In this document: in pieces, positions 1-64,000 of the stretch
How the letters are laid out: every line of letters begins with the position of its first letter
How positions within the stretch are numbered: the stretch's first letter is position 1
From: Desulfosudis oleivorans
GTDB taxonomy: Bacteria; Desulfobacterota; Desulfobacteria; Desulfobacterales; SURF-7
DNA: 64,000 bases
NCBI GenBank assembly: GCA_020723325.1
Contig: DYJD01000003.1
Coordinates: 167,822 to 231,821 of the forward strand
Reading direction: 5' to 3'
Notes under the pieces: model-generated
What the model was told of the DNA's origin: nothing
Seen by the model: only the letters and a program-made list of their open reading frames with translations
The model's database searches: none
Made by a program: the position numbers and the translations under genes

Positions 1-668
1 AATGCGGCTTCATTATAATGGTAAGCAGGCGCTATCAAATAAGCCGGCGGTGATGCGGAGTGAACCATGGCATTCAACCCGTTATACCAGTCAACGACAT
101 TGCGTTTTTCGGACAAGGGCCACAGCAGATCCAGAAACAAACCTGCCCTGGTTTTTAAATCCGGGATCTCCATCTTTTCCCGGAATTCCGCCCAGGTATA
201 AAAATGGGGTTCGAATTCATGCGGTTTCCGGTAAATCGGGTGGAGCAGATTCCGGTTGAACATCCACGGCTCGATATTGATCACCGCGAGCGATGCGGAT
301 TCCAGCAGGAAAGGATTTTCCCGGCAGAGGACCAGCGCCTCCCAGAAACTGCCGGAATCCATAGACAGGTTCAGGACACCGGCGGGATCGATATTTCCAA
401 GTTGCGCGAAAAAATCGGAATTGATGCAGGACACAAACCTGGAACTGCCCAGGAAAATGATTTTCGCTTGGCCGGTATGATGATTGCGAAGAAAGGATGA
501 AACCGGTGTTATCATGGAGCGGGGGGCGATGGTCTCCAGATAAACGCGGTTTTTCGAAATCAACAGGCCGATGCAGACCAGCAGGGCCAGGACTAAAAAG
601 AACACCCGGTTCGGCCTGGGAAATTCCGCAAGCGTATCAAAACTGAAAATAGATGAACGGCTGGACAT
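1..668 (-). CDS. hypothetical membrane-anchored protein, 3' end outside window (possible DltD/SGNH-like partner of the upstream MBOAT gene)
   Basis: Absent from the ORF track because it has no stop inside the window. My own minus-strand translation from ATG 668 (alt. GTG 605) reads MSSRSSIFSFDTLAEFPRPNRVFFLVLALLVCIGLLISKNRVYLE...AKIIFLGSSRF...INIEPWMFNRN... and stays open to position 1. It has one N-terminal hydrophobic helix and overlaps the MBOAT stop by 32 nt. Confidence 0.45.
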   Translation of the reverse strand, partial: MSSRSSIFSFDTLAEFPRPNRVFFLVLALLVCIGLLISKNRVYLETIAPRSMITPVSSFLRNHHTGQAKIIFLGSSRFVSCINSDFFAQLGNIDPAGVLNLSMDSGSFWEALVLCRENPFLLESASLAVINIEPWMFNRNLLHPIYRKPHEFEPHFYTWAEFREKMEIPDLKTRAGLFLDLLWPLSEKRNVVDWYNGLNAMVHSASPPAYLIAPAYHYNEAA

Positions 669-2064
669 AACTTTCCCCGATAAAGGATACTATCAGAATC
701 AATATGGTATAAGTCAGACTCTGCCAAACCCAGTGGGTGCTGCTTGTCACGAGCAATTCACGCTCAGCCAGATATTGTGGAAGATCAAGTAAAAAAGTGA
801 ACAGTAGATAAAAGATCGTCACATACAGCAAGGGCGAATTTGGATGTGCCCAATGGGCGGGATTGAATACCCTCAACAAATAAGTACTGGCAGTACGCAA
901 GTCCGGAGACCTGAAAAACACCCAAATGAAACTCGTAATATGAAAGGTGAAAAAAATGCTGATACCGGAAATGGCCGCCGAACTCCATTTCCGGCTGTTT
1001 TCCCGGATCACCATTTTTGTCGAGTCCTTGAATATCCTGTAAGCGGCAAGACAGGCTCCATGCAAGCCCCCCCAGATGACAAAGACCCAAGAGGCCCCAT
1101 GCCACAATCCCCCCAAAAGCATGGTGATCATCAGATTCCGGTACATGTTCCATTTTCCTTGCCGGTTTCCCCCCAGCGGGATATAAAGATAATCCCGCAG
1201 CCATTGGGACAACGAGATATGCCACCGCCGCCAGAACTCCACAATATTTTTAGAGAAATATGGTTGTCTGAAATTGATCACCAGGTCGATGCCCATCAAC
1301 TTGCTGACCCCCCGGGCAATATCGCTGTACCCGGAAAAATCGCCGTAAATCTGAATCGCAAAAAGATAGACGCCGCATAAGAGATCCAGACCCATCTGGC
1401 CGCCGCAGTTCTGGTATAGACTGTTGACAAACGGCGCCACCGCATCCGCGATGGCGATTTTTTTTTACAAAACCGATCAGGATCAGTTGAATACCGGCGC
1501 TGACATCCTCCCGCCTGACGATTCTTTTGGACTGTAACATGGGAAGAAGATGTCCGGCTCTTTCAATGGGACCTGCCAAGAGCAATGGGAAAAAACAGAT
1601 AAACAGCGCAAATGAAATGATATCTTTTATGGCTGTCTGCTTTCCCAGATAAACATCGATGATATAGGCCATGGCCTGAAAGGTATAGAAACTGATGCCT
1701 AAGGGCAGAATGATTTTCAAGGTGGAAGTCAGCGGAGAAAAACCCAGGATTTGGAAAACATCCGAAAGACTGTCGATGAAAAAATGATAATATTTGAAAA
1801 AACCCAGGAAGCCGAGATTGAGGATAATTCCAATGATCAGAAGCGTTTTCTTCTTATTCCCGGCGGCTGTCTGGATTCCAAAGGCAATGACATAGTTGAC
1901 CGTAGTGGCAATGACGATAAGCGATAGGAACCGGTAATCCCAGTACCCGTAAAAAAATAACTCGCAGCAATCAGGAAAATGTTCTGAAACCGTGTACTCA
2001 GCGAGTAATAGACCGGCAGCACAACAGCAAGAAACAAGATGAAAACCCAAGAATTGAACAACAT
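637..2064 (-). pseudogene. MBOAT-family membrane O-acyltransferase (AlgI/DltB-like), reading frame broken twice at homopolymer runs
   Basis: Three consecutive minus-strand ORFs (2064-1837, 2050-1250, 1440-637) together spell one MBOAT protein. N-terminus: MLFNSWVFILFLAVVLPVYY. Middle: YGYWDYRFLSLI...ISFYTFQAMAYIIDVY...LLAGPIERA. C-terminus: FWRRWHISLSQWLRDYLYIPLGGNR...LLGGLWHGASW. The frame switches map to the A7 run at 1951-1957 and the T9 run at 1458-1466 (plus-strand numbering). Confidence 0.8.
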
Positions 2065-2201
2065 CTAAAGGAGGTTCCCCGCGAAAAAATATTTTCTATA
2101 GTGTTAAGCGCTTGATGCCGCTTTTCAGTTGTGAAACGTTGAAGTTTACCAACAACCGCTTTAATATCGGCAAGTTTCATGTATGTCAACAACTGATGGA
2201 G

Positions 2202-2281
2202 GGCCGTGATCACCGTTGCGGCGGCCCTTCATTGTGGGAGCGGCTTCCAGCCGCGATAAGGCCGGAACAATAATCAAGGCC
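2202..2281 (+). repeat. family-2 intergenic palindromic element, copy 1 (core TGTGGGAGCGGCTTCCAGCCGCGAT flanked by imperfect ~21-nt inverted arms)
   Basis: ggccgtgatcaccgttgcggc...cattgtgggagcggcttccagccgcgataaggccggaacaataatcaaggcc. The core holds a GCGGC-TTCCA-GCCGC hairpin. The same element recurs at 28064, 59966 and 63326. Confidence 0.8.
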
Positions 2282-2290
2282 TGATGGTGT

Positions 2291-3676
2291 TTATCCGACA
2301 ACCTTGGAGCGTTCGATCTCGTTTTTCATTTGGCGCAGCCTTTTGGCCTTTACTACTACGGCTTCCAGTACTTGCTGGTGTTTGGGGGTTATCCAGGGGC
2401 CTTCGACTTCGATATCGGCATAGGGAAAGTCGCTTTTGGCCGAAAGGGTCTGCAAGATGGTCCGGGCCTGAATGGAGGGTTGGCAGTTGAATATGCTTAA
2501 ATGCACCAGGCCGTCAAAGCCGCCCGACTCTACAGAGCATAGAAAACGGCCGACGGTTTCGGTGGCTTCATGATACAGGACACAGGAAGTAAATTTATCC
2601 CCTGCTTTTAGAAGGTGGAGATGGGGAATATGTGCATCGTAACAAAGTCCGGATTTTTTGGCGATGTTTCGAAAATAGATGCTGAGTATGTCCGCCAGCA
2701 GGATGGTCACCCGGGAGACCACCGCCTCATAAGCATCCTTGAAGGGCCGCTTGGGGTTCAGGAACGAGCGCAACAGGGGCCAGATATTGAAGATGCTCAA
2801 GCGATTCCCCCCCAGTCTAAAGCCGAAACGGTTGACAAAGGCGGATTCCATATGCAGGACAAATTCACTCATGTTGACTACCTTGGGAATAATATCGTAC
2901 TGAAGGAAATAATCGATGGGCGGTTGATGGATCACCGCTGAGCTGCCGCTGCCGAAAATAAGTACCCTGGGTGTTTCCGCCACGTTTTTTTTCAGGGGGA
3001 TCCGGGCGACATTTTTTGCCCAGGCTGTTAACGCAAAAGGCAACACGATGAGGCCGCGGCGGGCTCTTTGGATGAACTTATCAGTCTCGGCCTTGAACGC
3101 GGGCATGGCTGTTTCCGCGTTTTCGGCAACCACTTTCAAACAGTTTTCCGCTTCTTCCAACAGGTCTCCCAGGATGATGGTGGTTAGAATCTGAATGCCG
3201 AAAAGGGTGCCCTGGCCCATGAAATTGTTATACAGGCTGGGATGACCCGGGAATACGGCGTTGCGCAATTTCAGGCGTCTGGCAAAAACTTCGCTGACCA
3301 GGGGCCAGGCGCCGCTTTGACAGGGGCCGCCCTCTTCCAAGCCGTAATACACGCTGATCTCATCCGGGCCGCGGTTTTCAACAATGTCTTTGTAGGTGCC
3401 GCCGATGATGGTATTGAAAGACAGGCATTCCCGGCCGGAGCAGAGTTTTTTGGCGTACTGCAGCACCTCTGAGTTCAATTTATGGGGCTGCATTCTGGTT
3501 TTCCATCCGCGTTTTTGTAAAAAGCTGTCGATCAATCCCATGGTGGGGGTGATGATGTTGTAGGGAAAGACATGGACCACCCGGGGATCGTTGAACTTCA
3601 CCCGCTTGCCGTCACAATCGATGATGTATTTATAATTCTTGCTTACCTGGGCCAGTTGAAAAGTTTCCGTGCTCAT
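2291..3676 (-). CDS. acyl-CoA dehydratase-related protein (2-hydroxyacyl-CoA dehydratase D-component-like half of the activase-associated module)
   Basis: 461-aa ORF whose ATG overlaps the stop of the upstream activase fusion (ATGA, 3673-3676). The sequence (…AKKLCSGRECLSFNTIIGGTYKDIV…, …GPCQSGAWP…) is of the kind found C-terminally fused to CoA-enzyme activases in Firmicutes. The family assignment is from memory, not from a search. Confidence 0.5.
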   Translation of the reverse strand: MSTETFQLAQVSKNYKYIIDCDGKRVKFNDPRVVHVFPYNIITPTMGLIDSFLQKRGWKTRMQPHKLNSEVLQYAKKLCSGRECLSFNTIIGGTYKDIVENRGPDEISVYYGLEEGGPCQSGAWPLVSEVFARRLKLRNAVFPGHPSLYNNFMGQGTLFGIQILTTIILGDLLEEAENCLKVVAENAETAMPAFKAETDKFIQRARRGLIVLPFALTAWAKNVARIPLKKNVAETPRVLIFGSGSSAVIHQPPIDYFLQYDIIPKVVNMSEFVLHMESAFVNRFGFRLGGNRLSIFNIWPLLRSFLNPKRPFKDAYEAVVSRVTILLADILSIYFRNIAKKSGLCYDAHIPHLHLLKAGDKFTSCVLYHEATETVGRFLCSVESGGFDGLVHLSIFNCQPSIQARTILQTLSAKSDFPYADIEVEGPWITPKHQQVLEAVVVKAKRLRQMKNEIERSKVVG

Positions 3677-6645
3677 GATGCGATTCTTTCTTCATAGGGT
3701 TTGGCTGTGTTGCGGTTTTGTTCGGCGATGATATCCAGGAAAGCGCCGATGCGGGTCTCAAAGCCGGCGTGGGCCGTGTGGGCATCGATTTCCAGATAGC
3801 AGAAGGTTTCTCCGGCAAGTTCCTCGCGGAATTGATGATACATGATGCCGTCCGGCACACAGGAAAAGCAGGACATCATGCACAGGTACAATCGGGGATA
3901 CTCCTTGATATAAGCCAAGGCGTTGGTGACCTGCTGGGTAAAATACCAAACATTTCTAGAGTGGGTTGTTCCATTGAGATTGCGCTGGGGCAGCATGTCC
4001 AGCGGAATGACGTTGTAACCCCGGCTGGTGATTTTGCGCGGCAAGGCCAGATTGGCTTCGGCCGAGCAGATGATGTAGGGTTTGGCCGCAATGACCACCG
4101 TGGGCTCATGGCGCATTTTGGCCAGCATGGCGCGGCCGAAGGCCTGGTAGCGCGTCTGAAAAATCCCGTAATATTCAAGGGCTTTTTGGGCGGCCCGAAT
4201 GCCTTCCTTGGTTTTTAACCCCAGCTTTTGGGCCAGGCGCCCGATTTCGTTGATCAGCCCCTTGATTTTGGCAGCGGAAAAGGCCATGTGGGGTGTGAGC
4301 AATTTAATGCTCAGGCCTTCAAAGGCATCGGCAAAGGCCTGACCGATGAGTTCCGGAACAATACCGGCATTGGCGCAGAAATAGCTGTTTTCAAAGGCGC
4401 TGGGATTGGCCCCGTCCAGAATGAAGGGCATGAATACGTGGTCCACACCACGCTGCAATAAGTCATACACGGCGCCATGGGCCATTTCACAGGGGTAGCA
4501 AATATCGCCGCCGGTCTTGAGATTGCCTGGCTTGGAAGGCTTGGACAACACCACATCATAACCCAATTCGGTGATCAGCCGGGCGTAAAACGGAAAAAAC
4601 TCGAAGGTGGACAAGACCATGGGTATGCCGATGGTGCCCCGGGGGTTTTTCACCGGTTCCGGCCCGAATTCTTCAAACATGATCTTGTTCCTGGCGGCGA
4701 TCATGTCCGTACCTTCAACCAGGTCGTCTTGGCGATGGCGGCTGAGCTCATATTTCGAGCACAACCCGCCGAAGGGATAGGTTTTTTCCCGGATGCTGAT
4801 GCGTTTGATTTCACATTTGTTTTCACAAGTTTTACAAGCGAAGGTGCCCTTGACTTCCATGGCGCCTTTTACCAGATTCTCCAGGCGATAATGGATTTCC
4901 GGCACATCCCCGTTCCGCAGCAGATCCCGTGTGAGCAGACCGTTGCCGATACAGCCCATGAGTTCCGGATGGCCGGGGACCACGATGCGGCGTCGGGTCA
5001 GGGCCGCCATGGCCAGGGCCACCGAGCGGTTCAACGCCACCCCGCCCTGAAAGAGCAGATTTTCGCCCACGGAGCGGGTGCCGACGATGCGGGAGATGTA
5101 GTTCATGGCAATGGAATAGACCAGGCCGGCCACCACATCCTCCGGTAGTGCCCCTTGTTGCAGCGCGTTTCTCAGGTCCGTATTGATGAAGGCCGCGCAA
5201 CGTTCGCCAAAGGAAATGGGTTCCCGGGCCGATTCTGCCGCGGCACTGATGGCGGTCACCGGAATACCCATATCCACGCTCACCGATTCTTCCAGGAAAC
5301 TGCCGGTTCCGGCTGAACAGCCCTCGTTCATGGCATAATCCACCGGCACGCCTTTTAAGAAAGAAATGAATTTGGAGTCCTGCCCGCCGATTTCAAAGAC
5401 CGTATCCACTTCCGGGACTTCCTCGGCCGCGGCCCGGCCGTGGGCCAATATCTCGTTGAAGCTTAAACAATTATCCAGATAAACCGAAACCAGTTCGCGG
5501 CCGGAACCGGTTACCGCCGCCTGGATGATCCGGATGGGCTGGTCACCCACCTGTTGGATCAATTCCTGCAAACATTTTTTGGTGGCCAAAACAGGATTGC
5601 CGTGGGTTCGTAAATAGCAACCGGCGCCGATGCCGCCTGCGGCCACATCAAACAATACCGCCTTGGTGGTGGTGGAGCCGGCATCCACGCCCAGAATATA
5701 GCGCCGGTTGCCTTCGATCCGCATTCGGTCACCGGGTTGCACGCGATAATCCAGCAGGGCCTCTGCTGTTGAAAGGGGCGGCAAAACATCAAAGGCGCTT
5801 CTGTGGATATTGAAACTGGTGCCTGCTTTCCGTCCGGCAGAGGGTTCGGCGTTTTCAGCAGCGTGCAGATAGGCGCCGAAGGCTTCCAGGCAATGGCTTT
5901 CATCCAAAATGATCAGCCTGGAATGGTTGAGCTGCCGGCTTAATATTTCCACAAAGGGTTCATTCAAGGTCAGCCCGCCGGCCAGGACAATGGTGTTCAG
6001 GGGCCAGCGCGCGAGTTCGAGCATTTTACAGATTTTTTGGCTCAAATCCACAATCAGGGATTTGGCGATGTCGGCCGGCGTGCATTCGCCTTTATTCAGC
6101 TTATGGGTGGCATCCGACTTGCAGTACACCGAGCAGCGCGCGGCCAGGGGAACAAGGTTGCCCTTTTTACTGGCCTCGATTCCTTCCGCAAGGGTAAAGT
6201 TCATGCGCTGGAGTTGCTGGACCACGAATTCACCGGTGCCGGCCGCGCATTTGGAAGAGGAAATGACATTCCTGATTTGTCCGTCTTTTACGGTGAGGAC
6301 GGTGAATGTTTCGCCCCCCAGGGACAAGACGATATCCGGTTTGAGATGATAATGGGCCAGGGCTTTTTCAATGCATTCGGTTTCCGGTATATACGGCAGG
6401 CTCAGCATGTTTTTGGCGGACTGGCCGGTGACCATGATCCGGGCCCCTTGGGCGGCAGCCAGCTCGCTGAAGATCTCCTGGAGCTTCTTTGAAGGATTGC
6501 CCTCGTGGCGGATGACTTGTTTTTCCAGGGTTGCATGGCCGCCGCCCCGGACGCGCTTGACCGATACGGCGCCGATTTCAATGCCTTCATACCAGGCCGC
6601 GCTGTTTTCATTCTTGATGAGCGTTACGTTATTCATTTTAATCAA
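3673..6645 (-). CDS. CoA-substrate-specific enzyme activase fusion: two BcrA/BadF/HgdC-type ATPase domains plus C-terminal activase-associated (DUF2229-like) domain
   Basis: 990 aa. The second ATPase domain has a canonical YILGVDAGSTTTKAV phosphate loop. Both domains carry the cluster-ligand motifs of HgdC-type activators: SKCAAGTGEF + ARCSVYC, and EGCSAGTGSF + ERCAAF. The C-terminal part begins TFACKTCENKCEIKRI and contains IGIPMVLSTFEFFPFYARLITELGYDVVLS and GGDICYPCEMAHG. The start is TTG 6645 or ATG 6636, only 26-35 nt after the PKS stop. Confidence 0.8.
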   Translation of the reverse strand: MIKMNNVTLIKNENSAAWYEGIEIGAVSVKRVRGGGHATLEKQVIRHEGNPSKKLQEIFSELAAAQGARIMVTGQSAKNMLSLPYIPETECIEKALAHYHLKPDIVLSLGGETFTVLTVKDGQIRNVISSSKCAAGTGEFVVQQLQRMNFTLAEGIEASKKGNLVPLAARCSVYCKSDATHKLNKGECTPADIAKSLIVDLSQKICKMLELARWPLNTIVLAGGLTLNEPFVEILSRQLNHSRLIILDESHCLEAFGAYLHAAENAEPSAGRKAGTSFNIHRSAFDVLPPLSTAEALLDYRVQPGDRMRIEGNRRYILGVDAGSTTTKAVLFDVAAGGIGAGCYLRTHGNPVLATKKCLQELIQQVGDQPIRIIQAAVTGSGRELVSVYLDNCLSFNEILAHGRAAAEEVPEVDTVFEIGGQDSKFISFLKGVPVDYAMNEGCSAGTGSFLEESVSVDMGIPVTAISAAAESAREPISFGERCAAFINTDLRNALQQGALPEDVVAGLVYSIAMNYISRIVGTRSVGENLLFQGGVALNRSVALAMAALTRRRIVVPGHPELMGCIGNGLLTRDLLRNGDVPEIHYRLENLVKGAMEVKGTFACKTCENKCEIKRISIREKTYPFGGLCSKYELSRHRQDDLVEGTDMIAARNKIMFEEFGPEPVKNPRGTIGIPMVLSTFEFFPFYARLITELGYDVVLSKPSKPGNLKTGGDICYPCEMAHGAVYDLLQRGVDHVFMPFILDGANPSAFENSYFCANAGIVPELIGQAFADAFEGLSIKLLTPHMAFSAAKIKGLINEIGRLAQKLGLKTKEGIRAAQKALEYYGIFQTRYQAFGRAMLAKMRHEPTVVIAAKPYIICSAEANLALPRKITSRGYNVIPLDMLPQRNLNGTTHSRNVWYFTQQVTNALAYIKEYPRLYLCMMSCFSCVPDGIMYHQFREELAGETFCYLEIDAHTAHAGFETRIGAFLDIIAEQNRNTAKPYEERIAS
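3691..4848 (-). other. activase-associated C-terminal domain (DUF2229-like)
   Basis: aa ~600-985. Contains a C-x2-C-x3-C motif (CKTCENKC) followed by conserved IGIP...FFPFY...LGY.VVLS...CYPC blocks. Confidence 0.55.
4921..5700 (-). other. activase ATPase domain 2 (BcrAD/BadFG-like, canonical)
   Basis: aa ~316-575, with LGVDAGSTTTKAVLFD, EIGGQDSKFI, NEGCSAGTGSFLE, GERCAAFINTD and LFQGGVALN. Confidence 0.75.
5860..6588 (-). other. activase ATPase domain 1 (BcrAD/BadFG-like, degenerate phosphate-1 motif)
   Basis: aa ~20-262. GIEIGAVSVK replaces the usual G-x-D-x-G-S-T-x-x-K. The Cys motifs SKCAAGTGEF and ARCSVYCKSD are retained. Confidence 0.6.
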
Positions 6646-6671
6646 CCGTCTTTATGAGTTTCAATTGCATA

Positions 6672-9600
6672 TTATTTCCCCATGGAAGCAAGCCGGGGAA
6701 TCCATTTGCCATCCAACGCCGCTGATATTTTTTGCGAGACAGACCCCGGCCGCGGCCGGCCCGGCAGTTTTCCCCTGGTCGTCATTTTCTTGATGTATTC
6801 GTACTTCATCTTGTTCACCAATTTTTCTTTGGGCGTGTTCTTCTGGATATAATTCACGGCCAGGCAATATTTCATATAGGTTTCCATCAAGGCTTGATTG
6901 ATGCGCGGGCAACGGATGCCCGCCTGCTCAAGGATTGCGGCTGTATAGGTGGCGTCGGCATAGGTGCTTTCATTATGGGGCATCATGGCCGGATTGAATT
7001 GCAGCAGATCCGCGGTCAGGGAATCATATTTGCGGATGTAATCCAGGGAGGCTTTGAATTCGTCAATTTCCAGATAGTTCAACCCGAAACCGCAACCTGC
7101 CAGCAGGTCCATGATTTCCTTGAATGTTTTAGGATGGGGATTATTCAAATGATAGGTCGCGAACACGGTTTTTAATTGGGTGGAAAGGTACACCAGGCTC
7201 TGCCCCACATAGTCGCTGGGGGCGATATCAAAAAATTGGATGGCATTGACGGCGATCTGGTTTTTTACCACGGTTTTAAAAATGTCATAAAAGATCCCTG
7301 GTACTTGGGATTTGCCCAGGGGATAGGTTCCCAGGCGGCTGTCCCCCATGATATTGCCGGGCCTGGCGATGATCCAGCGTAGACCGTGGCCGTGGGCCAG
7401 GCGCACCAGCTTTTCGGCTTCGTATTTGGAACGCGCATAACCGAGATTCTCAAAGCCCTGGCCCACCTGGAAATCCTTTTCCGTATAGGGCCTGGATGCC
7501 GTGAACTGCCGGTCCCCCATGACCACATAGGAGGAAACAAAGACAAAATAGCGTTGGGCGGTGTTTAAGCAGAAATCGATCATGTGCCGGGTGCCGTCCA
7601 CATTGACGACTTTCAACTCCCGGTAGTTCCCGTGCAAGCTGGTTTTGGCGGCACTGTGGATCACCATGTCAACGGATTGAGCCAATTGATGGTATTCCTT
7701 TGCGCTCATTTTCAGATCCGGCTGGATCACGTCACCGACAACCGGGATCACCCGTTGTTCAAACTGTTCGCTCAGCCGCTGGTTCGGGCTATAGATCTGC
7801 AACATCGCGCGGATGCGTTTTTTAGCGTGTTCACGATCCTGGGCTCTGACCAGGCAATAAATCGTGCTATCCGTGTTTTCCAGGAAATCCTTTACCAGCC
7901 TCCCGCCCAGCACACCCGTGGCCCCGGTCAGAAGAATCCGCCGGGTTTGCAGTTCCTTGGCCTGGTGAACAGCGGGAGGGAACAGGTCCGCCTGGTTTGC
8001 TAAAGTGATGGGAATTTCCGGTTGCTCCAAGAATCCGAATTTGTCAGCGGCCGGGTGATCATCATCCGAATCAGCACTCCTTGTTGCGGAATCCGGCTTG
8101 TTTGGCGGGGATGCTTTTTGGGCATCGATGCGCCGGGCCAGCTCCTCCATGCTGGAAGTTTGGATGGATTCGAGGGCCAGCTTGATTCCAAAGGCTTTTT
8201 CAATTTCATTGGCCAGGCGCATGCTGGTGATGGAATCCAAACCATAATCCGCCAAGGCCGTGTCCAAACGGAGGCTGGCTTTATTGATCTTTAACAGGCT
8301 GGAAACTTTTTCCACCAGCAGTGGAACTGTCCGTGATTCAGCCCAAGCGGTTTTCTCAAACCGGATTTCCGGTTGGCGGGCAGGCACGGTTTTGGGAACC
8401 GGCTCCATTCGACTTGGGGCCTGGTCAATGCTTTCAACAGTTATCCAGCAGCGCTCCTTGGCAAAGGGGTAGGCCGGGGCGGAAATCCGGCGCGGCCGCA
8501 GGCCCGGATACAGCAAGTGCCAGTTGATATCCAGGCCGGAAACCCATAGTTTGGCCAGTTTTTGAAATTTTTTGCTGTGGATGATGCTATTGAGAAAGGA
8601 AAGGCCCTCTTCACCATCCAGCAGAAGATCCAGGTCGGTTCCTACACCGCCGTCGCTGTTGATCCAAACCTGCTCAATGTTATGCTCCCCCAGGCAATAG
8701 GCATTCAGCTTGCCGGCCAGATCATCCCAGCCGGAGACGAGCAGGGCGAGTCTTGCCGGCATGGCTTCGCGGCCCACTTGGAAAGTATAGCAAAAATTCG
8801 TCAGGGTTAAGCCTGCGGGCATTATCATGTGAGTTGCAGAGGCAGTCACCCCTTGGGCGGTTTGTTTCATCAAACCATGGTCTTTGAAGAAGTCCAGGAT
8901 GGTTTCCGCATAAGCTTTCAGCCGCTCGGAATTCCTGGCCGAAAGCACGAAGATCCAGGTGCCCAAGGCCGGGTCGGCCTGCTGGACATCATCCCCGGTT
9001 TCAAATTCCTCCACGATCAGGTGGGAATTGGAGCCGCCGGCACCAAAGGAGCTGATGCCCGCGCGCCGGGGGCCGGCGGCATTTTGGCCGTTTTGGGAAA
9101 TCAGCGGCTTTTTCCAGTCCGATAGTTCCGCCTGAAGGTGGAAGGGCGAATTTTTAAAATCGATAAGGGGGTTGACGATCTCGGCATGGAGGGAAGGAAC
9201 CAGTTTTTTGTGCTTCATCTGCAGGATGACTTTGGTCAAGGCCGCCATGCCGGCCGCGGATTCCAGGTGGCCGATATTGGATTTAACCGAGCCGATGGAA
9301 CAATAGCGCTGCCGGCGGCCATCACTATCCTGGGACGGCATGCCTTGTTCAAAGGCGCTGATCAAACCGGCGATTTCGATGGGGTCGCCCAGCGCTGTTC
9401 CGGTGCCGTGGGCTTCCAGGCAACTGATGGTGCGCGGGTCGACATTGGCGCGCTTGAAGGCGTTCAGGATCACCCGGCTTTGGGCCTTGGGATTGGGCAC
9501 TGTGTATCCATTGGTTCTGCCGCCGTGGTTCACGGCGGTGCCTTTGATCACGGCCTGGATGTTGTCGCCGTCGGCTATGGCCCGGCCAAGGGGTTTCAGC

Positions 9601-12600
9601 AATACGGCGCCCACACCTTCACCGGGAACGTAGCCGTCACCACCCTGGCCGAAACTGCGGCAGCGACCGTCACCGGCGATGAAATTCCCCAGGCTCAGCA
9701 GGAGATATTTATTGGGATGGAGGGAGAGGTTGACCCCGCCGGCCACGGCCATGGTGCAGTGGCCGCGCTGAATGCTCTCGCAGGCCAGATGAACGGCGCT
9801 GAGGGATGACGAGCAGGCCGTATCCACCGCCATGCTGGGGCCGGAAAAATTGAAAACATAGGAAACCCGGTTGGCGATGCTCCAGTAGCTTGACGAGGGC
9901 CGGACACCCTGGCCAAACATTTGATATTCCCCCCACATGACCCCCACAAAGACACCGACGGTTTCCTCGGAAAGGCTTGCGCGGGTGTGGCCCGCATCTT
10001 CCAGCGTATGCCAGGCGGTCTGAAGGAACAAGCGCTCCTGGGGGTCCATGTATTCGGCTTCCCGGGGTGAAATATTGAAAAACAAGGGATCAAATTTGTC
10101 CGCATCCTGGATGAAGCCCCCCCATTTGCTTTTGCTTTTTCCCGGCTGCGGGGCGTTTGGGTCGTAGAACTCCTGAAGATCCCAGCGCTCCTTTGGAATT
10201 TCCGTTATGCAATCTTTTCCGTTCACCAGGTTCCGCCAGAAGATCTCCACATTGTCTGCCAGGGGATATCGTCCGCTCAGGCCGACAACGGCGATATCCT
10301 CGTCCGCTGCTTGAGGGTTTTGGGCCGTGGCATGACGGAATTGATTTACCGGTTTTGGATTCATTGGAGAAGATTCCGGGGTTTTTACTTCCCGCAGATA
10401 AGTGTTTTCCGGACTTTTCAAGGCTGCCGGCGGATTTTGATGCCCCATGGTTGCAACCACCTTTTCAGGATGACGTTTGATAAAATAGTCGGCCAAATCG
10501 ACAAGATTGGAATATTCAAAAAAAAGCGTTTTGGGTATTTCGCCGAAATGCTTTTCCAATCTCACATTCAGCCGCATGATCATCAACGAATCGATTCCGA
10601 ATTTTTCAAAGGGCGTGTCGGCCCGGACCCTGGCTGGATCGAGTTTGGTCGCGGCGCACAGCTCTTTTTTCAAAAAGTCGGTCAGCCGTTCCTTCCATTC
10701 CATTGGTGTTGATGAAAGGTCCGGCGCGGCGCCTTTGCCAAAAACCTCAAGGCCGGAAACGGCCGGTTTTTCTTCCTTCCGGTTGAAAAGCCCCTGCTCC
10801 TGTTCCATGGGGGCACTTCCTGCAATTACAGCAAGCTGGGGGCCTTTATAGGTCAAGGCATATTCAAAGGCCTGGATGCCGGCTGCTGAATTCAAGGACA
10901 AAAGCCCGAAGACTTCTTGAAAATGGTTTTGCAGGGCCGCAGCATGGCCCATACCGCCCTGTTGCCACAGGGGCCAGTTTATGGCGAGGGTTTTTCCATG
11001 GCGCCGGCCTTTGCGCCGCAAGCGTTCCCGCCACACGGCAAAATGATCGAGATAACTGTTGGCATAGGCGTAATCGCTTTGGCCGCTATTGCCGAACACT
11101 GCTGCCAATGACGAAAACAGAATAAAAAAATCCAGGTTTTCATTTTTGGTAAAAACATCCAGATAGCGCGTGCCCGACACCTTGGGCGCCAAAACCGCTT
11201 GAATTTCGGCTTTGGTTTTTCGCAGAACAAAGGCGTCCTTGCTCACCCCGGCGCAATGCAGGATGCCGTTGATGGCGTGATGTTTTGATTTGACTTCCGC
11301 GACCAGACGTTTCACTTCCAAGGGTCTGGCGATATCGGCTTGGATGTATTCCACGGTGGCCCGGCCCCAATCCATTTGGGAAATACGGGCTGAAATGTCC
11401 GGGCTGAATTTCGAGCGTCCCACCAGGATCACTGTTCCTTGGGTTTTTTTCGCAAGGTATTCGGCAAATATCATTCCCAGGCGACCGGCACCGCCAGTGA
11501 TCAAGTAAATGCCCTTTGGGCGGAAGGCAATTGCAGAGGATGGGCCGTCCGCCTCCACCGGTTTGAGTGCTTTGGTATAGCGGTGGTCATTAAGATAGCG
11601 GATGTCGGCCGGTTCTGAGAAGGACATTTGAAATTCATTTACAATCAGCCGGGCCGTTTGCCAAGGAGCCTTGTTCACGCCTTGGCCGGAAGTAGTTTTC
11701 AGCGTGAGGGTTTTATAGCGGTAATTTGGATTTTCCTGATAAATCGTTTTGACAAGCCCGGACATGGCGGCCCAATGGGGGGCCATGTCCGTTTGTAATG
11801 GATATACATAGATCAGATCGACCTTGTTTTGCAGCCTGCTTGCCATCAGTGCCTGGGTTAAGAAAAAGACGGAATAAAAACCATGGGCCAAGCGGCGGCC
11901 CAATGCTGCCGGGGCCCGGCCGACCCTGGATTTGCTCCAATTATGAATGATTCCGATGCGGCTTTCCGGATCAAGGCCCAGAACCTTGATGAATTCCCCG
12001 TAGTTTTCACTTTCTTCCGGATTAAGGCTGAAATGACTTGCCCCTTTTTGCTGAAAGCGTTCATCAGCAGTAACCAGGATGATTTTTATCGCAAGGTTTT
12101 GGTCTTTCAGGAGTTGTTCCAAAGCATCCCGGAGATCGCCATCCGTATCCAGCAGCAGGATGGTTTGCAGGTTCTTGATTTCCGTGGTTGCAATTGTGCT
12201 TTCCGCTTTTTTCCATAGGAAATGGTAGTAGTATTGGGGCGGGTTGTCATCCCATGCTGGGGGTTCCTGGATCGCTTTAACACAAAAATTTTTGATGGAA
12301 ACCAGGGGATTGCCCTCAATATCCAGCAGGCGGATATGGAATTTCTTAACCTCGGCATGCAATTGTCTACCACTGTCGGCAACGGTGGCGTAGGCAAAAC
12401 AGGTTTCCGGCAATTCCCCCAGGATTTCCAACTCCTCAATTCCCATGGGAAGAAATAATTTTTCAGAATGGGCGCCGTTACCCTGGGACAGCAAGCCGAT
12501 CACGGTTTGAAAGGCGCCGTCGATCAAGATGGGATGAAGGGGATAATGTTTCAGGCTCGACTTCAAGTGCTGCGGCAGCTTCAGTTGCGCCAGGGATTCA

Positions 12601-15600
12601 TTGTGGTTGCTGAACAATTCCTGAATGGGTTGAAAATTCGGTCCGTAATTGAGTCCGGCATCGGAAAAGAGCGCATAGCATTCGGAACCGCTCTTGCGCC
12701 TGCTGCAGCGCCCCTTGATGGTTTCAATATCCAGGCCGGCCGGCTGATATCGCCGGTCATACACCAGCCGGCCCTTGGAGAACATTGTCGCCCCATCCGG
12801 ATCTGCTTCCGTGCTGAATTGAAACCGGGCGGCATTTTCTTCAGATGATAAATGCAAATGCACTTCCCGGGGGGCTGCCGCAATCTGAATGGGCCTGGCC
12901 CAAACCACATCCTGCAGTTTGCGCACCCGTCCATCCTTGAACTGTTCCGCCAACGCACGCGCCATTTCAAGATACATGGCGCCGGGCAGCACTTTGGCCT
13001 GGCCGATTTTATGATCGGCAATGTAAAATTCATCGCCTTTAACTTGGAGCGAATACTTGTTTGCGCGGGCGTCAAAGGCGTGGCCCGCACCAAATGCTTG
13101 AAACACGGAATCCATTTCAGCCGCAGCAGGGGCAATGTTGTCCGCGGCATCAGCGGCCTGGACCCAATAGCGGGTCTTGGCAAACGGATAGGTCGGCAGC
13201 GGCATGCGCTTGACCGCTTCGCTGCCGTGCAAGCGCCGCCAATCGATCGCCCGGCCGCTTACCCAGCTTCGGGCGATTGCAGGCAAATCCCCATAATCAA
13301 CAGGGGCGTTTCCGTCCGGCCTTTGGGTGTCTTCATTTAGGCCTGGATCATGGGCTTGAACCCTTCCCTTGAAAAAGCGTTCATCCTGGAAATCATCCGT
13401 GTTTAAATACGCACGCAGCAACCCGGCCAGTTCGGTCTTGCTTGCGACCAGCCATGCTGCTCTTGCCGCCATGGCTTCCCGGCCGCTCTGCAAGGTCCAG
13501 GCCATGTCCGCCAGTGAAAATCGGCTTGGATCGTCCGGCCCGGCTTTTTCAATAAAGTCCAGCAGGTCTTCCACATAGCAGCGCAGCCGGGCTTCATCCC
13601 CGGCTGACAGGATGATCAGTTGCTTGGATGGAGTGGCCGGCCGGGTTGCGCCTGGGGCGGAGTCAGCCGGAATGATATATTCTTCCAAAACCGCATGGGC
13701 ATTGACACCGCCGAAGCCGAAGGAGCTGATGCCGGCCCGGTGTGGAATCTCTTGATTCTTTTCATCACGGAGCCGGTCCCAGGTTTTGGTTTTTTCCACA
13801 ACGTAGAAGGGCGTATCCGCAATATCGATATAAGGATTCAGCTTTTTGAAATGGATGCCGGCCGGCAGTTTGCCGTGTTTCAGGGCCAAAACCAGCTTGA
13901 TTAGCCCGGCGATCCCGGCGGCGGTCTCCAGATGCCCGATATTGGTTTTCACTGAACCCAGCCCGCAGCGGGCTTCCCCGGCAAAGGCTTTGTTCCCTTG
14001 GGCATACAGGCGGCTGAAGGCCTTGACCAGGCCTTGGATTTCAGCCGGATCACCAAGGGCCGTCCCGGTGCCGTGGGTTTCAATATAGGTTATGGTGGCG
14101 GGATCGATCCCCGCTTTTTCCACTGCGTCCACAATCAGGGCCGCCTGGGCATTCACATTGGGCGCGGTGATGGACTGGGCCTTGCCGCCATGATTGACAG
14201 CCGTGCTTTTGATCACGGCGTAAATAAAATCCCGGTCTTTTTCCGCCGCAGCTAATGGCTTGAGTAAAACCGCACCCACGCCTTCACCACGGACATAGCC
14301 GTCGGCAGCCATATCAAAGGTTTTGCATTTGCCGTCCGCGGCCAACATGCCGGCACAGTTGAAGGCAATGTTCAGGGTGGGGGTCAGCATCACATTCACG
14401 CCGCCGGCCAGGGCCATGGAGCAGGTCCCACTGCGGATGGCCTCAACCGCCCGGTGCAAGGCCACCAGGGAGCTGGAGCAGGCGGTATCCACCGGCTCGC
14501 TTGGGCCGTGCAAATTCAGCATATAGGAAATACGATTGGCCAGGATGGAATGGGAAAGCCCGGTGGCGGTATAGGCATCCACCGGAATACCGCTGTTGTG
14601 GACGAGCTCCGCATAATCCGAGGTGCCAACACCCACAAAAACACCGATCTTCATGTCGGCAAGACTTCCGGGCCGATAGCCGGCATTTTCAATGGTGTGC
14701 CACGCGGTTTGCAAAAAAAGCCGCTGCTGGGGGTCCATCAACTCCGCTTCATGGGGGGTGATCCCGAAAAACCTGGCGTCGAAAGCCGCCACATGGTCCA
14801 TGAACCCGCCCCATTTGGCCGTGGTTTTGTTGTTTTCCTTGAGGGGCGTACCATAGCGGGCCTGCCAATCCCAGCGCTCCTTGGGAACGACGCTGATCAG
14901 ATCATGACCGCATTCAAGATGATTCCAAAAGGCCTCCAGATCCTTTGACTGGGGCATGCGCCCGCTTATGCCGATGATGGCGATGGCATCCGCCTGCTGA
15001 CCGGTCTTGAATTCAGCGGCGGCCCTTGAGTGGGGGAGCTTCTGTTCCCGGACAGGCGCCGGCTTTGTCAGGTGATTCGTCACCAGGTAATGACCAAAGG
15101 CGGCCAGGCTCTGATGCTCAAAAAACACGGCCGGTTTCAATGCCACCCCATATTTCCGGTTGACTGCCGTTGTGATTTTGATCAAGGCAAGGGAGGTGAA
15201 GCCATATTCGCCGATGTTTCTTTCAATATCCAGTTCTTGGGGTTTTATTTTCAGTACGCCGGCGGCAATCCGCCTGAGTTCAGCCAGTACTTGGCCTGGA
15301 TCAATCACCGGGTCCGGCCCTGAACCATCGGGCTGGTAAGCGCCGGTGGAAAATAATTCCTGGTCAATCAGTTTTGCCAGGCGCTCCATGCCCTGATCAA
15401 ACTCACCGGCCAAATAATCCTTGCGAAGCTTGGCGCGCTGCAATTTGCCGCTGGTGGTTTTGGGAATGCGCTCAACGGGGATGATCTGTTTGATGGTGAT
15501 TCCGATTTTGGCCTGAATGCAATGGTGCAGCTTCACAGCCAGGGGAACCATGGCGTTAAGGTTCATGGTCTTGTCGGCGATGAAGACAAGCAGTTCGTCT

Positions 15601-17993
15601 TCTTTGGCCTGGTGGTTGAAAACACCCACGGCGGCGATTTGTCGGTTTTCATTTTCCAATGACTGTTGCAGCGTGTTTTCGATGTCATGGGAGTAGTAGT
15701 TGAGACCGCCGACGAAAATGATATCCTTTTCCCGGCCGGTGACAATCAGACGGCCGTTCTGGAAAAAGCCGAGATCGCCGGTGACAAACCAACCAGCGCT
15801 TGTGAAAGCCGCTTGGGTGGCTGCTTGGTTTTGAAAATAGCCGGAGGTTACATTGGCGCCCTTGATTTGGATGCGGCCGATGCAGCCGTCCGGCAGGGGG
15901 CGGTCTTGTCCGTCGACGATACGAACCGAGACATGCGGCAACGGCCGGCCCAGGTCCACAAAATGAATGCCCTGGGGATGTTGGCTGTCAACATGGACGA
16001 CTTGGTCTCCAAGGCCCACCTGATTTCGATCCAAGCGCACGGATTGAAGCCCTTGGCCCGGATGGGGGAAGCTGACGGCCAGGGTCGCCTCGGCCAAGCC
16101 GTAAACCGGATACATGACGCCTGGCTTCAAGCCAAAGGGCGCCAGCTTTTCCAAAAAATCCTGGGCCAGTTCATAGGAAATGGGCTCGGCGCCGTTGAAA
16201 ATCAATTTGACGCAAGCAAGATCCAGATCCGGCGGTTTATTGGCGGCGTCCTGCTCCTGGGTGAACAGCTTTAGAAAATGGTTGAGCCCGGAGTTGGGGG
16301 AAGCCAAATAGGTGGCCTTATGCCTTGCGGCAAGTTCCAGCCATTTGGTGGGAAAAAGTAAAAAAAGCACTGTGGGCGCCAGGATTTGATTGATGCCGAT
16401 AAAAGTGGGAAACAAATGAAAGCCGATCAGGCCCATATCATGGGTCAACGGCATCCAGGAAAAAGTTTTATTGGAGGCTGCATGGCAAGGGGCCAGCCCC
16501 CAGCCGATATCCGCAAGATTGGTGATCAGATTCCCATGGGTCAACATCACTCCCTTGGGCTCGCCGGTGGTGCCCGAGGAAAACTGGATCAGGGCCGGAT
16601 TTTCGGGGGCGGCAGGATGAATCCTTCCGAGGTTTTCCGGGGCATAGTCGATTTCGTCTAAAACAACTGCTTTTTCTTGAATTTCACGGAGCGCGTTTTC
16701 AAAATTATTTTTAGCGGCAAACTCCTCCAAACCGGCCAATCGGTTTCGGGAAGTCAGGATATATTTCTGTTCCAGGATATCCCAAATCTTGAACACTTTT
16801 AACAGGTGGTCCGAATGGTTGCGCACCTCCACCGGCACCGGCAAAAAACCGCCCAAAACACAGGCCCAGAAGGCGATCACAAAATTATTTTCCGATTCAA
16901 TCTGAAAGACCACCTGGTCATGAGGCCCTATGCCTTTGGCTTGGAGTCTGTGCAGCAGTTTGCGCGCCGCTTTGTAAATATCATGATAGGAATGGAAAAC
17001 TTCTTTCACGGTGAAAGTGGCCGGGTCGGGCGTGAGAAAGGTGATGCCGAGTTCGGTATTCTCTCCGGCCCGGATAAAGACATCCGTCAGGGTTTTATAC
17101 CGGCTTGTTTCTTGTTCATCTTGCGCAAAAGAAGCCCGAATGTTTTTGACAAATTTGGTGAGCGGTTTTGCTTTGCCGATTTCCACAAACTGAACTTCCC
17201 CTTGGCGGAGCACGTACAGAATACTGTCCTTCCAGCGCACCGGGGCGGTAATCTGCCCGGCCAGGGTTTGTTTCAGTTCCAAGTGTTTGTACGGTCCGGC
17301 ATGGGTATTGGCAATCACCGGCAGGGTCAACGCGGAAAATTCAAATTCATTGAGAAAGCGTTCAAATTCCTTGGCCGCGGCAGCCATATGGGGGGAGTGA
17401 AAGGCGCCGCCGACATTAAGGCGGACATAGTGTTCCGCGCCCGCGGCCCTGAAAAACGGTTCGGCTGTTGTAATCTGGGCCGCATCACCGGATATCACGG
17501 TTTGCGACAAGGAATTTTCGTTGGCGATATATAGCGAATCCAGTTGATGAGAGCGGAGCACTTCATGGACGGCGGCCGGAGCCAGTCCCAGCACGGCGGC
17601 CATGGCGCCGCCGGCTGCGGCGGCCATTAATTCCGCTCTTTTTTTCACCAACCTGAGCCCGGTTTCAAAATCAAAGACGCCGGCTGCCAGCAGGGCATTA
17701 TATTCGCCCAGGCTGTGCCCCAGGGCAAAATCAACGGCCGCCGGCTGTTGTTCGATATATTCCAAATAGTGAAAAGTGTTGATGATAAAGATCGCCGGCT
17801 GGGCAAAGCGGGTTTGCCCCAGGGCATTGCCGGGATTGGCAAGGCAAATCTCCTTGATGGAATAACCCAACAGTTCATCGGCTTTTTGGGTCAGGGTCTG
17901 GTATTTATCAAACAGCGCAAGGCCCATGCCCTGCTGTTGCGTGCCTTGTCCTGGGAATAGTAATGCAACCATAACTACCGTTTCTGCAACCAT
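6672..17993 (-). CDS. type I polyketide megasynthase, AT-FAAL-ACP-KS-DH-KR-ACP-KS-ACP-R (3773 aa)
   Basis: One uninterrupted 11.3-kb ORF with ordered catalytic motifs. AT: GHSLGE. Acyl-AMP ligase: FSSGTTGEPKGV, GREKDIIFVGGLNYYSHDIE and PKTTSGKLQR. ACP: GFTSL. KS: DTACSSS, HGTGT and NIGHLE. DH: HKIGQAKVLP. KR: LITGGAGRLG and SDYAYAN. ACP: GIDSL. Second KS: DTACSSS, HGTGT and NIGHLE. ACP: GLDSI. Thioester reductase: LLTGATGVLGG and YARSKYEAE. Confidence 0.95.
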   Translation of the reverse strand: MVAETVVMVALLFPGQGTQQQGMGLALFDKYQTLTQKADELLGYSIKEICLANPGNALGQTRFAQPAIFIINTFHYLEYIEQQPAAVDFALGHSLGEYNALLAAGVFDFETGLRLVKKRAELMAAAAGGAMAAVLGLAPAAVHEVLRSHQLDSLYIANENSLSQTVISGDAAQITTAEPFFRAAGAEHYVRLNVGGAFHSPHMAAAAKEFERFLNEFEFSALTLPVIANTHAGPYKHLELKQTLAGQITAPVRWKDSILYVLRQGEVQFVEIGKAKPLTKFVKNIRASFAQDEQETSRYKTLTDVFIRAGENTELGITFLTPDPATFTVKEVFHSYHDIYKAARKLLHRLQAKGIGPHDQVVFQIESENNFVIAFWACVLGGFLPVPVEVRNHSDHLLKVFKIWDILEQKYILTSRNRLAGLEEFAAKNNFENALREIQEKAVVLDEIDYAPENLGRIHPAAPENPALIQFSSGTTGEPKGVMLTHGNLITNLADIGWGLAPCHAASNKTFSWMPLTHDMGLIGFHLFPTFIGINQILAPTVLFLLFPTKWLELAARHKATYLASPNSGLNHFLKLFTQEQDAANKPPDLDLACVKLIFNGAEPISYELAQDFLEKLAPFGLKPGVMYPVYGLAEATLAVSFPHPGQGLQSVRLDRNQVGLGDQVVHVDSQHPQGIHFVDLGRPLPHVSVRIVDGQDRPLPDGCIGRIQIKGANVTSGYFQNQAATQAAFTSAGWFVTGDLGFFQNGRLIVTGREKDIIFVGGLNYYSHDIENTLQQSLENENRQIAAVGVFNHQAKEDELLVFIADKTMNLNAMVPLAVKLHHCIQAKIGITIKQIIPVERIPKTTSGKLQRAKLRKDYLAGEFDQGMERLAKLIDQELFSTGAYQPDGSGPDPVIDPGQVLAELRRIAAGVLKIKPQELDIERNIGEYGFTSLALIKITTAVNRKYGVALKPAVFFEHQSLAAFGHYLVTNHLTKPAPVREQKLPHSRAAAEFKTGQQADAIAIIGISGRMPQSKDLEAFWNHLECGHDLISVVPKERWDWQARYGTPLKENNKTTAKWGGFMDHVAAFDARFFGITPHEAELMDPQQRLFLQTAWHTIENAGYRPGSLADMKIGVFVGVGTSDYAELVHNSGIPVDAYTATGLSHSILANRISYMLNLHGPSEPVDTACSSSLVALHRAVEAIRSGTCSMALAGGVNVMLTPTLNIAFNCAGMLAADGKCKTFDMAADGYVRGEGVGAVLLKPLAAAEKDRDFIYAVIKSTAVNHGGKAQSITAPNVNAQAALIVDAVEKAGIDPATITYIETHGTGTALGDPAEIQGLVKAFSRLYAQGNKAFAGEARCGLGSVKTNIGHLETAAGIAGLIKLVLALKHGKLPAGIHFKKLNPYIDIADTPFYVVEKTKTWDRLRDEKNQEIPHRAGISSFGFGGVNAHAVLEEYIIPADSAPGATRPATPSKQLIILSAGDEARLRCYVEDLLDFIEKAGPDDPSRFSLADMAWTLQSGREAMAARAAWLVASKTELAGLLRAYLNTDDFQDERFFKGRVQAHDPGLNEDTQRPDGNAPVDYGDLPAIARSWVSGRAIDWRRLHGSEAVKRMPLPTYPFAKTRYWVQAADAADNIAPAAAEMDSVFQAFGAGHAFDARANKYSLQVKGDEFYIADHKIGQAKVLPGAMYLEMARALAEQFKDGRVRKLQDVVWARPIQIAAAPREVHLHLSSEENAARFQFSTEADPDGATMFSKGRLVYDRRYQPAGLDIETIKGRCSRRKSGSECYALFSDAGLNYGPNFQPIQELFSNHNESLAQLKLPQHLKSSLKHYPLHPILIDGAFQTVIGLLSQGNGAHSEKLFLPMGIEELEILGELPETCFAYATVADSGRQLHAEVKKFHIRLLDIEGNPLVSIKNFCVKAIQEPPAWDDNPPQYYYHFLWKKAESTIATTEIKNLQTILLLDTDGDLRDALEQLLKDQNLAIKIILVTADERFQQKGASHFSLNPEESENYGEFIKVLGLDPESRIGIIHNWSKSRVGRAPAALGRRLAHGFYSVFFLTQALMASRLQNKVDLIYVYPLQTDMAPHWAAMSGLVKTIYQENPNYRYKTLTLKTTSGQGVNKAPWQTARLIVNEFQMSFSEPADIRYLNDHRYTKALKPVEADGPSSAIAFRPKGIYLITGGAGRLGMIFAEYLAKKTQGTVILVGRSKFSPDISARISQMDWGRATVEYIQADIARPLEVKRLVAEVKSKHHAINGILHCAGVSKDAFVLRKTKAEIQAVLAPKVSGTRYLDVFTKNENLDFFILFSSLAAVFGNSGQSDYAYANSYLDHFAVWRERLRRKGRRHGKTLAINWPLWQQGGMGHAAALQNHFQEVFGLLSLNSAAGIQAFEYALTYKGPQLAVIAGSAPMEQEQGLFNRKEEKPAVSGLEVFGKGAAPDLSSTPMEWKERLTDFLKKELCAATKLDPARVRADTPFEKFGIDSLMIMRLNVRLEKHFGEIPKTLFFEYSNLVDLADYFIKRHPEKVVATMGHQNPPAALKSPENTYLREVKTPESSPMNPKPVNQFRHATAQNPQAADEDIAVVGLSGRYPLADNVEIFWRNLVNGKDCITEIPKERWDLQEFYDPNAPQPGKSKSKWGGFIQDADKFDPLFFNISPREAEYMDPQERLFLQTAWHTLEDAGHTRASLSEETVGVFVGVMWGEYQMFGQGVRPSSSYWSIANRVSYVFNFSGPSMAVDTACSSSLSAVHLACESIQRGHCTMAVAGGVNLSLHPNKYLLLSLGNFIAGDGRCRSFGQGGDGYVPGEGVGAVLLKPLGRAIADGDNIQAVIKGTAVNHGGRTNGYTVPNPKAQSRVILNAFKRANVDPRTISCLEAHGTGTALGDPIEIAGLISAFEQGMPSQDSDGRRQRYCSIGSVKSNIGHLESAAGMAALTKVILQMKHKKLVPSLHAEIVNPLIDFKNSPFHLQAELSDWKKPLISQNGQNAAGPRRAGISSFGAGGSNSHLIVEEFETGDDVQQADPALGTWIFVLSARNSERLKAYAETILDFFKDHGLMKQTAQGVTASATHMIMPAGLTLTNFCYTFQVGREAMPARLALLVSGWDDLAGKLNAYCLGEHNIEQVWINSDGGVGTDLDLLLDGEEGLSFLNSIIHSKKFQKLAKLWVSGLDINWHLLYPGLRPRRISAPAYPFAKERCWITVESIDQAPSRMEPVPKTVPARQPEIRFEKTAWAESRTVPLLVEKVSSLLKINKASLRLDTALADYGLDSITSMRLANEIEKAFGIKLALESIQTSSMEELARRIDAQKASPPNKPDSATRSADSDDDHPAADKFGFLEQPEIPITLANQADLFPPAVHQAKELQTRRILLTGATGVLGGRLVKDFLENTDSTIYCLVRAQDREHAKKRIRAMLQIYSPNQRLSEQFEQRVIPVVGDVIQPDLKMSAKEYHQLAQSVDMVIHSAAKTSLHGNYRELKVVNVDGTRHMIDFCLNTAQRYFVFVSSYVVMGDRQFTASRPYTEKDFQVGQGFENLGYARSKYEAEKLVRLAHGHGLRWIIARPGNIMGDSRLGTYPLGKSQVPGIFYDIFKTVVKNQIAVNAIQFFDIAPSDYVGQSLVYLSTQLKTVFATYHLNNPHPKTFKEIMDLLAGCGFGLNYLEIDEFKASLDYIRKYDSLTADLLQFNPAMMPHNESTYADATYTAAILEQAGIRCPRINQALMETYMKYCLAVNYIQKNTPKEKLVNKMKYEYIKKMTTRGKLPGRPRPGSVSQKISAALDGKWIPRLASMGK
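6834..7946 (-). other. PKS domain: terminal NAD(P)H-dependent thioester reductase (R/TD)
   Basis: aa ~3350-3720. Motifs are RILLTGATGVLGGRL, VIHSAA and the catalytic GYARSKYEAEK (Tyr/Lys). No thioesterase is present. Confidence 0.85.
8124..8342 (-). other. PKS domain: ACP3
   Basis: aa ~3218-3290, with LADYGLDSITSM (Ser3254). Confidence 0.8.
9006..10301 (-). other. PKS domain: KS2 (Cys-His-His intact)
   Basis: aa ~2565-2996. The triad is VDTACSSS (Cys2727; DNA checked at 9827-9804), EAHGTGT (His2862) and SNIGHLE (His2909). It is followed by an AT-less linker ending SAPAYPFAKERCW. Confidence 0.9.
10470..10700 (-). other. PKS domain: ACP2
   Basis: aa ~2432-2508, with FEKFGIDSLM (Ser2469; DNA checked at 10589-10587). 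Confidence 0.8.
10809..12191 (-). other. PKS domain: ketoreductase (KR, structural + catalytic subdomains)
   Basis: aa ~1935-2395, with the Rossmann motif GIYLITGGAGRLG and the catalytic region SSLAAVFGNSGQSDYAYAN. Confidence 0.8.
12264..13106 (-). other. PKS domain: dehydratase (DH)
   Basis: aa ~1630-1910. Carries the HxxxGxxxxP motif ADHKIGQAKVLPG (His1661) and a downstream HPILIDGAFQ. Confidence 0.75.
13683..14990 (-). other. PKS domain: KS1 (Cys-His-His intact)
   Basis: aa ~1002-1437. The triad is DTACSSS (Cys1172; DNA checked at 14489-14469), ETHGTGT (His1307) and NIGHLE (His1354). It is followed by an AT-less linker ending PLPTYPFAKTRYW. Confidence 0.9.
15078..15305 (-). other. PKS domain: ACP1
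   Basis: aa ~897-972, phosphopantetheine site GEYGFTSL (Ser934). Confidence 0.75.
15396..17096 (-). other. PKS domain: fatty acyl-AMP ligase-type adenylation (loading) domain
   Basis: aa ~300-866. Motifs are FSSGTTGEPKGVMLTH, YGLAEATL, GWFVTGDLGF, TGREKDIIFVGGLNYYSHDIE and KTTSGKLQR. Confidence 0.8.
17139..17972 (-). other. PKS domain: N-terminal acyltransferase (FabD/malonyl-CoA:ACP transacylase-like)
   Basis: aa ~8-285. Motifs are LLFPGQGTQ, GHSLGEYNAL (Ser94) and GAFHSPHM. Confidence 0.85.
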
Positions 17994-18224
17994 TCAAACA
18001 TGGAATGGGTAGGGACTACCACAAGATCTTGCTATGTTTTGAAACAGCAACAACAAAACATAATGCTTCAAAACAGAGCGACATTCCTGTATAAATGCTG
18101 CCGCACTGCTGATTTTAGATTAAAATAGTGCTATATAGCAGAAAAAACAAATGAATTTAAAAATATGAAATCCCCTGGGATGGCTTGTATTGAAATAGGG
18201 ATGGAGAGTCAATATGAAAAAGTG

Positions 18225-18252
18225 TTTCATGAAAATTTCTGTTTTAACATGA
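18225..18252. promoter_or_regulatory. candidate operator, site B: TTTCATGAAA-a-TTTCTGT-tttaa-CATGA, ~230 nt upstream of the PKS start
   Basis: Contains the perfect 10-bp palindrome TTTCATGAAA plus TTTCTGT plus a second CATGA half-site. The same composite motif is found at 20576-20603. Confidence 0.4.
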
Positions 18253-18332
18253 AATATAAATGCATTTTAAAACAGAGGTAATGCTCAGATAACTAGTCCG
18301 CAGGCTGAAGGATAGAATATTCACCTGGGCAG

Positions 18333-20570
18333 TTACAGATGCATGGCCCCATGATCAATATGATGGGTAAATAACAAGTAGCGCTCTGCTTGGACTCGTT
18401 CCCCTTGGGTATAGGGGCGCGAGCCGTCCAGATGTGACACGCAGCGTTCTATTTTCGCCAAGGAGTCGGAAAGCTGCCGGATGAACACATCCAGCGATGA
18501 CATTTCGCCATGAAACCGTGTGAAAGAGTAAATGTAGAGTTTGTCCTTTTGGTTTTTTTTCGCGATCTCAATCGCTTTTTCTAGAATTTTAACAGTATGT
18601 CTGCCGGTAGCCGCGGAGCGGATGGGATAAAAATCCCAAAGAACGGCTGCGAAGCAAAAATAAATCGTCGGCCGGTAGGTGTCCAAGGCCACGGCATTGT
18701 CATGGGTTTGAAATGCTTTTAAAAGGGCCAGATCCAGTTCTGGAAGTTGTTCTTCAACCGGGGCGGTTTCCCGCAGCCAGCCCATGGCATACAACATGTC
18801 CAGGGCCGGCTTTCTGGCAATCTCGATGGGAATGCCGATGGGCTTTTCAGGGTTGACACAAATATCCTGGTCATAGGCCAGGATGCGCTTCAGAATGCGG
18901 ACGCAAATCAGTAAATAAACCGAACGCGTGCCCCGGGGAGAGACGGACATGCCTTTTTCAAACAGATCCTCGGCCGCATTCAGGAAGTCAAACACGCTGG
19001 AAGGGTCTATGTGAATATCAAAATCCACTGGTTTGCCGTGCTGCTTGCGGATAAAGCGCAGGTTGGTGATGGCCTGGGTCAGTCGCAACACTGCAAACTC
19101 AACATAAAAATCCTCGTCCAGGGCCTTGCAGTTGGACAGGATGAAGGCCGCCTCCTTTTCAGCGCGCCGGAAATGGGCCGCGGCCACCGAATAGGCGATT
19201 GCGTTTGAGCCCAGGTCCCGATAAATCACCATGCGCAGGGAGCGGGCGCTCAAATTGGTCGGATTGGTGCTTAGAACAATGCGCAGTATTTCCAAGGCTT
19301 CCCAAAGTTTGTTGCGGAAGTAAAGTGTTTTGGAAATTTCAACCCCCAGCAGCGTGTTTTGCGGGGAACGCATCAGGGCTGTGACGGCATTGGTATGATT
19401 TTGATATTCGATTTTCGACCGGGAGCAATAGGCGCTGTCTAAAAGGGTTCGTAAAAGATCGGAGTTTGAAACCGCCTCGTCTTTTAACAGGCCGGGAATG
19501 AACGGCCAATAGATGGAACTCCACAGCCCGACAATCCACCAGATGCTTAGCAATTCGCCGTTGAACAAGGAAATTTCTTTGGGTTTGTTGTTGAAAATGG
19601 CGCGGATATCATTGATTAAAAGGCATTGCCTGGCAAAATCGGTAACCCGGATGACCGGATCGCCTGGAAGTCTCGCACTTAAAAGGGGTTGAAGATAATT
19701 ATCAAGGGTGGTGAAATTGCCGGCGGCGATGCCGATGGATAAAAAACGCTTGGGGCTGGCAAAGGGCGAAAGGGCCCATCTGACCGCCATTTGATGCCCC
19801 ACGGAAGTGGCGTTGCGGATGCCTTGCTGATAGCAAGACAGGTCATGGATGCCCTCCTCTTTTGGAAAATCAACATACAGGGTGGTGATATCATAGACCC
19901 TTACCGCTCCCCATTGTCCGCCGGGCGCCACGGTCAGGCCTTCCTTGATAAACTGTTTTAAATCCTTTTTCAGCCAGATAATAATATCTTGTTCAATGAT
20001 GTCCCCCCGGCTGATCAGGGAAAGGCCGATGCGTACGCCGTCTTTGGCGCTGACCGGGCGGTCGCTTTTATGGCAGATTTTCATTAGGGCCGCGTAATTC
20101 CAGCCCAGATTCAATTCGCTGCGCTCATACCCAAGCCAAAAGGCTAAGCTGCGCAGGACGTTCTGCTTGTGCAGGGTGTCGGCCGGCTCTTGCTTGATGC
20201 GGGTCAGCATGGTGTTGCTGATTTTGGGCAGGGCGATATCGAATTTATCCAGCAGGGCATTGATGCGGGCCACCAGGCCGCGACCGGACAAGCCGGTTTG
20301 CAGAAAATCCTCCTTGTTGTCCAGCAGGGCCTCCATGGTGATATTCCGGGGCAGGTCTGGATTGGATCTGTGCTCAACGTTGTTTTCAAGCCAATCCTGA
20401 AATGAGTCCCTGGTGTTGTCTGAAATGATCCCTATGTTTGCGGCAAAGGCGATCAAGGATTCCAGGACCCGATCAGCACCTTCACCGGTTAAAAATTCTT
20501 CATATTCCTGCATTGTCGGAAAAATCGCGAGAATTGCCGACATGGCTTTGATTTTCAAAGTGACCTCCAT
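18333..20570 (-). CDS. large orphan protein with putative XRE-like helix-turn-helix (candidate cluster regulator)
   Basis: 745-aa ORF directly upstream of the PKS and in the same orientation. Residues ~95-148 (…LPKISNTMLTRIKQEPADTLHKQNVLRSLAFWLGYE) fit the XRE/Cro HTH pattern. The remaining ~600 aa are helical with no motif I recognise. No obvious SD precedes the first ATG. Confidence 0.45.
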   Translation of the reverse strand: MEVTLKIKAMSAILAIFPTMQEYEEFLTGEGADRVLESLIAFAANIGIISDNTRDSFQDWLENNVEHRSNPDLPRNITMEALLDNKEDFLQTGLSGRGLVARINALLDKFDIALPKISNTMLTRIKQEPADTLHKQNVLRSLAFWLGYERSELNLGWNYAALMKICHKSDRPVSAKDGVRIGLSLISRGDIIEQDIIIWLKKDLKQFIKEGLTVAPGGQWGAVRVYDITTLYVDFPKEEGIHDLSCYQQGIRNATSVGHQMAVRWALSPFASPKRFLSIGIAAGNFTTLDNYLQPLLSARLPGDPVIRVTDFARQCLLINDIRAIFNNKPKEISLFNGELLSIWWIVGLWSSIYWPFIPGLLKDEAVSNSDLLRTLLDSAYCSRSKIEYQNHTNAVTALMRSPQNTLLGVEISKTLYFRNKLWEALEILRIVLSTNPTNLSARSLRMVIYRDLGSNAIAYSVAAAHFRRAEKEAAFILSNCKALDEDFYVEFAVLRLTQAITNLRFIRKQHGKPVDFDIHIDPSSVFDFLNAAEDLFEKGMSVSPRGTRSVYLLICVRILKRILAYDQDICVNPEKPIGIPIEIARKPALDMLYAMGWLRETAPVEEQLPELDLALLKAFQTHDNAVALDTYRPTIYFCFAAVLWDFYPIRSAATGRHTVKILEKAIEIAKKNQKDKLYIYSFTRFHGEMSSLDVFIRQLSDSLAKIERCVSHLDGSRPYTQGERVQAERYLLFTHHIDHGAMHL

Positions 20571-20575
20571 TTGGA

Positions 20576-20603
20576 TTTCATGAAACGTTTCTGTGTTTCA
20601 TGA
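20576..20603. promoter_or_regulatory. candidate operator, site A: TTTCATGAAA-cg-TTTCTGT-g-TTTCATGA, in the divergent region between the 745-aa gene and the ADH gene
   Basis: Contains the perfect palindrome TTTCATGAAA (20576-20585). TCATGAAAC (20578-20586) and GTTTCATGA (20595-20603) form a 9-bp inverted repeat with an 8-nt spacer. Confidence 0.4.
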
Positions 20604-20721
20604 TAAAACAGATATTTCACGAAAACACATAAAATATTTGACATGATTCATGATACACCATAGTAGCCTTAGACAAAAAAATCAAACTGAATTTTTCGAA
20701 AAAACCCCAGGAGAAGCGATT

Positions 20722-21897
20722 ATGTTACCGGAATTTTATCAGTTTCAATTATCGACAAAAGTGTTGTACGGGCCGGGCCTGGCCCTGGATTTTTCCCATG
20801 AACTGCACGAACTTGGGGCAAGCAGATATTTTCTGATTTCGGATCAGGTCATCCAGGCCTGCGGGCTTGTGGATGGGATTGCCGAGCGCTTGCAGGAAGA
20901 AGGTTTTACGATTACCGGCAAGTATTTGGATGTTCCCCAGGATGCCTCGGTGACTTGTGTGGAAGCCATTGCCGCCCAGGCAAGTCAAACCGGGGCCCAA
21001 GGGCTATTGGCCGTGGGCGGGGGCAGTGTCATCGATGCAGCCAAAGCCGCCAACTTTATCTTTACCAATGGCGGGAGCTTGATCGCGGATTACTCCGGAG
21101 CCGCCACCCTTGCAAAACGCCTCAAACCGCTGGTGGTCATTCCCACCACGGCCGGAACCGGCAGTGAATGCACCTTGGCGGCCGTCATCTATGACCAGGA
21201 GAACAATACTAAACTATCCTTTTCGGACAAATTCCTGTTGCCGGATCTGGCCGTGCTGGACCCGCAAATGACGGTTACCATGCCGTCGCTATTGACCGCT
21301 GCGACCGGCATGGACGCCCTGACCCATGCGGTTGAGGCCTATGTGGGGGTCGACGCCTCGCCCCATTCCCAAGCCCTGGGACAGCTTGCCATTGCATATA
21401 TCACCCGCAATATCGCCCAGGCCGTGGAAAACGGCGGCGACTTGACGGCCCGGGGCGCCATGCTGATCGGGGCCAATCTGGCCGGAATCTCTTTCTCCCA
21501 CTCCATGGTCGGCTGTGTTCATTCCATGGCCCATGCGGTGGGTGCTGTTGCCCGGGTACCCCACGGCATTGCCAATGCCATACTGCTGCCCCATGGGATG
21601 GCCTACAATCTGGAGGAATGCCAAGAAGCCTATGCCGGCCTGGCGCCGCTTTTTGGAGCTGATGCCAATGGCCGCCATGCCGGTGATGCGGCCCGGATGG
21701 CCATTGAAAGCGTGAAAAAACTCACAGCCGAACTGAACCGGATTTGTGCCCTTCCCATCCGGCTGAGGGATGCCGGCGTAGAAAAAGACATGCTGCCCCT
21801 GATCGCCCGCAAAGCGGAAGAAGACGGCACGGCCATCTACAACCCAAGGCCGGTAACGGCGGAAGAGATCATGGTTCCATTGCAAAATGCATTCTGA
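20722..21897 (+). CDS. iron-containing (group III) alcohol dehydrogenase
   Basis: Motifs are GGGSVIDAAKA, PTTAGTGSE and the His-rich metal site HSMVGCVHSMAHAVG. I prefer ATG 20722 (MLPEFYQF…) because AGGAGA lies 8 nt upstream; the ORF track begins at 20650. Confidence 0.85.
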   Translation: MLPEFYQFQLSTKVLYGPGLALDFSHELHELGASRYFLISDQVIQACGLVDGIAERLQEEGFTITGKYLDVPQDASVTCVEAIAAQASQTGAQGLLAVGGGSVIDAAKAANFIFTNGGSLIADYSGAATLAKRLKPLVVIPTTAGTGSECTLAAVIYDQENNTKLSFSDKFLLPDLAVLDPQMTVTMPSLLTAATGMDALTHAVEAYVGVDASPHSQALGQLAIAYITRNIAQAVENGGDLTARGAMLIGANLAGISFSHSMVGCVHSMAHAVGAVARVPHGIANAILLPHGMAYNLEECQEAYAGLAPLFGADANGRHAGDAARMAIESVKKLTAELNRICALPIRLRDAGVEKDMLPLIARKAEEDGTAIYNPRPVTAEEIMVPLQNAF

Positions 21898-21922
21898 AAA
21901 CCAAAAAAGAAAGGAAGTCAAA

Positions 21923-22336
21923 ATGGGATTATTTGCCAATAGTGAAGATTTTGAAAAGGTGATTGTCGGTTTTTTCAACCTGGTGGCCGAGACCCCGGAG
22001 GTCGCGGATAAACTGCTGGCCTCCAAACTGGTGATCCGCTTCAATTATCATGATCCGGAAGTGGTGGTGGTGGTGGACTGCTCCCAGGAAAAAATCCAGG
22101 TACGGTCAGGCGACAAAGAGGCCCAAGCCATTGTGGAAATGAGCATGAGCGCGGATATCGCGCACAAGTTCTGGTTCGGCAAGGTCAACTTGACCATGGC
22201 CCTGGCCAGGCGGCAGATGATCGCCAAAGGTCCGGTGCCGAAAATATTAAAACTGCTGCCGGCCATCCGGCCGACCTATACCATGTATCCGCGGTATCTG
22301 GATACAAGCGGGCACAGCAACTACAATGTTCATTAA
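21923..22336 (+). CDS. SCP2 (sterol/lipid carrier protein-2-like) domain protein
   Basis: MGLFANSEDFEKVIVGFFN...VIRFNYHDPEVVVVVDC...FWFGKVNLTMALARRQMIAKG has the typical SCP2 fold signature. GAAAGGAAG lies upstream of ATG 21923. Confidence 0.7.
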   Translation: MGLFANSEDFEKVIVGFFNLVAETPEVADKLLASKLVIRFNYHDPEVVVVVDCSQEKIQVRSGDKEAQAIVEMSMSADIAHKFWFGKVNLTMALARRQMIAKGPVPKILKLLPAIRPTYTMYPRYLDTSGHSNYNVH

Positions 22337-22352
22337 ACAAGGAGGGCAATTC

Positions 22353-24230
22353 ATGGGCGGCTACGCCGGACAATTTCTGCAAATCGATTTAACCGCAGGG
22401 ACAATCACCAAGCTCCCACTTGATAAAGCATTTGCGCGCAATCATATCGGCGGGCTCGGTTTCAGTGCCGAACTGTTTTTAGAGCATATAAAAAACAAGC
22501 CGCATTTTGATGCCTATGCCCCGGAAAATCCGTTTATTGTCATGACCGGGCCGCTTACCGGGATTCCCCTGAACGGCGCGGCACGCTGGACCGTCTGCGC
22601 CAAGTCGCCCTTAACCGGATTCTGGGGGGATGCCAATGTCGGCGGTTATTTCGGCGCGGAGCTGAAATGCGCGGGCTATGACGGCATGATTATTACCGGC
22701 GCAGCCCCCAGCCCGGTTTATATTTACATCCATGATGAACTCGTGGAACTCCGTGATGCCTCTCAATATTGGGGCCTGGACACCTATACTGTAAATGATC
22801 GGCTGCTTGCCGATCTGGGTGTTGACGCCAAACATCAAGGCCATACCCTGAGCATCGGTCCAGCCGGTGAAGGTCTGGTCCGATTCGCGGCTTTGATTCA
22901 CAATAAAGGGCATGCTGCCGGACGAACCGGCCTGGGTGCGGTTTGGGGCAGCAAAAAGCTGAAGGCGATCTATGTTTGCGGCAGCGGCAAAGTCAAACCC
23001 GCGCATCCTGCCCGGTTGAAGCAGTTGCGTGGCGAGCTTAAGGACCTATACGCCGAAAGCATCGGGATCGCCGCCATGCGCGCCACCGGCACCGTAACCC
23101 ATATGGACGTGGGCATCATCAGCGGCGATATTCCCATTAAAAACTGGAATCAAACCGATTGGGATCAAATCAACGAACTGGGGCCGGCGGCGATTGAAGA
23201 AAAAATCCATGCCGGTCACCGTACTTGCTTCGGCTGCGGCGTGGCCTGCAAGAAAGACGCGCGGGTCCCCGGCGGTCCTTTTAAGATGGAGAAAGGCCCG
23301 GCGCCGGAGTATGAAACCGTGGCAGTCTTTGGCACCATGTGTCTGAACCCGAGCATTGAATCCGTTGCCAAAGCCAATGAGATCTGCAATCGCATGGGCA
23401 TGGATACCATTTCCTGCGGTGCCACCATCGCCTTTGCCATCGAGTGCTTTGAACATGGCTTGATCCGTGCCGCCGATACCGATGGTTTGCAACTGGCCTG
23501 GGGAAACTCGGAAGCCATCATTGCACTTACGGAAAAAATCGGAAAAAAGGAGGGGATAGGCGCTGTTTTGGCCGAAGGGAGTGCCCGGGCCGCCGCCCAT
23601 TTCGGCGGGCAGGCCGCCGATTTTCTGACCACGGTCAAAGGATTGGAGGCTCCCATGCATGATCCGCGCAACGCCCATGGCTTTGGCTTGGCCTACGGGG
23701 TTTCCCCCCGCGGGGCCTGTCATGAAGCCAGCCTGACTTTTGAAGTGGAAGGCGGCACTTTTTATTTGCCGGATCTGCCTGGTCTTACGGCGGAACTTCC
23801 ACCCGGCAGCCAGGACCGGGCCCAACTCAATGTTGTGTGCCAGGACTACGGCATGGTTTTCTCCCATTGCGCTGTTTTCTGCAATCTGGGCGGAATGCCC
23901 CTGACCGCCACCCGGACAGTGGAAATTCTCAATTGCGTGACAGGCTTTGATTACACATTGGAAGAACTCCTTGCCATAGGACGAAGACTGTGGTTGCTCA
24001 AACGCGGTATCACCGGTTTGTTCGGCGCCCGCCGAAAAGACGACCAATTACCGAAAAAACTCATGCAACCGCTACCGGAGGGTCCCACTGCCGGAAGCAC
24101 TCCGGACATGGAACTGATGCTGGCCGAGTTCTATAAGATCAGAGGCCTGACCGAAGACGGTGTTCCAACCCCAGTCACCCTGGCGGCCAACCGGTTGGAA
24201 CAGTTGGCTGAACTTTTCAAACAGGCATGA
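22353..24230 (+). CDS. aor: aldehyde:ferredoxin oxidoreductase (tungsten/molybdopterin AOR family)
   Basis: N-terminus GGYAGQFLQIDLTAGTI…, with the AOR domain-1 pattern, CFGCGVACK and other FeS/pterin-region Cys. AAGGAGGG lies 6 nt before ATG 22353. Confidence 0.9.
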   Translation: MGGYAGQFLQIDLTAGTITKLPLDKAFARNHIGGLGFSAELFLEHIKNKPHFDAYAPENPFIVMTGPLTGIPLNGAARWTVCAKSPLTGFWGDANVGGYFGAELKCAGYDGMIITGAAPSPVYIYIHDELVELRDASQYWGLDTYTVNDRLLADLGVDAKHQGHTLSIGPAGEGLVRFAALIHNKGHAAGRTGLGAVWGSKKLKAIYVCGSGKVKPAHPARLKQLRGELKDLYAESIGIAAMRATGTVTHMDVGIISGDIPIKNWNQTDWDQINELGPAAIEEKIHAGHRTCFGCGVACKKDARVPGGPFKMEKGPAPEYETVAVFGTMCLNPSIESVAKANEICNRMGMDTISCGATIAFAIECFEHGLIRAADTDGLQLAWGNSEAIIALTEKIGKKEGIGAVLAEGSARAAAHFGGQAADFLTTVKGLEAPMHDPRNAHGFGLAYGVSPRGACHEASLTFEVEGGTFYLPDLPGLTAELPPGSQDRAQLNVVCQDYGMVFSHCAVFCNLGGMPLTATRTVEILNCVTGFDYTLEELLAIGRRLWLLKRGITGLFGARRKDDQLPKKLMQPLPEGPTAGSTPDMELMLAEFYKIRGLTEDGVPTPVTLAANRLEQLAELFKQA

Positions 24231-24484
24231 GGGCTTTTGAGAGAAGGCAATACTCTGTGCGGAACACGCATTTCATCCTTTTCGCCACAAAAAGGCTTAA
24301 ATTGCGCATGGAACTAGCCGGCAGGGGGATCGCATGTAAAAAAATACCCTCTGCACCTGTTGTACCATAAACCCGAAAACCCAGTGCTTTTCCTCTGCTG
24401 AACCCAAGACCCAATGCGATGGCCTTACCGCATATTTCGCGCCAAGTTTGCATGCGATTCCCTTGCTTCACTACCTATGGGATA

Positions 24485-24514
24485 TTGACACAACCAAATC
24501 GATCATGATATCGT
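24485..24514 (+). promoter_or_regulatory. possible sigma70-type promoter of vapBC
   Basis: TTGACA (24485-24490), a 17-18 nt spacer, then ATATCGT. GAGGAG SD lies before ATG 24545. The -10 element is weak. Confidence 0.3.
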
Positions 24515-24544
24515 AATACGAATTTAATCGATGAGGAGATTGTC

Positions 24545-24751
24545 ATGCAAACAGTAACCGTATCACCAAAATACCAAATCGTTATACCCAAAATGATCAG
24601 GGATGCACTGAATCTTCGTCCAGGCCAAAAAATGCAGGTAATAGAATATAATGGACGTGTCGAGCTTATACCGGAGCGCGATATCAAAGAACTTCGTGGA
24701 TTCTTAAAAGGCATCAATACGGAATTCAAGCGGGAAAAAGATAGGGTATGA
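24545..24751 (+). CDS. vapB: AbrB/SpoVT-family antitoxin (VapB-type)
   Basis: 68 aa. MQTVTVSPKYQIVIPKMIRDALNLRPGQKMQV matches the AbrB swapped-hairpin motif. There is a 4-nt ATGA overlap with the downstream PIN gene. Confidence 0.85.
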   Translation: MQTVTVSPKYQIVIPKMIRDALNLRPGQKMQVIEYNGRVELIPERDIKELRGFLKGINTEFKREKDRV

Positions 24752-25122
24752 ATATTGTAGATTCTTCCGGCTGGCTAGCGTATTTCGCAGATGAGCCCAG
24801 CGCCAAGCATTTCCTTGTTCCATTACATGACTCTGCTTCGCTTGTTGTCCCAACCATAACGATATATGAGGTTTTTAAGGTAATTCTTCGGGAATCCAGC
24901 GAAAACGAAGCGCTGCATGCGGCGATTGCCATGCAAAAGGGCAAGGTTGTGGATCTAAAAACATCACTGGCGATCGCAGCTTCAAAACTGAGTATCGAAC
25001 ACGATCTTCCAATGGCCGACAGTATTATTCTCGCAACGGCTCAAGAATTTAATGCCGTCATCTGGACGCTGGATTCAGATTTTAAAAATCTAAGCAATGT
25101 GAAGTATTTCCCCAAGAAATAA
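24748..25122 (+). CDS. vapC: PIN-domain ribonuclease toxin (VapC)
   Basis: 124 aa. MNIVDSSGWLAYF… supplies the first acidic residue, and a later …ADSIILATA… and …TLDSDF… complete the typical PIN pattern. Confidence 0.85.
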   Translation: MNIVDSSGWLAYFADEPSAKHFLVPLHDSASLVVPTITIYEVFKVILRESSENEALHAAIAMQKGKVVDLKTSLAIAASKLSIEHDLPMADSIILATAQEFNAVIWTLDSDFKNLSNVKYFPKK

Positions 25123-25158
25123 AATGTGCATAGGGGAGCATCAGCCATAATGGTGTAA

Positions 25159-25390
25159 TCGTCACAAGGCGCAGCGGCCCAACAGATCGCGGGCCATAAA
25201 TCCCTGATCGCAGACGTGACCGAAACCCATGACTTGTCCAAAAAACGCTATGAGAAAGGCCTGGACAGCTACCTGAGTGTCCTGGATTCCTATCGCTCCC
25301 TCTGCGCGGCCAAACAGGCCCTGGTAGGGTTGCGACTATCGCGACTGGCAAGCCAGATCAGGCTTTATGCGGTATTGGGCAGGGGAGTGG
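25159..25390 (+). pseudogene. 3' remnant (~75 codons) of an RND-efflux outer-membrane-factor gene (NodT/TolC family)
   Basis: The frame is open from 25159 and reads …AAAQQIAGHKSLIADVTETHDLSKKRYEKGLDSYLSVLDSYRSLCAAKQALVGLRLSRLASQIRLYAVLGRG. This is the conserved C-terminal helix pattern (RY.xG..sYL.VLdaqRsL…LY.ALGGGW). The preceding ~400 codons are missing. Confidence 0.75.
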
Positions 25391-25431
25391 AATCAAATAA
25401 CTTCAATAGTATTGTAAGGAATGATGGAATC

Positions 25432-25452
25432 GGTGGGCACAGCCCACCCTAC
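25432..25452 (+). repeat. REP hairpin (family 1) GGTGGGCACAGCCCACCCTAC
   Basis: GGTGGG/CCCACC stem with a 5-nt loop and a CTAC tail. The same consensus recurs at 26238 and, inverted, at 26321. Confidence 0.85.
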
Positions 25453-25513
25453 GAAGATGTGATAGTCATGTCCAGCAAGGTAAAATAGATTTGCAATTGT
25501 ATCTTTGATTGTC

Positions 25514-25531
25514 GGATGGGTTGTGCCCATC
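25514..25531. repeat. REP-like variant hairpin GGATGGGTTGTGCCCATC just upstream of the RAYT start
   Basis: GATGGG/CCCATC inverted repeat with a 5-nt loop, the same architecture as the family-1 REP. Confidence 0.5.
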
Positions 25532-25544
25532 AACAATGCGATCG

Positions 25545-26099
25545 ATGCCGAATTATAAAAGAGCCAAAAGTGGGGCAACCTATTTTTTCACGGTGGTGAC
25601 CCATGAACGCCGGCGGATATTGTGCTTGGAACAAAGTCGTGCGGTCTTGCGCTGGGTGATTCGGAATGTGCAGCTTGAATATCCTTTTACCATTGAGGCC
25701 TTTGTGTTGTTACCGGATCATCTCCATTGCATTTGGACTTTTCCAAAAGGAGATACGGATTATTCCAAGCGTTGGGGTATGATCAAAAAGGAGTTCACCA
25801 AACAGGTGCGGAATGATATCGAACGGTTGTTAGGCGAAGACCACCTCACGGAATCGAGAATTAAACATCGCGAGGCAGGTATTTGGCAACGGCGATTCTG
25901 GGAACATCTAATTCGGGATCAGAATGATTTTAACCGCCATTGTGATTATATCCACTATAATCCAGTAAAGCATGGATTGGTTTCCCAACCAAGTGAATGG
26001 GCGTATTCGTCCTTTCATCGGTTTGTAAAGGCAGGGAAATATGCGCCGGAATGGTGCGCCCCGGTTGATGTGGAATCACAAGCAGATTTTGGCGAGTAA
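25545..26099 (+). CDS. REP-associated tyrosine transposase (RAYT; IS200/IS605 Y1 transposase-like)
   Basis: MPNYKRAKSGATYFFTVVTHERR…FVLLPDHLHCIWTFP (HUH-type motif)…GIWQRRFWEHLIRD…YIHYNPVKHGLV (catalytic Tyr region). I prefer ATG 25545; the ORF track begins at TTG 25509. Confidence 0.9.
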   Translation: MPNYKRAKSGATYFFTVVTHERRRILCLEQSRAVLRWVIRNVQLEYPFTIEAFVLLPDHLHCIWTFPKGDTDYSKRWGMIKKEFTKQVRNDIERLLGEDHLTESRIKHREAGIWQRRFWEHLIRDQNDFNRHCDYIHYNPVKHGLVSQPSEWAYSSFHRFVKAGKYAPEWCAPVDVESQADFGE

Positions 26100-26237
26100 A
26101 TGCGAATAGAGAGAAATTAAAGCCATAAAACGGGTAGAAGAGAAGCATGGTCGAAGTAGTCCACACAACACGGATGGTTGGGTGAAAGATGGGGGCAAGG
26201 TTTTGTTGTATTGATTGGGTTGTAAATGAATATTGGC

Positions 26238-26258
26238 GGTGGGCGCAGCCCACCCTAC
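26238..26258 (+). repeat. REP hairpin (family 1) GGTGGGCGCAGCCCACCCTAC
   Basis: Same consensus as 25432. It forms an inverted doublet with 26321-26341. Confidence 0.85.
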
Positions 26259-26320
26259 ATAGATACTTGGCCGAAATGTGATCGGCAAGTCTCGGCATTG
26301 ACCCTGGTTTTTTTACAAAT

Positions 26321-26341
26321 GTAGGGTGGGCTATGCCCACC
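26321..26341 (-). repeat. REP hairpin (family 1), inverted copy GTAGGGTGGGCTATGCCCACC
   Basis: Reverse complement of GGTGGGCATAGCCCACCCTAC, lying 62 nt from the 26238 copy (REPIN-like doublet). Confidence 0.85.
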
Positions 26342-26370
26342 AAAAAAACGTATATAAAACAAACCCCATA

Positions 26371-26531
26371 AAACGAAACTTAAATGGGTTGGCGATGATT
26401 ATATCCGGTAATAGGAATGATAGGAAAGGGGCCAGGAAATTATCTTATGACTCAATTTGAGGGGCGATGAATCGTTGCTGGATAAGGGATGCGGAGATGG
26501 AGAGGTCACGGCCGAAAAATCAAATCATCTG
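26371..26531 (+). pseudogene. decayed 5' remnant of a paralog of the methyltransferase gene at 27248
   Basis: DNA at 26371-26531 aligns by eye with 27267-27430 (e.g. ttgaggggcgatgaatcgTtgctggatAAgggAtgCggagatggaGaggtCacGgccgaaa vs ttgaggggcgatgaatcgCtgctggatGTgggGtgTggagatggaAaggtTacTgccgaaa). In the gene's frame the remnant reads TKLKWVGDDYIR**E**ERGQEIIL*LNLRGDESLLDKGCGDGEVTAEKSNHL, with multiple stops. Confidence 0.75.
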
Positions 26532-26637
26532 ATAAAATAATTCCAAATTACATGCCAGACGCGGGATATACTATAGCGCGCTGTGCTGCGCGGATCTTGG
26601 CTGACGACAACGGGCTTTATGGCTTTCGAACAGGGTT

Positions 26638-27108
26638 TTATGGGCAAAATCTTATCTTCATTGGTTTATCCGAAAATCTGTTTTTAATCAAATTTAGCAG
26701 TTCTGTTTTATGCACTGTAAATTCTTCCGGTTCAATTAAAAATAAAGCATGCTCACGAAGCATCTCAATATTAACTATGTTAGAAGTATAGTCTCCAGTG
26801 CATTTAAGAGAAATATAATGCTCTTCATGGAAATACCATCTTTTACAATTCTTCATATTGCATGAAGGACGATCTAAATTATAATGATACCCATGTGCTT
26901 TTGCAAAATTATCTATAATATCAATGAGTATTTCATAACCGTTTTCGTCGGTTTGAATGTTCAAATCAATATTTTTATCGGCTATTGTATTTACCTCAAG
27001 CTCCATAATATAACGTTGGTTACAAGAGCAAAAAACGATAGTCAGAAAAAAAATGATGAGAAAATAATTTAACCGCCGTCTCAGTCTTAAAAAAAGTAAT
27101 TTTTCCAT
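26638..27108 (-). CDS. hypothetical small secreted/lipoprotein (orphan, AT-rich)
   Basis: 156 aa. The N-terminus MEKLLFLRLRRRLNYFLIIFFLTIVFCSC looks like a signal peptide with a Cys. The gene is visibly more AT-rich than its surroundings, and I recognise no family motif. Confidence 0.5.
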   Translation of the reverse strand: MEKLLFLRLRRRLNYFLIIFFLTIVFCSCNQRYIMELEVNTIADKNIDLNIQTDENGYEILIDIIDNFAKAHGYHYNLDRPSCNMKNCKRWYFHEEHYISLKCTGDYTSNIVNIEMLREHALFLIEPEEFTVHKTELLNLIKNRFSDKPMKIRFCP

Positions 27109-27247
27109 AAGTCAGACCTTATGTAAGTTATTACCATTGATTTGCCTCCAAAATTTGGAAGAGGTGTTAAGCACTGAGTTAGAATTATCAGAAAGGAAAT
27201 GAAATAAGCAAGGCAAATTCAATTGTTTTGATCCCGCATGAGCGCCA

Positions 27248-28057
27248 ATGAAAAACGAACGAGAAAAAACAAAATTTAAATGGAATGCCGATGATTATGC
27301 CCGACATTCAGGCGTTCAACAAGAATGGGCCAGGGAGTTAATCACAAAGCTCAACTTGAGGGGCGATGAATCGCTGCTGGATGTGGGGTGTGGAGATGGA
27401 AAGGTTACTGCCGAAATAGCAAACCATCTGAAGGCCGGTAGCGTGGTAGGTGTCGACAGTTCGGAAGGAATGATCGATCTCGCCAAAAGGAATTTTCCGA
27501 TTCACGAATACCCGAATCTTAAATTCCAAATGCAAGATGCGCGGGAGCTGTCGTTTAACCAGGATTTTGATGTGGTCTTCTCCAATGCTGCTCTGCACTG
27601 GGTGCTTGACCACCGGCCTGTTCTCCAGGGGATTTATCGCGCTCTTAAATCCAATGGCCGTGTGGTTGCTCAAATGGGCGGCAAGGGCAATGCCGCATTG
27701 GTAATTGGTGTAGTCAATGCAATCATAACGCAAGGCCAATGGAAAAAGTTTTTTGAAAATTTTGCTTTTCCCTATGGCTTCTATTCCCCGGAGGAATATG
27801 CACCCTGGCTGCATGCTGCGGGATTTAGCGCTGTCAGTCTGGAACTCAAGCCCAAAGACATGGTTCATGAAAATATCGAGAAGTTTAAAGGGTGGGTACG
27901 AACCACTTGGTTGCCCTATCTCCAACGCATTCCCGAAAGATTGCAGGAGTTATTCATTAATGAAGTAACGGAAAAATATCTCCAAATAAATCCTCCGGAT
28001 CAAAGTGGAAAAATTCACACGGTAATGCAGCGGTTGGAGTATGAGGCCATCAAATAA
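27248..28057 (+). CDS. class I SAM-dependent methyltransferase (trans-aconitate methyltransferase-like)
   Basis: N-terminus KWNADDYARHSGVQQEWARELI, SAM motif I LLDVGCGDGKVT, and FDVVFSNAALHW. Confidence 0.8.
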   Translation: MKNEREKTKFKWNADDYARHSGVQQEWARELITKLNLRGDESLLDVGCGDGKVTAEIANHLKAGSVVGVDSSEGMIDLAKRNFPIHEYPNLKFQMQDARELSFNQDFDVVFSNAALHWVLDHRPVLQGIYRALKSNGRVVAQMGGKGNAALVIGVVNAIITQGQWKKFFENFAFPYGFYSPEEYAPWLHAAGFSAVSLELKPKDMVHENIEKFKGWVRTTWLPYLQRIPERLQELFINEVTEKYLQINPPDQSGKIHTVMQRLEYEAIK

Positions 28058-28063
28058 AAAATC

Positions 28064-28143
28064 GGCCTTGGTCATCGTTTCGGCCTTATCGCCACTGGAA
28101 GCCGCTCCCACAGTGGAGGATGGCCGAAACGATAATCAAGGCC
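28064..28143 (-). repeat. family-2 intergenic palindromic element, copy 2 (best preserved)
   Basis: GGCCTTGGTCATCGTTTCGGCC-ttatcgccactggaagccgctcccacagtggagga-tGGCCGAAACGATAATCAAGGCC. The 22-nt arms pair at 20/22 positions around the conserved core, which is inverted relative to copy 1. Confidence 0.85.
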
Positions 28144-28166
28144 AAAAAATCAAACTTGATAATCAT

Positions 28167-29006
28167 TTGAACAGCCGCTGGAAATCCATCAAGTTTATCA
28201 TCGCAATGATAATTGTTCTGATTGGGGGCCGACCACCCCTGGCCTTTTCGAGCAATGCAGGGTTGCTCACGGGTAATGCTGTCGAGGTGTTTCGCCGCGC
28301 GCAAAGTGGGCGTTGGTTTGCGGATGCACATAAATTAGAGCCTGATATTATTCCAACATCAGACGGCCAAAGCTTTCTTGTGGTGTGGCAAGGGACTGAA
28401 AAAGCCCCCAAGCGCTGGATTGTTTCCATCCATGGCAGCCGGGGCTTTGCCACGGACGATCTCGCCATCTGGCATCCGCATCTCAAGAACCGTGATGTTG
28501 GATTGATATGCCTGCAATGGTGGATCGGAACAGATGATACCAATAAGTCCTACTATATGCCGATGCAGATCTATCGCGAAATCGATATCGCGCTTCAGAA
28601 GATAGGCGCTTCACCTGGTAAGGTTATGCTCCACGGCTTCAGCCGCGGTTCGGCCAATTCCTATGCCATTACCGCCCTTGACTTCGGCCGGGGCAAGCGT
28701 TATTTCTCTCTTTCTGTTGCCAGCTCCGGAGGGGTCGGGCTGGATTATCCGTCGAATCGTGCCATTCTCACAGGTGCCTTTGGTGACCACCCGCTAAGAA
28801 ATACCCGCTGGATAACCGTGGCCGGCGCCCATGATCCAAACCCGGAGCGTGACGGCATTGCCGGAATGCGACGGGCAGCGACCTGGCTAAAGGAACAGGG
28901 CGCAATTGTCATTGAAAGCATTGAAGATCCCAATGAAGGCCATGGCGCGCTGCAGCGCAATGCAAATAATGCGAGGCGGGTCCTTGATTTATTTTTTAAA
29001 GAATAG
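28167..29006 (+). CDS. secreted alpha/beta-hydrolase-fold esterase-like protein
   Basis: Nucleophile-elbow-like motif HGFSRGS, plus WIVSIHGSRGF and a signal-like N-terminus (SRWKSIKFIIAMIIVLIGG). The ORF track starts at 28041, but that stretch is the palindromic repeat, so I favour TTG 28167 or ATG 28206. The start is uncertain. Confidence 0.55.
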   Translation: MNSRWKSIKFIIAMIIVLIGGRPPLAFSSNAGLLTGNAVEVFRRAQSGRWFADAHKLEPDIIPTSDGQSFLVVWQGTEKAPKRWIVSIHGSRGFATDDLAIWHPHLKNRDVGLICLQWWIGTDDTNKSYYMPMQIYREIDIALQKIGASPGKVMLHGFSRGSANSYAITALDFGRGKRYFSLSVASSGGVGLDYPSNRAILTGAFGDHPLRNTRWITVAGAHDPNPERDGIAGMRRAATWLKEQGAIVIESIEDPNEGHGALQRNANNARRVLDLFFKE

Positions 29007-29008
29007 CC

Positions 29009-29293
29009 ATGAGGAGCGGCCTGATGAAAAATAAGGTCTTGTTGATTCTTTTGATCGTTCTTGGCCTGTTTTGTGTCTTGATCTTTCGATCTGATATTGT
29101 TCTGAAGCCGGGAAGAATACTTATGAGCTACAAATGGAATGGATTCGGCTTTTCAGGAATCAAGGAGTACAAGACACCCCAGACCGGACAACATTTATCC
29201 CTTCGCAACGGCAATATCCTTTTAGTGGACGCCCACGGCACTATTGTTCAAGAAATCCCGATTAATTACTTCACCCCTGACAACATGTTTTGA
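29009..29293 (+). CDS. small hypothetical membrane-anchored protein
   Basis: 94 aa with an N-terminal helix MKNKVLLILLIVLGLFCVLIF. It starts 2 nt after the hydrolase stop and overlaps the convergent crotonase 3' end by 28 nt. Confidence 0.35.
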   Translation: MRSGLMKNKVLLILLIVLGLFCVLIFRSDIVLKPGRILMSYKWNGFGFSGIKEYKTPQTGQHLSLRNGNILLVDAHGTIVQEIPINYFTPDNMF

Positions 29294-29979
29294 AATGGAA
29301 TATCATGTTCAATAACAAAGGATTCCTCAAATCCAAGTTCCGAATTGTTATTTAAATAACTTTTCACAACCTTCAGTGTATCCAGTGGCGCTTCCAAAAT
29401 GGTTTTTCCGATCTGAACAGCCCTATCCAACAAATGAGCTTCATCCACAATTTCACTGACCAGGCACAGGCGCAGGGCTTCTTTTGCATCGATCTTTCTG
29501 CCGGTCAAACAGAGATCCCGAGCCATGGCATGGCCTACAATCCAGCGCAACGGTGTATACAGCGGCGGAGCCCCGAATTTGATCTCCGGATGGCCGAATA
29601 CAGCCGACGCCGTACAAATCCGGATATCGCAAAGCGTGGTTAAATCAAACCCCCCGCCCAAGGCATTATTGGCTATGGCCGCAATGGTGGGTTTGGGAAA
29701 ATGCCAAACATCCCGGTGATACGCAGCGGAAGACTGATAAACATCCTTTAATAGTTCCGGCCGGCTGAATTCTTTTAAATCAAAACCGGCTGAAAATGTG
29801 TTGCCGGCACCGGTGAAAATGACCACGCCCACGTCCGTCGCCGCCATCCAGTTTTTTAGACAGGCAGATATCTCCTCTCTCATTTTGATGGAAAGGGCAT
29901 TGCGTTTATCCGGTCGATTCAAGGTGATTGTTCCGATTCTGTCGCTTGTTACTTGGGTTAAAATTGTTTCAAAATTCAT
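29266..29979 (-). CDS. enoyl-CoA hydratase/isomerase (crotonase) family protein
   Basis: GTITLNRPDKRNAL, FTGAGNTFSAGFDLKEF and ALGGGFDL match the oxyanion-hole motifs. Confidence 0.85.
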   Translation of the reverse strand: MNFETILTQVTSDRIGTITLNRPDKRNALSIKMREEISACLKNWMAATDVGVVIFTGAGNTFSAGFDLKEFSRPELLKDVYQSSAAYHRDVWHFPKPTIAAIANNALGGGFDLTTLCDIRICTASAVFGHPEIKFGAPPLYTPLRWIVGHAMARDLCLTGRKIDAKEALRLCLVSEIVDEAHLLDRAVQIGKTILEAPLDTLKVVKSYLNNNSELGFEESFVIEHDIPFQNMLSGVK

Positions 29980-30083
29980 CAGTTACCTCCAGATTTTTTT
30001 TGTCTTAACTGGCCTTCAACTACTGATACAGCTTCTAAAGACTGTTTGTGACAAAATGCGCCGACACCGGATAAAAAAAAGGC

Positions 30084-31295
30084 CTAATTCAAAATAGAAA
30101 CCGTAGCCCTGAATTTCACAACAAACGGGAAGCTCAAAACATCGTTTTCAAAATCATGATATGTAGTGTTGTTCCATAGCAAAACACCAGGTAGTATTTC
30201 AGCGCCGATTTGCAGTTTTTTGTGTTGGACCAAGTGCAGACCGATACCGGCAGACAATTCAACGGCGCCGGTATTGTCGTTGCGTATAGTGGAGTTACCG
30301 ACTTGAATTGGATTTTCATAGGACCAGAACAAATGATTATACGCCAGTCCGAGAACAAAATATTGACCCAGGAAGGTATGGCGGGGGGTTGTAAAAAATT
30401 TATAATTGCCCCCAATGCTGAACCCACCCAAACCATGGTCGATGGACTGATCCAAGGTGCTGGTTTTTCTTATCGGCACCCACACCCCGCTCAAGTAAAT
30501 TTCCAAACGAGAATGCTCATCCAGATAGTCTCCCACACCGATCTGTAAGTGATTCCATTTTTCAAAATCAGCGCCCCGGATCAATCCGCTGCCACCACCC
30601 AAGATGACAAATGAATCCTTTTTCCGTTCTTGTTCGTCGTTTACTGGTTGATGGGTAGCTTTGGACTTTATGATTGGCGGCGCTTCCTGCTCCGCTTCCA
30701 TGTCGTTTTGTGCATCCAATTTCTGCTTTTCGATGGGAGTAAGTTCCAATTGCTCCATATTTCCCTCCGGCTCTGGAGAATCAGGGGGCGTTTCTGCTTT
30801 GAAAATATGAGTGTTCTGGGGCGGGGGTTGCAGATCACTTTCATCACTAACTTGCGGCTGCGTTGATTCTTGTTCACTGAAATTTGGACCCGCCAATTGA
30901 TCCGGCATTGGCTCTTCTTCCATTGAATCTTCTTCTTCTTCTTCAGTCTCATAACCGGGGAATGTCTGTTGATTTTTTTTCTGTGAATATTCGTAGTCTG
31001 TCCTTTCTTCGGGCTCCCCAAGGGTGATGTCCAACAGAGAAAACAGGCAGCTTCCACCGGATGAAGAAGAACCGGATTCCTTTGTTCTATGCTTCTGGTT
31101 CGAATATCTTTCCTGTGAATTGTGTCTTGTTCTATTGGTTCTGTCATCTGAATGTCTGTCCGAGGCTTTTTTCATGGCATCGCTCAATTTCCCACGGGAA
31201 TGGCCACCAGAAGCGCACCCGTAGAAAAACGGGGATAGCTGGATCAACAAGAATACCATGAACAAAGCGCGATAAAAATTCCGAGCCGGTAACAT
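30084..31295 (-). CDS. putative lipoprotein with acidic low-complexity linker and C-terminal beta-barrel-like domain
   Basis: Signal/lipobox-like region LLIQLSPFFYGCASGG, a long S/E/D/Q/P-rich tract (…GYETEEEEEDSMEEEPMPDQ…) and a C-terminal ~180 aa with an alternating hydrophobic pattern. Confidence 0.5.
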   Translation of the reverse strand: MLPARNFYRALFMVFLLIQLSPFFYGCASGGHSRGKLSDAMKKASDRHSDDRTNRTRHNSQERYSNQKHRTKESGSSSSGGSCLFSLLDITLGEPEERTDYEYSQKKNQQTFPGYETEEEEEDSMEEEPMPDQLAGPNFSEQESTQPQVSDESDLQPPPQNTHIFKAETPPDSPEPEGNMEQLELTPIEKQKLDAQNDMEAEQEAPPIIKSKATHQPVNDEQERKKDSFVILGGGSGLIRGADFEKWNHLQIGVGDYLDEHSRLEIYLSGVWVPIRKTSTLDQSIDHGLGGFSIGGNYKFFTTPRHTFLGQYFVLGLAYNHLFWSYENPIQVGNSTIRNDNTGAVELSAGIGLHLVQHKKLQIGAEILPGVLLWNNTTYHDFENDVLSFPFVVKFRATVSILN

Positions 31296-31698
31296 TTCAC
31301 TGATCTCCCATGGTTTCAGCTATGAATTCGATTGAATATTATATGCTTCAGTTCAAAAACCTTCAGCCTAATAACCTGACTTAAATAACTTCTAAAAAGC
31401 CGCTGATTGTCTTCCCAGATAAGACAGTCTTGTCCAACAATACAATACCCTCTGCTTTAAATTATGCGTAATTTTTTTTCTGGTATTCATATCTTACTTA
31501 ATTAACGATAAATATTTATCACATGAAAGACTTTGACAAGTTGGCATCCTTCTTGATTGTTTTTATGAATAAATGGAGCATTGCCGTGATGCCTGAATAG
31601 AACCGCATTAACATCAGTTCTAAAAGTGTTCAAGTCCGTCTTGATCGTACTGCTCCTAAATTCCATATGAATTGTCGCGAAAAAACAGGAGACGGACC

Positions 31699-32847
31699 AT
31701 GATGATCCCCGAAAAAAATCAAAACCCCAATGTTGTCCCGATTGATTCCAGTCACCTGTCAATGCTGGAACTGGAAATACACGCCCATAAGCGCAAGCAT
31801 GCTGATGACTTCCGGCAGGATGACGGGAAATGGACTTCCGGCAAACCCTCCGAAATCCTCAGTTGGGATGACATGCTGGATATGGTGGTATTGATCGACC
31901 CGGCCGGAGGCGTGCTCACGGCCAATGCAAGTTTTTATCGCACCATGGGGAGGATGAGAGGCCAAGGCACTCCATTGCGGTTCACCGACCTGGTGCATCC
32001 GCCGGATGTTCCCAAAGTGGAACGCTCCCTGATTCAGGCGCTTCATTTTGAGAAAGCTGTCAGCGGGCTTGAATTCCGGATTGCGATGCAAGACCGGATC
32101 ATGGATGTGGAATGCAATGCCGCAGGGGTCATCCGTGATAGACAGCTTGTCGGCTACCAACTGGTTGTCAGGGACATTACCGGCCGGAAATTGCTGGAGA
32201 GGGATCATGCCAAGGCCATCACCATTATAGGATTGGCCAAACTGGCTGAATTCCGGGATGAGGACACCGGTGCCCATCTGGAAAGAATCCGTGAATACTC
32301 GAGGATTTTGGCCAATGAGCTGAGTGACAAACCCAAATTTAAAGGCTATATCGACAGCGGCTATGTGGAGGACCTGTTTCAATCTTCGACCCTGCATGAT
32401 ATCGGCAAGGTGGGCATATCCGACCGAATTTTGTTGAAACCCGGCAAACTGACCGAAGAAGAATTCAATCTCATCAAACAGCATCCCCAGCTCGGCGGCG
32501 ATGTGCTCAGCAAGATCGACCGGCAGGTGGACAGCCGCTCCTTTCTCACCTTGGGAAAACAGATCGCCTATTATCACCATGAAAAATGGAACGGGACCGG
32601 GTACAGCAGCGGTCTGATGGGGGAGGCCATCCCGCTTTCCGCCAGAATCGTTGCCCTGGCCGATGTATACGACGCCCTGACCTCACGGAGATCTTATAAG
32701 GCAGCCTTCAGCCATGAAAAAGCCGGGGAAATCATTGCTGCTGAAAAGGGTACGCATTTTGATCCTGACATCGCGGATGCCTTCTTGGCCTGTGAAGGGG
32801 AATTCAACAAAATCCGAGGCAGCATGGGGGAAGCGGCAGTGGAATAA
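31699..32847 (+). CDS. PAS-domain HD-GYP phosphohydrolase (c-di-GMP phosphodiesterase family), copy 1
   Basis: HDIGKVGISDRILLKPGKLTEEEF…YHHEKWNGTGYSSGL are the HD and GYP motifs. AGGAGA lies 7 nt upstream of ATG 31699; the ORF track begins at TTG 31672. Confidence 0.85.
   Translation: MMIPEKNQNPNVVPIDSSHLSMLELEIHAHKRKHADDFRQDDGKWTSGKPSEILSWDDMLDMVVLIDPAGGVLTANASFYRTMGRMRGQGTPLRFTDLVHPPDVPKVERSLIQALHFEKAVSGLEFRIAMQDRIMDVECNAAGVIRDRQLVGYQLVVRDITGRKLLERDHAKAITIIGLAKLAEFRDEDTGAHLERIREYSRILANELSDKPKFKGYIDSGYVEDLFQSSTLHDIGKVGISDRILLKPGKLTEEEFNLIKQHPQLGGDVLSKIDRQVDSRSFLTLGKQIAYYHHEKWNGTGYSSGLMGEAIPLSARIVALADVYDALTSRRSYKAAFSHEKAGEIIAAEKGTHFDPDIADAFLACEGEFNKIRGSMGEAAVE
31758..32847 (+). repeat. direct repeat unit 1 of the HD-GYP gene pair (873 bp identical, then ~12% diverged)
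   Basis: 31758-32630 is base-for-base identical to 35713-36585 in every line I compared. From 32631/36586 to the stop codons I count 27 substitutions, of which 4 change an amino acid and 1 is in the stop codon. Confidence 0.9.
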
Positions 32848-33089
32848 ACATCTTTTTTATGAGCCCACGTCTTTGTAATCCGTAAAATCAAAATTTTCGA
32901 CCTCCCGCACTCCAAATGGGGGCGAATTAACTCAAATCAAAACGGTTATCCCTTTTCTTTCCACTCCGCCCTCTCTCAAAGGCGGTTCGCCGACAGAGCG
33001 ATCTGAGGCGTCCCGCCGGTGGATAGCGACGGTTCGCGAACCGCCCTTATGGCAAGGCCATCGCTTTGATTCTCAGGGTCAGCAGGCCT

Positions 33090-33127
33090 CCCTGGCTCTT
33101 CGGGGTCGGGGGTGCCCATTTTTTTTT
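33090..33127 (+). terminator. candidate Rho-independent terminator (9-bp stem, UUCG loop, T9 run)
   Basis: CCCTGGCTC-TTCG-GGGTCGGGG (33090-33111; three G-U pairs), then gtgccca, then a T9 run at 33119-33127. It lies ~245 nt after the HD-GYP copy 1 stop, at the end of a GC-rich structured stretch. Confidence 0.4.
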
Positions 33128-33565
33128 CGATACCGATTCCCATACCAAATAACGCCCCCGAAAAGAAACTACATGCCATTGCCCTGCCCCCGTGCCTCTA
33201 TTTGGAGACGGCTTATAACTATAATTGGTAATTGACGCACAATTTAACCTATAATATATAGTGGAAATCTTTTTGATATTCAATTCTTTGTGCCCAGGGA
33301 TAGTTCGTCGCACCTCCTCTCGGAGGGCATGATCACCTGGATGTGGGCTGGAACCAACAGCCCAAACTGACAAGTCTCCCAAATAATTATTGGCTGGGGG
33401 CTGGGAAATATAATCGGAATAATATCTCGAAAGCAGCACTAGGTTAAACTACCTAATTCAAATGAGAGGTATTGAGCTGCGCTTATTATTCGTTTGACCT
33501 GTCATTATAAACAGTTGGGCATCTTAGTTTTAGTATCTCAATAGATATCAATAGGATACACAAAT

Positions 33566-35584
33566 ATGTATAATGAAAAAACATTCAGAGAATTGAAACA
33601 AAGAATCATCGCGCTTGAGCGAGAGATATCCAACCATAAACAGACAGAAAAAATCCTGAGGGAAAAAAGTGACCTGTATCAAAAACTGTTGAACAACAGC
33701 AAGATTGTCACATACAGGCGCGAGCCGTCTGGGCAGTTTCCCATTACATTTATCAGCGAAAATATTTTCAAGTTATGTGGATATCAAAAAGAGACACTTA
33801 CCGATGATCCACAATTCTGGTCTGATCGCATTCATCCTGATGACAAGCAGCAAGTATTTTCCGATATGGCCTATCTCTTGGAGAAAGGTTGCTGCAGTCA
33901 TGATTATCGGTTTTTGCATGGTGATGGGATGTATCGCTGGGTACACGATGAGTTGGTTTTGATTCGGAATAAAGAGGGCCGCCCTGTGGATATTCTCGGT
34001 AATTGTTTGGACATTAGCGATCTCCAAAAGACGAAGGAGGCCGTAGATAAAACGCTGCTGCTTTTAAAGGCGAGTGTTGAGACGCTCAAAGGTGTTATTA
34101 TTTTTGCAATCGACACAGAATACCGGTATCTCTTTTTCAACGAAGTGCACAGAAAGGGCATGCGTGATGCCTATGGCACTGAGATTGCGGTTGGGAAAAA
34201 TATTCTTGATTGCATTGCAAAAAATTTTGACAGGCAAAAAGCCAAAACGGATTTTGACCGAGCACTAGCCGGGGAGAACCATATTTCGATTCATGAATAT
34301 GGTGAAATCCTTAAAGCATATTACGAAATTATTTTTAACCCCATCGTGAATGACAAGGGTGATATTATCGGAACCATTACCATTGCAACTGATATCACCG
34401 AAAGGATGCGTACGGAAAGATCGCTACGACAGATTGAAAAGATCGAAAGTCTCAAATGCATGGCAGGAGCTATCGCCCATCGTTTTAACAATCAACTTGG
34501 CGTGGTGATGGGCAATCTAGAACTCACTCTATCAGGTCTCCAGACTGATTTTACATTGCGTAATAATATCCAAAAGGCCCTGGAGGCCGCAAGGTGCTCT
34601 GCGGAAACCAGCGGATTGATGCTGGTTTATCTCGGCCAAAGCACAGTTGCTGGAGAACTCATCGATCTTTCCGATGTCTGCAGCCGGTACCTGCCAACCC
34701 TCGATGCATCGATTACAGATACGGTCATCTTTGAAACCGATTTCATGGATGCCGGCCCCATTGTTCTCGCCTCGGCCAGTCAAATGCAGCAGGTTATCGT
34801 CAATTTGATCAGGAATGCCGTCGAAGCCATGGGAAGCAATGATGAAAAGAAAATTATACTGACGACAGGCACTATTTTACCCCATGATCTACCGAAATCT
34901 CATCTGGTACCTCCAGATTTCAAACCCACTGCGAATAGATACGCCTATCTTGAAATCACTGACTCAGGAACTGGAATTGCAGAGGAACATTTAGACAAAC
35001 TTTTTGACCCTTTCTTTTCTACCAGATTCCCGGGGAGAGGGTTGGGCCTGGCGGTATTATTGGGGATCATAACCCAATGGGATGGTGCTGTCCATGTTGA
35101 CAGTAAGACTGGAGGCGGAGCTTCCTTTCGTGTTTTTTTACCGTTACAGGGCAGCGAAGCCATTCCTCTTGCTCCAGAGGCCGCCCCCATTCGATTGGTT
35201 GACAGACCCATGCACAGCGTATTGCTGGTGGAGGATGAAGATACTGTTCGGGAAATGTTTGAGAAATTGCTCGAACACCTTGGCTATTCAGTCCATTCGG
35301 CAAAGAATGGAGCAGGGGCCATCGCGTTTTTTGAGCAGCATCAAAATGAAGTCGGTTGCGTCATCACAGATTTGACCATGCCCGATATGAATGGATGGGC
35401 ACTGATCGCTGCATTGCGGGGGATAGACCCGGATATTCCGATTATACTGGCCAGTGGATACGACGAAACCGATGTTATGGGAGGCAGGCAATCAGAGCGT
35501 CCTCAAGTGTTTCTTCATAAACCATTTATGCTGAACGATCTGAATGCTGCTTTACGAAAGGCTATGGATAAATCCCTAAGCTAA
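33566..35584 (+). CDS. hybrid sensor histidine kinase (coiled coil, PAS domains, HisKA, HATPase, C-terminal receiver)
   Basis: H-box region MAGAIAHRFNNQLGVVMGNLEL, ATPase G-boxes ITDSGTGI and GRGLGLAV, and receiver VLLVEDEDTVREM…ITDLTMPDMNG. Confidence 0.9.
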   Translation: MYNEKTFRELKQRIIALEREISNHKQTEKILREKSDLYQKLLNNSKIVTYRREPSGQFPITFISENIFKLCGYQKETLTDDPQFWSDRIHPDDKQQVFSDMAYLLEKGCCSHDYRFLHGDGMYRWVHDELVLIRNKEGRPVDILGNCLDISDLQKTKEAVDKTLLLLKASVETLKGVIIFAIDTEYRYLFFNEVHRKGMRDAYGTEIAVGKNILDCIAKNFDRQKAKTDFDRALAGENHISIHEYGEILKAYYEIIFNPIVNDKGDIIGTITIATDITERMRTERSLRQIEKIESLKCMAGAIAHRFNNQLGVVMGNLELTLSGLQTDFTLRNNIQKALEAARCSAETSGLMLVYLGQSTVAGELIDLSDVCSRYLPTLDASITDTVIFETDFMDAGPIVLASASQMQQVIVNLIRNAVEAMGSNDEKKIILTTGTILPHDLPKSHLVPPDFKPTANRYAYLEITDSGTGIAEEHLDKLFDPFFSTRFPGRGLGLAVLLGIITQWDGAVHVDSKTGGGASFRVFLPLQGSEAIPLAPEAAPIRLVDRPMHSVLLVEDEDTVREMFEKLLEHLGYSVHSAKNGAGAIAFFEQHQNEVGCVITDLTMPDMNGWALIAALRGIDPDIPIILASGYDETDVMGGRQSERPQVFLHKPFMLNDLNAALRKAMDKSLS

Positions 35585-35712
35585 TCTCGCAAGGGTGCTT
35601 GAGGAACGTAGTGCCCTATCTCGGCTGTTTTCGTTCCAAGCTTTTATATAACCGTTTAACCGAAACAATTTAAAAAATATTTAATATTTAAGATGTGACC
35701 CCTATTCTTTCA

Positions 35713-36802
35713 GTCAATGCTGGAACTGGAAATACACGCCCATAAGCGCAAGCATGCTGATGACTTCCGGCAGGATGACGGGAAATGGACTTCCGGCAAA
35801 CCCTCCGAAATCCTCAGTTGGGATGACATGCTGGATATGGTGGTATTGATCGACCCGGCCGGAGGCGTGCTCACGGCCAATGCAAGTTTTTATCGCACCA
35901 TGGGGAGGATGAGAGGCCAAGGCACTCCATTGCGGTTCACCGACCTGGTGCATCCGCCGGATGTTCCCAAAGTGGAACGCTCCCTGATTCAGGCGCTTCA
36001 TTTTGAGAAAGCTGTCAGCGGGCTTGAATTCCGGATTGCGATGCAAGACCGGATCATGGATGTGGAATGCAATGCCGCAGGGGTCATCCGTGATAGACAG
36101 CTTGTCGGCTACCAACTGGTTGTCAGGGACATTACCGGCCGGAAATTGCTGGAGAGGGATCATGCCAAGGCCATCACCATTATAGGATTGGCCAAACTGG
36201 CTGAATTCCGGGATGAGGACACCGGTGCCCATCTGGAAAGAATCCGTGAATACTCGAGGATTTTGGCCAATGAGCTGAGTGACAAACCCAAATTTAAAGG
36301 CTATATCGACAGCGGCTATGTGGAGGACCTGTTTCAATCTTCGACCCTGCATGATATCGGCAAGGTGGGCATATCCGACCGAATTTTGTTGAAACCCGGC
36401 AAACTGACCGAAGAAGAATTCAATCTCATCAAACAGCATCCCCAGCTCGGCGGCGATGTGCTCAGCAAGATCGACCGGCAGGTGGACAGCCGCTCCTTTC
36501 TCACCTTGGGAAAACAGATCGCCTATTATCACCATGAAAAATGGAACGGGACCGGGTACAGCAGCGGTCTGATGGGGGAGGCCATTCCGCTCTCCGCCAG
36601 AATCGTGGCCTTGGCGGATGTTTATGACACCCTGACTTCGCGAAGATCCTACAAGGCGGCCTTCAGTCATGAAAAAGCCGGGGAAATCATCGCTGCTGAA
36701 AGGGGCACGCATTTTGATCCTGACATCGCGGATGCGTTTTTAGCCTGCGAAGGTGAATTCAACAAAATCCGATGCAGCATGGGTGAAGCGTCAGTGGAAT
36801 GA
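35713..36802 (+). repeat. direct repeat unit 2 of the HD-GYP gene pair
   Basis: See 31758-32847. The offset between copies is 3955 bp. Confidence 0.9.
35717..36802 (+). CDS. PAS-domain HD-GYP phosphohydrolase, copy 2 (N-terminally shorter paralog)
   Basis: 361 aa, identical to copy 1 over MLELEIH…GEAIPLSARIVALADVYD, then 4 aa differences. An in-frame TGA lies 6 codons upstream of ATG 35717, and no SD is visible. Confidence 0.8.
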   Translation: MLELEIHAHKRKHADDFRQDDGKWTSGKPSEILSWDDMLDMVVLIDPAGGVLTANASFYRTMGRMRGQGTPLRFTDLVHPPDVPKVERSLIQALHFEKAVSGLEFRIAMQDRIMDVECNAAGVIRDRQLVGYQLVVRDITGRKLLERDHAKAITIIGLAKLAEFRDEDTGAHLERIREYSRILANELSDKPKFKGYIDSGYVEDLFQSSTLHDIGKVGISDRILLKPGKLTEEEFNLIKQHPQLGGDVLSKIDRQVDSRSFLTLGKQIAYYHHEKWNGTGYSSGLMGEAIPLSARIVALADVYDTLTSRRSYKAAFSHEKAGEIIAAERGTHFDPDIADAFLACEGEFNKIRCSMGEASVE

Positions 36803-36946
36803 GCACTTATCTGTTCAGGCAACTGTTGTCTCTTGATCCGGCAATAGAAGTTGAGCCAAAATGATATCAACTTAATATGTATATATTATGTATATATATC
36901 AAGATCATTTTTTGATCGTGCAGATCTACGGCGGTTGAAAGCCATT

Positions 36947-38251
36947 CTACAAAGCCTTTTCTATCCCTTTGAAAATTTCTTCTATATCTTGATCATTTAA
37001 AGTCAGCGGCGGGCGAATGATTACACAATTTTTTGCGACTTCACCTGTTTTTAAAAAAACGCCATTTTTGATCGTACTCCGGCAAAATATTGCCGCATCT
37101 TCCGGGCTTTCCAGGCTCAATGCCAGAAGCAGTCCAATGCCGTCCACCGATTTGATTTTCGAATTTGAAGCCGCCAGTGCTTCCAATTTTTGTTTAAGTT
37201 TCTCTCCTTGTCGCTTGGCATTTTCCCATGGCCTGACTTGATCATACACAGCCAATGCTGTTGCTGCGACGCGACAGCCCACATCATGCCCTCCAAAGGT
37301 TAGCAAATGAATTAACGGGTGCACATCAAAGAATTTCTTCAGAAGTCTTGTAAATATCATCGCACCTATGGGAAACATGCCGCCGCTCAAGGCTTCACCG
37401 ACAAGCATGATATGAGGCAACACTCCGAAATAATCCGCTGCAAACTTTTCCCCGGTTCGGCCGAATCCGGTTTGAGATTCATCGAAAATGAGGAGCGCAC
37501 CCACTTTGTCGCAGGCAACTCGTAATTCCTGAAGATAGATTTTATCGGCAGTCCTACAACCATTTTCAGCTTGAACCGGTTCCAGAATAACGGCGGCTGT
37601 TCGTTTTGTGATGGCCTTGCGCGCAACACTGATGTCATTAAACGGTATTGTTTTAATATCCGGAATCAACGACCCGAAATGCTTTTTATCCGATCGTTCC
37701 GACAGGGACATGGCAAATCCGGTCTGACCGTACCAACCTCCGTCCACGGTGATCAACTCGGATCTCGCCGTATACCCTCTGGCAAGTTTGCAGGCAGCAT
37801 CCATGGCCTCACCTCTCACCACGGTAAACAAGACACAATCCAGCGTACGGGGTGTGAATTTAGCTATTTTTTTCGCCAGCTCCGCTTTTTCTTTGGAAAT
37901 CATGACAAAGTTTCCTTGATCTGTTTCACGAATGGCGCGTCTCAGCTCGGCGGTAATGTCCGAATTTTTCCTTCCCAGATTATAGCTGCCGGCTGAGGTA
38001 TAACAATCCAGAAATACCTTCCCATCACCATTAAAAATCGTGGTGTTTTCCCGTTTGCATTCCTCCCATTCCATTCCCCGGGCTTTCAGATTGTTCACAA
38101 ATCCTTTCCCAAATACCTTTTGAGCGTCAATTATCAGGTTATGGGACGGTTCTCCTTGCTCATTCACGATTTTTTGTAATTTTAACGATTTTTCAATCGG
38201 ATCTTTTTCTTTTTTGATTACAGCAACCTTTTCCTGTGCTGATGTCGTCAT
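36947..38251 (-). CDS. class-III aminotransferase-fold protein lacking the PLP Schiff-base lysine (Lys to Glu)
   Basis: The fold motif LIFDESQTGFGRTGEKFA is present. At the position where the neighbour has DIMVLAKSFGGG, this protein has HIMLVGEALSGG. EPVQAENGC also replaces the usual EPxQGEGG. I prefer ATG 38251 (MTTSAQEK) because GGAGG lies 8 nt upstream. Confidence 0.75.
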   Translation of the reverse strand: MTTSAQEKVAVIKKEKDPIEKSLKLQKIVNEQGEPSHNLIIDAQKVFGKGFVNNLKARGMEWEECKRENTTIFNGDGKVFLDCYTSAGSYNLGRKNSDITAELRRAIRETDQGNFVMISKEKAELAKKIAKFTPRTLDCVLFTVVRGEAMDAACKLARGYTARSELITVDGGWYGQTGFAMSLSERSDKKHFGSLIPDIKTIPFNDISVARKAITKRTAAVILEPVQAENGCRTADKIYLQELRVACDKVGALLIFDESQTGFGRTGEKFAADYFGVLPHIMLVGEALSGGMFPIGAMIFTRLLKKFFDVHPLIHLLTFGGHDVGCRVAATALAVYDQVRPWENAKRQGEKLKQKLEALAASNSKIKSVDGIGLLLALSLESPEDAAIFCRSTIKNGVFLKTGEVAKNCVIIRPPLTLNDQDIEEIFKGIEKAL

Positions 38252-38280
38252 GTCACAACCTCCGGTGGTTTTACGTTTGG

Positions 38281-39663
38281 TTAATTCCAAAATGCAAACT
38301 TGCGCAACCAAACATTAAATGTGATTAAAATATTTCCTTTGTTCAGCATATCCCGTATAAAAGGAATCTTTGAAAGCGGACCCAAGGCAATCAAATACAG
38401 TTTCATCAATCTAATCGCTTTTCGGATGATCGTAAGGATTTCATCGATATCTTGCTCTGTTGCAGCCGTGGGAAGCTGGAATCGCATGACCTGGGGTGCA
38501 TTACCGGAATAGGCGGCAAACATACCATTGGATGCTAAACAGTCGGCCATCAAAATTCCCATGAATTCCTGCTTATACTCAACGCCCACCATCATGCCTC
38601 TGCCGCGGACCTCCCAAATGATGTCTGAATTCTCATCTCGCAACCGACGGAGCCCTCCTAAAAAACGTTCACCCATTTTAGCGACATTTTCCCAAATTTT
38701 ATTTTCAACTATGTAGTCAATCACTGAACTGGAAACTATGCAGCCCAAATCTGAACCACCTCCCAATGAGGTATGGAATTCCGGATTCTGGTCCACAAAA
38801 TTTGTCAGAACGCTGCTATCCCGATATAGAATCGCAGCGTTCGGATACAAACCACCACCAAATGATTTCGCAAGCACCATAATATCCGGTACAACCCTTG
38901 AATGATCCGAGGCCCATAGTTTGCCAGTTCTTCCAAACCCGGTTTGGATCTCGTCAAATATTAGCATTATTCCATACTGATCGCAGATTTCTCTCAATCC
39001 GTTGAGATAATTGTCTGCAGCCACATGGATACCACCTTCTCCTTGAATCGGTTCCAGGATGATCCCGGCCGTGTGCTGGGAAACCATTTGACCTATGGCG
39101 GCAAGATCGCCGAACGGTGCAAATCGGAAGCCCGGCATTAACGGCTGAAATAGTTCCTTATAATAATCTTTCCCATTTGCCGACAGACTCATACCCGAGT
39201 GGCCGTGATAGGCTTTGGTCATGGAGATAATTTCATTACGTCCGGTTGCGCCCCTTGCCAGTTTTAACGCTCCTTCAATCGCATCGGCGCCGGTTCCGCA
39301 AAGCAAGACGCGATTCAAGTCACCCGGTGCAACCGCTACGAGCTTTTTAGCGAGTTCGATCTTTGGGGCGGACAACATGCCATAGGTGCCCATGTCATAA
39401 TCATCCAAAGCCGTTTCCAGTGCTTGAATGATTTGTCGATTACAACGTCCGACATTAAAACATCCCGCTGATGAAAACCCATCAATAAAGGCCCGGCCAG
39501 ATCTGCTTTCATGAAAACGAATCCCATTGCGTTCACCTTCCAAAATATCTAAATGCCCTGCGGATAAGTATCTAATCTGTCCTTTGGATATATGTTTTCC
39601 AAACATTTCAAAAATTTGATCCCGATCTCTCTTTGAGATGGTCTCAGGGCTTGCTGCGTTCAT
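38281..39663 (-). CDS. class-III (omega-amine type) PLP-dependent aminotransferase
   Basis: ILEPIQGEGG, LIFDEIQTGFGRTGKLWA and the catalytic-Lys motif VLAKSFGGG. It carries a ~40-aa hydrophobic C-terminal extension. Confidence 0.85.
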   Translation of the reverse strand: MNAASPETISKRDRDQIFEMFGKHISKGQIRYLSAGHLDILEGERNGIRFHESRSGRAFIDGFSSAGCFNVGRCNRQIIQALETALDDYDMGTYGMLSAPKIELAKKLVAVAPGDLNRVLLCGTGADAIEGALKLARGATGRNEIISMTKAYHGHSGMSLSANGKDYYKELFQPLMPGFRFAPFGDLAAIGQMVSQHTAGIILEPIQGEGGIHVAADNYLNGLREICDQYGIMLIFDEIQTGFGRTGKLWASDHSRVVPDIMVLAKSFGGGLYPNAAILYRDSSVLTNFVDQNPEFHTSLGGGSDLGCIVSSSVIDYIVENKIWENVAKMGERFLGGLRRLRDENSDIIWEVRGRGMMVGVEYKQEFMGILMADCLASNGMFAAYSGNAPQVMRFQLPTAATEQDIDEILTIIRKAIRLMKLYLIALGPLSKIPFIRDMLNKGNILITFNVWLRKFAFWN

Positions 39664-39755
39664 GATGATTTCTCCCTTCTTAATTCGGGTAGATTATGGT
39701 GGCCGTTGCATTTTTGTTTCGACTGTGGTCTGGTGAAAATGTCCTGATTTTATAA

Positions 39756-40670
39756 TCAGTGCAGTTTCAGCAATTGGGCAGCATTTTCATATAGTATTTT
39801 TCTTTCTAGTTTGGGGTTACAACTACAGGCCACTTTTACCGCTTTGAGCCCTGCTTGCCGACTTCCAAAGGGCCAGTCCGATCCGAAAAGCACTTTGTCT
39901 TCACCAAAAACATCAATTAAATCTCTTATCGACTCAGGTGATTGCAGGGAAGTATCCACCCAGATATGATTATATCCGCCCAAGAGTCTAATCACCTCTT
40001 TTACGTCATACATACCGGCATGCCCTACAATAAATTTTGCACCCGGATATGCAGAAACCAAAGCCCTCGCTTCCTTGATAGTGCCATATTCCGGAATGTT
40101 ATGTTTTTTTTCCTTACCTGTGTAGTAATTGGAGATGCCCGCATGGAATAAAATAGGCAGGTCAAATCTCATAAATGAACGAACAGCGCGCAGCATGCGC
40201 TCATCTGTAAATGGAACCTTTTGGATTATCGGATGAAGCTTCAGACCTTTTGCACCCTGCTTTATTTCCTCGGCAAACTGTATTTCCAGTTGCTCCATAT
40301 GAGTAAAATCAACACCTGTGAAGGGTATCAGTCCAGGATCCTTTTCTGAAGCCTGCTTCACGTCAGAGAAGGATACATGGGGTGGGAGAGGTAAGCACAC
40401 AGAAGAAGTTATCCCGGTTGCGTTCATTGACTTTCGTGCATTTTCCCGTGTGGCCGTGAAATTTCGCTCTTGTTCGGCCCTGATAATCCAGCGCAAAAAT
40501 AATCTATAGGGCAGGGTCCCCATTCCATAGTTTCGATTTAAGCTCATTTGCCATATGGAAATCGGGTCAAATATCAATTTCTTGCGAATCCCTTTGTGTT
40601 CAATAATGCGCCCGCCGTCTGGATATAAGATATCACCTACATGAGAATGAGCATCGATTATCGGGGGCAT
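39756..40670 (-). CDS. amidohydrolase-2 family metal-dependent hydrolase (TIM barrel)
   Basis: N-terminal MPPIIDAHSHVG is the His-x-His metal motif; also FHAG and GHAG. GAGGAGA lies before ATG 40670. Confidence 0.7.
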   Translation of the reverse strand: MPPIIDAHSHVGDILYPDGGRIIEHKGIRKKLIFDPISIWQMSLNRNYGMGTLPYRLFLRWIIRAEQERNFTATRENARKSMNATGITSSVCLPLPPHVSFSDVKQASEKDPGLIPFTGVDFTHMEQLEIQFAEEIKQGAKGLKLHPIIQKVPFTDERMLRAVRSFMRFDLPILFHAGISNYYTGKEKKHNIPEYGTIKEARALVSAYPGAKFIVGHAGMYDVKEVIRLLGGYNHIWVDTSLQSPESIRDLIDVFGEDKVLFGSDWPFGSRQAGLKAVKVACSCNPKLERKILYENAAQLLKLH

Positions 40671-40699
40671 AATTTCTCCTCTTTTTGATCGTTTTATGA

Positions 40700-41806
40700 T
40701 CAATTAATGTATTGGCTGCACTCCATCTTAAGCGAATCGGCGACTTTGTCGTTCATCAACTGCCCTTGAAAAACATTGAGGCCTTTTGCCAGTGGGATAT
40801 TCTCCTCAATAGCCTTTTCACATCCTTTTTCTGCTAGTTCCAGTGCGAAGGGCAGGGTGGCATTGGTAAGTGCATATGTGGAGGTAACCGGCACTGCGCC
40901 GGGCATGTTGGTTACGCAATAATGCACTACACCATTTTCTTCAAATATCGGTTTATCATGGGTCGTTGGTCTGCTACTTTCCGCGCAGCCGCCCTGATCG
41001 ATAGCGATGTCGACAAATGCGGCCCCGGTTTTCATACTTGAAAGCATTTCCCGACTGATCAACTTCGGTGCCCTAGCTCCCGGGATCAGAACAGAACCGA
41101 TGATTAGGTCCGCACCTGCAATACTCTCTGCGATGTTAGCCGGATTTGACATCATGGTGACAATTCTGGAATGGAAAATATCTTCAAGATAGCGGAGGCG
41201 ATCTATGTCAATGTCTAAAATCGTTACCCTGGCACCCATCCCCACCGCAAGGTGGGCTGCATTAAGCCCCGATATTCCACCGCCGATGATGGTTACCTGG
41301 GCGGGAGGTACACCAGGAACACCTGACAGCAACATGCCCCGTCCACCATTTTTAGATTCGAGACAGTAGCATCCCATCTGCACGGCGAGACGTCCCGCCA
41401 CCTCACTCATAGGAGCAAGCAAGGGCAAGCTGCCATCTTCCCGCTGAATGGTCTCATAAGCGATACCAACAACCTTTTTTTCAAGCAACTTCAGGGTGAG
41501 CTCTCTATCCGCGGCAAGATGGAGATAGGTAAAAAGGATCTGGCCTGGACGCATTATTTCAAATTCATGCCCCAGCGGTTCCTTGACCTTGACAATCATT
41601 TCCGCTTCATACCAGACACTGTCGGCATCCGGTAGAATGACCGCCCCTGCTCGCTCAAAGGCCTTATCAGAAAGGCCTGAACCAATGCCCGCCTCTTTTT
41701 CAATATAGACGGTATGGCCTTTGGCGATAAAAGCCTCGACACCTGCCGGAGTAAGTGCCACCCGCTTCTCCATATTTTTAATTTCTTTTGGGACTCCGAT
41801 TTCCAT
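40700..41806 (-). CDS. ald: L-alanine dehydrogenase
   Basis: [23 protein letters not shown]… matches the canonical Ald N-terminus, with an NAD-binding region [22 protein letters not shown] lies before ATG 41806. Confidence 0.85.
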
Positions 41807-41862
41807 TTTGCACCTCAAAAATTTCAATTTTTAAACTGTCTTTAGAACGAAAAAATAATTTT

Positions 41863-41908
41863 AATTTAGTTTGTTGACTAACATAATAAATTTAGTCTGT
41901 CAACTAAC
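41863..41908. promoter_or_regulatory. two tandem palindromic operators AATTTAGT-N6-ACTAAC (candidate TetR sites)
   Basis: AATTTAGTttgttgACTAAC (41863-41882) and AATTTAGTctgtcaACTAAC (41889-41908). Each has a TTAGT/ACTAA inverted repeat. Centres are 26 nt apart. The sites lie 57-102 nt upstream of ald, in the ald/TetR divergent region. Confidence 0.6.
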
Positions 41909-42133
41909 TTTTTTTTATGTTATTTAAATCATGGATGTATATATTTTCTGGCGTACCAAATACTATTTATGATTGTTTGTTTTTCGGCTTCATATATTTC
42001 GGACTATTTAGCCGTTGCCATTACAATATTTTTTCGGTAAGGGGCGATGAGGTAAAAAGAATTTTGATGAGAAAGGGGCGCCCTCTCAAAGATTGCTAAA
42101 CACAGAAGATAGAGAACTATCAGGATAAGAAAT

Positions 42134-42724
42134 ATGAGCCGCAGAAGTGTACAAGCGGAAAGACGGCAACAAATAATGGAAGCTTTACATAAATGTCTGC
42201 TGGAAAAGCCGTTTGATCAGACCTCAATTAAGGATATCGCCGCAACCGCCCAAATAAACTATGGCGCGCTGCACTACTATTTTGAGAGTAAGGAGGATAT
42301 CCTATTAAATTATATTGAATACCTGATCGAACGTTATAAATCGTTTTTTGAAGAATGGATTCAATCAAATAGCTCCTCCATGCAAGACCCAAAAGACTTT
42401 CTTCGTGCTAGCATTGATTTCGTGCACCATAAAATAACTTTGAATCAGGATCTATCTAAAATTTTTATCGAAATCTGGGAAATCGCTATTTATAACTCGA
42501 AGGTTAAGGAAAAGCTCCAAAAAGCCTATACTGAATGGATTGAAACCGTTAACCTGGCAATTCTCAAAGTCACCGCAAACAAGACTACGGCCGCCCGCCT
42601 GAGCGTTGGATTGGCTGCCTTTTGGGAGGGCATTTCTCTATTTTCGATCATTCTCGATGAGAAAACAATTGAAGCAGGAGCACTTCTCAAGGACTTTCAG
42701 GAACAGTTCCTAAAATTTTTGTAA
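42134..42724 (+). CDS. TetR/AcrR-family transcriptional regulator
   Basis: The N-terminal HTH RRQQIMEALHKCLLEKPFDQTSIKDIAATAQINYGALHYYFESKEDIL is the classic TetR signature. Confidence 0.9.
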   Translation: MSRRSVQAERRQQIMEALHKCLLEKPFDQTSIKDIAATAQINYGALHYYFESKEDILLNYIEYLIERYKSFFEEWIQSNSSSMQDPKDFLRASIDFVHHKITLNQDLSKIFIEIWEIAIYNSKVKEKLQKAYTEWIETVNLAILKVTANKTTAARLSVGLAAFWEGISLFSIILDEKTIEAGALLKDFQEQFLKFL

Positions 42725-43162
42725 ACTCAACGCGCCCATTTATCATTTGAAATACGTTTATGCATATTCATACTCCTACCAGTTCTCAGATCAATAGTTT
42801 TATTCACTAATTGATGGAATCGTAAAAAGCAAAACTTTATTAATATATTGCTAAGTTTATAGTTTTTGAATCAGCCTGATTCCTGATCGGAGCGTTGAAC
42901 ACCAGTCGTTACAAGCGCCCACCAGTTTTCCCATTGCAATCGGAACAACGAAAACGACATTTAAGATCGCCATTTTAACGATTCAATCGAATGTTGTTGC
43001 CGAATTTTTGGATTCCAGCTTATTCCATACCCAATGAAAGTCGCGTGCCGGGGCTGTTTGGTTGCAGTGACCCGGGTGCGGTGTTCCTGTTCATGAAAAT
43101 AACAGTCCCTCCCTGGTTCGGATCATTGGGCGGACACAACAACTTAGAAAATGGAGGCTTCC

Positions 43163-43864
43163 ATGAAAATGAGAAATGTTACCATCTATTATTTTTTGAT
43201 TGCCCTGTCGGCGGTTTGCCTGTTCGGCCGTGGGCCTGCGGCCGCGGCTGACCCGGCGCCGGCTTCGAAACCCTATCAATGGCGCTTTCCGGTCGGTTTG
43301 GGGGGCGTCACGGCATTTGATGATGTTGCCGACCGTTATGAGGACAACCTGCGTGCTAAAGGCTACACCGTGGACAAGGATGGTGCTTTCCCTGTCGGCA
43401 TTTCGTTTCAGCCGTATGTGGAGCTCAATACCGGCTTGCGTCTCGGTTGCGGCATCGGTCCTGCGACCTTCCTTTGGTATGGGGATGATAAAGACGATCA
43501 CTACCGCAGCTATCATTCAAAATACGATGATGACAGTAATGATGTCCATTTCTACGATGTTCCGGTGAACATGACCATTGGGTACACCTTCATGCCCACA
43601 GCGGATTTCTCCCCCTATGTCCGGGGCGGGTTCATCTACCATATCGCCGGTGGTGACTACGTGGAAGGGGTTACCCCGGGCCTGTTCGGTGCCTTCGGTA
43701 TCGAATTTTTCAGAAATAACAAGGTCGGCTTTGGGGTCGAGGTGGGTTACGACACTTCCAGAATCGAATTCGAGCGCTACCGCGACAACAATGTTTCCAT
43801 TGTCAAGGATTTCGAAGAGATGGATCCTTACAAAGTTGTCATCAGCGGGTATGCAGTTTTTTAA
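43163..43864 (+). CDS. outer-membrane beta-barrel protein (porin-family/OmpW-like)
   Basis: Signal peptide MKMRNVTIYYFLIALSAVCLFGRGPAAAA, alternating beta-strand pattern, and a C-terminal aromatic ending …VISGYAVF. Confidence 0.7.
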   Translation: MKMRNVTIYYFLIALSAVCLFGRGPAAAADPAPASKPYQWRFPVGLGGVTAFDDVADRYEDNLRAKGYTVDKDGAFPVGISFQPYVELNTGLRLGCGIGPATFLWYGDDKDDHYRSYHSKYDDDSNDVHFYDVPVNMTIGYTFMPTADFSPYVRGGFIYHIAGGDYVEGVTPGLFGAFGIEFFRNNKVGFGVEVGYDTSRIEFERYRDNNVSIVKDFEEMDPYKVVISGYAVF

Positions 43865-43884
43865 AAAACGGCTAACGGAACAAA

Positions 43885-43906
43885 GGGGTTCACTACCATG
43901 AACCCC
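43885..43906. terminator. hairpin GGGGTTCA-ctacca-TGAACCCC between convergent genes
   Basis: Perfect 8-bp stem with a 6-nt loop, 21 nt after the OMP stop and 11 nt after the minus-strand mini-ORF stop. A T-rich tract follows on the minus strand only. Confidence 0.45.
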
Positions 43907-43916
43907 CGCAGGATTC

Positions 43917-44036
43917 CTAAATGACGAGCAGGGGTGATCCGAATTGTCGGGCCAATTCCACAGTGTCGCATTCCTCGATAAACAGACAGCCGCCCCGGGT
44001 GCTTAGGCAATCGTCAATTTGGGTATTATGTTTCAT
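43917..44036 (-). pseudogene. 39-codon N-terminal remnant of a group-IV PLP decarboxylase (LysA/ornithine decarboxylase-like)
   Basis: My own translation: AAGGAGA SD, then ATG 44036, then MKHNTQIDDCLSTRGGCLFIEECDTVELARQFGSPLLVI*. The …L.IE..D...LA..FG(T/S)PL.V. pattern is the typical start of DAP/ornithine decarboxylases. No continuation exists in any frame. Confidence 0.5.
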
Positions 44037-44354
44037 TGCTTTCTCCTTATGCGATTTCGGGAAAGATAGATCTCTCTTTATGCATGCCAAAAAAAAATTA
44101 TCCCAAAAGTTGTTGAAACGACCTCATAATCAGATTGATCTTCCGGTCAGCCCCCAGGCGTTCATCCACTGCCGGCCTCCATTCCAGCCTGTTGATACAC
44201 TTCCCATTTGGCGGAAAAGAACTATTTTTTGTCATAAATGCCTCTTGTCATGCGGACAGCCGGATTATAATCTATTCCCAAAATTTACGGTTGCGACTCC
44301 GGCTCCGGTATCGGGGAGCGGATGAGCGGTAATGGAATCCAAAAGGAGGGGGAT

Positions 44355-46592
44355 ATGAACGGATGGCATAAGACCGGCTGTGTGCTGTGCGCCCAAAATT
44401 GCGGGCTGGAAGTATTGGTGGAGAACAACCGGATGGTCAAGGTCAGACCCGATCAGGAAAATCCGCGCAGTCAGGGCTATGCCTGCCGCAAAGGGCTCAA
44501 TGTGATCTATCATCAGTATCCGGCGGACCGCCTGACCGAGCCGTTGAAACGGGTGGGGGGCCGTTTTATGCCCGTGTCCTGGGACCAGGCCCTTGGGGAA
44601 ATTGCCGAAAAAATGCGATCTTTGGTGGAGACCCACGGTCCGCGCTGCCTGGCGTATATGGGTGGTAGTTCCCAGGGCGGCCATATGGAGGCGGCCTTTG
44701 GCCTGAATGTTCTCAGGAGTTTGGGGTCCCGTTATTATTATTCCTCGGCCGGTCAGGAATTCAGCGGGATCTGGTGGCTGCTGGGCCGCATGCTGGGCCG
44801 GCAGTACAATGTGGCCGTGCCCGACGAGCACGCTGCGGAAATGCTGGTGGCCTGGGGCTGGAACGGCATGGAGAGCCATCAGATGCCCCAGGCGCCCAAA
44901 GTGCTCAAAGCTTTCAGCAAGGATCCCCAGCGTCTGTTGGTGGTCATCGATCCGCGCAAATCCGAAACCGCGGCCATCGCAAACCTTCATCTGCCGGTGC
45001 GCCCTGGGACCGACGCCCTCCTGATCAAGGCCATGATCGCCGTCATCGTGGAGCAAGGCTGGGAAAACAAAGACTATATCCATAAGCATGTAGACGGGTG
45101 GGAACGGCTGCGTCCCTGGTTTGTGGGCTTTGACAGCCGCGCGGCTGTTCAGGTCTGCGAACTGGATTACGAACAGGTCCTGCATCTCTGCCGCCTGATG
45201 ACCACCAAGCGCTGGTGCATGCACCCGGATCTCGGCATTTATATGGGCCGCAACAGCACGCTCAACTCCTACTTGATGAATATCCTGGGGGCCATTTGCG
45301 GTATTTTCGGCGTGCGCGGCGGCAATGTCATCCCCGGCATGGTCATGCCCATGGGGTTTCATGCCGACGAACGTGATCCCAAAACCTGGCGCACCATGGT
45401 CACCAACATGCCGCCGGTGGCGGCCGGTTCCTTTCCACCGGCGGTGATGCCGGAAGAGATTCTCAGCGACCATCCGGAGCGGCTGCGGATGGTTTATGTC
45501 AGTGCCTGCAATCCGTTGCGCTCCTATCCGGACACCACGGCCTATGAAAAGGCCTTTGCAAAGCTGGACCTGCTGGTGGTCAACGACATCGTCATGAGCG
45601 AAACCGCCCGGCTGGCCCATTATGTGCTGCCCTGCCGCTCCTTTTACGAATCCTGGGACACGACTTTTTTCCCCTGGACTTTTCCGGAAGTCTATCTGCA
45701 GATGCGGCGTCCCATTGTGAAGCCGCCGGCCCAATGCCTGGAAGCCTCCCAGATTTTCACCCTGCTGGCGGATAAACTGGGACTGATCCCCAAGATCCCG
45801 AACGAGCTGCAGCAGGCAGCCGAATCCGACCGCCTGACCTTCGGCGCCAAACTCATGGAATGGGCGGCCAGCGAACCCACGGCCCTGCCGCGCATGCCCT
45901 TTGTGCTGGCCAAAACCCTGGGCAGGGTCTGGGACAGCGCTGCCAAGGCCGCCCTGTGGGGTTTGCTGATGACCGCGCCCAAAACCTTTCGCAAAAATGC
46001 GGCCCGGGCCGGTTTTGCGCCGGGTCTGGACCAGGGTGATCGCATTTTTCAGGCCTTGCTGGACACCCCCCAGGGAATCTGGGCCGGTAAAGTCGATCCG
46101 GATGAAAATCTGGCCGGCCTGCCCACGCCCTCAGGCAAAATCGAAGTCCATGTCCCGGAAATGGCGGCGCAGACCCTTGAGTTGAATGCTGTTGCTGAAA
46201 AAGCGGCCCTGCAGATGCCGGAAGGCTTCCCCCTGATCCTAAATGCCGGCCGGCACATGAAATACAACATCAACACCTTGATGCGCAATCCGGAATGGAA
46301 CAAGGGCAAACGGGCCTGCACCATCGCCATCAGCCCTGCCGATGCTGAATCGCTCGGTCTGGAAGACGGGCAGCAGGCGCGGGTCACCACCGCAGCCGGC
46401 AGCGAGGTGGGTGAAATCCAGGTCAGCGATCAAATCCGTCAGGGCATGGTGTTGATCCCCCATGGGTTTGGCTTGATATACAAAGACCAGGTTTATGGAA
46501 TCAACGTGAATCGCCTGACCCAAACCACCCACCGGGACCCCATGGGAACGCCCATCCATCGTTTTGTGCCGTGCCGGGTGGAGGCTATGTGA
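44355..46592 (+). CDS. molybdopterin (bis-MGD) oxidoreductase, formate-dehydrogenase-like catalytic subunit, no twin-arginine signal
   Basis: N-terminal 4Fe-4S motif CVLCAQNCGLEV…ACRKG (C-x2-C-x3-C-x27-C), a large MopB-type body and a C-terminal MGD-binding beta-barrel (…IQVSDQIRQGMVLIPHGFG…). AAGGAGGGGG lies before ATG 44355. Confidence 0.85.
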   Translation: MNGWHKTGCVLCAQNCGLEVLVENNRMVKVRPDQENPRSQGYACRKGLNVIYHQYPADRLTEPLKRVGGRFMPVSWDQALGEIAEKMRSLVETHGPRCLAYMGGSSQGGHMEAAFGLNVLRSLGSRYYYSSAGQEFSGIWWLLGRMLGRQYNVAVPDEHAAEMLVAWGWNGMESHQMPQAPKVLKAFSKDPQRLLVVIDPRKSETAAIANLHLPVRPGTDALLIKAMIAVIVEQGWENKDYIHKHVDGWERLRPWFVGFDSRAAVQVCELDYEQVLHLCRLMTTKRWCMHPDLGIYMGRNSTLNSYLMNILGAICGIFGVRGGNVIPGMVMPMGFHADERDPKTWRTMVTNMPPVAAGSFPPAVMPEEILSDHPERLRMVYVSACNPLRSYPDTTAYEKAFAKLDLLVVNDIVMSETARLAHYVLPCRSFYESWDTTFFPWTFPEVYLQMRRPIVKPPAQCLEASQIFTLLADKLGLIPKIPNELQQAAESDRLTFGAKLMEWAASEPTALPRMPFVLAKTLGRVWDSAAKAALWGLLMTAPKTFRKNAARAGFAPGLDQGDRIFQALLDTPQGIWAGKVDPDENLAGLPTPSGKIEVHVPEMAAQTLELNAVAEKAALQMPEGFPLILNAGRHMKYNINTLMRNPEWNKGKRACTIAISPADAESLGLEDGQQARVTTAAGSEVGEIQVSDQIRQGMVLIPHGFGLIYKDQVYGINVNRLTQTTHRDPMGTPIHRFVPCRVEAM

Positions 46593-46610
46593 TAAAGTAG
46601 TTTGTGCATA

Positions 46611-46639
46611 TTGACACCCCGTTTTATTTCGTATATATA
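46611..46639 (+). promoter_or_regulatory. candidate sigma70-type promoter TTGACA-N17-TATATA(AT)
   Basis: TTGACA at 46611-46616, a 17-nt spacer, and TATATA at 46634-39 (overlapping TATAAT). It lies ~60 nt upstream of the transglycosylase ATG. Confidence 0.45.
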
Positions 46640-46697
46640 ATTGAATTATTAACAAATCAAATCTTCATCCTTTTTGCCCGCCACATAGGAGATCTTC

Positions 46698-47441
46698 ATG
46701 AAGGTGCCGTCGCTGGATATCCAGGAAAAATTGATTCAGGCCAGTGCCAATCGCAGCGGCCCGGTGGGGCGGGAGTTAGCCCCGCCAGCGACCGCCTTTG
46801 CGACGTTCCTGGGAAACGCGGTCAAGCAAGAAACCGGCGAAACGACAGCGCCGCTCGATAAGGAAAAGGTTGCTGTTCAGGTGGAGCTCATCCGCTACAG
46901 GATGAACCAGTCGATCATTGATGCATTCGCAGATAAGGAAGAGGAGGAAACCGCGGCGGCCGAATCCGGTTTTTTATCATTTGCACCGGAATTCCAAGAG
47001 CTTTTGGCCGGCCAAGCACATCCCCGGAACCCCAAAACCTCTGATAAATCCTTCACGAATGTTAAAGACCTGGATGCCATCATCCACAAAGCTTCCGAGA
47101 CCTATGGGGTGGATAAGGATCTCATTATTGCCGTCATCCGGGCCGAGAGCGGATTTGATGCAGGCGTCACCTCGCCCAAACAGGCCATGGGGCTGATGCA
47201 GCTTATGCCTGAGACCGCCCGTGACCTTGGCGTGACCGATGCCTATGATCCGGAGCAGAACATCATGGCCGGCACCCGTTATCTTAGAGGCCTGCTTGAC
47301 CGTTACAACGGCGATGTCAGATCAGCCTTGGCCGCCTACAATTGGGGTATGGGCAATCTGGAAAAAAACATCGGCCTGCCGACTGAAACCCGCAATTACA
47401 TCAGCAAAATCATGAAGGACTACGGCCGGGATAAGGCCTGA
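46698..47441 (+). CDS. lytic transglycosylase (SLT domain)
   Basis: VIRAESGFDAGVTSPKQAMGLMQLMPETARDLGV…NIMAGTRYL has the catalytic Glu-Ser and the GLMQ motif. Confidence 0.85.
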   Translation: MKVPSLDIQEKLIQASANRSGPVGRELAPPATAFATFLGNAVKQETGETTAPLDKEKVAVQVELIRYRMNQSIIDAFADKEEEETAAAESGFLSFAPEFQELLAGQAHPRNPKTSDKSFTNVKDLDAIIHKASETYGVDKDLIIAVIRAESGFDAGVTSPKQAMGLMQLMPETARDLGVTDAYDPEQNIMAGTRYLRGLLDRYNGDVRSALAAYNWGMGNLEKNIGLPTETRNYISKIMKDYGRDKA

Positions 47442-47555
47442 TTTCGTTTCGCATCTTTAAGAAAAAAATGAACAGTCAGTGCATGGGCCCAGGCGTATTG
47501 GTGCCCATGAAGGGCGCATCGAATGGTAACCGATTGTTGATCCGGGAGAGACGGC

Positions 47556-48710
47556 ATGGGTATACGCATAATCTTTGTTTTACTGTCCTTTTTGTGGGTA
47601 ATGCCGGCAACGGCCGAGCAACCGGGCATCAAGATCGGTCTGTCCCTATCGATCACCGGAAAATATGCGGCCATGGGCAACATGCAGAGAAACGGGTTCG
47701 AACTTTGGAAGAAGCATGTCAATTCCGGTCGCAAATTATTGGGCCGTGAAGTTGAGATGATCATCCGGGATGATCAGAGCAACTCGGAGGCAGCCAAGTC
47801 AATTTATCTTGAACTGATCGAAAAAGAGAAAGTCGATCTGGTGTTTGGACCCTATTCCAGCGAGATTTCCGAGGCCATCCTGCCGATAACCGAGCAGCAT
47901 CATTACCCGGTGCTGCTGTCCGGTGCTTCGGCCGATGAATTGTGGAGCAAGGGCTATCGTTACGCATTCGGCGTTTATTCACCGGCCAGCAAATATGCCG
48001 TGGGTTTTTTGGAAATGCTGGTCCGAAACAAGATCAATGACATCGCCATCGTATCCGCCGATGATTCTTTTTCAGCATCCCTGTTCGAAGGCACGCGCAA
48101 TTGGGCTAAAAAATTTCAAATCAATATTCGCTTTTCCCAGCGTTTTGCAAAAGGCACAGGTGACATGGTTCAATTGGCCGAAAAAGTAAAACAATCAGAA
48201 GCACAAGCCCTGCTGGTCTGCGGTCATTTGCAGGAATCCGTGGATATGCGCAAGGCCCTCAAATCCATCAACTGGTATCCGCGCGCCTATTACGCCTCCG
48301 TCGGTCCGGCCACCAGGGTTTTTCAGGAGATTTTGGGCGGGGATGCCGAGCTGGTTTTTTCTTCTTCCCAATGGGAGGAACAGGTGGGCGTACATTTCCC
48401 AGGCGGCAAGACCTTTATCACCACATTCAAGGAAACCTATGGGCAGGCCCCTTCCTATCATGCGGCAACAGCCTATGCAGCCGGCATGATTTTGGAAGAA
48501 GCGTTGAAAATATTGGGAAGGGTCGATCGGGACGGATTGCGGGACACCCTGTCCATCATGGATACCATGACAGTGATCGGACGGTACGGGGTGGACAAAA
48601 CCGGTTGGCAAATCCGGCATTTTCCTCTGATTATCCAATGGCAGCAGAAGGAGTTGAAAGTAGTCTGGCCGCCGAAACTGAAACAAGCAGAGCCGGTGAT
48701 TATGCCGTGA
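47556..48710 (+). CDS. periplasmic solute-binding protein (LivK/branched-chain amino-acid-type, type I PBP)
   Basis: Signal peptide MGIRIIFVLLSFLWVMPATA, then IKIGLSLSITGKYAAMG…VDLVFGPYSS. Confidence 0.8.
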   Translation: MGIRIIFVLLSFLWVMPATAEQPGIKIGLSLSITGKYAAMGNMQRNGFELWKKHVNSGRKLLGREVEMIIRDDQSNSEAAKSIYLELIEKEKVDLVFGPYSSEISEAILPITEQHHYPVLLSGASADELWSKGYRYAFGVYSPASKYAVGFLEMLVRNKINDIAIVSADDSFSASLFEGTRNWAKKFQINIRFSQRFAKGTGDMVQLAEKVKQSEAQALLVCGHLQESVDMRKALKSINWYPRAYYASVGPATRVFQEILGGDAELVFSSSQWEEQVGVHFPGGKTFITTFKETYGQAPSYHAATAYAAGMILEEALKILGRVDRDGLRDTLSIMDTMTVIGRYGVDKTGWQIRHFPLIIQWQQKELKVVWPPKLKQAEPVIMP

Positions 48711-48769
48711 CCGTAGTTTCCGGTATTTATGGATTTGCTAAAAGGTAAATTAAACGACAAAGAAAAACG

Positions 48770-51070
48770 ATGATCAATATTAAACGCAGCTTGACTTTGC
48801 GGGTGGCCGTTCCGGTTATCGTATTGGTTTTGGCTTTGGGGCTGTCCCTTTATTTTTTGGTGTTTAGAACTTTGTCGGACTTTGTCAGAAATGAAATCGA
48901 AAGGGATTTGGAGTCGATTTCCCATCGGTTATATAATATTTGCAACACCACCTATGATTCGATTTTACAATCCGGATTGGCGGATGATAACGGTACCATC
49001 ATTATTGAAAAAGCATTGACCCTCGGTAAATTTGAGGATTTTTTCCGCCAGGAAGAAATCGAAGGCCTCATCTATCATGGTGAAGAAAAGGAATTGGTAT
49101 TCAGAACAACCTTGCCGACCAGTCCGGAAAATATCATCGCGGTGGGCAACAAGGACGGGTTGCTGGTATCCCTCAGCCAAGAAGCCAAGGGCTATTTTTC
49201 CTTTCATTTTGATTTCACCCCCTGGGAATGGAATATCATCATTATCAAGTCTGAGAAGAAATATGGTGATTTGATTTCCCAGGTCAAGCAGATCCATCTC
49301 TACACCATCGGCTTGCTTTTTTCAGTCAGCATTTTATTGATATTTTTTATTTATCAATCCGTTCAACAGCCCATCAACGCCATTATTCAGCCGTTGAAAA
49401 AAGGGCTTCAGCCCGAATACAAGGGGATTGAGGCCTTTGAGTACCTGAGCGATACGATCCGTGATTTGTTGAATTCGATCAAGCAAAGTGAAGAAAAATA
49501 TCGCTCCCTGGTAGAGACCACCAGCGATTTTGTCTGGGAGGTGGATAAAAGGGGCTGCTTTTCCTATGCCAGCCCAACAATCAAGGGCATTCTCGGCTAT
49601 GAACCCCAAGAACTGCTGGGCAAAAATCCTTTTGACTTAATGCCTCCTGATGTTGCCCAAGGTGTGGCGGAAAGCTTTCGAAAAATTTTTATTGAAAGAA
49701 AACCATTTGAGCGCATGGAAAGCGTTCACCTGCACAAGGATGGACATCCGGTAGTACTGGAAGCCAGCGGCATCCCGATTATTAGCGCCAAAGGTGAATT
49801 GCTGGGATATCGCGGCATCGACCGGGATGTGACGGAGCGCATTCGCCTGGAAGAAGAGCGCAAGAAAATGGAGGGCCAGCTTCAGCAATTGCAGAAATTG
49901 GAGGCCATCGGTACCCTGGCAGGGGGGATCGCCCATGATTACAATAATCTTTTGTCTGTGATCATGGGTAATATTACGCTGGCAAAAGAGGATGCGGCCG
50001 GCAACAAAGAAGTGGAATTGTATTTGGAAAACGCGGAAGTCGCCTTGTCGCGCGCCCAAGACCTTACCAGTCTGTTGATCACTTTTTCAAAGGGCGGTGC
50101 ACCGGTCATGGAGGTGGGGTCCATCGCGCATTTTTTACGGGATACGGCGGAGCACACCCTTTCGGAATCGAAATTAACCTGCATATACGACTTGCCCCCT
50201 GATTTGTGGCTGGTGGAATTTGACGGCCGCCAGATGAAGCATGCCATTAAAAACATTATTATCAATGCAGCGGAATCCATGCCTCAGGGGGGCACCATCT
50301 GGATCGGTGCGCAAAACTATACTTCGAATTCCCAGCGGCGGCGGGCCGACATTTTTCTTCCCCAAGGAAAATATGTCAAAATTTATATCAAGGACAGCGG
50401 GAGTGGAATTCAACCCGAACACCTTACCATGATTTTTGATCCGTATTTCTCCACCAAGCGGCGGGGGACTCAAAAAGGAATGGGACTGGGGCTTACCATC
50501 AGTTATTCCGTTGTCAACCGTCATAGCGGTTATATCAGCGTGGAATCGGAAGTCGGAAAAGGCTCCGTGTTTTCCATATACATCCCAGCCTATGAATACT
50601 ATCAGTCCACGGCAAGACCGGCGGAAGCTCTGCCGGAAAGCCTTGCGAAGCGTCCTAAAAAGATTCTGCTTATGGATGATGAAGAGATGTTGAGAAAAGT
50701 CGTTGAAAATATATTAAAGCGCAGTGGATATGAGAGCGCCCTGGCCAAAGATGGCGCCGAGGCGGTCGATATGTATAAACGCGCCTTTGAAGCCGGCCGG
50801 CCGTTTGACGTGGTGATTCTGGATTTATCCGTCAAAGGCGGCATGGGCGGCAAGGAAGCCGTCCGGCTCTTAAAAGAAATTAATCCGAATGCCAGGGTGA
50901 TCGTTTCGAGCGGATATTCCAATGATCCGGTCATGACGGATTATAGGGCCTATGGATTCTGCATGGCTTTGTCAAAGCCTTACAACGTCACTCAGTTGAA
51001 TGAGGCTATCAAATTGGCAGTAAACGCCGGTCCTCCGGAAAGCCATGCCGGCGCATTAAGAAGTTCTTGA
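48770..51070 (+). CDS. hybrid sensor histidine kinase (2 TM, PAS, HisKA, HATPase, receiver)
   Basis: Two TM helices bracket a ~140-aa outer domain. Also a PAS domain, H-box GIAHDYNNLLSVIMGNITL, G-boxes DSGSGI and GMGLGL, and receiver ILLMDDEEMLR…DLSVKGGMGG. Confidence 0.9.
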   Translation: MINIKRSLTLRVAVPVIVLVLALGLSLYFLVFRTLSDFVRNEIERDLESISHRLYNICNTTYDSILQSGLADDNGTIIIEKALTLGKFEDFFRQEEIEGLIYHGEEKELVFRTTLPTSPENIIAVGNKDGLLVSLSQEAKGYFSFHFDFTPWEWNIIIIKSEKKYGDLISQVKQIHLYTIGLLFSVSILLIFFIYQSVQQPINAIIQPLKKGLQPEYKGIEAFEYLSDTIRDLLNSIKQSEEKYRSLVETTSDFVWEVDKRGCFSYASPTIKGILGYEPQELLGKNPFDLMPPDVAQGVAESFRKIFIERKPFERMESVHLHKDGHPVVLEASGIPIISAKGELLGYRGIDRDVTERIRLEEERKKMEGQLQQLQKLEAIGTLAGGIAHDYNNLLSVIMGNITLAKEDAAGNKEVELYLENAEVALSRAQDLTSLLITFSKGGAPVMEVGSIAHFLRDTAEHTLSESKLTCIYDLPPDLWLVEFDGRQMKHAIKNIIINAAESMPQGGTIWIGAQNYTSNSQRRRADIFLPQGKYVKIYIKDSGSGIQPEHLTMIFDPYFSTKRRGTQKGMGLGLTISYSVVNRHSGYISVESEVGKGSVFSIYIPAYEYYQSTARPAEALPESLAKRPKKILLMDDEEMLRKVVENILKRSGYESALAKDGAEAVDMYKRAFEAGRPFDVVILDLSVKGGMGGKEAVRLLKEINPNARVIVSSGYSNDPVMTDYRAYGFCMALSKPYNVTQLNEAIKLAVNAGPPESHAGALRSS

Positions 51071-51115
51071 CTACCATTAGATCGATGAACGGGGTTTGCC
51101 CTGAACAGCTCTTCC

Positions 51116-51925
51116 TCATTTGAGGCCGATGGCCTGCTTTAAAAAATCGAGAATGGCGAGATTGACTTCCGTCTCCTTTTCCAAGGGTGAAAAATGACCG
51201 GCGGCGGGTATCTGCACCATGTAGGCGAAAGGAAGTTGTTGGGTCAAGTATGTGCCGTATTTGGGCGGTGTCAGTTTGTCGTCTTCCGCGGTCAGCACCA
51301 GCACCGGCATAGCGATGGTCGCCAATTGATCCATGACGTCAAAGGCATCGCAGGCCAGGAAGTCATTCAGGGCCGATTCCGAACGGCATTGATGCATGGC
51401 GGCGATCAAGGGCGCCACCTTCTGCGGATCGGTTTTGGGAGAGACGGCGAACAATCTGGTGGCTTCCACCGAGGCGCGATAATCTTTCCGGATGGTCTCG
51501 AAAATCATGGGCATGACCTTGAGACGGGCGCCGGTATTGATCAAAATGCCGCCGGTATAGTCGTACTTCTTTTCGATTAAAAGCTGGAGGGTAATAGCAC
51601 CGCCGATGCTGAGACCACAGGGAATGGGATTGGGGATTTTCAGGGCTTCAATGAAGTGATGGAGTACGCCCGCATAGCCGGCGATTGTATCCAGCGCATC
51701 CCCTTGACTTCGGCCGTGCCCCGGCAGGTCCAAGGCAATAGTATTGACATGCGCCGACAAGGCGTCCATCTGCTTGTCCCAAAGCACATGGGAGCCTCCG
51801 GAACCATGGATGAAAATCAAAGTGGGTTTGGCCTGATCCAGGGGCCAATGCCCGGCAGTATAAAAAAGCCCATCCGACGTTCTTTCCATCATCATGATCT
51901 CCGTGTTGTTTTTTTGTGTTTGCAT
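51116..51925 (-). CDS. alpha/beta-fold hydrolase
   Basis: LIFIHGSGGS, DLPGHGRS and the nucleophile elbow GLSIGG. Confidence 0.8.
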   Translation of the reverse strand: MQTQKNNTEIMMMERTSDGLFYTAGHWPLDQAKPTLIFIHGSGGSHVLWDKQMDALSAHVNTIALDLPGHGRSQGDALDTIAGYAGVLHHFIEALKIPNPIPCGLSIGGAITLQLLIEKKYDYTGGILINTGARLKVMPMIFETIRKDYRASVEATRLFAVSPKTDPQKVAPLIAAMHQCRSESALNDFLACDAFDVMDQLATIAMPVLVLTAEDDKLTPPKYGTYLTQQLPFAYMVQIPAAGHFSPLEKETEVNLAILDFLKQAIGLK

Positions 51926-52154
51926 TCATTCGGCGAAAATCCAAGATCAAATCATGCCATTATTGCTGAGCACTTTCATTACAATCTTTGTCGGCTGTAA
52001 TTTGATCTCGAATTTAACAATAGTTTATTATTGAGGTCAAGCAAATACACTCGTGGTTTAGCCGTAACAGACGGCAGCCGGGATCGTCTCGGCAGGCGGC
52101 GCGGCCATGGCTGTTGAAACCGATCTGCGATCTACCTCTGTGCTGTTCCGGGAG

Positions 52155-53648
52155 TCAGAATGACTTGGTGGAATCCGTGACAAGGGTTTTGATTCTGTCA
52201 CAGAAGGCGAGTATCGCTTCTGCTTCCACTTTAAGGCGCTTGGCGGAATCGAGTTCGGCAAGATCCAGGTTTTCGGTTTGATAACCGTATCCGATGGAAG
52301 ATGCCATCTGACTAGCGAGATGCACCATCAATATACTTTTGCTGGTGGTATCAAAAAACTTCGGCCCCTCATGGGAGGTGGCGATTTCATAAAATTCTTT
52401 GGGGAATTTCCAGAACCGTAAGATGATGGCTCCCAGACTGTTGTGACCGATCTGCAGGACTTTTTCCACCTGGGAGCGCGTCAGGCCTTTGCTCCAATCC
52501 TCATTTTCGCTTAAGGTTTTGAGGATTAACACCTTGCCGATATCATGCACCAGGCCCATCAAGAAATATTTTTCCGGCTCTGGATACTTTAAATAATCCG
52601 CCAGGATTCTGGCGCCATAGGCAGAAGCCAGGGAGTGGAGCCACAGTTCTTCCATCCAACGCATATATTCCTTGCTTTGGGTCTGGAACAGATTCTTGCT
52701 GGTGATGACCGAAACAATGTTGCGGGTTTCCCGGAAACCGATTCTGGGGATGGCTTCCCGGATGGAACGTACCCTTTGCTGGCCCATGTACATGGGTGAA
52801 TTGGCGGTCGACATCACACGAATGGCTACAATGGCGTCCTTTTCAATGATTCTGGCAAGATCATCGTTGGTGGTATTGGGCCTGTCGATGGCTGTCTGAA
52901 TTTCTTGAATGATGGCGGGCAAAACCGGCAGATCGATTTTGCCGACTTTCACCTGTTCGAAAATATCCCGGGCGATCTCTTCGGGCTTAAAATCGTTTTC
53001 GGGTTCCGGGGTCTCCTTGGAAATCTTTGTCTGGCCGGCACCGTTGGTCTGGCTTGGGCCGTTCAATTTCTTATTCAATAGTCGAATGAATTCGTCCACC
53101 AAATCACTGTCAAAACGAAGACCTTTATTTTTTTCCAACTCCTCCAGTATGAGGGGCATGGATTTGGGAGAACGGTAGGGCCGCAAGGAGCCCATGGCCA
53201 CAAAGCTTTCCACAATATTGATAATCCTGGATCCATATGGAATTTGTTCCCCGGCCAAACCGTCCGGATATCCACTGCCGTCATACAACTCATGGTGATG
53301 GCGAACCAGCGGTAAGACCCCTTGCAGCGGTTTTAAATTTGATAAAATTTTTTCGGACATAACCGGATGCTGGCGGACAACAAGCATTTCGTCATTGGTC
53401 AATTCGGTGGTTTTACGGATGATGTCGGCGGGAATATACACAACGGCGATATCGTGGAGCAGGGCCGCCAGATTTACGCCGGCGACTTCAGGGGGTGGCA
53501 AACCGATTTTCGCGGCCAATTCCGCACATAAGACGGCCATGCGTTTGTAGTGCCCGCGGGGATAGATGATGGCCTCATCAATAATGGACAGCAGGGTTTG
53601 AACAGTGTCCTCGAAAAGAGGATTCTGAAGCAATTCCTTTGTAATCAT
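52155..53648 (-). CDS. HD-GYP domain plus HDOD domain signalling protein
   Basis: N-terminal LHDIAVV…HHHELYDGSGYPDGL (HD-GYP). C-terminal LPVLPAIIQEIQTAI…GLVHDIGKVLI (HDOD-like). Confidence 0.8.
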   Translation of the reverse strand: MITKELLQNPLFEDTVQTLLSIIDEAIIYPRGHYKRMAVLCAELAAKIGLPPPEVAGVNLAALLHDIAVVYIPADIIRKTTELTNDEMLVVRQHPVMSEKILSNLKPLQGVLPLVRHHHELYDGSGYPDGLAGEQIPYGSRIINIVESFVAMGSLRPYRSPKSMPLILEELEKNKGLRFDSDLVDEFIRLLNKKLNGPSQTNGAGQTKISKETPEPENDFKPEEIARDIFEQVKVGKIDLPVLPAIIQEIQTAIDRPNTTNDDLARIIEKDAIVAIRVMSTANSPMYMGQQRVRSIREAIPRIGFRETRNIVSVITSKNLFQTQSKEYMRWMEELWLHSLASAYGARILADYLKYPEPEKYFLMGLVHDIGKVLILKTLSENEDWSKGLTRSQVEKVLQIGHNSLGAIILRFWKFPKEFYEIATSHEGPKFFDTTSKSILMVHLASQMASSIGYGYQTENLDLAELDSAKRLKVEAEAILAFCDRIKTLVTDSTKSF

Positions 53649-53728
53649 GGCCTGAGCTTTCTATTGATGAACATAATCGCCATAGTACAACGTAACTCGT
53701 TTGATCGCAAGAGTTTTTCATATTTTAT

Positions 53729-54481
53729 CTATGCCGGGTTTTTCCGGGGCTTGCGCAGTTCGGCAAACAGCGTAAACACCCAGGGCCGGAAGCCGATGAC
53801 CAGGCCGGTACTGTAACGGCCCTTGAGGGGCAGGGCCGCGTCCATTTCAGCCAGTTCATTGAACTGCCGCACCAGGTCGTCGATCTTTTTTAAAATGATC
53901 TTCAGAGAGGCTTCCGAAAGCTGCCCAGGGCTGAATTCCAGCCGGTCATTGGGCTGATCAAAGGGGTGGCGGATAAAGTCGTTAAAAATTTTTTCCTGGT
54001 AGTGCTTCCAAAGGGGCCCGTGTTTACGCCAGAAAGCATTTTTGGAAACCAGCAGCCGGAAGCGATTCTCCGGGTGCAGTTCAATCAGTTTGAGGCGGTC
54101 CAATTGGATCAAGAGGCGGGTGGCTTCCTGGGTGGTGATGTCATACATCTCCGTGATCAGGGACAGGGGCCAGCCGTTGATTAAAAAATAAAGAAAGGCC
54201 AACAATCTTTCGTCCTTGACCAAAATGCGCTCCTGCTCCAAGGTCAGGCTGTTGGTGCTGCGCTGTTGCTTGCGTCTGGCCATTAAGGCAAGATCATAGA
54301 TGTCGAGATCCAGTACTTTGCAGACCGCTTCCAGGCGTTTCAGGGAAAAGGATTTTTCCGAAAACAACCGTTTGATGCTGGTTTCGCTGAGCCCCAGCTC
54401 CTGGCCCAGCTTGCGGTAGGTGATGTTTTTGGCTTTCAGGTATTGCTTCAGGGTATCCAGCAGTTCTGCGGTTTGGCTCAT
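53729..54481 (-). CDS. XRE-family HTH transcriptional regulator
   Basis: LKAKNITYRKLGQELGLSETSIKRLFSEKSFSLKRLEAVCKVL. GGAGG SD lies 6 nt before the ATG. The gene is divergent from the crotonase/ACAD genes. Confidence 0.8.
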   Translation of the reverse strand: MSQTAELLDTLKQYLKAKNITYRKLGQELGLSETSIKRLFSEKSFSLKRLEAVCKVLDLDIYDLALMARRKQQRSTNSLTLEQERILVKDERLLAFLYFLINGWPLSLITEMYDITTQEATRLLIQLDRLKLIELHPENRFRLLVSKNAFWRKHGPLWKHYQEKIFNDFIRHPFDQPNDRLEFSPGQLSEASLKIILKKIDDLVRQFNELAEMDAALPLKGRYSTGLVIGFRPWVFTLFAELRKPRKNPA

Positions 54482-54690
54482 GGTTGCCTCCGGTCATAAT
54501 CATTGTTCCGACCCACCTTAACAAATTGCCGAAATTCAAATCCAGTGTCTCTGATACGAAGCGTACTGTAAAATGGTACTTTGTAAAAAGCATTTTTCAT
54601 TTTAGCCGTCATTATCGTAAGATTCAACCAAATCTAATCGCACAGCAGCGTATTGTAATTTGTTTTATATCCTAAACAGGAGGTGGCGCC

Positions 54691-55524
54691 ATGGAGTTCA
54701 GGGAGATCCTGTATGAAAAAAGCGGTGAAACCGTCATCATCACTTTCAACCGGCCGGCGGTCCACAATTGTATCGGGCCCCAGACCCATGCGGAACTAGT
54801 TATGGCCTGGGACCGCTTCCGGGAGGATGATAAGGCCAAGGTGGCCATCATTACCGGCGCCGGCGACCAGGCCTTTTCATCCGGCGGGGATATCAAGGCC
54901 GGCGCCAAGCTTGTGCCGGTTACCCCGGCAGAAATCGCGGCCCACAACCGCGGAGAACGGCCCGGTATTCTGGGGCCCAGTCGCTGGACCGACATTTACA
55001 AGCCCATAATCGCCGCCGTGAACGGCGTGGCCTATGCCGGCGGTCTGGAATGGGCCTGTTTTGCCGATATCCGCATCGCCGAGGAACATGCCACTTTCGG
55101 CGTGACCTGCCGGCGGTGGAACATCGGCCTGGGTGACGGCGGCACCCAGCGCTTGCCGCGCATTGTCGGCCTTGGGCGGGCCATGGAACTGATCATCACC
55201 GGCCGGGTGATCGATGCCCGGGAAGCCGAGCGCATTGGTCTGGTCAATGAAGTGGTGCCCAAGGGCCAAAGCCTGGCCCGGGCCCTGGCATTGGCGGAGT
55301 TCATTTGCACTCTGCCCCAGCCGGCGATTCACACGGATAAGGAAGCCGCCATACGCGGCTTCGGCCTGCCCCTGACCGAAGGGCTGCGCATCGAGGCCGA
55401 ATGTTTCAATCGCCTGATTCATACCCGGGAAATGGCCGAAGGCGCGCGCCGCTTTGTGGAACGGGATCATCCGGATCGTCGCCCGGGCACGGGGGTGACA
55501 CCAGGGATAAAAAGAAAGTCGTGA
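54691..55524 (+). CDS. enoyl-CoA hydratase/isomerase (crotonase) family protein
   Basis: VIITFNRPAVHN, ITGAGDQAFSSGGDIK and AYAGGLEWA. AGGAGG SD present. Confidence 0.85.
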   Translation: MEFREILYEKSGETVIITFNRPAVHNCIGPQTHAELVMAWDRFREDDKAKVAIITGAGDQAFSSGGDIKAGAKLVPVTPAEIAAHNRGERPGILGPSRWTDIYKPIIAAVNGVAYAGGLEWACFADIRIAEEHATFGVTCRRWNIGLGDGGTQRLPRIVGLGRAMELIITGRVIDAREAERIGLVNEVVPKGQSLARALALAEFICTLPQPAIHTDKEAAIRGFGLPLTEGLRIEAECFNRLIHTREMAEGARRFVERDHPDRRPGTGVTPGIKRKS

Positions 55525-55542
55525 TCAAAGGAGGAAAAAGTT

Positions 55543-56709
55543 ATGAGCTTTGATTTCAATACCAAGACAACCTGCCAGGAATATTTCACCAAATCCCACG
55601 ATATGGTCCGCAAGGCGGTCCGTGAATTTATCAATAAGGAAGTCAAACCATATATCGACGAATGGGAGGAGGCCGGCGAGTTTCCCCGGGACATGTACCG
55701 CAAAGCCGCCCAAGTGGGCATTCTCGGCATGGGCTTTCCAGAGGAATACGGTGGTACGCCGGGTGATGTTTTCTTCCAGATTGCGGTTTGCGAGGAATTG
55801 ATGCGCTCCGGCTCCGGCGGGTTCGCCGCCGGTATCGGCTCCCTGAATATCGCTATCCCACCGATCCTGAAACTGGGCACCGAGGAGCAGAAACATAAAT
55901 TCGTGACTCCGGTGCTGGCCGGCAAGAAAATCGCGGCTCTGGCCATCACCGAACCCTCGGGGGGCTCGGACGTGGCCAATCTCAAAACCACCGCAGTGCG
56001 CGACGGGGATCACTACATCGTCAACGGCAGCAAGACCTTCATCACCAGCGGCTGCCGGGCCGACCAGATCACCTGCGCCGTACGCACCGGCGGAGAAGGC
56101 GCCCACGGCATCAGCCTGCTGGTGATTGAAACCGACAATCCTGGTTTTTCCGTTTCCAACAAGCTCAAGAAAATGGGCTGGTGGGCCTCGGATACGGCCG
56201 AACTTTTTTTTGACAACTGCCGGGTGCCGGCAGCCAACCTCATCGGTGTGGAAAACCAGGGCTTTTATGGCATCATGATCAATTTTCAGGCCGAGCGTTT
56301 GTCCCTGGCAGTGATGGCCAACATGACCGCCCGCCTGGCTCTGGAGGAAGCCGTCAAATACGCCAAAGAGCGCCAGGCCTTCGGCAAACCCATCCTGGGT
56401 TTTCAGGTAACCCGCCACAAGCTGGTGGATATGGCCACCCTGGTGGAGGCCAGCACCGAATTCACCTACCGGGTGGCGGCCAAGATCGGCGCCGGTCTGG
56501 ACCAGGTCAAGCAGGTGTCCATGGCCAAGAATTTCGCCTGCAGCGTGAGCGACAAGGTGACCTATGATGCGGTGCAGATCTTCGGCGGCTACGGCTTTAG
56601 CCGCGGGTATCTGGTGGAACGCCTGTACCGGGACAACCGCATCCTGTCCATTGGCGGCGGCACCAGTGAGATCATGAAGGAAATTATTTCCAAGATCATG
56701 TTGAGCTGA
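55543..56709 (+). CDS. acyl-CoA dehydrogenase
   Basis: ALAITEPSGGSDVA, FITSG and YRDNRILSIGGGTSEIMKEII. Confidence 0.9.
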   Translation: MSFDFNTKTTCQEYFTKSHDMVRKAVREFINKEVKPYIDEWEEAGEFPRDMYRKAAQVGILGMGFPEEYGGTPGDVFFQIAVCEELMRSGSGGFAAGIGSLNIAIPPILKLGTEEQKHKFVTPVLAGKKIAALAITEPSGGSDVANLKTTAVRDGDHYIVNGSKTFITSGCRADQITCAVRTGGEGAHGISLLVIETDNPGFSVSNKLKKMGWWASDTAELFFDNCRVPAANLIGVENQGFYGIMINFQAERLSLAVMANMTARLALEEAVKYAKERQAFGKPILGFQVTRHKLVDMATLVEASTEFTYRVAAKIGAGLDQVKQVSMAKNFACSVSDKVTYDAVQIFGGYGFSRGYLVERLYRDNRILSIGGGTSEIMKEIISKIMLS

Positions 56710-56768
56710 TTGTAACGGCTCAGGTGATGAGAGTGAAGGCTGAAGAATGAAATAAAGGGAGAACGCTG

Positions 56769-57473
56769 ATGAAATCCGCACACAACAACCTATCGGTAAA
56801 ACACTGGGAAAAACGCCCGGAAGCCAATTGGGAAAAATTTGAATTCAACCAGCCCTATCAAAAAGGACTGGAGCGCTTGCAGGAGCAGGTTCTAAGCAAA
56901 ACCAATTTTGACCCTGCCACTCTTTGGCAATGGGGCACCATGCAGGCCATGGCCATCATCGAAATCCTCAAGACCCTGGAAAGCCGATTCGGCCGGGAAG
57001 GCCAGCAAGCCGTATTCGAGAGCCTGCGGCGGGTGGGTTATGATGTGGGACGCCAGATCACGGCAGGCACCACCATTCCGGAAGAGATGGGCACGGCGGA
57101 ATGGATCAGCTTTTATGCCACGGTGGTGAACCGGGTGGCCTATGCTTCCCTGGAAACACCGGCCATTGAAAACAAACAGAAAGCCAATTTCCACATTGAC
57201 TGGTGCCCCCACCAGGACCATTACCGGGCCTTTGATTGCCGGGTGCAGCGGTATTTTGTCCAGGGCATGATCGAGGCGGCCATGGATTTTGCAAAGAGCC
57301 AGGGTCGGGAAGATGTGTGGGATGTGGCCTTTCGGGCCACAATTCCATCCGGCAGCGAAACCTGCTATTTTGAAATCTTCCGCGGCGACCCGGAAGAATC
57401 CGGCAAATGGAGTGACTATACATGCCTGATAGAGGAAAAGGCCCTGGAGATAGCTAAAAAGAGCAAGGCGTAG
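56769..57473 (+). CDS. hypothetical protein, possibly ATC-hydrolase-like family
   Basis: FGREGQQAVFESLRRVGYDVGRQI…FHIDWCPHQDHYRAFDC…ETCYFEIFR. The Cys pattern and layout resemble the L-2-amino-thiazoline-4-carboxylate hydrolase-like family as I remember it; this is unverified. Confidence 0.35.
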   Translation: MKSAHNNLSVKHWEKRPEANWEKFEFNQPYQKGLERLQEQVLSKTNFDPATLWQWGTMQAMAIIEILKTLESRFGREGQQAVFESLRRVGYDVGRQITAGTTIPEEMGTAEWISFYATVVNRVAYASLETPAIENKQKANFHIDWCPHQDHYRAFDCRVQRYFVQGMIEAAMDFAKSQGREDVWDVAFRATIPSGSETCYFEIFRGDPEESGKWSDYTCLIEEKALEIAKKSKA

Positions 57474-57623
57474 CATCTGCTTCAAACCGGCTGATCCCAT
57501 GGAATTAAGGTTGACAGTTCTAAACAATATATAGTATTTTCTTAAAATTAAAAAATCACCATTTCACAACCGATATCCTTTTCATCATCAGAATCAACCA
57601 AGACCAAAGAAAAGAGGACTGCC

Positions 57624-58868
57624 ATGTCAAATCGAAAAGTTTTGGGTGTTTTTGTTGTTTTGGTATTCATCGCGGCCCCGGTATTTTCAGCCGATATGTA
57701 TGTGTCAGCCAACAAGGGCGATAACGGCAATGCCGGCAACTCCAAGGAGGCACCGTTTGCAGAGCTCGACAAAGCCGCGAATAAAGCCAAGGCCGGTGAT
57801 ACAATCCATGTTGCGGCGGGTCGATACTACGGCATCGGCAAGACCGCTGCCACGGAAATTAAGGAAGCGGTTGCCATTTTAGGGGGATATGATGATGCTT
57901 TCACATCCCGGGATTCTAAAAAGAATCAAACTATTTTGACCGGAGACAATTCATCCAAAAGCCTGGGTTCAGGCAAACCCCGTTTACGGCTTATCGCCAA
58001 AAATGGTAATGTAATGGTGGATGGCATTGTTTTCGATATGGCTGAACGCAATAACTACAGCGACGGCAAGGTCGTAGTACGCAAGGCCAATCCGAAAACA
58101 GGCACTAACGCCTCGCTGGATGCTCCTACCCTTGAAATCGGCACGGGCGATGGCGGCGCAATCACGGTGAAAAACTGTCTGGTTTTAAACAGCACCCATA
58201 CCGGAATTCGTGTCAAGGCCGGGAAAGGCGTCAAAGTTAATATCAGCAACAACTTTATTATAAATTCAGCCGGTATCGGACTTGAGCTGAATACTACCCA
58301 TCACTCAAACGAGGGCCAGCCGGAATTTGAAGTGTCGCACAACAGCATTTTATTTGTCTGGAAGTATGACGGATATGGTACACGCGGGGGGGAAGGAATC
58401 AATTTTGACGGCAAGCTGAAGCTGGCCTTGACAAACAACATCATTGCCTTTGCCGACAATTATGCCATTGTTAATGGGAAGGGCAATAAAAGTTTGGCAG
58501 CGGTAAACAATATTCTATTCGGCAGCGGTCAAGCCGACTATTGGGAAGGCGATTTGATGCTGGCTGCAAAAGAAATGGGAGATGGCAAGCTGATCGAAAG
58601 CGCCAAGGGGAATACCAATAAGAACTTGTCGTTCAAAGTGAATCAGGATTGGGCAAATCTGTATGCCGCAAGGGTTTTAATCGATCGCAATAAAGTTGAA
58701 GCCGATGTTAAGGCCAAAAATACCTTTGCAAATGAATTGCGCTCCATCCTTGGCCTTCCGCTGCAAGCCGCGGATGTGAAATTGGACGCCAATGTCCATG
58801 CCCATCCCATGCCTTTGGATGGCGCTTTTCTTGTTTCAGCAGATGCCGGTGCGGCTGGCGCTAAATAA
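57624..58868 (+). CDS. secreted right-handed parallel beta-helix repeat protein
   Basis: Signal peptide MSNRKVLGVFVVLVFIAAPVFSA. It has repeated …N..I.N..GIG/…N.I… turns (VKNCLVLNSTHTGIRV, ISNNFIINSAGIGLEL, LTNNIIAFADNYAIV) typical of pectate-lyase-fold proteins. Confidence 0.65.
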   Translation: MSNRKVLGVFVVLVFIAAPVFSADMYVSANKGDNGNAGNSKEAPFAELDKAANKAKAGDTIHVAAGRYYGIGKTAATEIKEAVAILGGYDDAFTSRDSKKNQTILTGDNSSKSLGSGKPRLRLIAKNGNVMVDGIVFDMAERNNYSDGKVVVRKANPKTGTNASLDAPTLEIGTGDGGAITVKNCLVLNSTHTGIRVKAGKGVKVNISNNFIINSAGIGLELNTTHHSNEGQPEFEVSHNSILFVWKYDGYGTRGGEGINFDGKLKLALTNNIIAFADNYAIVNGKGNKSLAAVNNILFGSGQADYWEGDLMLAAKEMGDGKLIESAKGNTNKNLSFKVNQDWANLYAARVLIDRNKVEADVKAKNTFANELRSILGLPLQAADVKLDANVHAHPMPLDGAFLVSADAGAAGAK

Positions 58869-58890
58869 TGCGTGCAAAGGGGTTGTCTCT

Positions 58891-59229
58891 ATGAAGTCGT
58901 CTGAATTTCCAGATTTTGTGCGCGCCCTGCCGGAAGCCGACCTGCCTTTTGAAGGTCTGCGCGGCTGGCTTCTTCAAAGCGAGTCAGGGCAAGTTCTGTT
59001 CAACGAAGCGGATATTGAATTGACCGTGCCTGAGCATTCCCACGGCTGCCAGTGGGGCGTTGTCATCGCCGGCAAGATAGATATGACCATCAACGGCCAA
59101 ACGCAGACCTACACCTGCGGCGACACTTATTTCATTCCAGATGGAATGCGGCACCAGGCAAGAATTTATCCCGGCTATCGCGCGGTTGACTATTTTGCAG
59201 ACCGCAATCGGTATCGTATAAAATGTTGA
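58891..59229 (+). CDS. cupin-domain protein
   Basis: …VPEHSHGCQWGVVIAGKIDMTINGQ…GDTYFIPDGMRHQA matches cupin motifs 1 and 2. I prefer ATG 58891 over the ORF-track start, which overlaps the previous gene. Confidence 0.7.
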   Translation: MKSSEFPDFVRALPEADLPFEGLRGWLLQSESGQVLFNEADIELTVPEHSHGCQWGVVIAGKIDMTINGQTQTYTCGDTYFIPDGMRHQARIYPGYRAVDYFADRNRYRIKC

Positions 59230-59265
59230 GTAAATGGCAGGCCGAGAAAAAAATTGCGTTTTACA

Positions 59266-59868
59266 TCAGGAAACCGCTCTGCTTAAAACATCATATTTCC
59301 CGTCCCGGCATTCCACTTGCCCTGCCATGACCATTTCCAGGAGATGCTTTTCCACCATGTGCCGTTCGAAAAGGCCGTAGATGACTTCCAGGAAACAGTA
59401 ATGGTCGTCCAGGTGTCCGGGGGTATGGACGGCCTGGAGGGTGATGCCGCCGAAATCCAGGCGCTGGTTGTCTACAAAGGTCCGTGTGTGGCAGTAATCG
59501 CGCATTCCCAGCTCCTTGCGGACGAAATTCTCCCAGTTGGTCATGATCTGCCGGTCCGGACCCACCAGGCGATGGGCGAGGCGCGGAATAGCCCCGGTTT
59601 CCGCTGCGCGTTCCTTGGGGATCCACAATTCCTGCCCCTCAAACAGATGGTTCCCGGAAACATGATCCGGGTGGCAGTGGGAATTGATGACCACATCCAC
59701 CCCATAGTGATCCGCCACGGCCCGGCAGGCCTTTTCACCACAGCCCGTGTCGATCAGGGCATGGGAGTCCGTGCCCATGACGAGAAAGGAAAAAGCCAGG
59801 GGAAATCGTCCTTGGGTGGGGGAAGTCACCAGATACAGTCGTTCGGTGATTGGAATAATATCATTCAT
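59266..59868 (-). CDS. metallo-beta-lactamase-fold hydrolase
   Basis: ALIDTGCG, HCHPDHVSGN (HxHxDH) and HTPGH. The C-terminal tail looks short or atypical. Confidence 0.7.
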   Translation of the reverse strand: MNDIIPITERLYLVTSPTQGRFPLAFSFLVMGTDSHALIDTGCGEKACRAVADHYGVDVVINSHCHPDHVSGNHLFEGQELWIPKERAAETGAIPRLAHRLVGPDRQIMTNWENFVRKELGMRDYCHTRTFVDNQRLDFGGITLQAVHTPGHLDDHYCFLEVIYGLFERHMVEKHLLEMVMAGQVECRDGKYDVLSRAVS

Positions 59869-59965
59869 GTTTTAAACTATATTCCAAAATTCAAATGACA
59901 GAAATACAAAACTGCGCTACACAATACCAGATTGAATTCCGGATTTTGAACCGCGTCTTTCCCAT

Positions 59966-59990
59966 ATCGCGGCTGGAAGCCGCTCCCACA
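59966..59990 (-). repeat. family-2 element, copy 3 (core only, arms degenerate)
   Basis: ATCGCGGCTGGAAGCCGCTCCCACA, located in the MBL/hbd divergent intergenic region. Confidence 0.7.
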
Positions 59991-60079
59991 GGGGGATGAC
60001 AGCAAAGAGGATCAGGGTTTTAATTTGGTGTTTGGGGGCCTGGATACTGGTTTTTCACATTTTGAAAGGAGCTACAGCC

Positions 60080-60931
60080 ATGGAAATCAAAACAATGGGA
60101 GTCATCGGCAGCGGACAGATGGGCGGCGGGATCGCCCAGGTGGCGGCCATGGGCGGGATCACGGTGATCATGAACGACATCGCACCTGAATTTGTCGAAC
60201 GCGGACTATCCGTCATTACCGGAAATTTTCAGCGCAATGTGGACAAAGGCAAGCTGACGGCAGATGAAAAAAATGCAATTCTGGGACGTATTAAGACCAG
60301 CACCAGTCTGAAAGACATGGCCGGGGCCGACTTCGTGGTGGAGGCGGCCACGGAAAAAGAACCCATCAAGGCCCAGATCTTCCGGGACTTGGACAGCATT
60401 TGCAAGCCCCAGGCAATCCTTGCCACCAACACCTCCTCCATTCCCATCGGCCGCATCGCGGCCCAGACCAAACGACCGGAAAAAGTCATCGGCATGCATT
60501 TCATGAATCCGGTGCCGGTCATGAAACTGGTGGAAGTCATCCGCGGCATTGCCACCTCTGATGAAACCTTTAAAGCCACCTGGGACCTGAGTATCCGATT
60601 GGGTAAAACCCCGGCCGAGGCCAACGACTATCCCGGCTTCATCGCCAACCGCATCCTGCTGCCCATGATCAACGAGGCGATTTACTGCCTGTATCACGGC
60701 GTGGGCAAACGTGAAGATATCGACACGGTCATGAAGCTGGGCATGAATCATCCCATGGGTCCCCTGGCCCTGGCGGATCTCATTGGACTCGACACCTGTC
60801 TGGCCATCATGGAAACCTTGTTCGACGGATTCAAGGATTCCAAGTACCGGCCCTGCCCGTTGTTGCGCAAATACGTGGAAGCCGGCTGGCTGGGCAAGAA
60901 AACCAAAAAAGGATTTTACGACTACGAGTAA
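60080..60931 (+). CDS. hbd: 3-hydroxyacyl/3-hydroxybutyryl-CoA dehydrogenase
   Basis: MEIKTMGVIGSGQMGGGIAQV (Rossmann)…HFMNPVP…GFIANR…KKGFYDY. AAAGGAG SD lies before ATG 60080. Confidence 0.9.
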   Translation: MEIKTMGVIGSGQMGGGIAQVAAMGGITVIMNDIAPEFVERGLSVITGNFQRNVDKGKLTADEKNAILGRIKTSTSLKDMAGADFVVEAATEKEPIKAQIFRDLDSICKPQAILATNTSSIPIGRIAAQTKRPEKVIGMHFMNPVPVMKLVEVIRGIATSDETFKATWDLSIRLGKTPAEANDYPGFIANRILLPMINEAIYCLYHGVGKREDIDTVMKLGMNHPMGPLALADLIGLDTCLAIMETLFDGFKDSKYRPCPLLRKYVEAGWLGKKTKKGFYDYE

Positions 60932-60943
60932 AGGAATGGATTC

Positions 60944-62098
60944 ATGCCGTTTGAATTGACCGAAGAACAACGTCTCATTAAGAAATCCACCCGGGAGTTC
61001 AGTCGCAAAACCCTGGCGGCCACCGCCGACGAACGCGACCGCACCAAGGAATACCCGGCCGATAACCTGAAAAAAATGGGCGCGCTGGGCCTCATGGGCA
61101 TGCTGGTACCGGCGGAATACGGCGGCGAAGATCTGGATACCGTGAGTTATTCCCTGGCCCTGACCGAAGTGGCCTATGGTTGCGCCGCCACGGCCGTGAT
61201 CATGTCCGTACATGCCTCCATTGTCTGTGGCAGCCTGAACCGTTTTGGAACTCCGGCCCAAAAGGAAAAATATCTGCGACCTTTGGCCGGCGCCGAAATC
61301 ATCGGCTCTTTTGCCCTTACGGAGCCGGAAGCCGGCTCGGATCCGGCCGCCCTCCAGACCACGGCTGTAAAGGAAGGCGACTGCTACGTACTCAACGGGA
61401 TCAAACGCTTCATCACCGGCGGCGCCACTTCCGGACTGTTCATTGTGCTGGCTAGGGCCCCGGGCTCGGAAGGCCATAAGGGCATCAGCGCCTTTCTCGT
61501 GACCCCGGACATGCCGGGTTTCCAGGCCGGCAAGATCGAAGATAAAATTGGCATTCGGGCCTCGGACACCTGCGATCTCATCTTTTCCAATTGCCGGGTG
61601 CCGGCCGAGAATCTGCTGGGCAATGAAGGCGACGGGTTCAAGATTGCCATGTCCGGCCTGGATTCCGGCCGTATCGGCATCGCCAGTCAGTCATTGGGGG
61701 TCGGCATGGCGGCCCTGGATGCCGCCGTAAAATATGCCAAATCCCGGCGCCAGTTCGGCAAGCCCATTGCGGCCTTTCAGGGACTGCGTTGGATGCTGGC
61801 GGAGATGGCCATGGATGTGGAGTGCGCCCGTCTCTTGGTATTGAATGCCGCAGCCATGAAGGACCGGGGCGAAAAATGCGCGGCCCAGGCTTCCATGGCC
61901 AAGTTGTATGCTTCTGAAATGGCCAACCGGGTCACGGCCCAGGCGGTTCAGATCCACGGCGGTTACGGCGTCACCAAGGAATATGTGGTGGAACGTCTGT
62001 ATCGGGATGCCCGGGTATTCACCATTTACGAAGGAACCTCCCAGATCCAGAAAATCGTCATTGCCAATGATCTTCTGAGAGACAAGGCAGTCGGTTGA
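60944..62098 (+). CDS. acyl-CoA dehydrogenase (short-chain/butyryl-CoA dehydrogenase-like)
   Basis: FALTEPEAGSDPAA, FITGG and YRDARVFTIYEGTSQIQKIVIA. Confidence 0.9.
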   Translation: MPFELTEEQRLIKKSTREFSRKTLAATADERDRTKEYPADNLKKMGALGLMGMLVPAEYGGEDLDTVSYSLALTEVAYGCAATAVIMSVHASIVCGSLNRFGTPAQKEKYLRPLAGAEIIGSFALTEPEAGSDPAALQTTAVKEGDCYVLNGIKRFITGGATSGLFIVLARAPGSEGHKGISAFLVTPDMPGFQAGKIEDKIGIRASDTCDLIFSNCRVPAENLLGNEGDGFKIAMSGLDSGRIGIASQSLGVGMAALDAAVKYAKSRRQFGKPIAAFQGLRWMLAEMAMDVECARLLVLNAAAMKDRGEKCAAQASMAKLYASEMANRVTAQAVQIHGGYGVTKEYVVERLYRDARVFTIYEGTSQIQKIVIANDLLRDKAVG

Positions 62099-62111
62099 TG
62101 TAAGGACTCCC

Positions 62112-63314
62112 ATGAACGACATTGCTCAAAAGTATACGCCCCAATCCGAACTGCAAGGCCGTATTACCAAACTCCAGGAGAGCCTGTGCGGTAAGAACAT
62201 TGACGGCGCCTTGATTTTACAGAATTCGGACCTGTTTTATTTCTGCGGCACCAGCCAGCAGGCCCAACTGTATGTGCCGGCCACAGGGGCGCCGGTCTTG
62301 ATGGTCCGCAAGGATCTGAAAAGGGCTGAAGCGGAATCGGCCCTTGGCTGCATTGTTCCCTTTATCAGCCCAAAACAGATTCCGGATATTCTTAAGCAGA
62401 ACCACCAGCCCCTGCCAGGCAAACTGGGATTGGAATGCGATGTCCTGCCGGTGAATCAATATTTCGGTTTGCAGAATCTTTTCGGGCAGGCGGAGCTTGT
62501 GGATGTTTCCAATGAGATCCGTTTAATCAGGGCCATCAAATCCGATTATGAGGTGGGATTGTTGCGGGAGGCGGCCGGTTTGTCAGATCAATTGGCCGCG
62601 GCTGTGCCGGCTATACTTCGGGAGGGAATGACGGAAATCGAACTGGCCGGCCGTCTTGAGGCCGAGGCCCGCAAATGGGGGCACCAAGGCGTGATCCGCA
62701 TGCGCCTGTGGGGCAGTGAATTGTTTTACGGGCATGTTATGGCCGGTCCTGCTGCCGCTGTTCCCAGTTATCTGTCATCCCCCACCGGCGGCATTGGTGT
62801 GACCCCGGCCGTGGCCCAAGGTTCCAGCCTGCGCCCTATCCAGCGTCATGAACCTGTTCTCGTGGACCTGGTTTTTGCCCTGCACGGCTATCTTTCAGAC
62901 CATACCCGCATTTTCGCCTTGGGCGAACTCCCCGATGAACTGGTTGCAGCACACTCAGCCATGCTGGACATTCAAGCCAATATTAAAAAAAAGGCCAGGC
63001 CTGGGGTTGTCTGCGGGAGCCTGTATGAAGCGGCCCTTGCCAAAGCCGCCGAACACGGTATGGAAGGGCATTTCATGGGAGTGGGTGATCAGCGCATCCG
63101 TTTTGTGGGACATGGAGTGGGTCTGGAACTGGATGAATTCCCCTTTCTGGCCAAAGGCCAGGAGATGAAGCTGGCTGCCGGCATGATCATCGCCCTGGAG
63201 CCCAAGGCGATTTTCCCGGGAAAAGGCGTGGTGGGCATTGAAAATACTCACCTCGTCACTGAAACCGGCCTTGAACAATTGGGGGCTTTTCGGGAAGATA
63301 TAGTCGTGGTGTGA
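62112..63314 (+). CDS. M24-family metallopeptidase (Xaa-Pro aminopeptidase/creatinase-like)
   Basis: Creatinase-like N-domain plus a pita-bread C-domain with HGVGLELDEFP and IALEPK. Confidence 0.8.
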   Translation: MNDIAQKYTPQSELQGRITKLQESLCGKNIDGALILQNSDLFYFCGTSQQAQLYVPATGAPVLMVRKDLKRAEAESALGCIVPFISPKQIPDILKQNHQPLPGKLGLECDVLPVNQYFGLQNLFGQAELVDVSNEIRLIRAIKSDYEVGLLREAAGLSDQLAAAVPAILREGMTEIELAGRLEAEARKWGHQGVIRMRLWGSELFYGHVMAGPAAAVPSYLSSPTGGIGVTPAVAQGSSLRPIQRHEPVLVDLVFALHGYLSDHTRIFALGELPDELVAAHSAMLDIQANIKKKARPGVVCGSLYEAALAKAAEHGMEGHFMGVGDQRIRFVGHGVGLELDEFPFLAKGQEMKLAAGMIIALEPKAIFPGKGVVGIENTHLVTETGLEQLGAFREDIVVV

Positions 63315-63325
63315 AATATTCGCCA

Positions 63326-63403
63326 GCCTTGATCACCGGTTCGACCGACCTTCATTGCGGGAGCGGCTTCCAGCCGCGATGGGGCCGAAACGGTGATCAA
63401 GGC
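63326..63403 (+). repeat. family-2 intergenic palindromic element, copy 4
   Basis: GCCTTGATCACCGGTTCGACC-gaccttcattgcgggagcggcttccagccgcgatgg-GGCCGAAACGGTGATCAAGGC. The arms pair at 19/21 positions. It lies between convergent genes. Confidence 0.85.
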
Positions 63404-63422
63404 TCATTCTCCTATCGCACTG

Positions 63423-64000
63423 TTAGCGCACCGTAATTTCAACCCTGCGGTTCTGCTCTTCAGATACCCCGTCGGCTGTGGGTACCACCGGGTTTTCTTC
63501 ACCGTGGGATTCAATGTTGATGATCTTGGGATCAACGCCGAGCTTCATGATCGTTTCGGCGGTTTCCTTGGCACGGGTGAGGGCCAGTTTGGCATTTTTA
63601 TCCGCATCGCCGGCCCGATCCGTATGACCGATGACACTGATGTCATTTGAATTTCTGGTCTTGATGGTCTGCAGCACCTGGGGCAAGGATTTTTTGGAGT
63701 CTTCGGTCAACTCCGCAGTACCGCTTTTGAAGTAGAGTTTAAAGGTCACCGCCGGTGTAGGCTGAATGGCCATGGCCTCTTTGAAGGTTTTTTGAACCTG
63801 ATTTTTATCCAGCAGTACCGGGTCCGCCGGTTTCACATCCGGACCTGCGATTTCAGTGCCTTGATAGGCTTTATCCAGTACCTGTTCGCCTTTCTGGTTT
63901 TCCACCACCACTTGACCGACTTTTCCGTCTTGATCCGGCAAGAGAATGACCTGGGTTTTTCCAGCGCAAGCACCCATCCCAAACAAAAGCAGTAGAACCA
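63423..64000 (-). CDS. OmpA-family peptidoglycan-associated (lipo)protein, 5' end outside window
   Basis: C-terminal OmpA-like domain ISVIGHTDRAGDADKNAKLALTRAKETAE…NRRVEITVR. The frame stays open upstream of the track start and reads …VLLLLFGMGACAG (signal/lipobox) at the window edge. Confidence 0.85.
   Translation of the reverse strand, partial: VLLLLFGMGACAGKTQVILLPDQDGKVGQVVVENQKGEQVLDKAYQGTEIAGPDVKPADPVLLDKNQVQKTFKEAMAIQPTPAVTFKLYFKSGTAELTEDSKKSLPQVLQTIKTRNSNDISVIGHTDRAGDADKNAKLALTRAKETAETIMKLGVDPKIINIESHGEENPVVPTADGVSEEQNRRVEITVR

Follow-up and report, generated by a model that had tools for sequence, protein, structure and literature searches.

The window analysed in this study is a stretch of 64,000 nucleotides from Desulfosudis oleivorans. 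Two genes encoding a PAS domain and an HD-GYP domain (copy 1 and copy 2) lie in it in direct orientation and flank the gene of a hybrid histidine kinase, with a unit of 3955 nt. The features of the locus are collected in Table 1.

Table 1. Features of the locus, in window coordinates
Feature	Position	Strand	Description
Copy 1, PAS and HD-GYP gene	31699..32847	+	382 aa from ATG 31699; Pfam HD_5, HD and PAS matches
Repeat R, copy-1 instance	31758..32630	+	873 nt identical to 35713-36585
Tail X1	32631..32847	+	final 72 codons and stop of copy 1; differs from X2 by 12.4%
Spacer, copy 1 to kinase	32848..33565	.	718 nt
Hybrid histidine kinase	33566..35584	+	PAS-PAS-HATPase-REC, 672 aa; between copies 1 and 2
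Gap, kinase stop to copy-2 ATG	35585..35716	.	132 nt, AT-rich; last 4 nt (35713-35716) belong to repeat R
Repeat R, copy-2 instance	35713..36585	+	873 nt, exact match of the copy-1 instance
Copy 2, PAS and HD-GYP gene	35717..36802	+	361 aa; same as public protein P0001
Tail X2	36586..36802	+	final 72 codons and stop of copy 2

Read from ATG 31699, copy 1 carries 21 additional N-terminal codons and an AGGAGA Shine-Dalgarno motif, as the initial annotation of this DNA had described; the motif lies 6 nt upstream. The public annotation places the start at ATG 31702 (P0121, 381 aa). For copy 2, the same annotation had reported a missing Shine-Dalgarno motif, a position 132 nt behind the kinase gene and an in-frame stop codon six codons upstream. 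The absence of an SD-like motif and the distance to the kinase stop were both found again, but the in-frame TGA is the seventh upstream codon, not the sixth. Six sense codons separate it from the ATG, and the disagreement is a trivial one of wording.

The spacer between copy 1 and the kinase gene gave no family match and no Rfam match, and a promoter-like site was found within it at 33462-33489 (+). In the gap before copy 2, terminator-like sites, promoter-like sites and Shine-Dalgarno motifs were all absent. No Rfam family reached the gathering score anywhere in the window. The GC3 was 0.64 in repeat R, 0.556 in both tails, 0.46 in the kinase gene and 0.42-0.54 in the surrounding genes. Oddly, the GC3 of both copies is well above that of all neighbouring genes.

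The match to the HD_5 family (PF13487) had an E value of 3e-30 and 105.5 bits, compared with a curated cut-off of 27.2. The LHDIGK and HHE motifs, which are invariant among 119 homologs, are present in both copies, and on the basis of their sequences both genes are predicted to encode c-di-GMP phosphodiesterases. Neither copy has the canonical GYP motif HHExxDGxGYP; both read HHEKWNGTGYS, with Ser in a column where 117 of the 119 homologs have Pro and Asn in a column where 111 have Asp. The closest solved structures are 4R8Z (the best PDB match, E=1e-46) and 4MCW. The HD-GYP phosphodiesterases PA4781 (4R8Z) and PmGH (4MCW) and the Vibrio cholerae cGAMP phosphodiesterase (5Z7C) share the HD dyad and the HHE motif with both copies. 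In contrast to this group, the two copies have a PAS input domain instead of REC and read GYS for GYP and HHEKWNG for HHEKWDG.

A significant mosaic with constrained tails and read support on four flanks

Sequence comparison of the two genes found no mismatch over the 873 nt of repeat R, which codes for the PAS domain and for the HD-GYP domain up to the HHEKWNGTGYS motif, and no leftward extension of the match was possible. The identity begins 4 nt 5' of the copy-2 ATG. The initial annotation had called the upstream regions unrelated, and local and edge-anchored gapped alignments agreed, with homology stopping sharply at both outer edges; compared with shuffles, they left no homology outside 31758-32847 and 35713-36802. 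At the left junction, a TTYCAGTCA resemblance that includes a 7-nt indel was tried and rejected as not significant. On the left, the identical tract therefore ends where detectable homology ends, and on the right it ends within homologous sequence.

From 32631 to the stop codons, 27 substitutions separate the two genes, comprising 22 synonymous changes, 4 replacements (A/T, K/R, G/C and A/S) and the TAA versus TGA stop codons, the same counts as reported before. Of these 27, 15 lie within the 82 nt that follow the switch (18%) and 12 within the final 135 nt (9%); the divergence sets in abruptly and not gradually. The longest identical runs within the tails are 29 and 23 nt. The switch point corresponds to residue 311 of copy 1, inside the HD-GYP domain and C-terminal of the HHE..GY motif (293-303), and it therefore coincides with neither a domain boundary nor a boundary of functional constraint. 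In a GENECONV-type run-length test of copy 1 against copy 2, the probability of a longest identical run of at least 873 with 27 differences in 1090 sites was at most 8.5e-19; restricted to third codon positions, it was at most 4e-15.

Between the tails, dS was 0.66 (pS 0.44), dN was 0.025 and dN/dS was 0.037. These values fit an old split with both lineages under purifying selection, so the old duplication and the constraint on both copies that had been proposed from the sequence are supported. In X1, the ancestral Ala follows the metal-ligand Asp (DVYDALTS), and X2 has Thr in this column, where 119/119 homologs have Ala. Long antisense ORFs over both copies (31759-32580 and 35714-36712) were rejected as frame artefacts; their codons are aligned with those of the sense strand, and third positions of sense codons account for 21 of the 27 differences between the tails, which points to coding on the sense strand.

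At the rates of the tails, repeat R, with about 195 synonymous sites, would be expected to hold approximately 100 differences (about 85 synonymous and 16 replacement). A control was provided by old PAS-HD-GYP paralog pairs (L005 and L006), which are about 46% identical over their full length, contain no near-identical tract and have clear a-a and b-b orthology; this pattern indicates that unconverted pairs of the family diverge over the entire gene.

Judged from its homologs, the lineage of this locus falls within the Desulfobacterota/Thermodesulfobacteriota, and it has no close sequenced relatives. The nearest homologs of the HD-GYP protein in a protein search were 66% and 62% identical, both without synteny, and the 62% homolog (L081) has neither the kinase nor any neighbour in common. 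A scan of genome contigs for HD-GYP relatives reached 52% identity at best. The closest homolog of the kinase elsewhere was 45% identical, and none was higher over most of the length. In relatives whose copy of the adjacent aminotransferase is 79% identical (L083 and L084), no HD-GYP gene lies beside the aminotransferase gene. No third copy is on record, since the 90% protein cluster holds only the two proteins of the window and the next match is at 66%, and an exact 32-nt sequence from the tract did not occur in JGI metagenome contigs.

The initial annotation had named as its alternative an assembler that pasted the sequence of one paralog onto the other, so that copies differing throughout would have been made identical over the first 873 nt by software. 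Logan is a separate k=31 assembly of run SRR13164373, whose contigs are built so that every 31-mer occurs in them only once (PMC12424806). Three Logan contigs match the window with 0 mismatches, one at 26312-31787 that ends 30 nt into R (L086), one at 32601-35742 with both ends 30 nt into R (L085) and one at 36556-45923 that begins 30 nt into R (L082). At all four edges of R the contigs thus break exactly k-1 = 30 nt inside it, which means that in the reads a single common sequence is connected to each of the two upstream contexts and to each of the two tails. A contig of a copy 2 diverged by about 12% would have run straight through, and two sequences with a difference roughly every 8 nt cannot be merged by the bubble popping of a De Bruijn assembler. 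Bubble popping could flatten a small number of genuine differences between the two instances of R, and at most the "perfect" identity of R could be reduced to "nearly perfect". We now regard an assembly artefact as very unlikely.

Probable gene conversion and rival explanations

With 0 differences observed against about 100 expected across the other 80% of the gene, a recent event must have homogenised the copies, and the recent homogenisation of the PAS region and most of the HD-GYP region proposed in the initial annotation is supported. We believe that the two genes are probably old paralogs which then underwent recent or recurrent non-reciprocal recombination, that is, gene conversion. The process would have begun when a module of 1090 nt was duplicated long ago; its left border lies 4 nt ahead of an internal Met codon of copy 1 and its right border at the stop codon. 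The two genes would then have stayed functional for a long time (tail dS ~0.66, dN/dS ~0.04), until RecA-type gene conversion overwrote the 5' 80% of one module with the other, either recently or repeatedly until the present. The conversion would have erased the approximately 100 expected differences and may have extended leftwards to the limit of homology and rightwards to a point that is followed by 82 nt with 18% divergence.

We infer that the conversion was of the classical two-sided type, and neither one-sided nor driven by microhomology. Conversion between sequences diverged by 12% is rare, and it counts against a two-sided event that at this divergence an identical anchor would be needed at the left end, where homology stops. 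Because the right side has diverged homology and the left edge has none, the left junction could be young. The lack of a Shine-Dalgarno motif or a promoter-like site of its own in copy 2 was also counted against conversion. The direction of transfer, and the choice between one event and continuing concerted evolution, are likewise matters of inference, and the direction cannot be polarised by a codon or GC3 difference, since GC3 is equal in the two tails. We see a slim chance of a lasting form of concerted evolution, in which GC-biased conversion recurs and holds the two copies identical over the sensor and the greater part of the catalytic module, with the kinase cassette acting as a switch. 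If it were true, it would explain the gradient of GC3 from the tract (0.64) through the tails (0.56) to the surroundings (0.42-0.54), and the repeats would make the kinase cassette a reversible dosage or on-off switch in the population through deletion, circle formation or amplification.

The sharp left edge could also be read as a recent illegitimate or microhomology join at 35712|35713, with homology having resolved the right end only. It is possible that a double-strand break or template switch exchanged the old 5' part and start region of copy 2 for 31758-32630 of copy 1; it is also possible that homology helped DNA of a relative to integrate, which duplicated a single resident gene and brought in the diverged tail and the kinase. 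In agreement with such an event, identity drops at the left edge from 100% to nothing with no zone of eroded homology, the junction falls within the reading frame of copy 1 and not at a natural gene start, and copy 2 has neither of the initiation signals named above. The same event would suit the GTCA at the junction, with a second GTCA 10 nt upstream in copy 1, and the unusual Thr of the copy-2 tail. However, the GTCA microhomology is not significant, and only by a lucky accident would an ATG lie in frame 4 nt from the junction. The kinase gene and the spacers resemble the resident flanking genes in composition and do not look foreign; with a kinase GC3 like that of the flanking genes, the kinase together with X1 fits a recent foreign insert poorly. 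The import version would further need a three-way event. We therefore consider a one-sided or imported origin unlikely, although it deserves to be kept in mind. The low dN/dS of the tails fits this origin and gene conversion equally well.

The number of copies itself might be wrong: the 3955-nt unit could be amplified in tandem, or cells that have lost it could occur together with an excised circle, and the assembler would by convention represent either state as a single pass. In the Logan graph, the connections form exactly such a loop through R, X1 and the kinase gene (U->R, R->X1-B, B->R and R->X2), and a k=31 graph is unable to count passes; in addition, direct repeats of 873 nt are good RecA substrates. 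Against this, the public contig (382,420 nt) passes through the locus once, a circle of 3955 nt would have no replication function, and the mosaic pattern would persist regardless. In our view, a miscounted locus is quite improbable. As for an explanation without recombination, extreme selective constraint on all 873 nt at the nucleotide level draws on nothing beyond the identity pattern itself. It would have to suppress the roughly 85 synonymous differences expected, of which 0 were seen, in a region across which homologs vary freely and with a switch inside a domain, and we find it hardly credible. Gene conversion between old paralogs remains the explanation that we favour.

Mobile elements were also considered for the arrangement and rejected. 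An integrative element of the e14/icd type was set aside because only the spacer and the histidine kinase gene lie between the copies, with no integrase or recombinase, and because the duplication includes the 5' 80% of the gene. A composite transposon or IS-bounded unit was set aside because the repeats are PAS/HD-GYP coding sequence with no transposase gene, and there are no inverted repeats in 29-40 kb. The only Y1-transposase-like ORF is located at 25509-26099.

Consequences and comparison with known systems

This locus is a new example of a well-known process and involves no new mechanism. It offers a clean and statistically unambiguous partial homogenisation of paralogous second-messenger signalling genes, with support at the level of reads. 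The 873-nt direct repeats should permit RecA-dependent deletion of the 3955-nt unit and equally its amplification. In the predicted deletion, the 5' part of copy 1 would become joined to X2, leaving one chimeric full-length gene and losing the kinase. The locus is therefore predicted to be structurally unstable, and a chimeric phosphodiesterase would arise if the kinase were lost or amplified. Short-read assemblies are expected to break at R or to miscount the loop, and in phylogenies of the two copies the tract and the tail need separate treatment.

Gene conversion and concerted evolution of bacterial paralogs are known from tufA/tufB in Salmonella, the nifH copies of Rhizobium etli and rRNA operons. 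The present case resembles them in that one tract is far more alike than the remainder of the gene, ends sharply and suggests a non-reciprocal transfer. It differs in that the genes are signalling genes and not highly expressed core genes, and in that the tract reaches the edge of homology on one side. Known paralog conversion is defined by paralogs that are closer to each other than to their orthologs; here, where close relatives are unsequenced, it is proposed from the run-length pattern. Ectopic gene conversion of bacterial paralogs has been surveyed (Wang & Chen 2018, PMC6053082).

Studies have also shown that deletion between paralogs can create chimeric genes, for example cpsG/manB in the E. 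coli long-term evolution experiment and icd/icdC at the excision of e14 (Maddamsetti & Orman 2026, PMC13626634). As in these cases, direct-repeat paralogs bracket other genes at the locus described here. In contrast to icd/icdC at e14, the copies enclose no prophage or integrase, and, unlike in both cases, the two copies and the kinase gene are still present and the deletion is a prediction.

Identical tract and diverged tails of the two HD-GYP genes

The two PAS/HD-GYP genes on either side of a hybrid histidine kinase gene (Table) share 873 nt without any difference, and the bases directly to the left of this tract differ. Direct comparison thus confirmed the perfect identity described in the initial annotation, and the same pair was also picked up by a repeat finder. 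Codon-by-codon comparison from 32631/36586 to the stop codons likewise reproduced the 27 substitutions counted there, of which 22 are synonymous, 4 are replacements (A/T, K/R, G/C and A/S) and one separates TAA from TGA. The homologous module is exactly 1090 nt long, with the first 80% identical and the last 20% (217 nt) 12.4% diverged. The change is abrupt, with 15 differences in the first 82 nt after the switch (18%) and 12 in the remaining 135 nt (9%); the longest identical runs within the tail are 29 and 23 nt. Outside the module, both beyond the stop codons and to the left of 31758/35713, no homology of the two loci was found, local alignments being no better than shuffles, and gapped extensions anchored at the module edges added none, which agrees with the earlier claim of unrelated upstream regions. 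The left end of the tract coincides exactly with the end of homology, without an eroded zone, and the diverged zone of 217 nt lies on the right side.

Table. Coordinates of the features discussed (window positions)
Feature	Position	Strand	Remark
HD-GYP gene, copy 1	31699-32847	+	
HD-GYP gene, copy 2	35717-36802	+	
Identical tract	31758-32630, 35713-36585		873 nt
Hybrid histidine kinase	33566-35584		PAS-PAS-HATPase-REC; between copies 1 and 2
Antisense ORFs	31759-32580, 35714-36712	-	273 and 332 aa
Logan contig L086	26312-31787		0 mismatches
Logan contig L085	32601-35742		0 mismatches
Logan contig L082	36556-45923		0 mismatches
Molybdopterin oxidoreductase	44322-46592		
BcrAD/BadFG-type activase	3673-6645		after polyketide synthase
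Modular polyketide synthase	6672-17993	-	single 3773-aa protein
Y1-transposase-like ORF	25509-26099		weak IS200/Y1 match (E=1.6e-5)
Tandem class-III aminotransferase paralogs	36947-38251, 38281-39663	-	
Second PAS hybrid histidine kinase	48770-51070	+	downstream of copies
Third HD-GYP/HDIG protein	52155-53648	-	distant, 33% identical
Intergenic repeat, ~80 nt	2203-2280, 28060-28143, 59946-59994, 63326-63408	both	

The initial annotation had also considered that the assembly copied the sequence of one paralog onto the other. In the public protein collection, both HD-GYP proteins come from a single NCBI contig (382,420 nt), and the Logan assembly of run SRR13164373 also contains three proteins encoded nearby. 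Logan contigs are built from a de Bruijn graph with k=31, in which each 31-mer is present once (PMC12424806), and therefore a contig that meets a repeat extends k-1 = 30 nt into it. The contig ends at 31787, 32601, 35742 and 36556 are each exactly 30 nt inside the repeat. This indicates that the reads join one shared sequence to both upstream contexts and both tails; a few differences inside the repeat may have been lost through bubble popping, and the loop of repeat, copy-1 tail, kinase and repeat may be passed more than once. A copy 2 that differed from end to end would have given a Logan contig passing straight through, and such an artefact is thus very unlikely. From the outer ends of L086 (26312) and L082 (45923, inside the molybdopterin oxidoreductase gene), it follows that this run contains either strain variants or other exact repeats, 31 nt or more in length.

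Origin of the tract

For 27 differences placed randomly in 1090 sites, the probability of a clean run of 873 was at most 8.5e-19, and at most 4e-15 when only third codon positions were used. Nei-Gojobori values for the tail were 0.44, 0.66, 0.025 and 0.037 for pS, dS, dN and dN/dS, respectively. At these rates, about 85 synonymous and 16 replacement differences would be expected in the identical tract and none is present; therefore, nucleotide-level constraint was rejected as the cause of the identity. The switch, at copy-1 residue 311, falls within the HD-GYP domain (Pfam 181-358), shortly after the HHEKWNGTGYS motif (293-303), and is no domain boundary. By run length and by synonymous sites alike, the locus shows the pattern expected of gene conversion.

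The tail shows that the two paralog lineages split long ago and that both remained under purifying selection, and its dS and dN/dS fit the old duplication proposed in the initial annotation. The tract points to a very recent common origin in both copies, and recombination alone reconciles tail and tract. Gene conversion is its simplest form: a non-reciprocal transfer between the linked paralogs would have homogenised the tract. Such a recent conversion, also proposed earlier, is the best-supported reading, and we believe that classical or recurrent conversion between the paralogs is fairly probable. No third copy was found as a tail donor, the 90% protein cluster holding the two window proteins only and the next match being 66% identical. 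As a control, the linked PAS-HD-GYP pairs in two related MAGs (L005 and L006) were about 46% identical along their full length with no near-identical tract, which shows that pairs of this family, when not converted, diverge from one end of the gene to the other. Orthology between the two MAGs was clean (a-a 74%, b-b 69%). At 9308-15936 of L005 and 9311-15309 of L006, their paralogs are longer than the window copies and flank a HAMP-GGDEF gene and a PilZ-PAS-sigma54 activator, respectively, so the layout of two phosphodiesterases around a regulator recurs.

The left edge bears on another origin. Classical two-sided conversion at 12% divergence needs an identical left anchor, and the longest identical runs in the tail are only 29 and 23 nt. 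Long-term concerted evolution should leave both edges eroded; the tract stops on the left exactly at the homology limit. A one-sided event, in which homology resolved a break or template switch on the right side and microhomology did so on the left, would fit this edge and the GTCA at the left junction; alternatively, DNA from a relative may have been imported by homology-facilitated integration. Against import, the GC3 of the kinase (0.46) resembles that of flanking resident genes (0.42-0.54) rather than a foreign insert. We consider a one-sided or import event unlikely. Mobile-element explanations were rejected, with no integrase or transposase found at the copies or between them and no inverted repeat in 29-40 kb.

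Gene starts, encoded proteins and surrounding genes

The gene starts were as first described: copy 1 can start at ATG 31699, 6 nt past AGGAGA, and so gains 21 codons, and copy 2 starts 132 nt past the kinase stop, with no SD-like motif before its ATG and with an in-frame TGA as the seventh codon upstream. An obvious SD at the first ATG is also missing in about one third of the window genes, and therefore its lack says little about expression of copy 2. No terminator-like or promoter-like site was found between the two genes; copy 2, if expressed, is probably co-transcribed with the kinase. Antisense ORFs over both copies, which end in a stop codon at the left repeat edge, are in register with the sense codons; they were rejected as coding, since the substitution pattern favours the sense strand only.

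Both copies matched Pfam HD_5 (E about 3e-30) and the HD and PAS folds, and the closest solved structures were the HD-GYP phosphodiesterases PA4781 (4R8Z, E=1e-46) and PmGH (4MCW) and a cGAMP phosphodiesterase (5Z7C). The names of homologs point to Desulfobacterota/Thermodesulfobacteriota. The HD dyad and HHE motif, invariant across 119 homologs, are kept in both copies. In their HHEKWNGTGYS motif, GYS stands for the GYP of 117/119 homologs and N for the D of HHEKWDG in 111/119; the two closest homologs carry Trp in place of the GYP Pro. From these alignments, the proteins seem to form a small clade whose GYP motif is degenerate. In copy 2, one of the four tail replacements puts Thr directly behind the conserved Asp of DVYDALTS, where 119/119 homologs have Ala; this hints, in small numbers, that copy 2 is under slightly relaxed or shifted constraint.

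The GC3 of both copies is 0.62 (tract 0.64, tails 0.56 each), and every other gene of the surrounding low-GC stretch (27248-43864), kinase included, has 0.42-0.54. At about 1.4 SE (our estimate from counts), the difference between tract and tail falls short of significance. A 62% homolog in another locus (L081) has a GC3 of 0.48, below most neighbours (most 0.52-0.67); therefore, the family is not intrinsically GC3-rich. As a lead only, the high GC3 would fit either a module of different origin or GC-biased conversion over a long period.

The two extra signalling genes lie 12-16 kb downstream, in a region rich in c-di-GMP and two-component genes. The aminotransferase pair is kept in the nearest relatives found (L083, L084), where the counterpart of the first is about 79% identical and other neighbours differ. 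The polyketide synthase is ordered AT, AMP-binding, ACP, KS, DH, KR, ACP, KS, ACP and terminal reductase, with short stretches 72-85% alike between its two KS modules. The intergenic repeat has a palindromic core (GCGGCTTCCAGCCGC) and 78-97% identity among its four sites; together with the Y1-like ORF, it may be a REP/RAYT-type system. No Rfam family matched anywhere in the window.

Direct repeats and known cases

With a length of 873 nt and a distance of 3955 nt, these direct repeats would lend themselves well to RecA-dependent deletion and amplification. Chimeric genes readily arise by such deletion in E. coli evolution experiments (PMC13626634). Here, deletion would leave one full-length gene with the copy-1 start and the copy-2 tail, and the kinase would be lost. 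Known cases of concerted evolution include tuf, nifH and rRNA genes. For bacterial paralogs, partial gene conversion and concerted evolution are established (PMC6053082); the process is already known, and this locus would be a further example.

Follow-up and report, generated by a model that had tools for sequence, protein, structure and literature searches.

The window, a stretch of 64,000 nucleotides of Desulfosudis oleivorans DNA, carries on its minus strand an operon that contains two adjacent genes for class-III aminotransferase homologues, termed AT1 and AT2, and is flanked by a divergent regulatory gene. The features discussed below are as follows.

42134..42724, plus strand: gene for a TetR-family regulator (Pfam TetR_N), divergent.
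40700..41827, minus strand: alanine dehydrogenase gene, the first of the operon (TIGR00518 alaDH, 539 bits against a cut-off of 392).
39756..40703, minus strand: gene for an Amidohydro_2 metal-dependent hydrolase of the same operon (PF04909, 95 bits).
38281..39663, minus strand: AT1, a canonical class-III aminotransferase of 460 residues with Lys266, the proposed catalytic subunit.
38284..38412, minus strand: C-terminal extension of AT1 (about 43 residues, approximately 418–460), specific to the AT1 family and found neither in AT2 nor in YgjG.
38259..38263, minus strand: GGAGG Shine-Dalgarno sequence of AT2.
36947..38251, minus strand: AT2, a class-III aminotransferase homologue of 434 residues without the Schiff-base lysine, the proposed non-catalytic subunit.
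37811..37816, minus strand: codons of Arg146-Gly147 of AT2, which stand in place of the phosphate-binding Gly-Thr of the S-G-T-E motif (YgjG G150/T151) in the family alignment.
37394..37396, minus strand: GAA codon of AT2 Glu286 at the catalytic lysine column, within the motif G-E-A (alignments to AT1 and YgjG).
37298..37300, minus strand: ACC codon of AT2 Thr318, the equivalent of the donated threonine T332* of YgjG.

The AT2 reading frame runs intact from an ATG at 38251 to a TAG stop codon at 36947. Its start lies 29 nt beyond the AT1 stop codon at 38281, and the Shine-Dalgarno sequence sits in this spacer with the ATG 7 nt further on; the intact frame, the ribosome-binding site, and the spacing are all as an earlier note on this DNA had described them. 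Both proteins score far above the cut-off of 30.5 bits for Aminotran_3 (Pfam PF00202), AT2 with 233 and AT1 with 280 bits, and BLASTP gives 33% identity between them. The AF2 model of AT2 has a pLDDT of 88 and superimposes in Foldseek on Escherichia coli YgjG/PatA (PDB 4uox) with a TM score of 0.9, so that score and model together place AT2 in the class-III aminotransferase fold. YgjG is the best solved relative of both proteins (phmmer E = 1e-50 for AT2 and 3e-73 for AT1), and the active-site architecture is alike; the PDB holds no nearer relative of either by phmmer. In NCBIfam, AT1, AT2, and the amidohydrolase all fall below the cut-off of every model, including those for putrescine aminotransferase, NF008570 (AT1 313 and AT2 219 bits; cut-off 612), and TIGR03372 (AT1 253 and AT2 191; cut-off 659).

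In YgjG, PLP is held by G150, T151, D271, Q274, and K300 of one subunit together with T332* from the other subunit (PMC4244111), and the residue roles for the AT1 and AT2 columns were taken from this structure. Glu286 of AT2 lies opposite K266 of AT1 in the BLASTP alignment and opposite K300 of YgjG in the phmmer alignment, which upholds the earlier claim that glutamate replaces the Schiff-base lysine in AT2. This column holds glutamate in all of the best database homologues of AT2 (120/120, at identities of 50–100%) and in 84/84 AT2 sequences from genomic loci (that of the window and 83 from 87 fetched loci, after removal of duplicates). A strain-specific mutation, which the earlier note had left to an ortholog survey to detect, is thereby excluded. 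The sequences come from Thermodesulfobacteriota, Spirochaetota, Bacteroidota, Nitrospirota, Hydrogenedentes, SAR324, Bdellovibrionota, and Myxococcota, so the family comprises at least eight bacterial lineages and more than 200 sequences with the invariant glutamate. The family alignment also contains no AT2-specific invariant lysine that might serve instead, an alternative that had been raised as well: only K122 and K155 are invariant, both at positions homologous to non-catalytic ones in AT1 and YgjG, and K189 and K305 are replaced by arginine or asparagine in family members.

The losses in AT2 extend beyond the lysine. The G150 equivalent is arginine and the T151 equivalent is glycine in 83/83 AT2 sequences each (one more sequence is gapped there), and the G150 column holds glycine in 76/76 sequences of the AT1 family and in 125 of 133 Lys-containing class-III representatives. 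At the two positions on either side of the PLP ring AT2 is variable or polar: F180 is replaced by W43/C20/Y7/S6 and V273 by T68/S16. The canonical carboxylate arginine is gone, with a displaced R413 instead, and the EPxQGEGG loop reads EPVQAENGC, the alteration that the first reading of the sequence had picked out. What AT2 has kept is the D271 equivalent that faces the pyridine N1 (84/84) and the Q274 equivalent at O3' (80/84). The retained aspartate of the FDE motif had been recognized before, and the glutamine of FDExQTG can be added to it. AT2 thus has the aspartate and glutamine of a PLP site and lacks the Schiff-base lysine, the phosphate-binding Gly-Thr/Ser/Ala, and the ring-sandwich residues.

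The residues that a class-III subunit would lend to its partner are retained. Thr318, at the T332* position, is threonine in 84/84 AT2 sequences and is directly followed by phenylalanine in 82/84, and the F327* column is consistently hydrophobic (L80/M4); the loop formed by residues 315–318 has pLDDT values below 50 in the monomer model. Although overall identity within the AT2 family is only about 50%, 64 alignment columns are invariant, and in the pseudo-site no variation occurs at R146, E224, Q227, E229, D257, and E286 and very little at Q260, N230, and C232. A separate search for an Fe-S or other metal site among the AT2 cysteines was negative: C83, C247, and C326 are shared with YgjG or AT1 at homologous positions, which leaves C154 and C232 as the only AT2-specific ones.

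AT1 presents the reverse picture. The lysine, the glycine, the Y-H-G, EPxQGE, and DExQT motifs, and the arginine are each present in 76/76 and 120/120 AT1 sequences, and the same-subunit PLP ligands of the family are the equivalents of G150, F180, E243, D271, Q274, K300, and R426, so AT1 possesses the PLP-binding residues that a competent subunit supplies from its own chain. The column of the donated threonine, however, holds H40/S38/F19/L11/M5 and also tyrosine, with threonine in 1/120 sequences, and the F327* column is variable. AT1 therefore lacks the conserved donated Thr/Ser (YgjG T332*) by which a homodimer would complete its sites. Mapped onto the roles assigned in YgjG, the two families have degenerated reciprocally. 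As a control, the donated-Thr column was inspected in diverse Lys-containing class-III representatives, where it is threonine or serine in 131 of 133. P0247 and P0250, the nearest Lys-containing relatives of AT1 in which the threonine is retained, have no second aminotransferase gene.

In some relatives the AT2-type partner still has the lysine. A neighbor-joining tree (no bootstrap) places the two members of such a Lys-retaining pair as sister branches of the AT1 and AT2 clades, an indication that the genes were paired before the lysine was lost. In a separate lineage, Lys-less genes (K to R and K to H) are fused in tandem to a Lys-containing partner; here the Lys-less member keeps the threonine, and its partner has glutamate at that column. 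These K-to-R and K-to-H pairs are linked to DUF6206.

Across genomes AT2 is found with AT1. An AT1-type gene lies immediately upstream of AT2 on the same strand in 82 of 87 loci, and in the other five AT2 is at a contig end or the upstream gene was recovered as a fragment only. Scored against AT1 the upstream genes reach 500–900 bits, and against AT2 about 240. The search in the opposite direction, begun with the AT1 homologue P0211, likewise led to an AT2-type gene downstream of it. The gap between the two genes, measured in 75 loci, has a median of 4 nt and is at most 30 nt in 66; the genes overlap by 1 or 4 nt in 21. At most of these loci a comparable Shine-Dalgarno sequence is present in the 3' end of AT1 or in the spacer, and the spacing fits translational coupling. 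Pairwise distances within the two families are correlated (r = 0.91), and AT2 is only about 1.13 times as divergent as AT1, which indicates that AT2 is under purifying selection. Inter-protein covariation (mutual information with APC, 76 pairs) returned clade markers as its top pairs, a reflection of shared phylogeny. AT2 and AT1, a Lys-less paralogue in obligatory company with a Lys-containing one, show the pattern of occurrence expected of a pseudoenzyme and its partner, as in a PLP heteromer of the LCB1/LCB2 type.

Taken from sequence comparisons, these observations make it likely that AT1 and AT2 form an obligate heteromeric class-III aminotransferase in which AT2 is the pseudoenzyme subunit. 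The earlier note had offered three options for the Lys-less protein, and the one of a non-catalytic heterodimer partner is favored by the pairing, by the tight spacing or overlap of the genes, and by the reciprocal loss. The composition of the heteromer would be alpha-beta (a dimer) or alpha2-beta2 (a tetramer). AT1 would bind PLP through K266 and carry out catalysis, and AT2 would form no internal aldimine and probably hold no PLP. Thr318 of AT2 would reach across the dimer interface to the phosphate of the PLP in AT1, and the conserved leucine of AT2 at the position of YgjG Phe327* would sit at the entrance of the AT1 cleft, so that of the two sites in each dimer one would be complete and the other a degenerate pseudo-site. 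In AT2 the space vacated by the cofactor is probably occupied by Arg146 and Glu286, with which Asp257 may be paired. If the model holds, AT1 alone should be inactive or unstable because its donated threonine is missing.

Conservation of the pseudo-site is a reason to consider other roles for AT2. A heteromer in which AT2 is a ligand-binding or regulatory subunit, a role also among the earlier options, with an effector, a second part of the substrate, or non-covalent PMP/PLP in its pocket that tunes or gates AT1, is unlikely. In its favor, R146, G147, E224, Q227, E229, N230, C232, D257, Q260, E286, and R413 are invariant or nearly so at about 50% overall identity, and the relative P0246 combines the Arg-Gly motif with the lysine, a histidine, and the canonical arginine, so that arginine at the phosphate glycine may not by itself exclude cofactor binding. 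Against it, the ring-sandwich positions are variable or polar (W/C/Y/S and Thr/Ser), the donated-Thr column of AT1, which would face the AT2 pocket, is not conserved, and the data point to no ligand.

The pseudo-site is conserved far beyond what an empty pocket would seem to need and may have a function of its own. That the pocket is a second functional site, engaged in Lys-independent PLP/PMP chemistry or in binding of a substrate or effector, is a rather improbable extension of this argument. Such a site would be built around Arg146, Glu286, Asp257, Gln260, Glu229, Asn230, and Cys232; the glutamate could act as a base, or the heteromer could couple two activities or be allosterically gated. 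If this were so, AT1 and AT2 would belong to an unrecognized clade of asymmetric class-III enzymes that includes the K-to-R and K-to-H pairs.

Altered PLP chemistry in AT2, another of the options raised at the outset, is disfavored by the invariant arginine at the phosphate glycine and the variable or polar ring-sandwich positions. In its strongest form AT2 would be an independent enzyme, either PMP-dependent or using free PLP with Glu286 as general base, a mode comparable to that of the Lys-to-His dehydratases ColD and E1. The aspartate for the pyridine N (84/84), the glutamine for O3' (80/84), and the purifying selection on the reading frame agree with an enzyme, but the Arg-Gly in place of Gly-Thr, the unconserved stacking residues, and the loss of the carboxylate arginine do not; moreover, no AT2 without AT1 occurs among loci with upstream sequence, and the threonine that would complete the AT2 site is missing from AT1. 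We regard an independent enzyme as very doubtful. It is equally hard to credit, and if anything harder, that AT2, perhaps a homodimeric sensor or binding protein, works apart from AT1 and shares no more with it than a transcript. A conserved operon is by itself no proof of contact, but the interface-donated residues lost by AT1 and kept by AT2 are difficult to explain without a shared interface, and stop/start overlaps are typical of genes for complex subunits. A decaying duplicate or incipient pseudogene with a strain-specific Lys-to-Glu exchange, for which the missing lysine speaks and nothing more, can be dismissed in view of the glutamate in over 200 sequences, the intact reading frames, the 64 invariant columns, and the low relative divergence of AT2.

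The preferred reading, a catalytic AT1 with a non-catalytic AT2, departs from what is known of the class. Class-III aminotransferases include the GABA, ornithine, acetylornithine, and putrescine aminotransferases, BioA, and the industrial omega-transaminases, and the prevailing view of them is of homo-oligomers whose dimers have two equivalent active sites. In YgjG the subunits are identical and each carries PLP, whereas in AT1 and AT2 the roles would be divided between paralogues that are 33% identical. No description of a heteromeric or Lys-less class-III pair came up in full-text searches of the literature or in the reviews consulted, and the AT1:AT2 complex, if real, would apparently be the first obligate dimer of a catalytic and a dead partner in class III, as far as we could find. 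The nearest parallel known is eukaryotic serine palmitoyltransferase, in which two related proteins of the PLP fold form a heterodimer: LCB2 has the PLP and catalytic site, and LCB1 is believed not to bind the cofactor but is required for the complex; the bacterial ancestor of the enzyme is homodimeric (PMC5519370). The putative AT1:AT2 heterodimer would be a bacterial, operon-encoded counterpart. LCB1/LCB2 differs in belonging to the alpha-oxoamine synthases (fold-type I, class II), in forming a eukaryotic membrane complex, and in catalyzing a Claisen condensation, whereas AT1 and AT2 are bacterial and soluble by sequence, and AT2 has fixed a glutamate and an Arg-Gly motif. A dead paralogue that activates its partner is also seen in the trypanosomatid deoxyhypusine synthase, where a dead and an impaired active paralogue form a hetero-oligomer and full activity depends on both (PMC3663545). 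This prozyme-type system has an unrelated fold and cofactor, and activation of AT1 by AT2 would be the shared feature.

With respect to the reaction, the frequent presence of alanine dehydrogenase, amidohydrolase, alcohol dehydrogenase, and TetR genes near the pair suggests an amine:pyruvate transaminase, which is the most likely assignment for AT1/AT2. Alanine dehydrogenase (in the window probably starting at the ATG at 41806) is encoded near AT1-AT2 in about 25 of 83 loci, and Amidohydro_2 homologues adjoin the pair in 13 loci; the window's Amidohydro_2 protein matches no NCBIfam model and is not closely related to any PDB entry. The residue after the Y-H-G motif is histidine in 76/76 AT1 sequences and not the arginine found there in 2-oxoglutarate-specific class-III enzymes, which together with the alanine dehydrogenase neighbors makes pyruvate a plausible co-substrate of AT1. 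In such a pathway the amine would come from the amidohydrolase, alanine dehydrogenase would restore the pyruvate and release ammonium, an alcohol dehydrogenase, where encoded, would process the aldehyde, and the operon would be under control of the TetR repressor. An orthologous TetR gene adjoins AT1-AT2 in 36 loci, and its product likely regulates the operon. Outside alanine dehydrogenase and TetR the neighborhood is heterogeneous: the recurrent neighbors by Pfam and NCBIfam are generic Amidohydro_2 and Amidohydro_3 proteins, a Tdh-like Zn-ADH, an SDR, and a saccharopine-dehydrogenase-like protein, from which these two databases allow no specific pathway or substrate to be named.

The taurine:pyruvate aminotransferase Tpa is likewise a class-III amine:pyruvate transaminase encoded beside alanine dehydrogenase, but it is, to our knowledge, the product of a single gene, whereas AT1/AT2 would take two. 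The AT1 ortholog A8ZX23 of Desulfosudis oleivorans carries the UniRef name "Taurine--pyruvate aminotransferase" by automatic transfer; no sulfoacetaldehyde-processing genes were seen among the neighbor genes of the AT1-AT2 loci. Hundreds of AT2 genes are at present annotated as "aspartate aminotransferase family protein" or "putrescine aminotransferase". The operon hints at an uncharacterized module for the breakdown of amines in sulfate reducers, spirochaetes, and Bacteroidales, and asymmetric transaminases with a single site would be of practical interest for enzyme engineering. The C-terminal extension of AT1 has the consensus M..YL....PLA.IP..R..L.N..VQI..FN..R..E across the AT1 family; a helical structure is predicted for it, and pLDDT declines from 85 to 48.

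AT2, the class-III aminotransferase homologue under study, lies in a group of four co-directional genes on the minus strand, with a TetR regulator gene diverging from them.

Genes of the cluster in the window
41827-40700, minus strand: alanine dehydrogenase gene (TIGR00518, 539 bits against a cut-off of 392)
40703-39756, minus strand: Amidohydro_2 hydrolase gene (Pfam PF04909)
39663-38281, minus strand: AT1, Lys-containing class-III aminotransferase, 460 aa (Pfam Aminotran_3, 280 bits)
38251-36947, minus strand: AT2, homologue without the Schiff-base Lys, 434 aa (Pfam Aminotran_3, 233 bits)
42134-42724, plus strand: TetR regulator gene, divergent from the four minus-strand genes

AT1 and AT2 are 33% identical (BLASTP). 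The coordinates and motifs cited for the pair in the earlier note are all correct, as are the 29-nt gap it described between the two genes and the GGAGG Shine-Dalgarno sequence, which is found 7 nt ahead of the AT2 start codon.

In the E. coli putrescine aminotransferase YgjG (PDB 4uox), used here as reference for numbering, the PLP phosphate is contacted by Gly150, Thr151, and Thr332* (the asterisk marks a residue from the other subunit), Asp271 contacts the pyridine nitrogen, Phe180 and Val273 sandwich the ring, and Lys300 is the Schiff-base residue; Glu243, Gln274, and Arg426 count among the conserved residues, and Phe327* sits at the substrate-cleft entrance (PMC4244111). Alignment by BLASTP with AT1 and by phmmer with YgjG bears out the claimed Lys-to-Glu replacement, placing AT2 Glu286 (motif LVGEALSGG) opposite AT1 K266 and YgjG K300. 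AT2 further carries Arg146-Gly147 at Gly150-Thr151, Trp at Phe180, and Ser at Val273; QGEGG reads QAENG, the altered loop reported before, and the canonical Arg (R426) is gone, with an Arg present two residues later. The Asp described as kept is indeed retained, together with the Gln, Glu243, and Thr332 (Thr318) equivalents. The AF2 monomer model of AT2 (pLDDT 88, pTM 0.86) superposes on YgjG with a TM of 0.9, so the fold is intact, in line with the fold motifs described as kept.

The Glu marks a conserved family and is not a local mutation, as it is present in 84/84 AT2 sequences (that of the window and 83 from 87 fetched loci, duplicates removed). A protein search of 5.8 billion sequences gave 1250 matches below 1e-30, and the best 120 (50-100% identity), inspected at the Lys column, all read G-E-A. 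Scanning a single genome from each species gave 80 AT2 loci, distributed over Desulfobacterales and other Thermodesulfobacteriota, Leptospirales and other Spirochaetota, Bacteroidales/Rikenellaceae, Bacteriovoracaceae, Nitrospiraceae, Hydrogenedentes, SAR324, and Polyangiaceae; among the hosts in culture are Desulfoluna limicola ASN36 and D. butyratoxydans MSL71. In a profile-free scan of 1.84 billion cluster representatives, the Glu clade is discrete (representatives P0058, P0082, P0241-P0245, and fragments), with scores falling sharply to the nearest Lys-containing relatives. A 41-sequence AT2 alignment has 64 invariant columns. Lys is conserved in the family at four columns only. Two of these, K122 and K155, also occur in AT1 and YgjG, where their positions are non-catalytic, and the other two, K189 and K305, can be R or N instead; at the sequence level, no substitute lysine is visible.

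An AT1-type gene, scoring 500-900 bits against AT1 and ~240 against AT2, is the immediate upstream neighbour of AT2, in the same orientation, in 82/87 fetched loci; in the remaining five, AT2 abuts the contig end or the upstream gene was recovered as a fragment only. The pairing is also present in three loci with precomputed gene calls, and it holds in the reverse test from an AT1 homologue picked independently of AT2. Over 75 pairs, the median distance from AT1 stop to AT2 start is 4 nt (≤30 nt in 66/75, an overlap of 1 or 4 nt in 21/75), and the Shine-Dalgarno sequence for AT2 usually lies inside the AT1 3′ end. AT1 and AT2 divergences, taken pair by pair, correlate with r = 0.91; AT2 is the more divergent in 96% of comparisons, yet by a factor of only ~1.13, so strong purifying selection acts on AT2.

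Active-site positions (YgjG numbering) in AT1 (n = 76 from paired loci; n = 120 homologues) and AT2 (n = 84)
G150, phosphate: AT1 G 76/76, 119/120 (one gapped); AT2 R (Arg-Gly) 83/83
F180-His-Gly, ring stacking: AT1 Y-H-G 76/76, 120/120; AT2 W43/C20/Y7/S6 at the stacking position
EPxQGE and DExQT motifs: AT1 76/76; AT2 Asp 84/84 and Gln 80/84 kept
K300, Schiff base: AT1 K 76/76, 120/120; AT2 E 84/84
R426: AT1 R 76/76, 120/120; AT2 lost, Arg two residues later
T332*, donated to the partner: AT1 H40/S38/F19/L11/M5, T 1/120; AT2 T (Thr318) 84/84
Residue after T332*: AT1 Gly/Ser; AT2 F 82/84
F327*, cleft entrance: AT1 variable; AT2 L80/M4

The key result is that the degeneration of AT1 and AT2 is, as read from these residue counts, reciprocal: AT1 is without the donated Thr and AT2 without the Lys and the phosphate-binding and ring-stacking residues of its own site, and what one protein lost is exactly what the other retains. 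In a control set of 133 diverse Lys-containing class-III representatives, the donated-Thr column holds Thr/Ser in 131/133 and the position beside it Phe/Tyr in 115/133. In a homodimer, whether of AT1 or of AT2, canonical contacts would be missing from both sites. An AT1:AT2 dimer would have one complete site, composed of AT1's own PLP-binding residues and those donated by AT2, and a second, degenerate one. The Thr318 loop is the sole internal segment of the AT2 monomer model with pLDDT <50, which fits a loop that orders against a partner. Also fitting a heterodimer is a C-terminal extension of ~43 residues specific to the AT1 family (~418-460; window 38284-38412; consensus M..YL....PLA.IP..R..L.N..VQI..FN..R..E), which is predicted to be helical, with confidence falling toward its end, and might clasp AT2.

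Elsewhere in AT1, the segment GHSG.SLSANGKDYYK is near-invariant in the family, yet has pLDDT <50 in the monomer model (loop 158-164; the region is placed at window 38866-39200, AT1 residues ~155-266); this loop may order only in the complex or upon substrate binding.

The AT2 pocket may, less probably, have a ligand-binding or even catalytic role, since the pseudo-site, with its putative Arg146-Glu286(-Asp257) salt bridge, is conserved far above what a dead pocket needs, and since the Arg-Gly motif coexists with Lys in P0246. This relative of AT2 (38% identity by phmmer, 37% in a separate alignment) still has Lys, His, and the canonical Arg and is encoded behind an AT1-like gene (locus L088:192-2833). 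Its pair may represent an intermediate stage in evolution, and an Arg in place of the phosphate Gly may not rule out cofactor binding on its own.

The 150 best matches contain three further Lys-less representatives, which constitute another lineage of Lys-less class-III homologues, separate from AT2: P0258 and P0265 have Arg in place of Lys, and P0269 has His (pairs at L089:552-3061, L090:3047-5652, and L092:4868-8477). Behind each comes a Lys-containing Aminotran_3 gene; with P0258 and P0265 the two genes share 4 nt, and with P0269 they are separated by 23 nt. The donated Thr is kept in the Lys-less member (ISTFGG), whereas its Lys-containing partner carries Glu at that position. P0265 and P0269 are directly preceded by a DUF6206 gene; the gene preceding P0258 is truncated at the contig end and unassigned. 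The Lys-containing partners of this lineage have shorter tails related to the AT1 extension. P0247 and P0250, the Thr-keeping Lys-containing relatives nearest AT1, are both solitary, as are P0248 and P0273. A neighbour-joining tree, without bootstrap and only indicative, does not place AT1 and AT2 as sisters: AT2 clusters with P0246 and the other Lys-less lineage, and AT1 with its L088 counterpart and solitary enzymes, which suggests that pairing predates Lys loss.

The reading of AT1 and AT2 as a heteromer, with AT1 catalytic and AT2 donating Thr318, is well supported by this comparative evidence and directly testable. The concept of a catalytic subunit with a dead partner is already known from eukaryotic serine palmitoyltransferase (LCB1/LCB2) and from prozyme systems; for a class-III instance, no description was found in the literature searched, including a 2022 review of aminotransferase evolution and a 2023 pseudoenzyme review. 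Searches of NCBIfam and the PDB gave no model and no solved structure covering the AT1/AT2 family.

The pair is accompanied by an orthologous TetR gene in 36 loci, alanine dehydrogenase in ~25, Amidohydro_2 in 13, and a 553-aa Amidohydro_3 in 10; a 415-aa Tdh-like Zn-dependent alcohol dehydrogenase directly follows AT2 in 10. Class-III enzymes specific for 2-oxoglutarate have an Arg after the aromatic-His-Gly motif. In AT1 the residue after Y-H-G is His in 76/76, not Arg, which together with the neighbouring alanine dehydrogenase points to an amine:pyruvate transaminase with alanine recycling. UniRef automatically labels the D. oleivorans AT1 ortholog "Taurine--pyruvate aminotransferase"; the neighbourhoods of the loci examined showed no sulfoacetaldehyde genes.

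Beside the cluster, an HD-GYP-type signalling gene occurs in two near-identical copies (window 31672-32847 and 35717-36802; 391 and 361 aa), the second ending ~145 nt from the AT2 stop codon. The copies differ by few substitutions near the C-terminus, are 100% identical over 300 nt (31758-32057 vs 35713-36012), and form a direct repeat of ~1.1 kb flanking a PAS-histidine kinase-receiver gene (33566-35584). Two further ORFs, 30084-31295 (minus) and 43151-43864 (plus), have signal-peptide or lipoprotein-like N-termini and C-terminal regions resembling outer-membrane β-barrels; the former also contains a long acidic Ser/Glu/Pro-rich low-complexity stretch.
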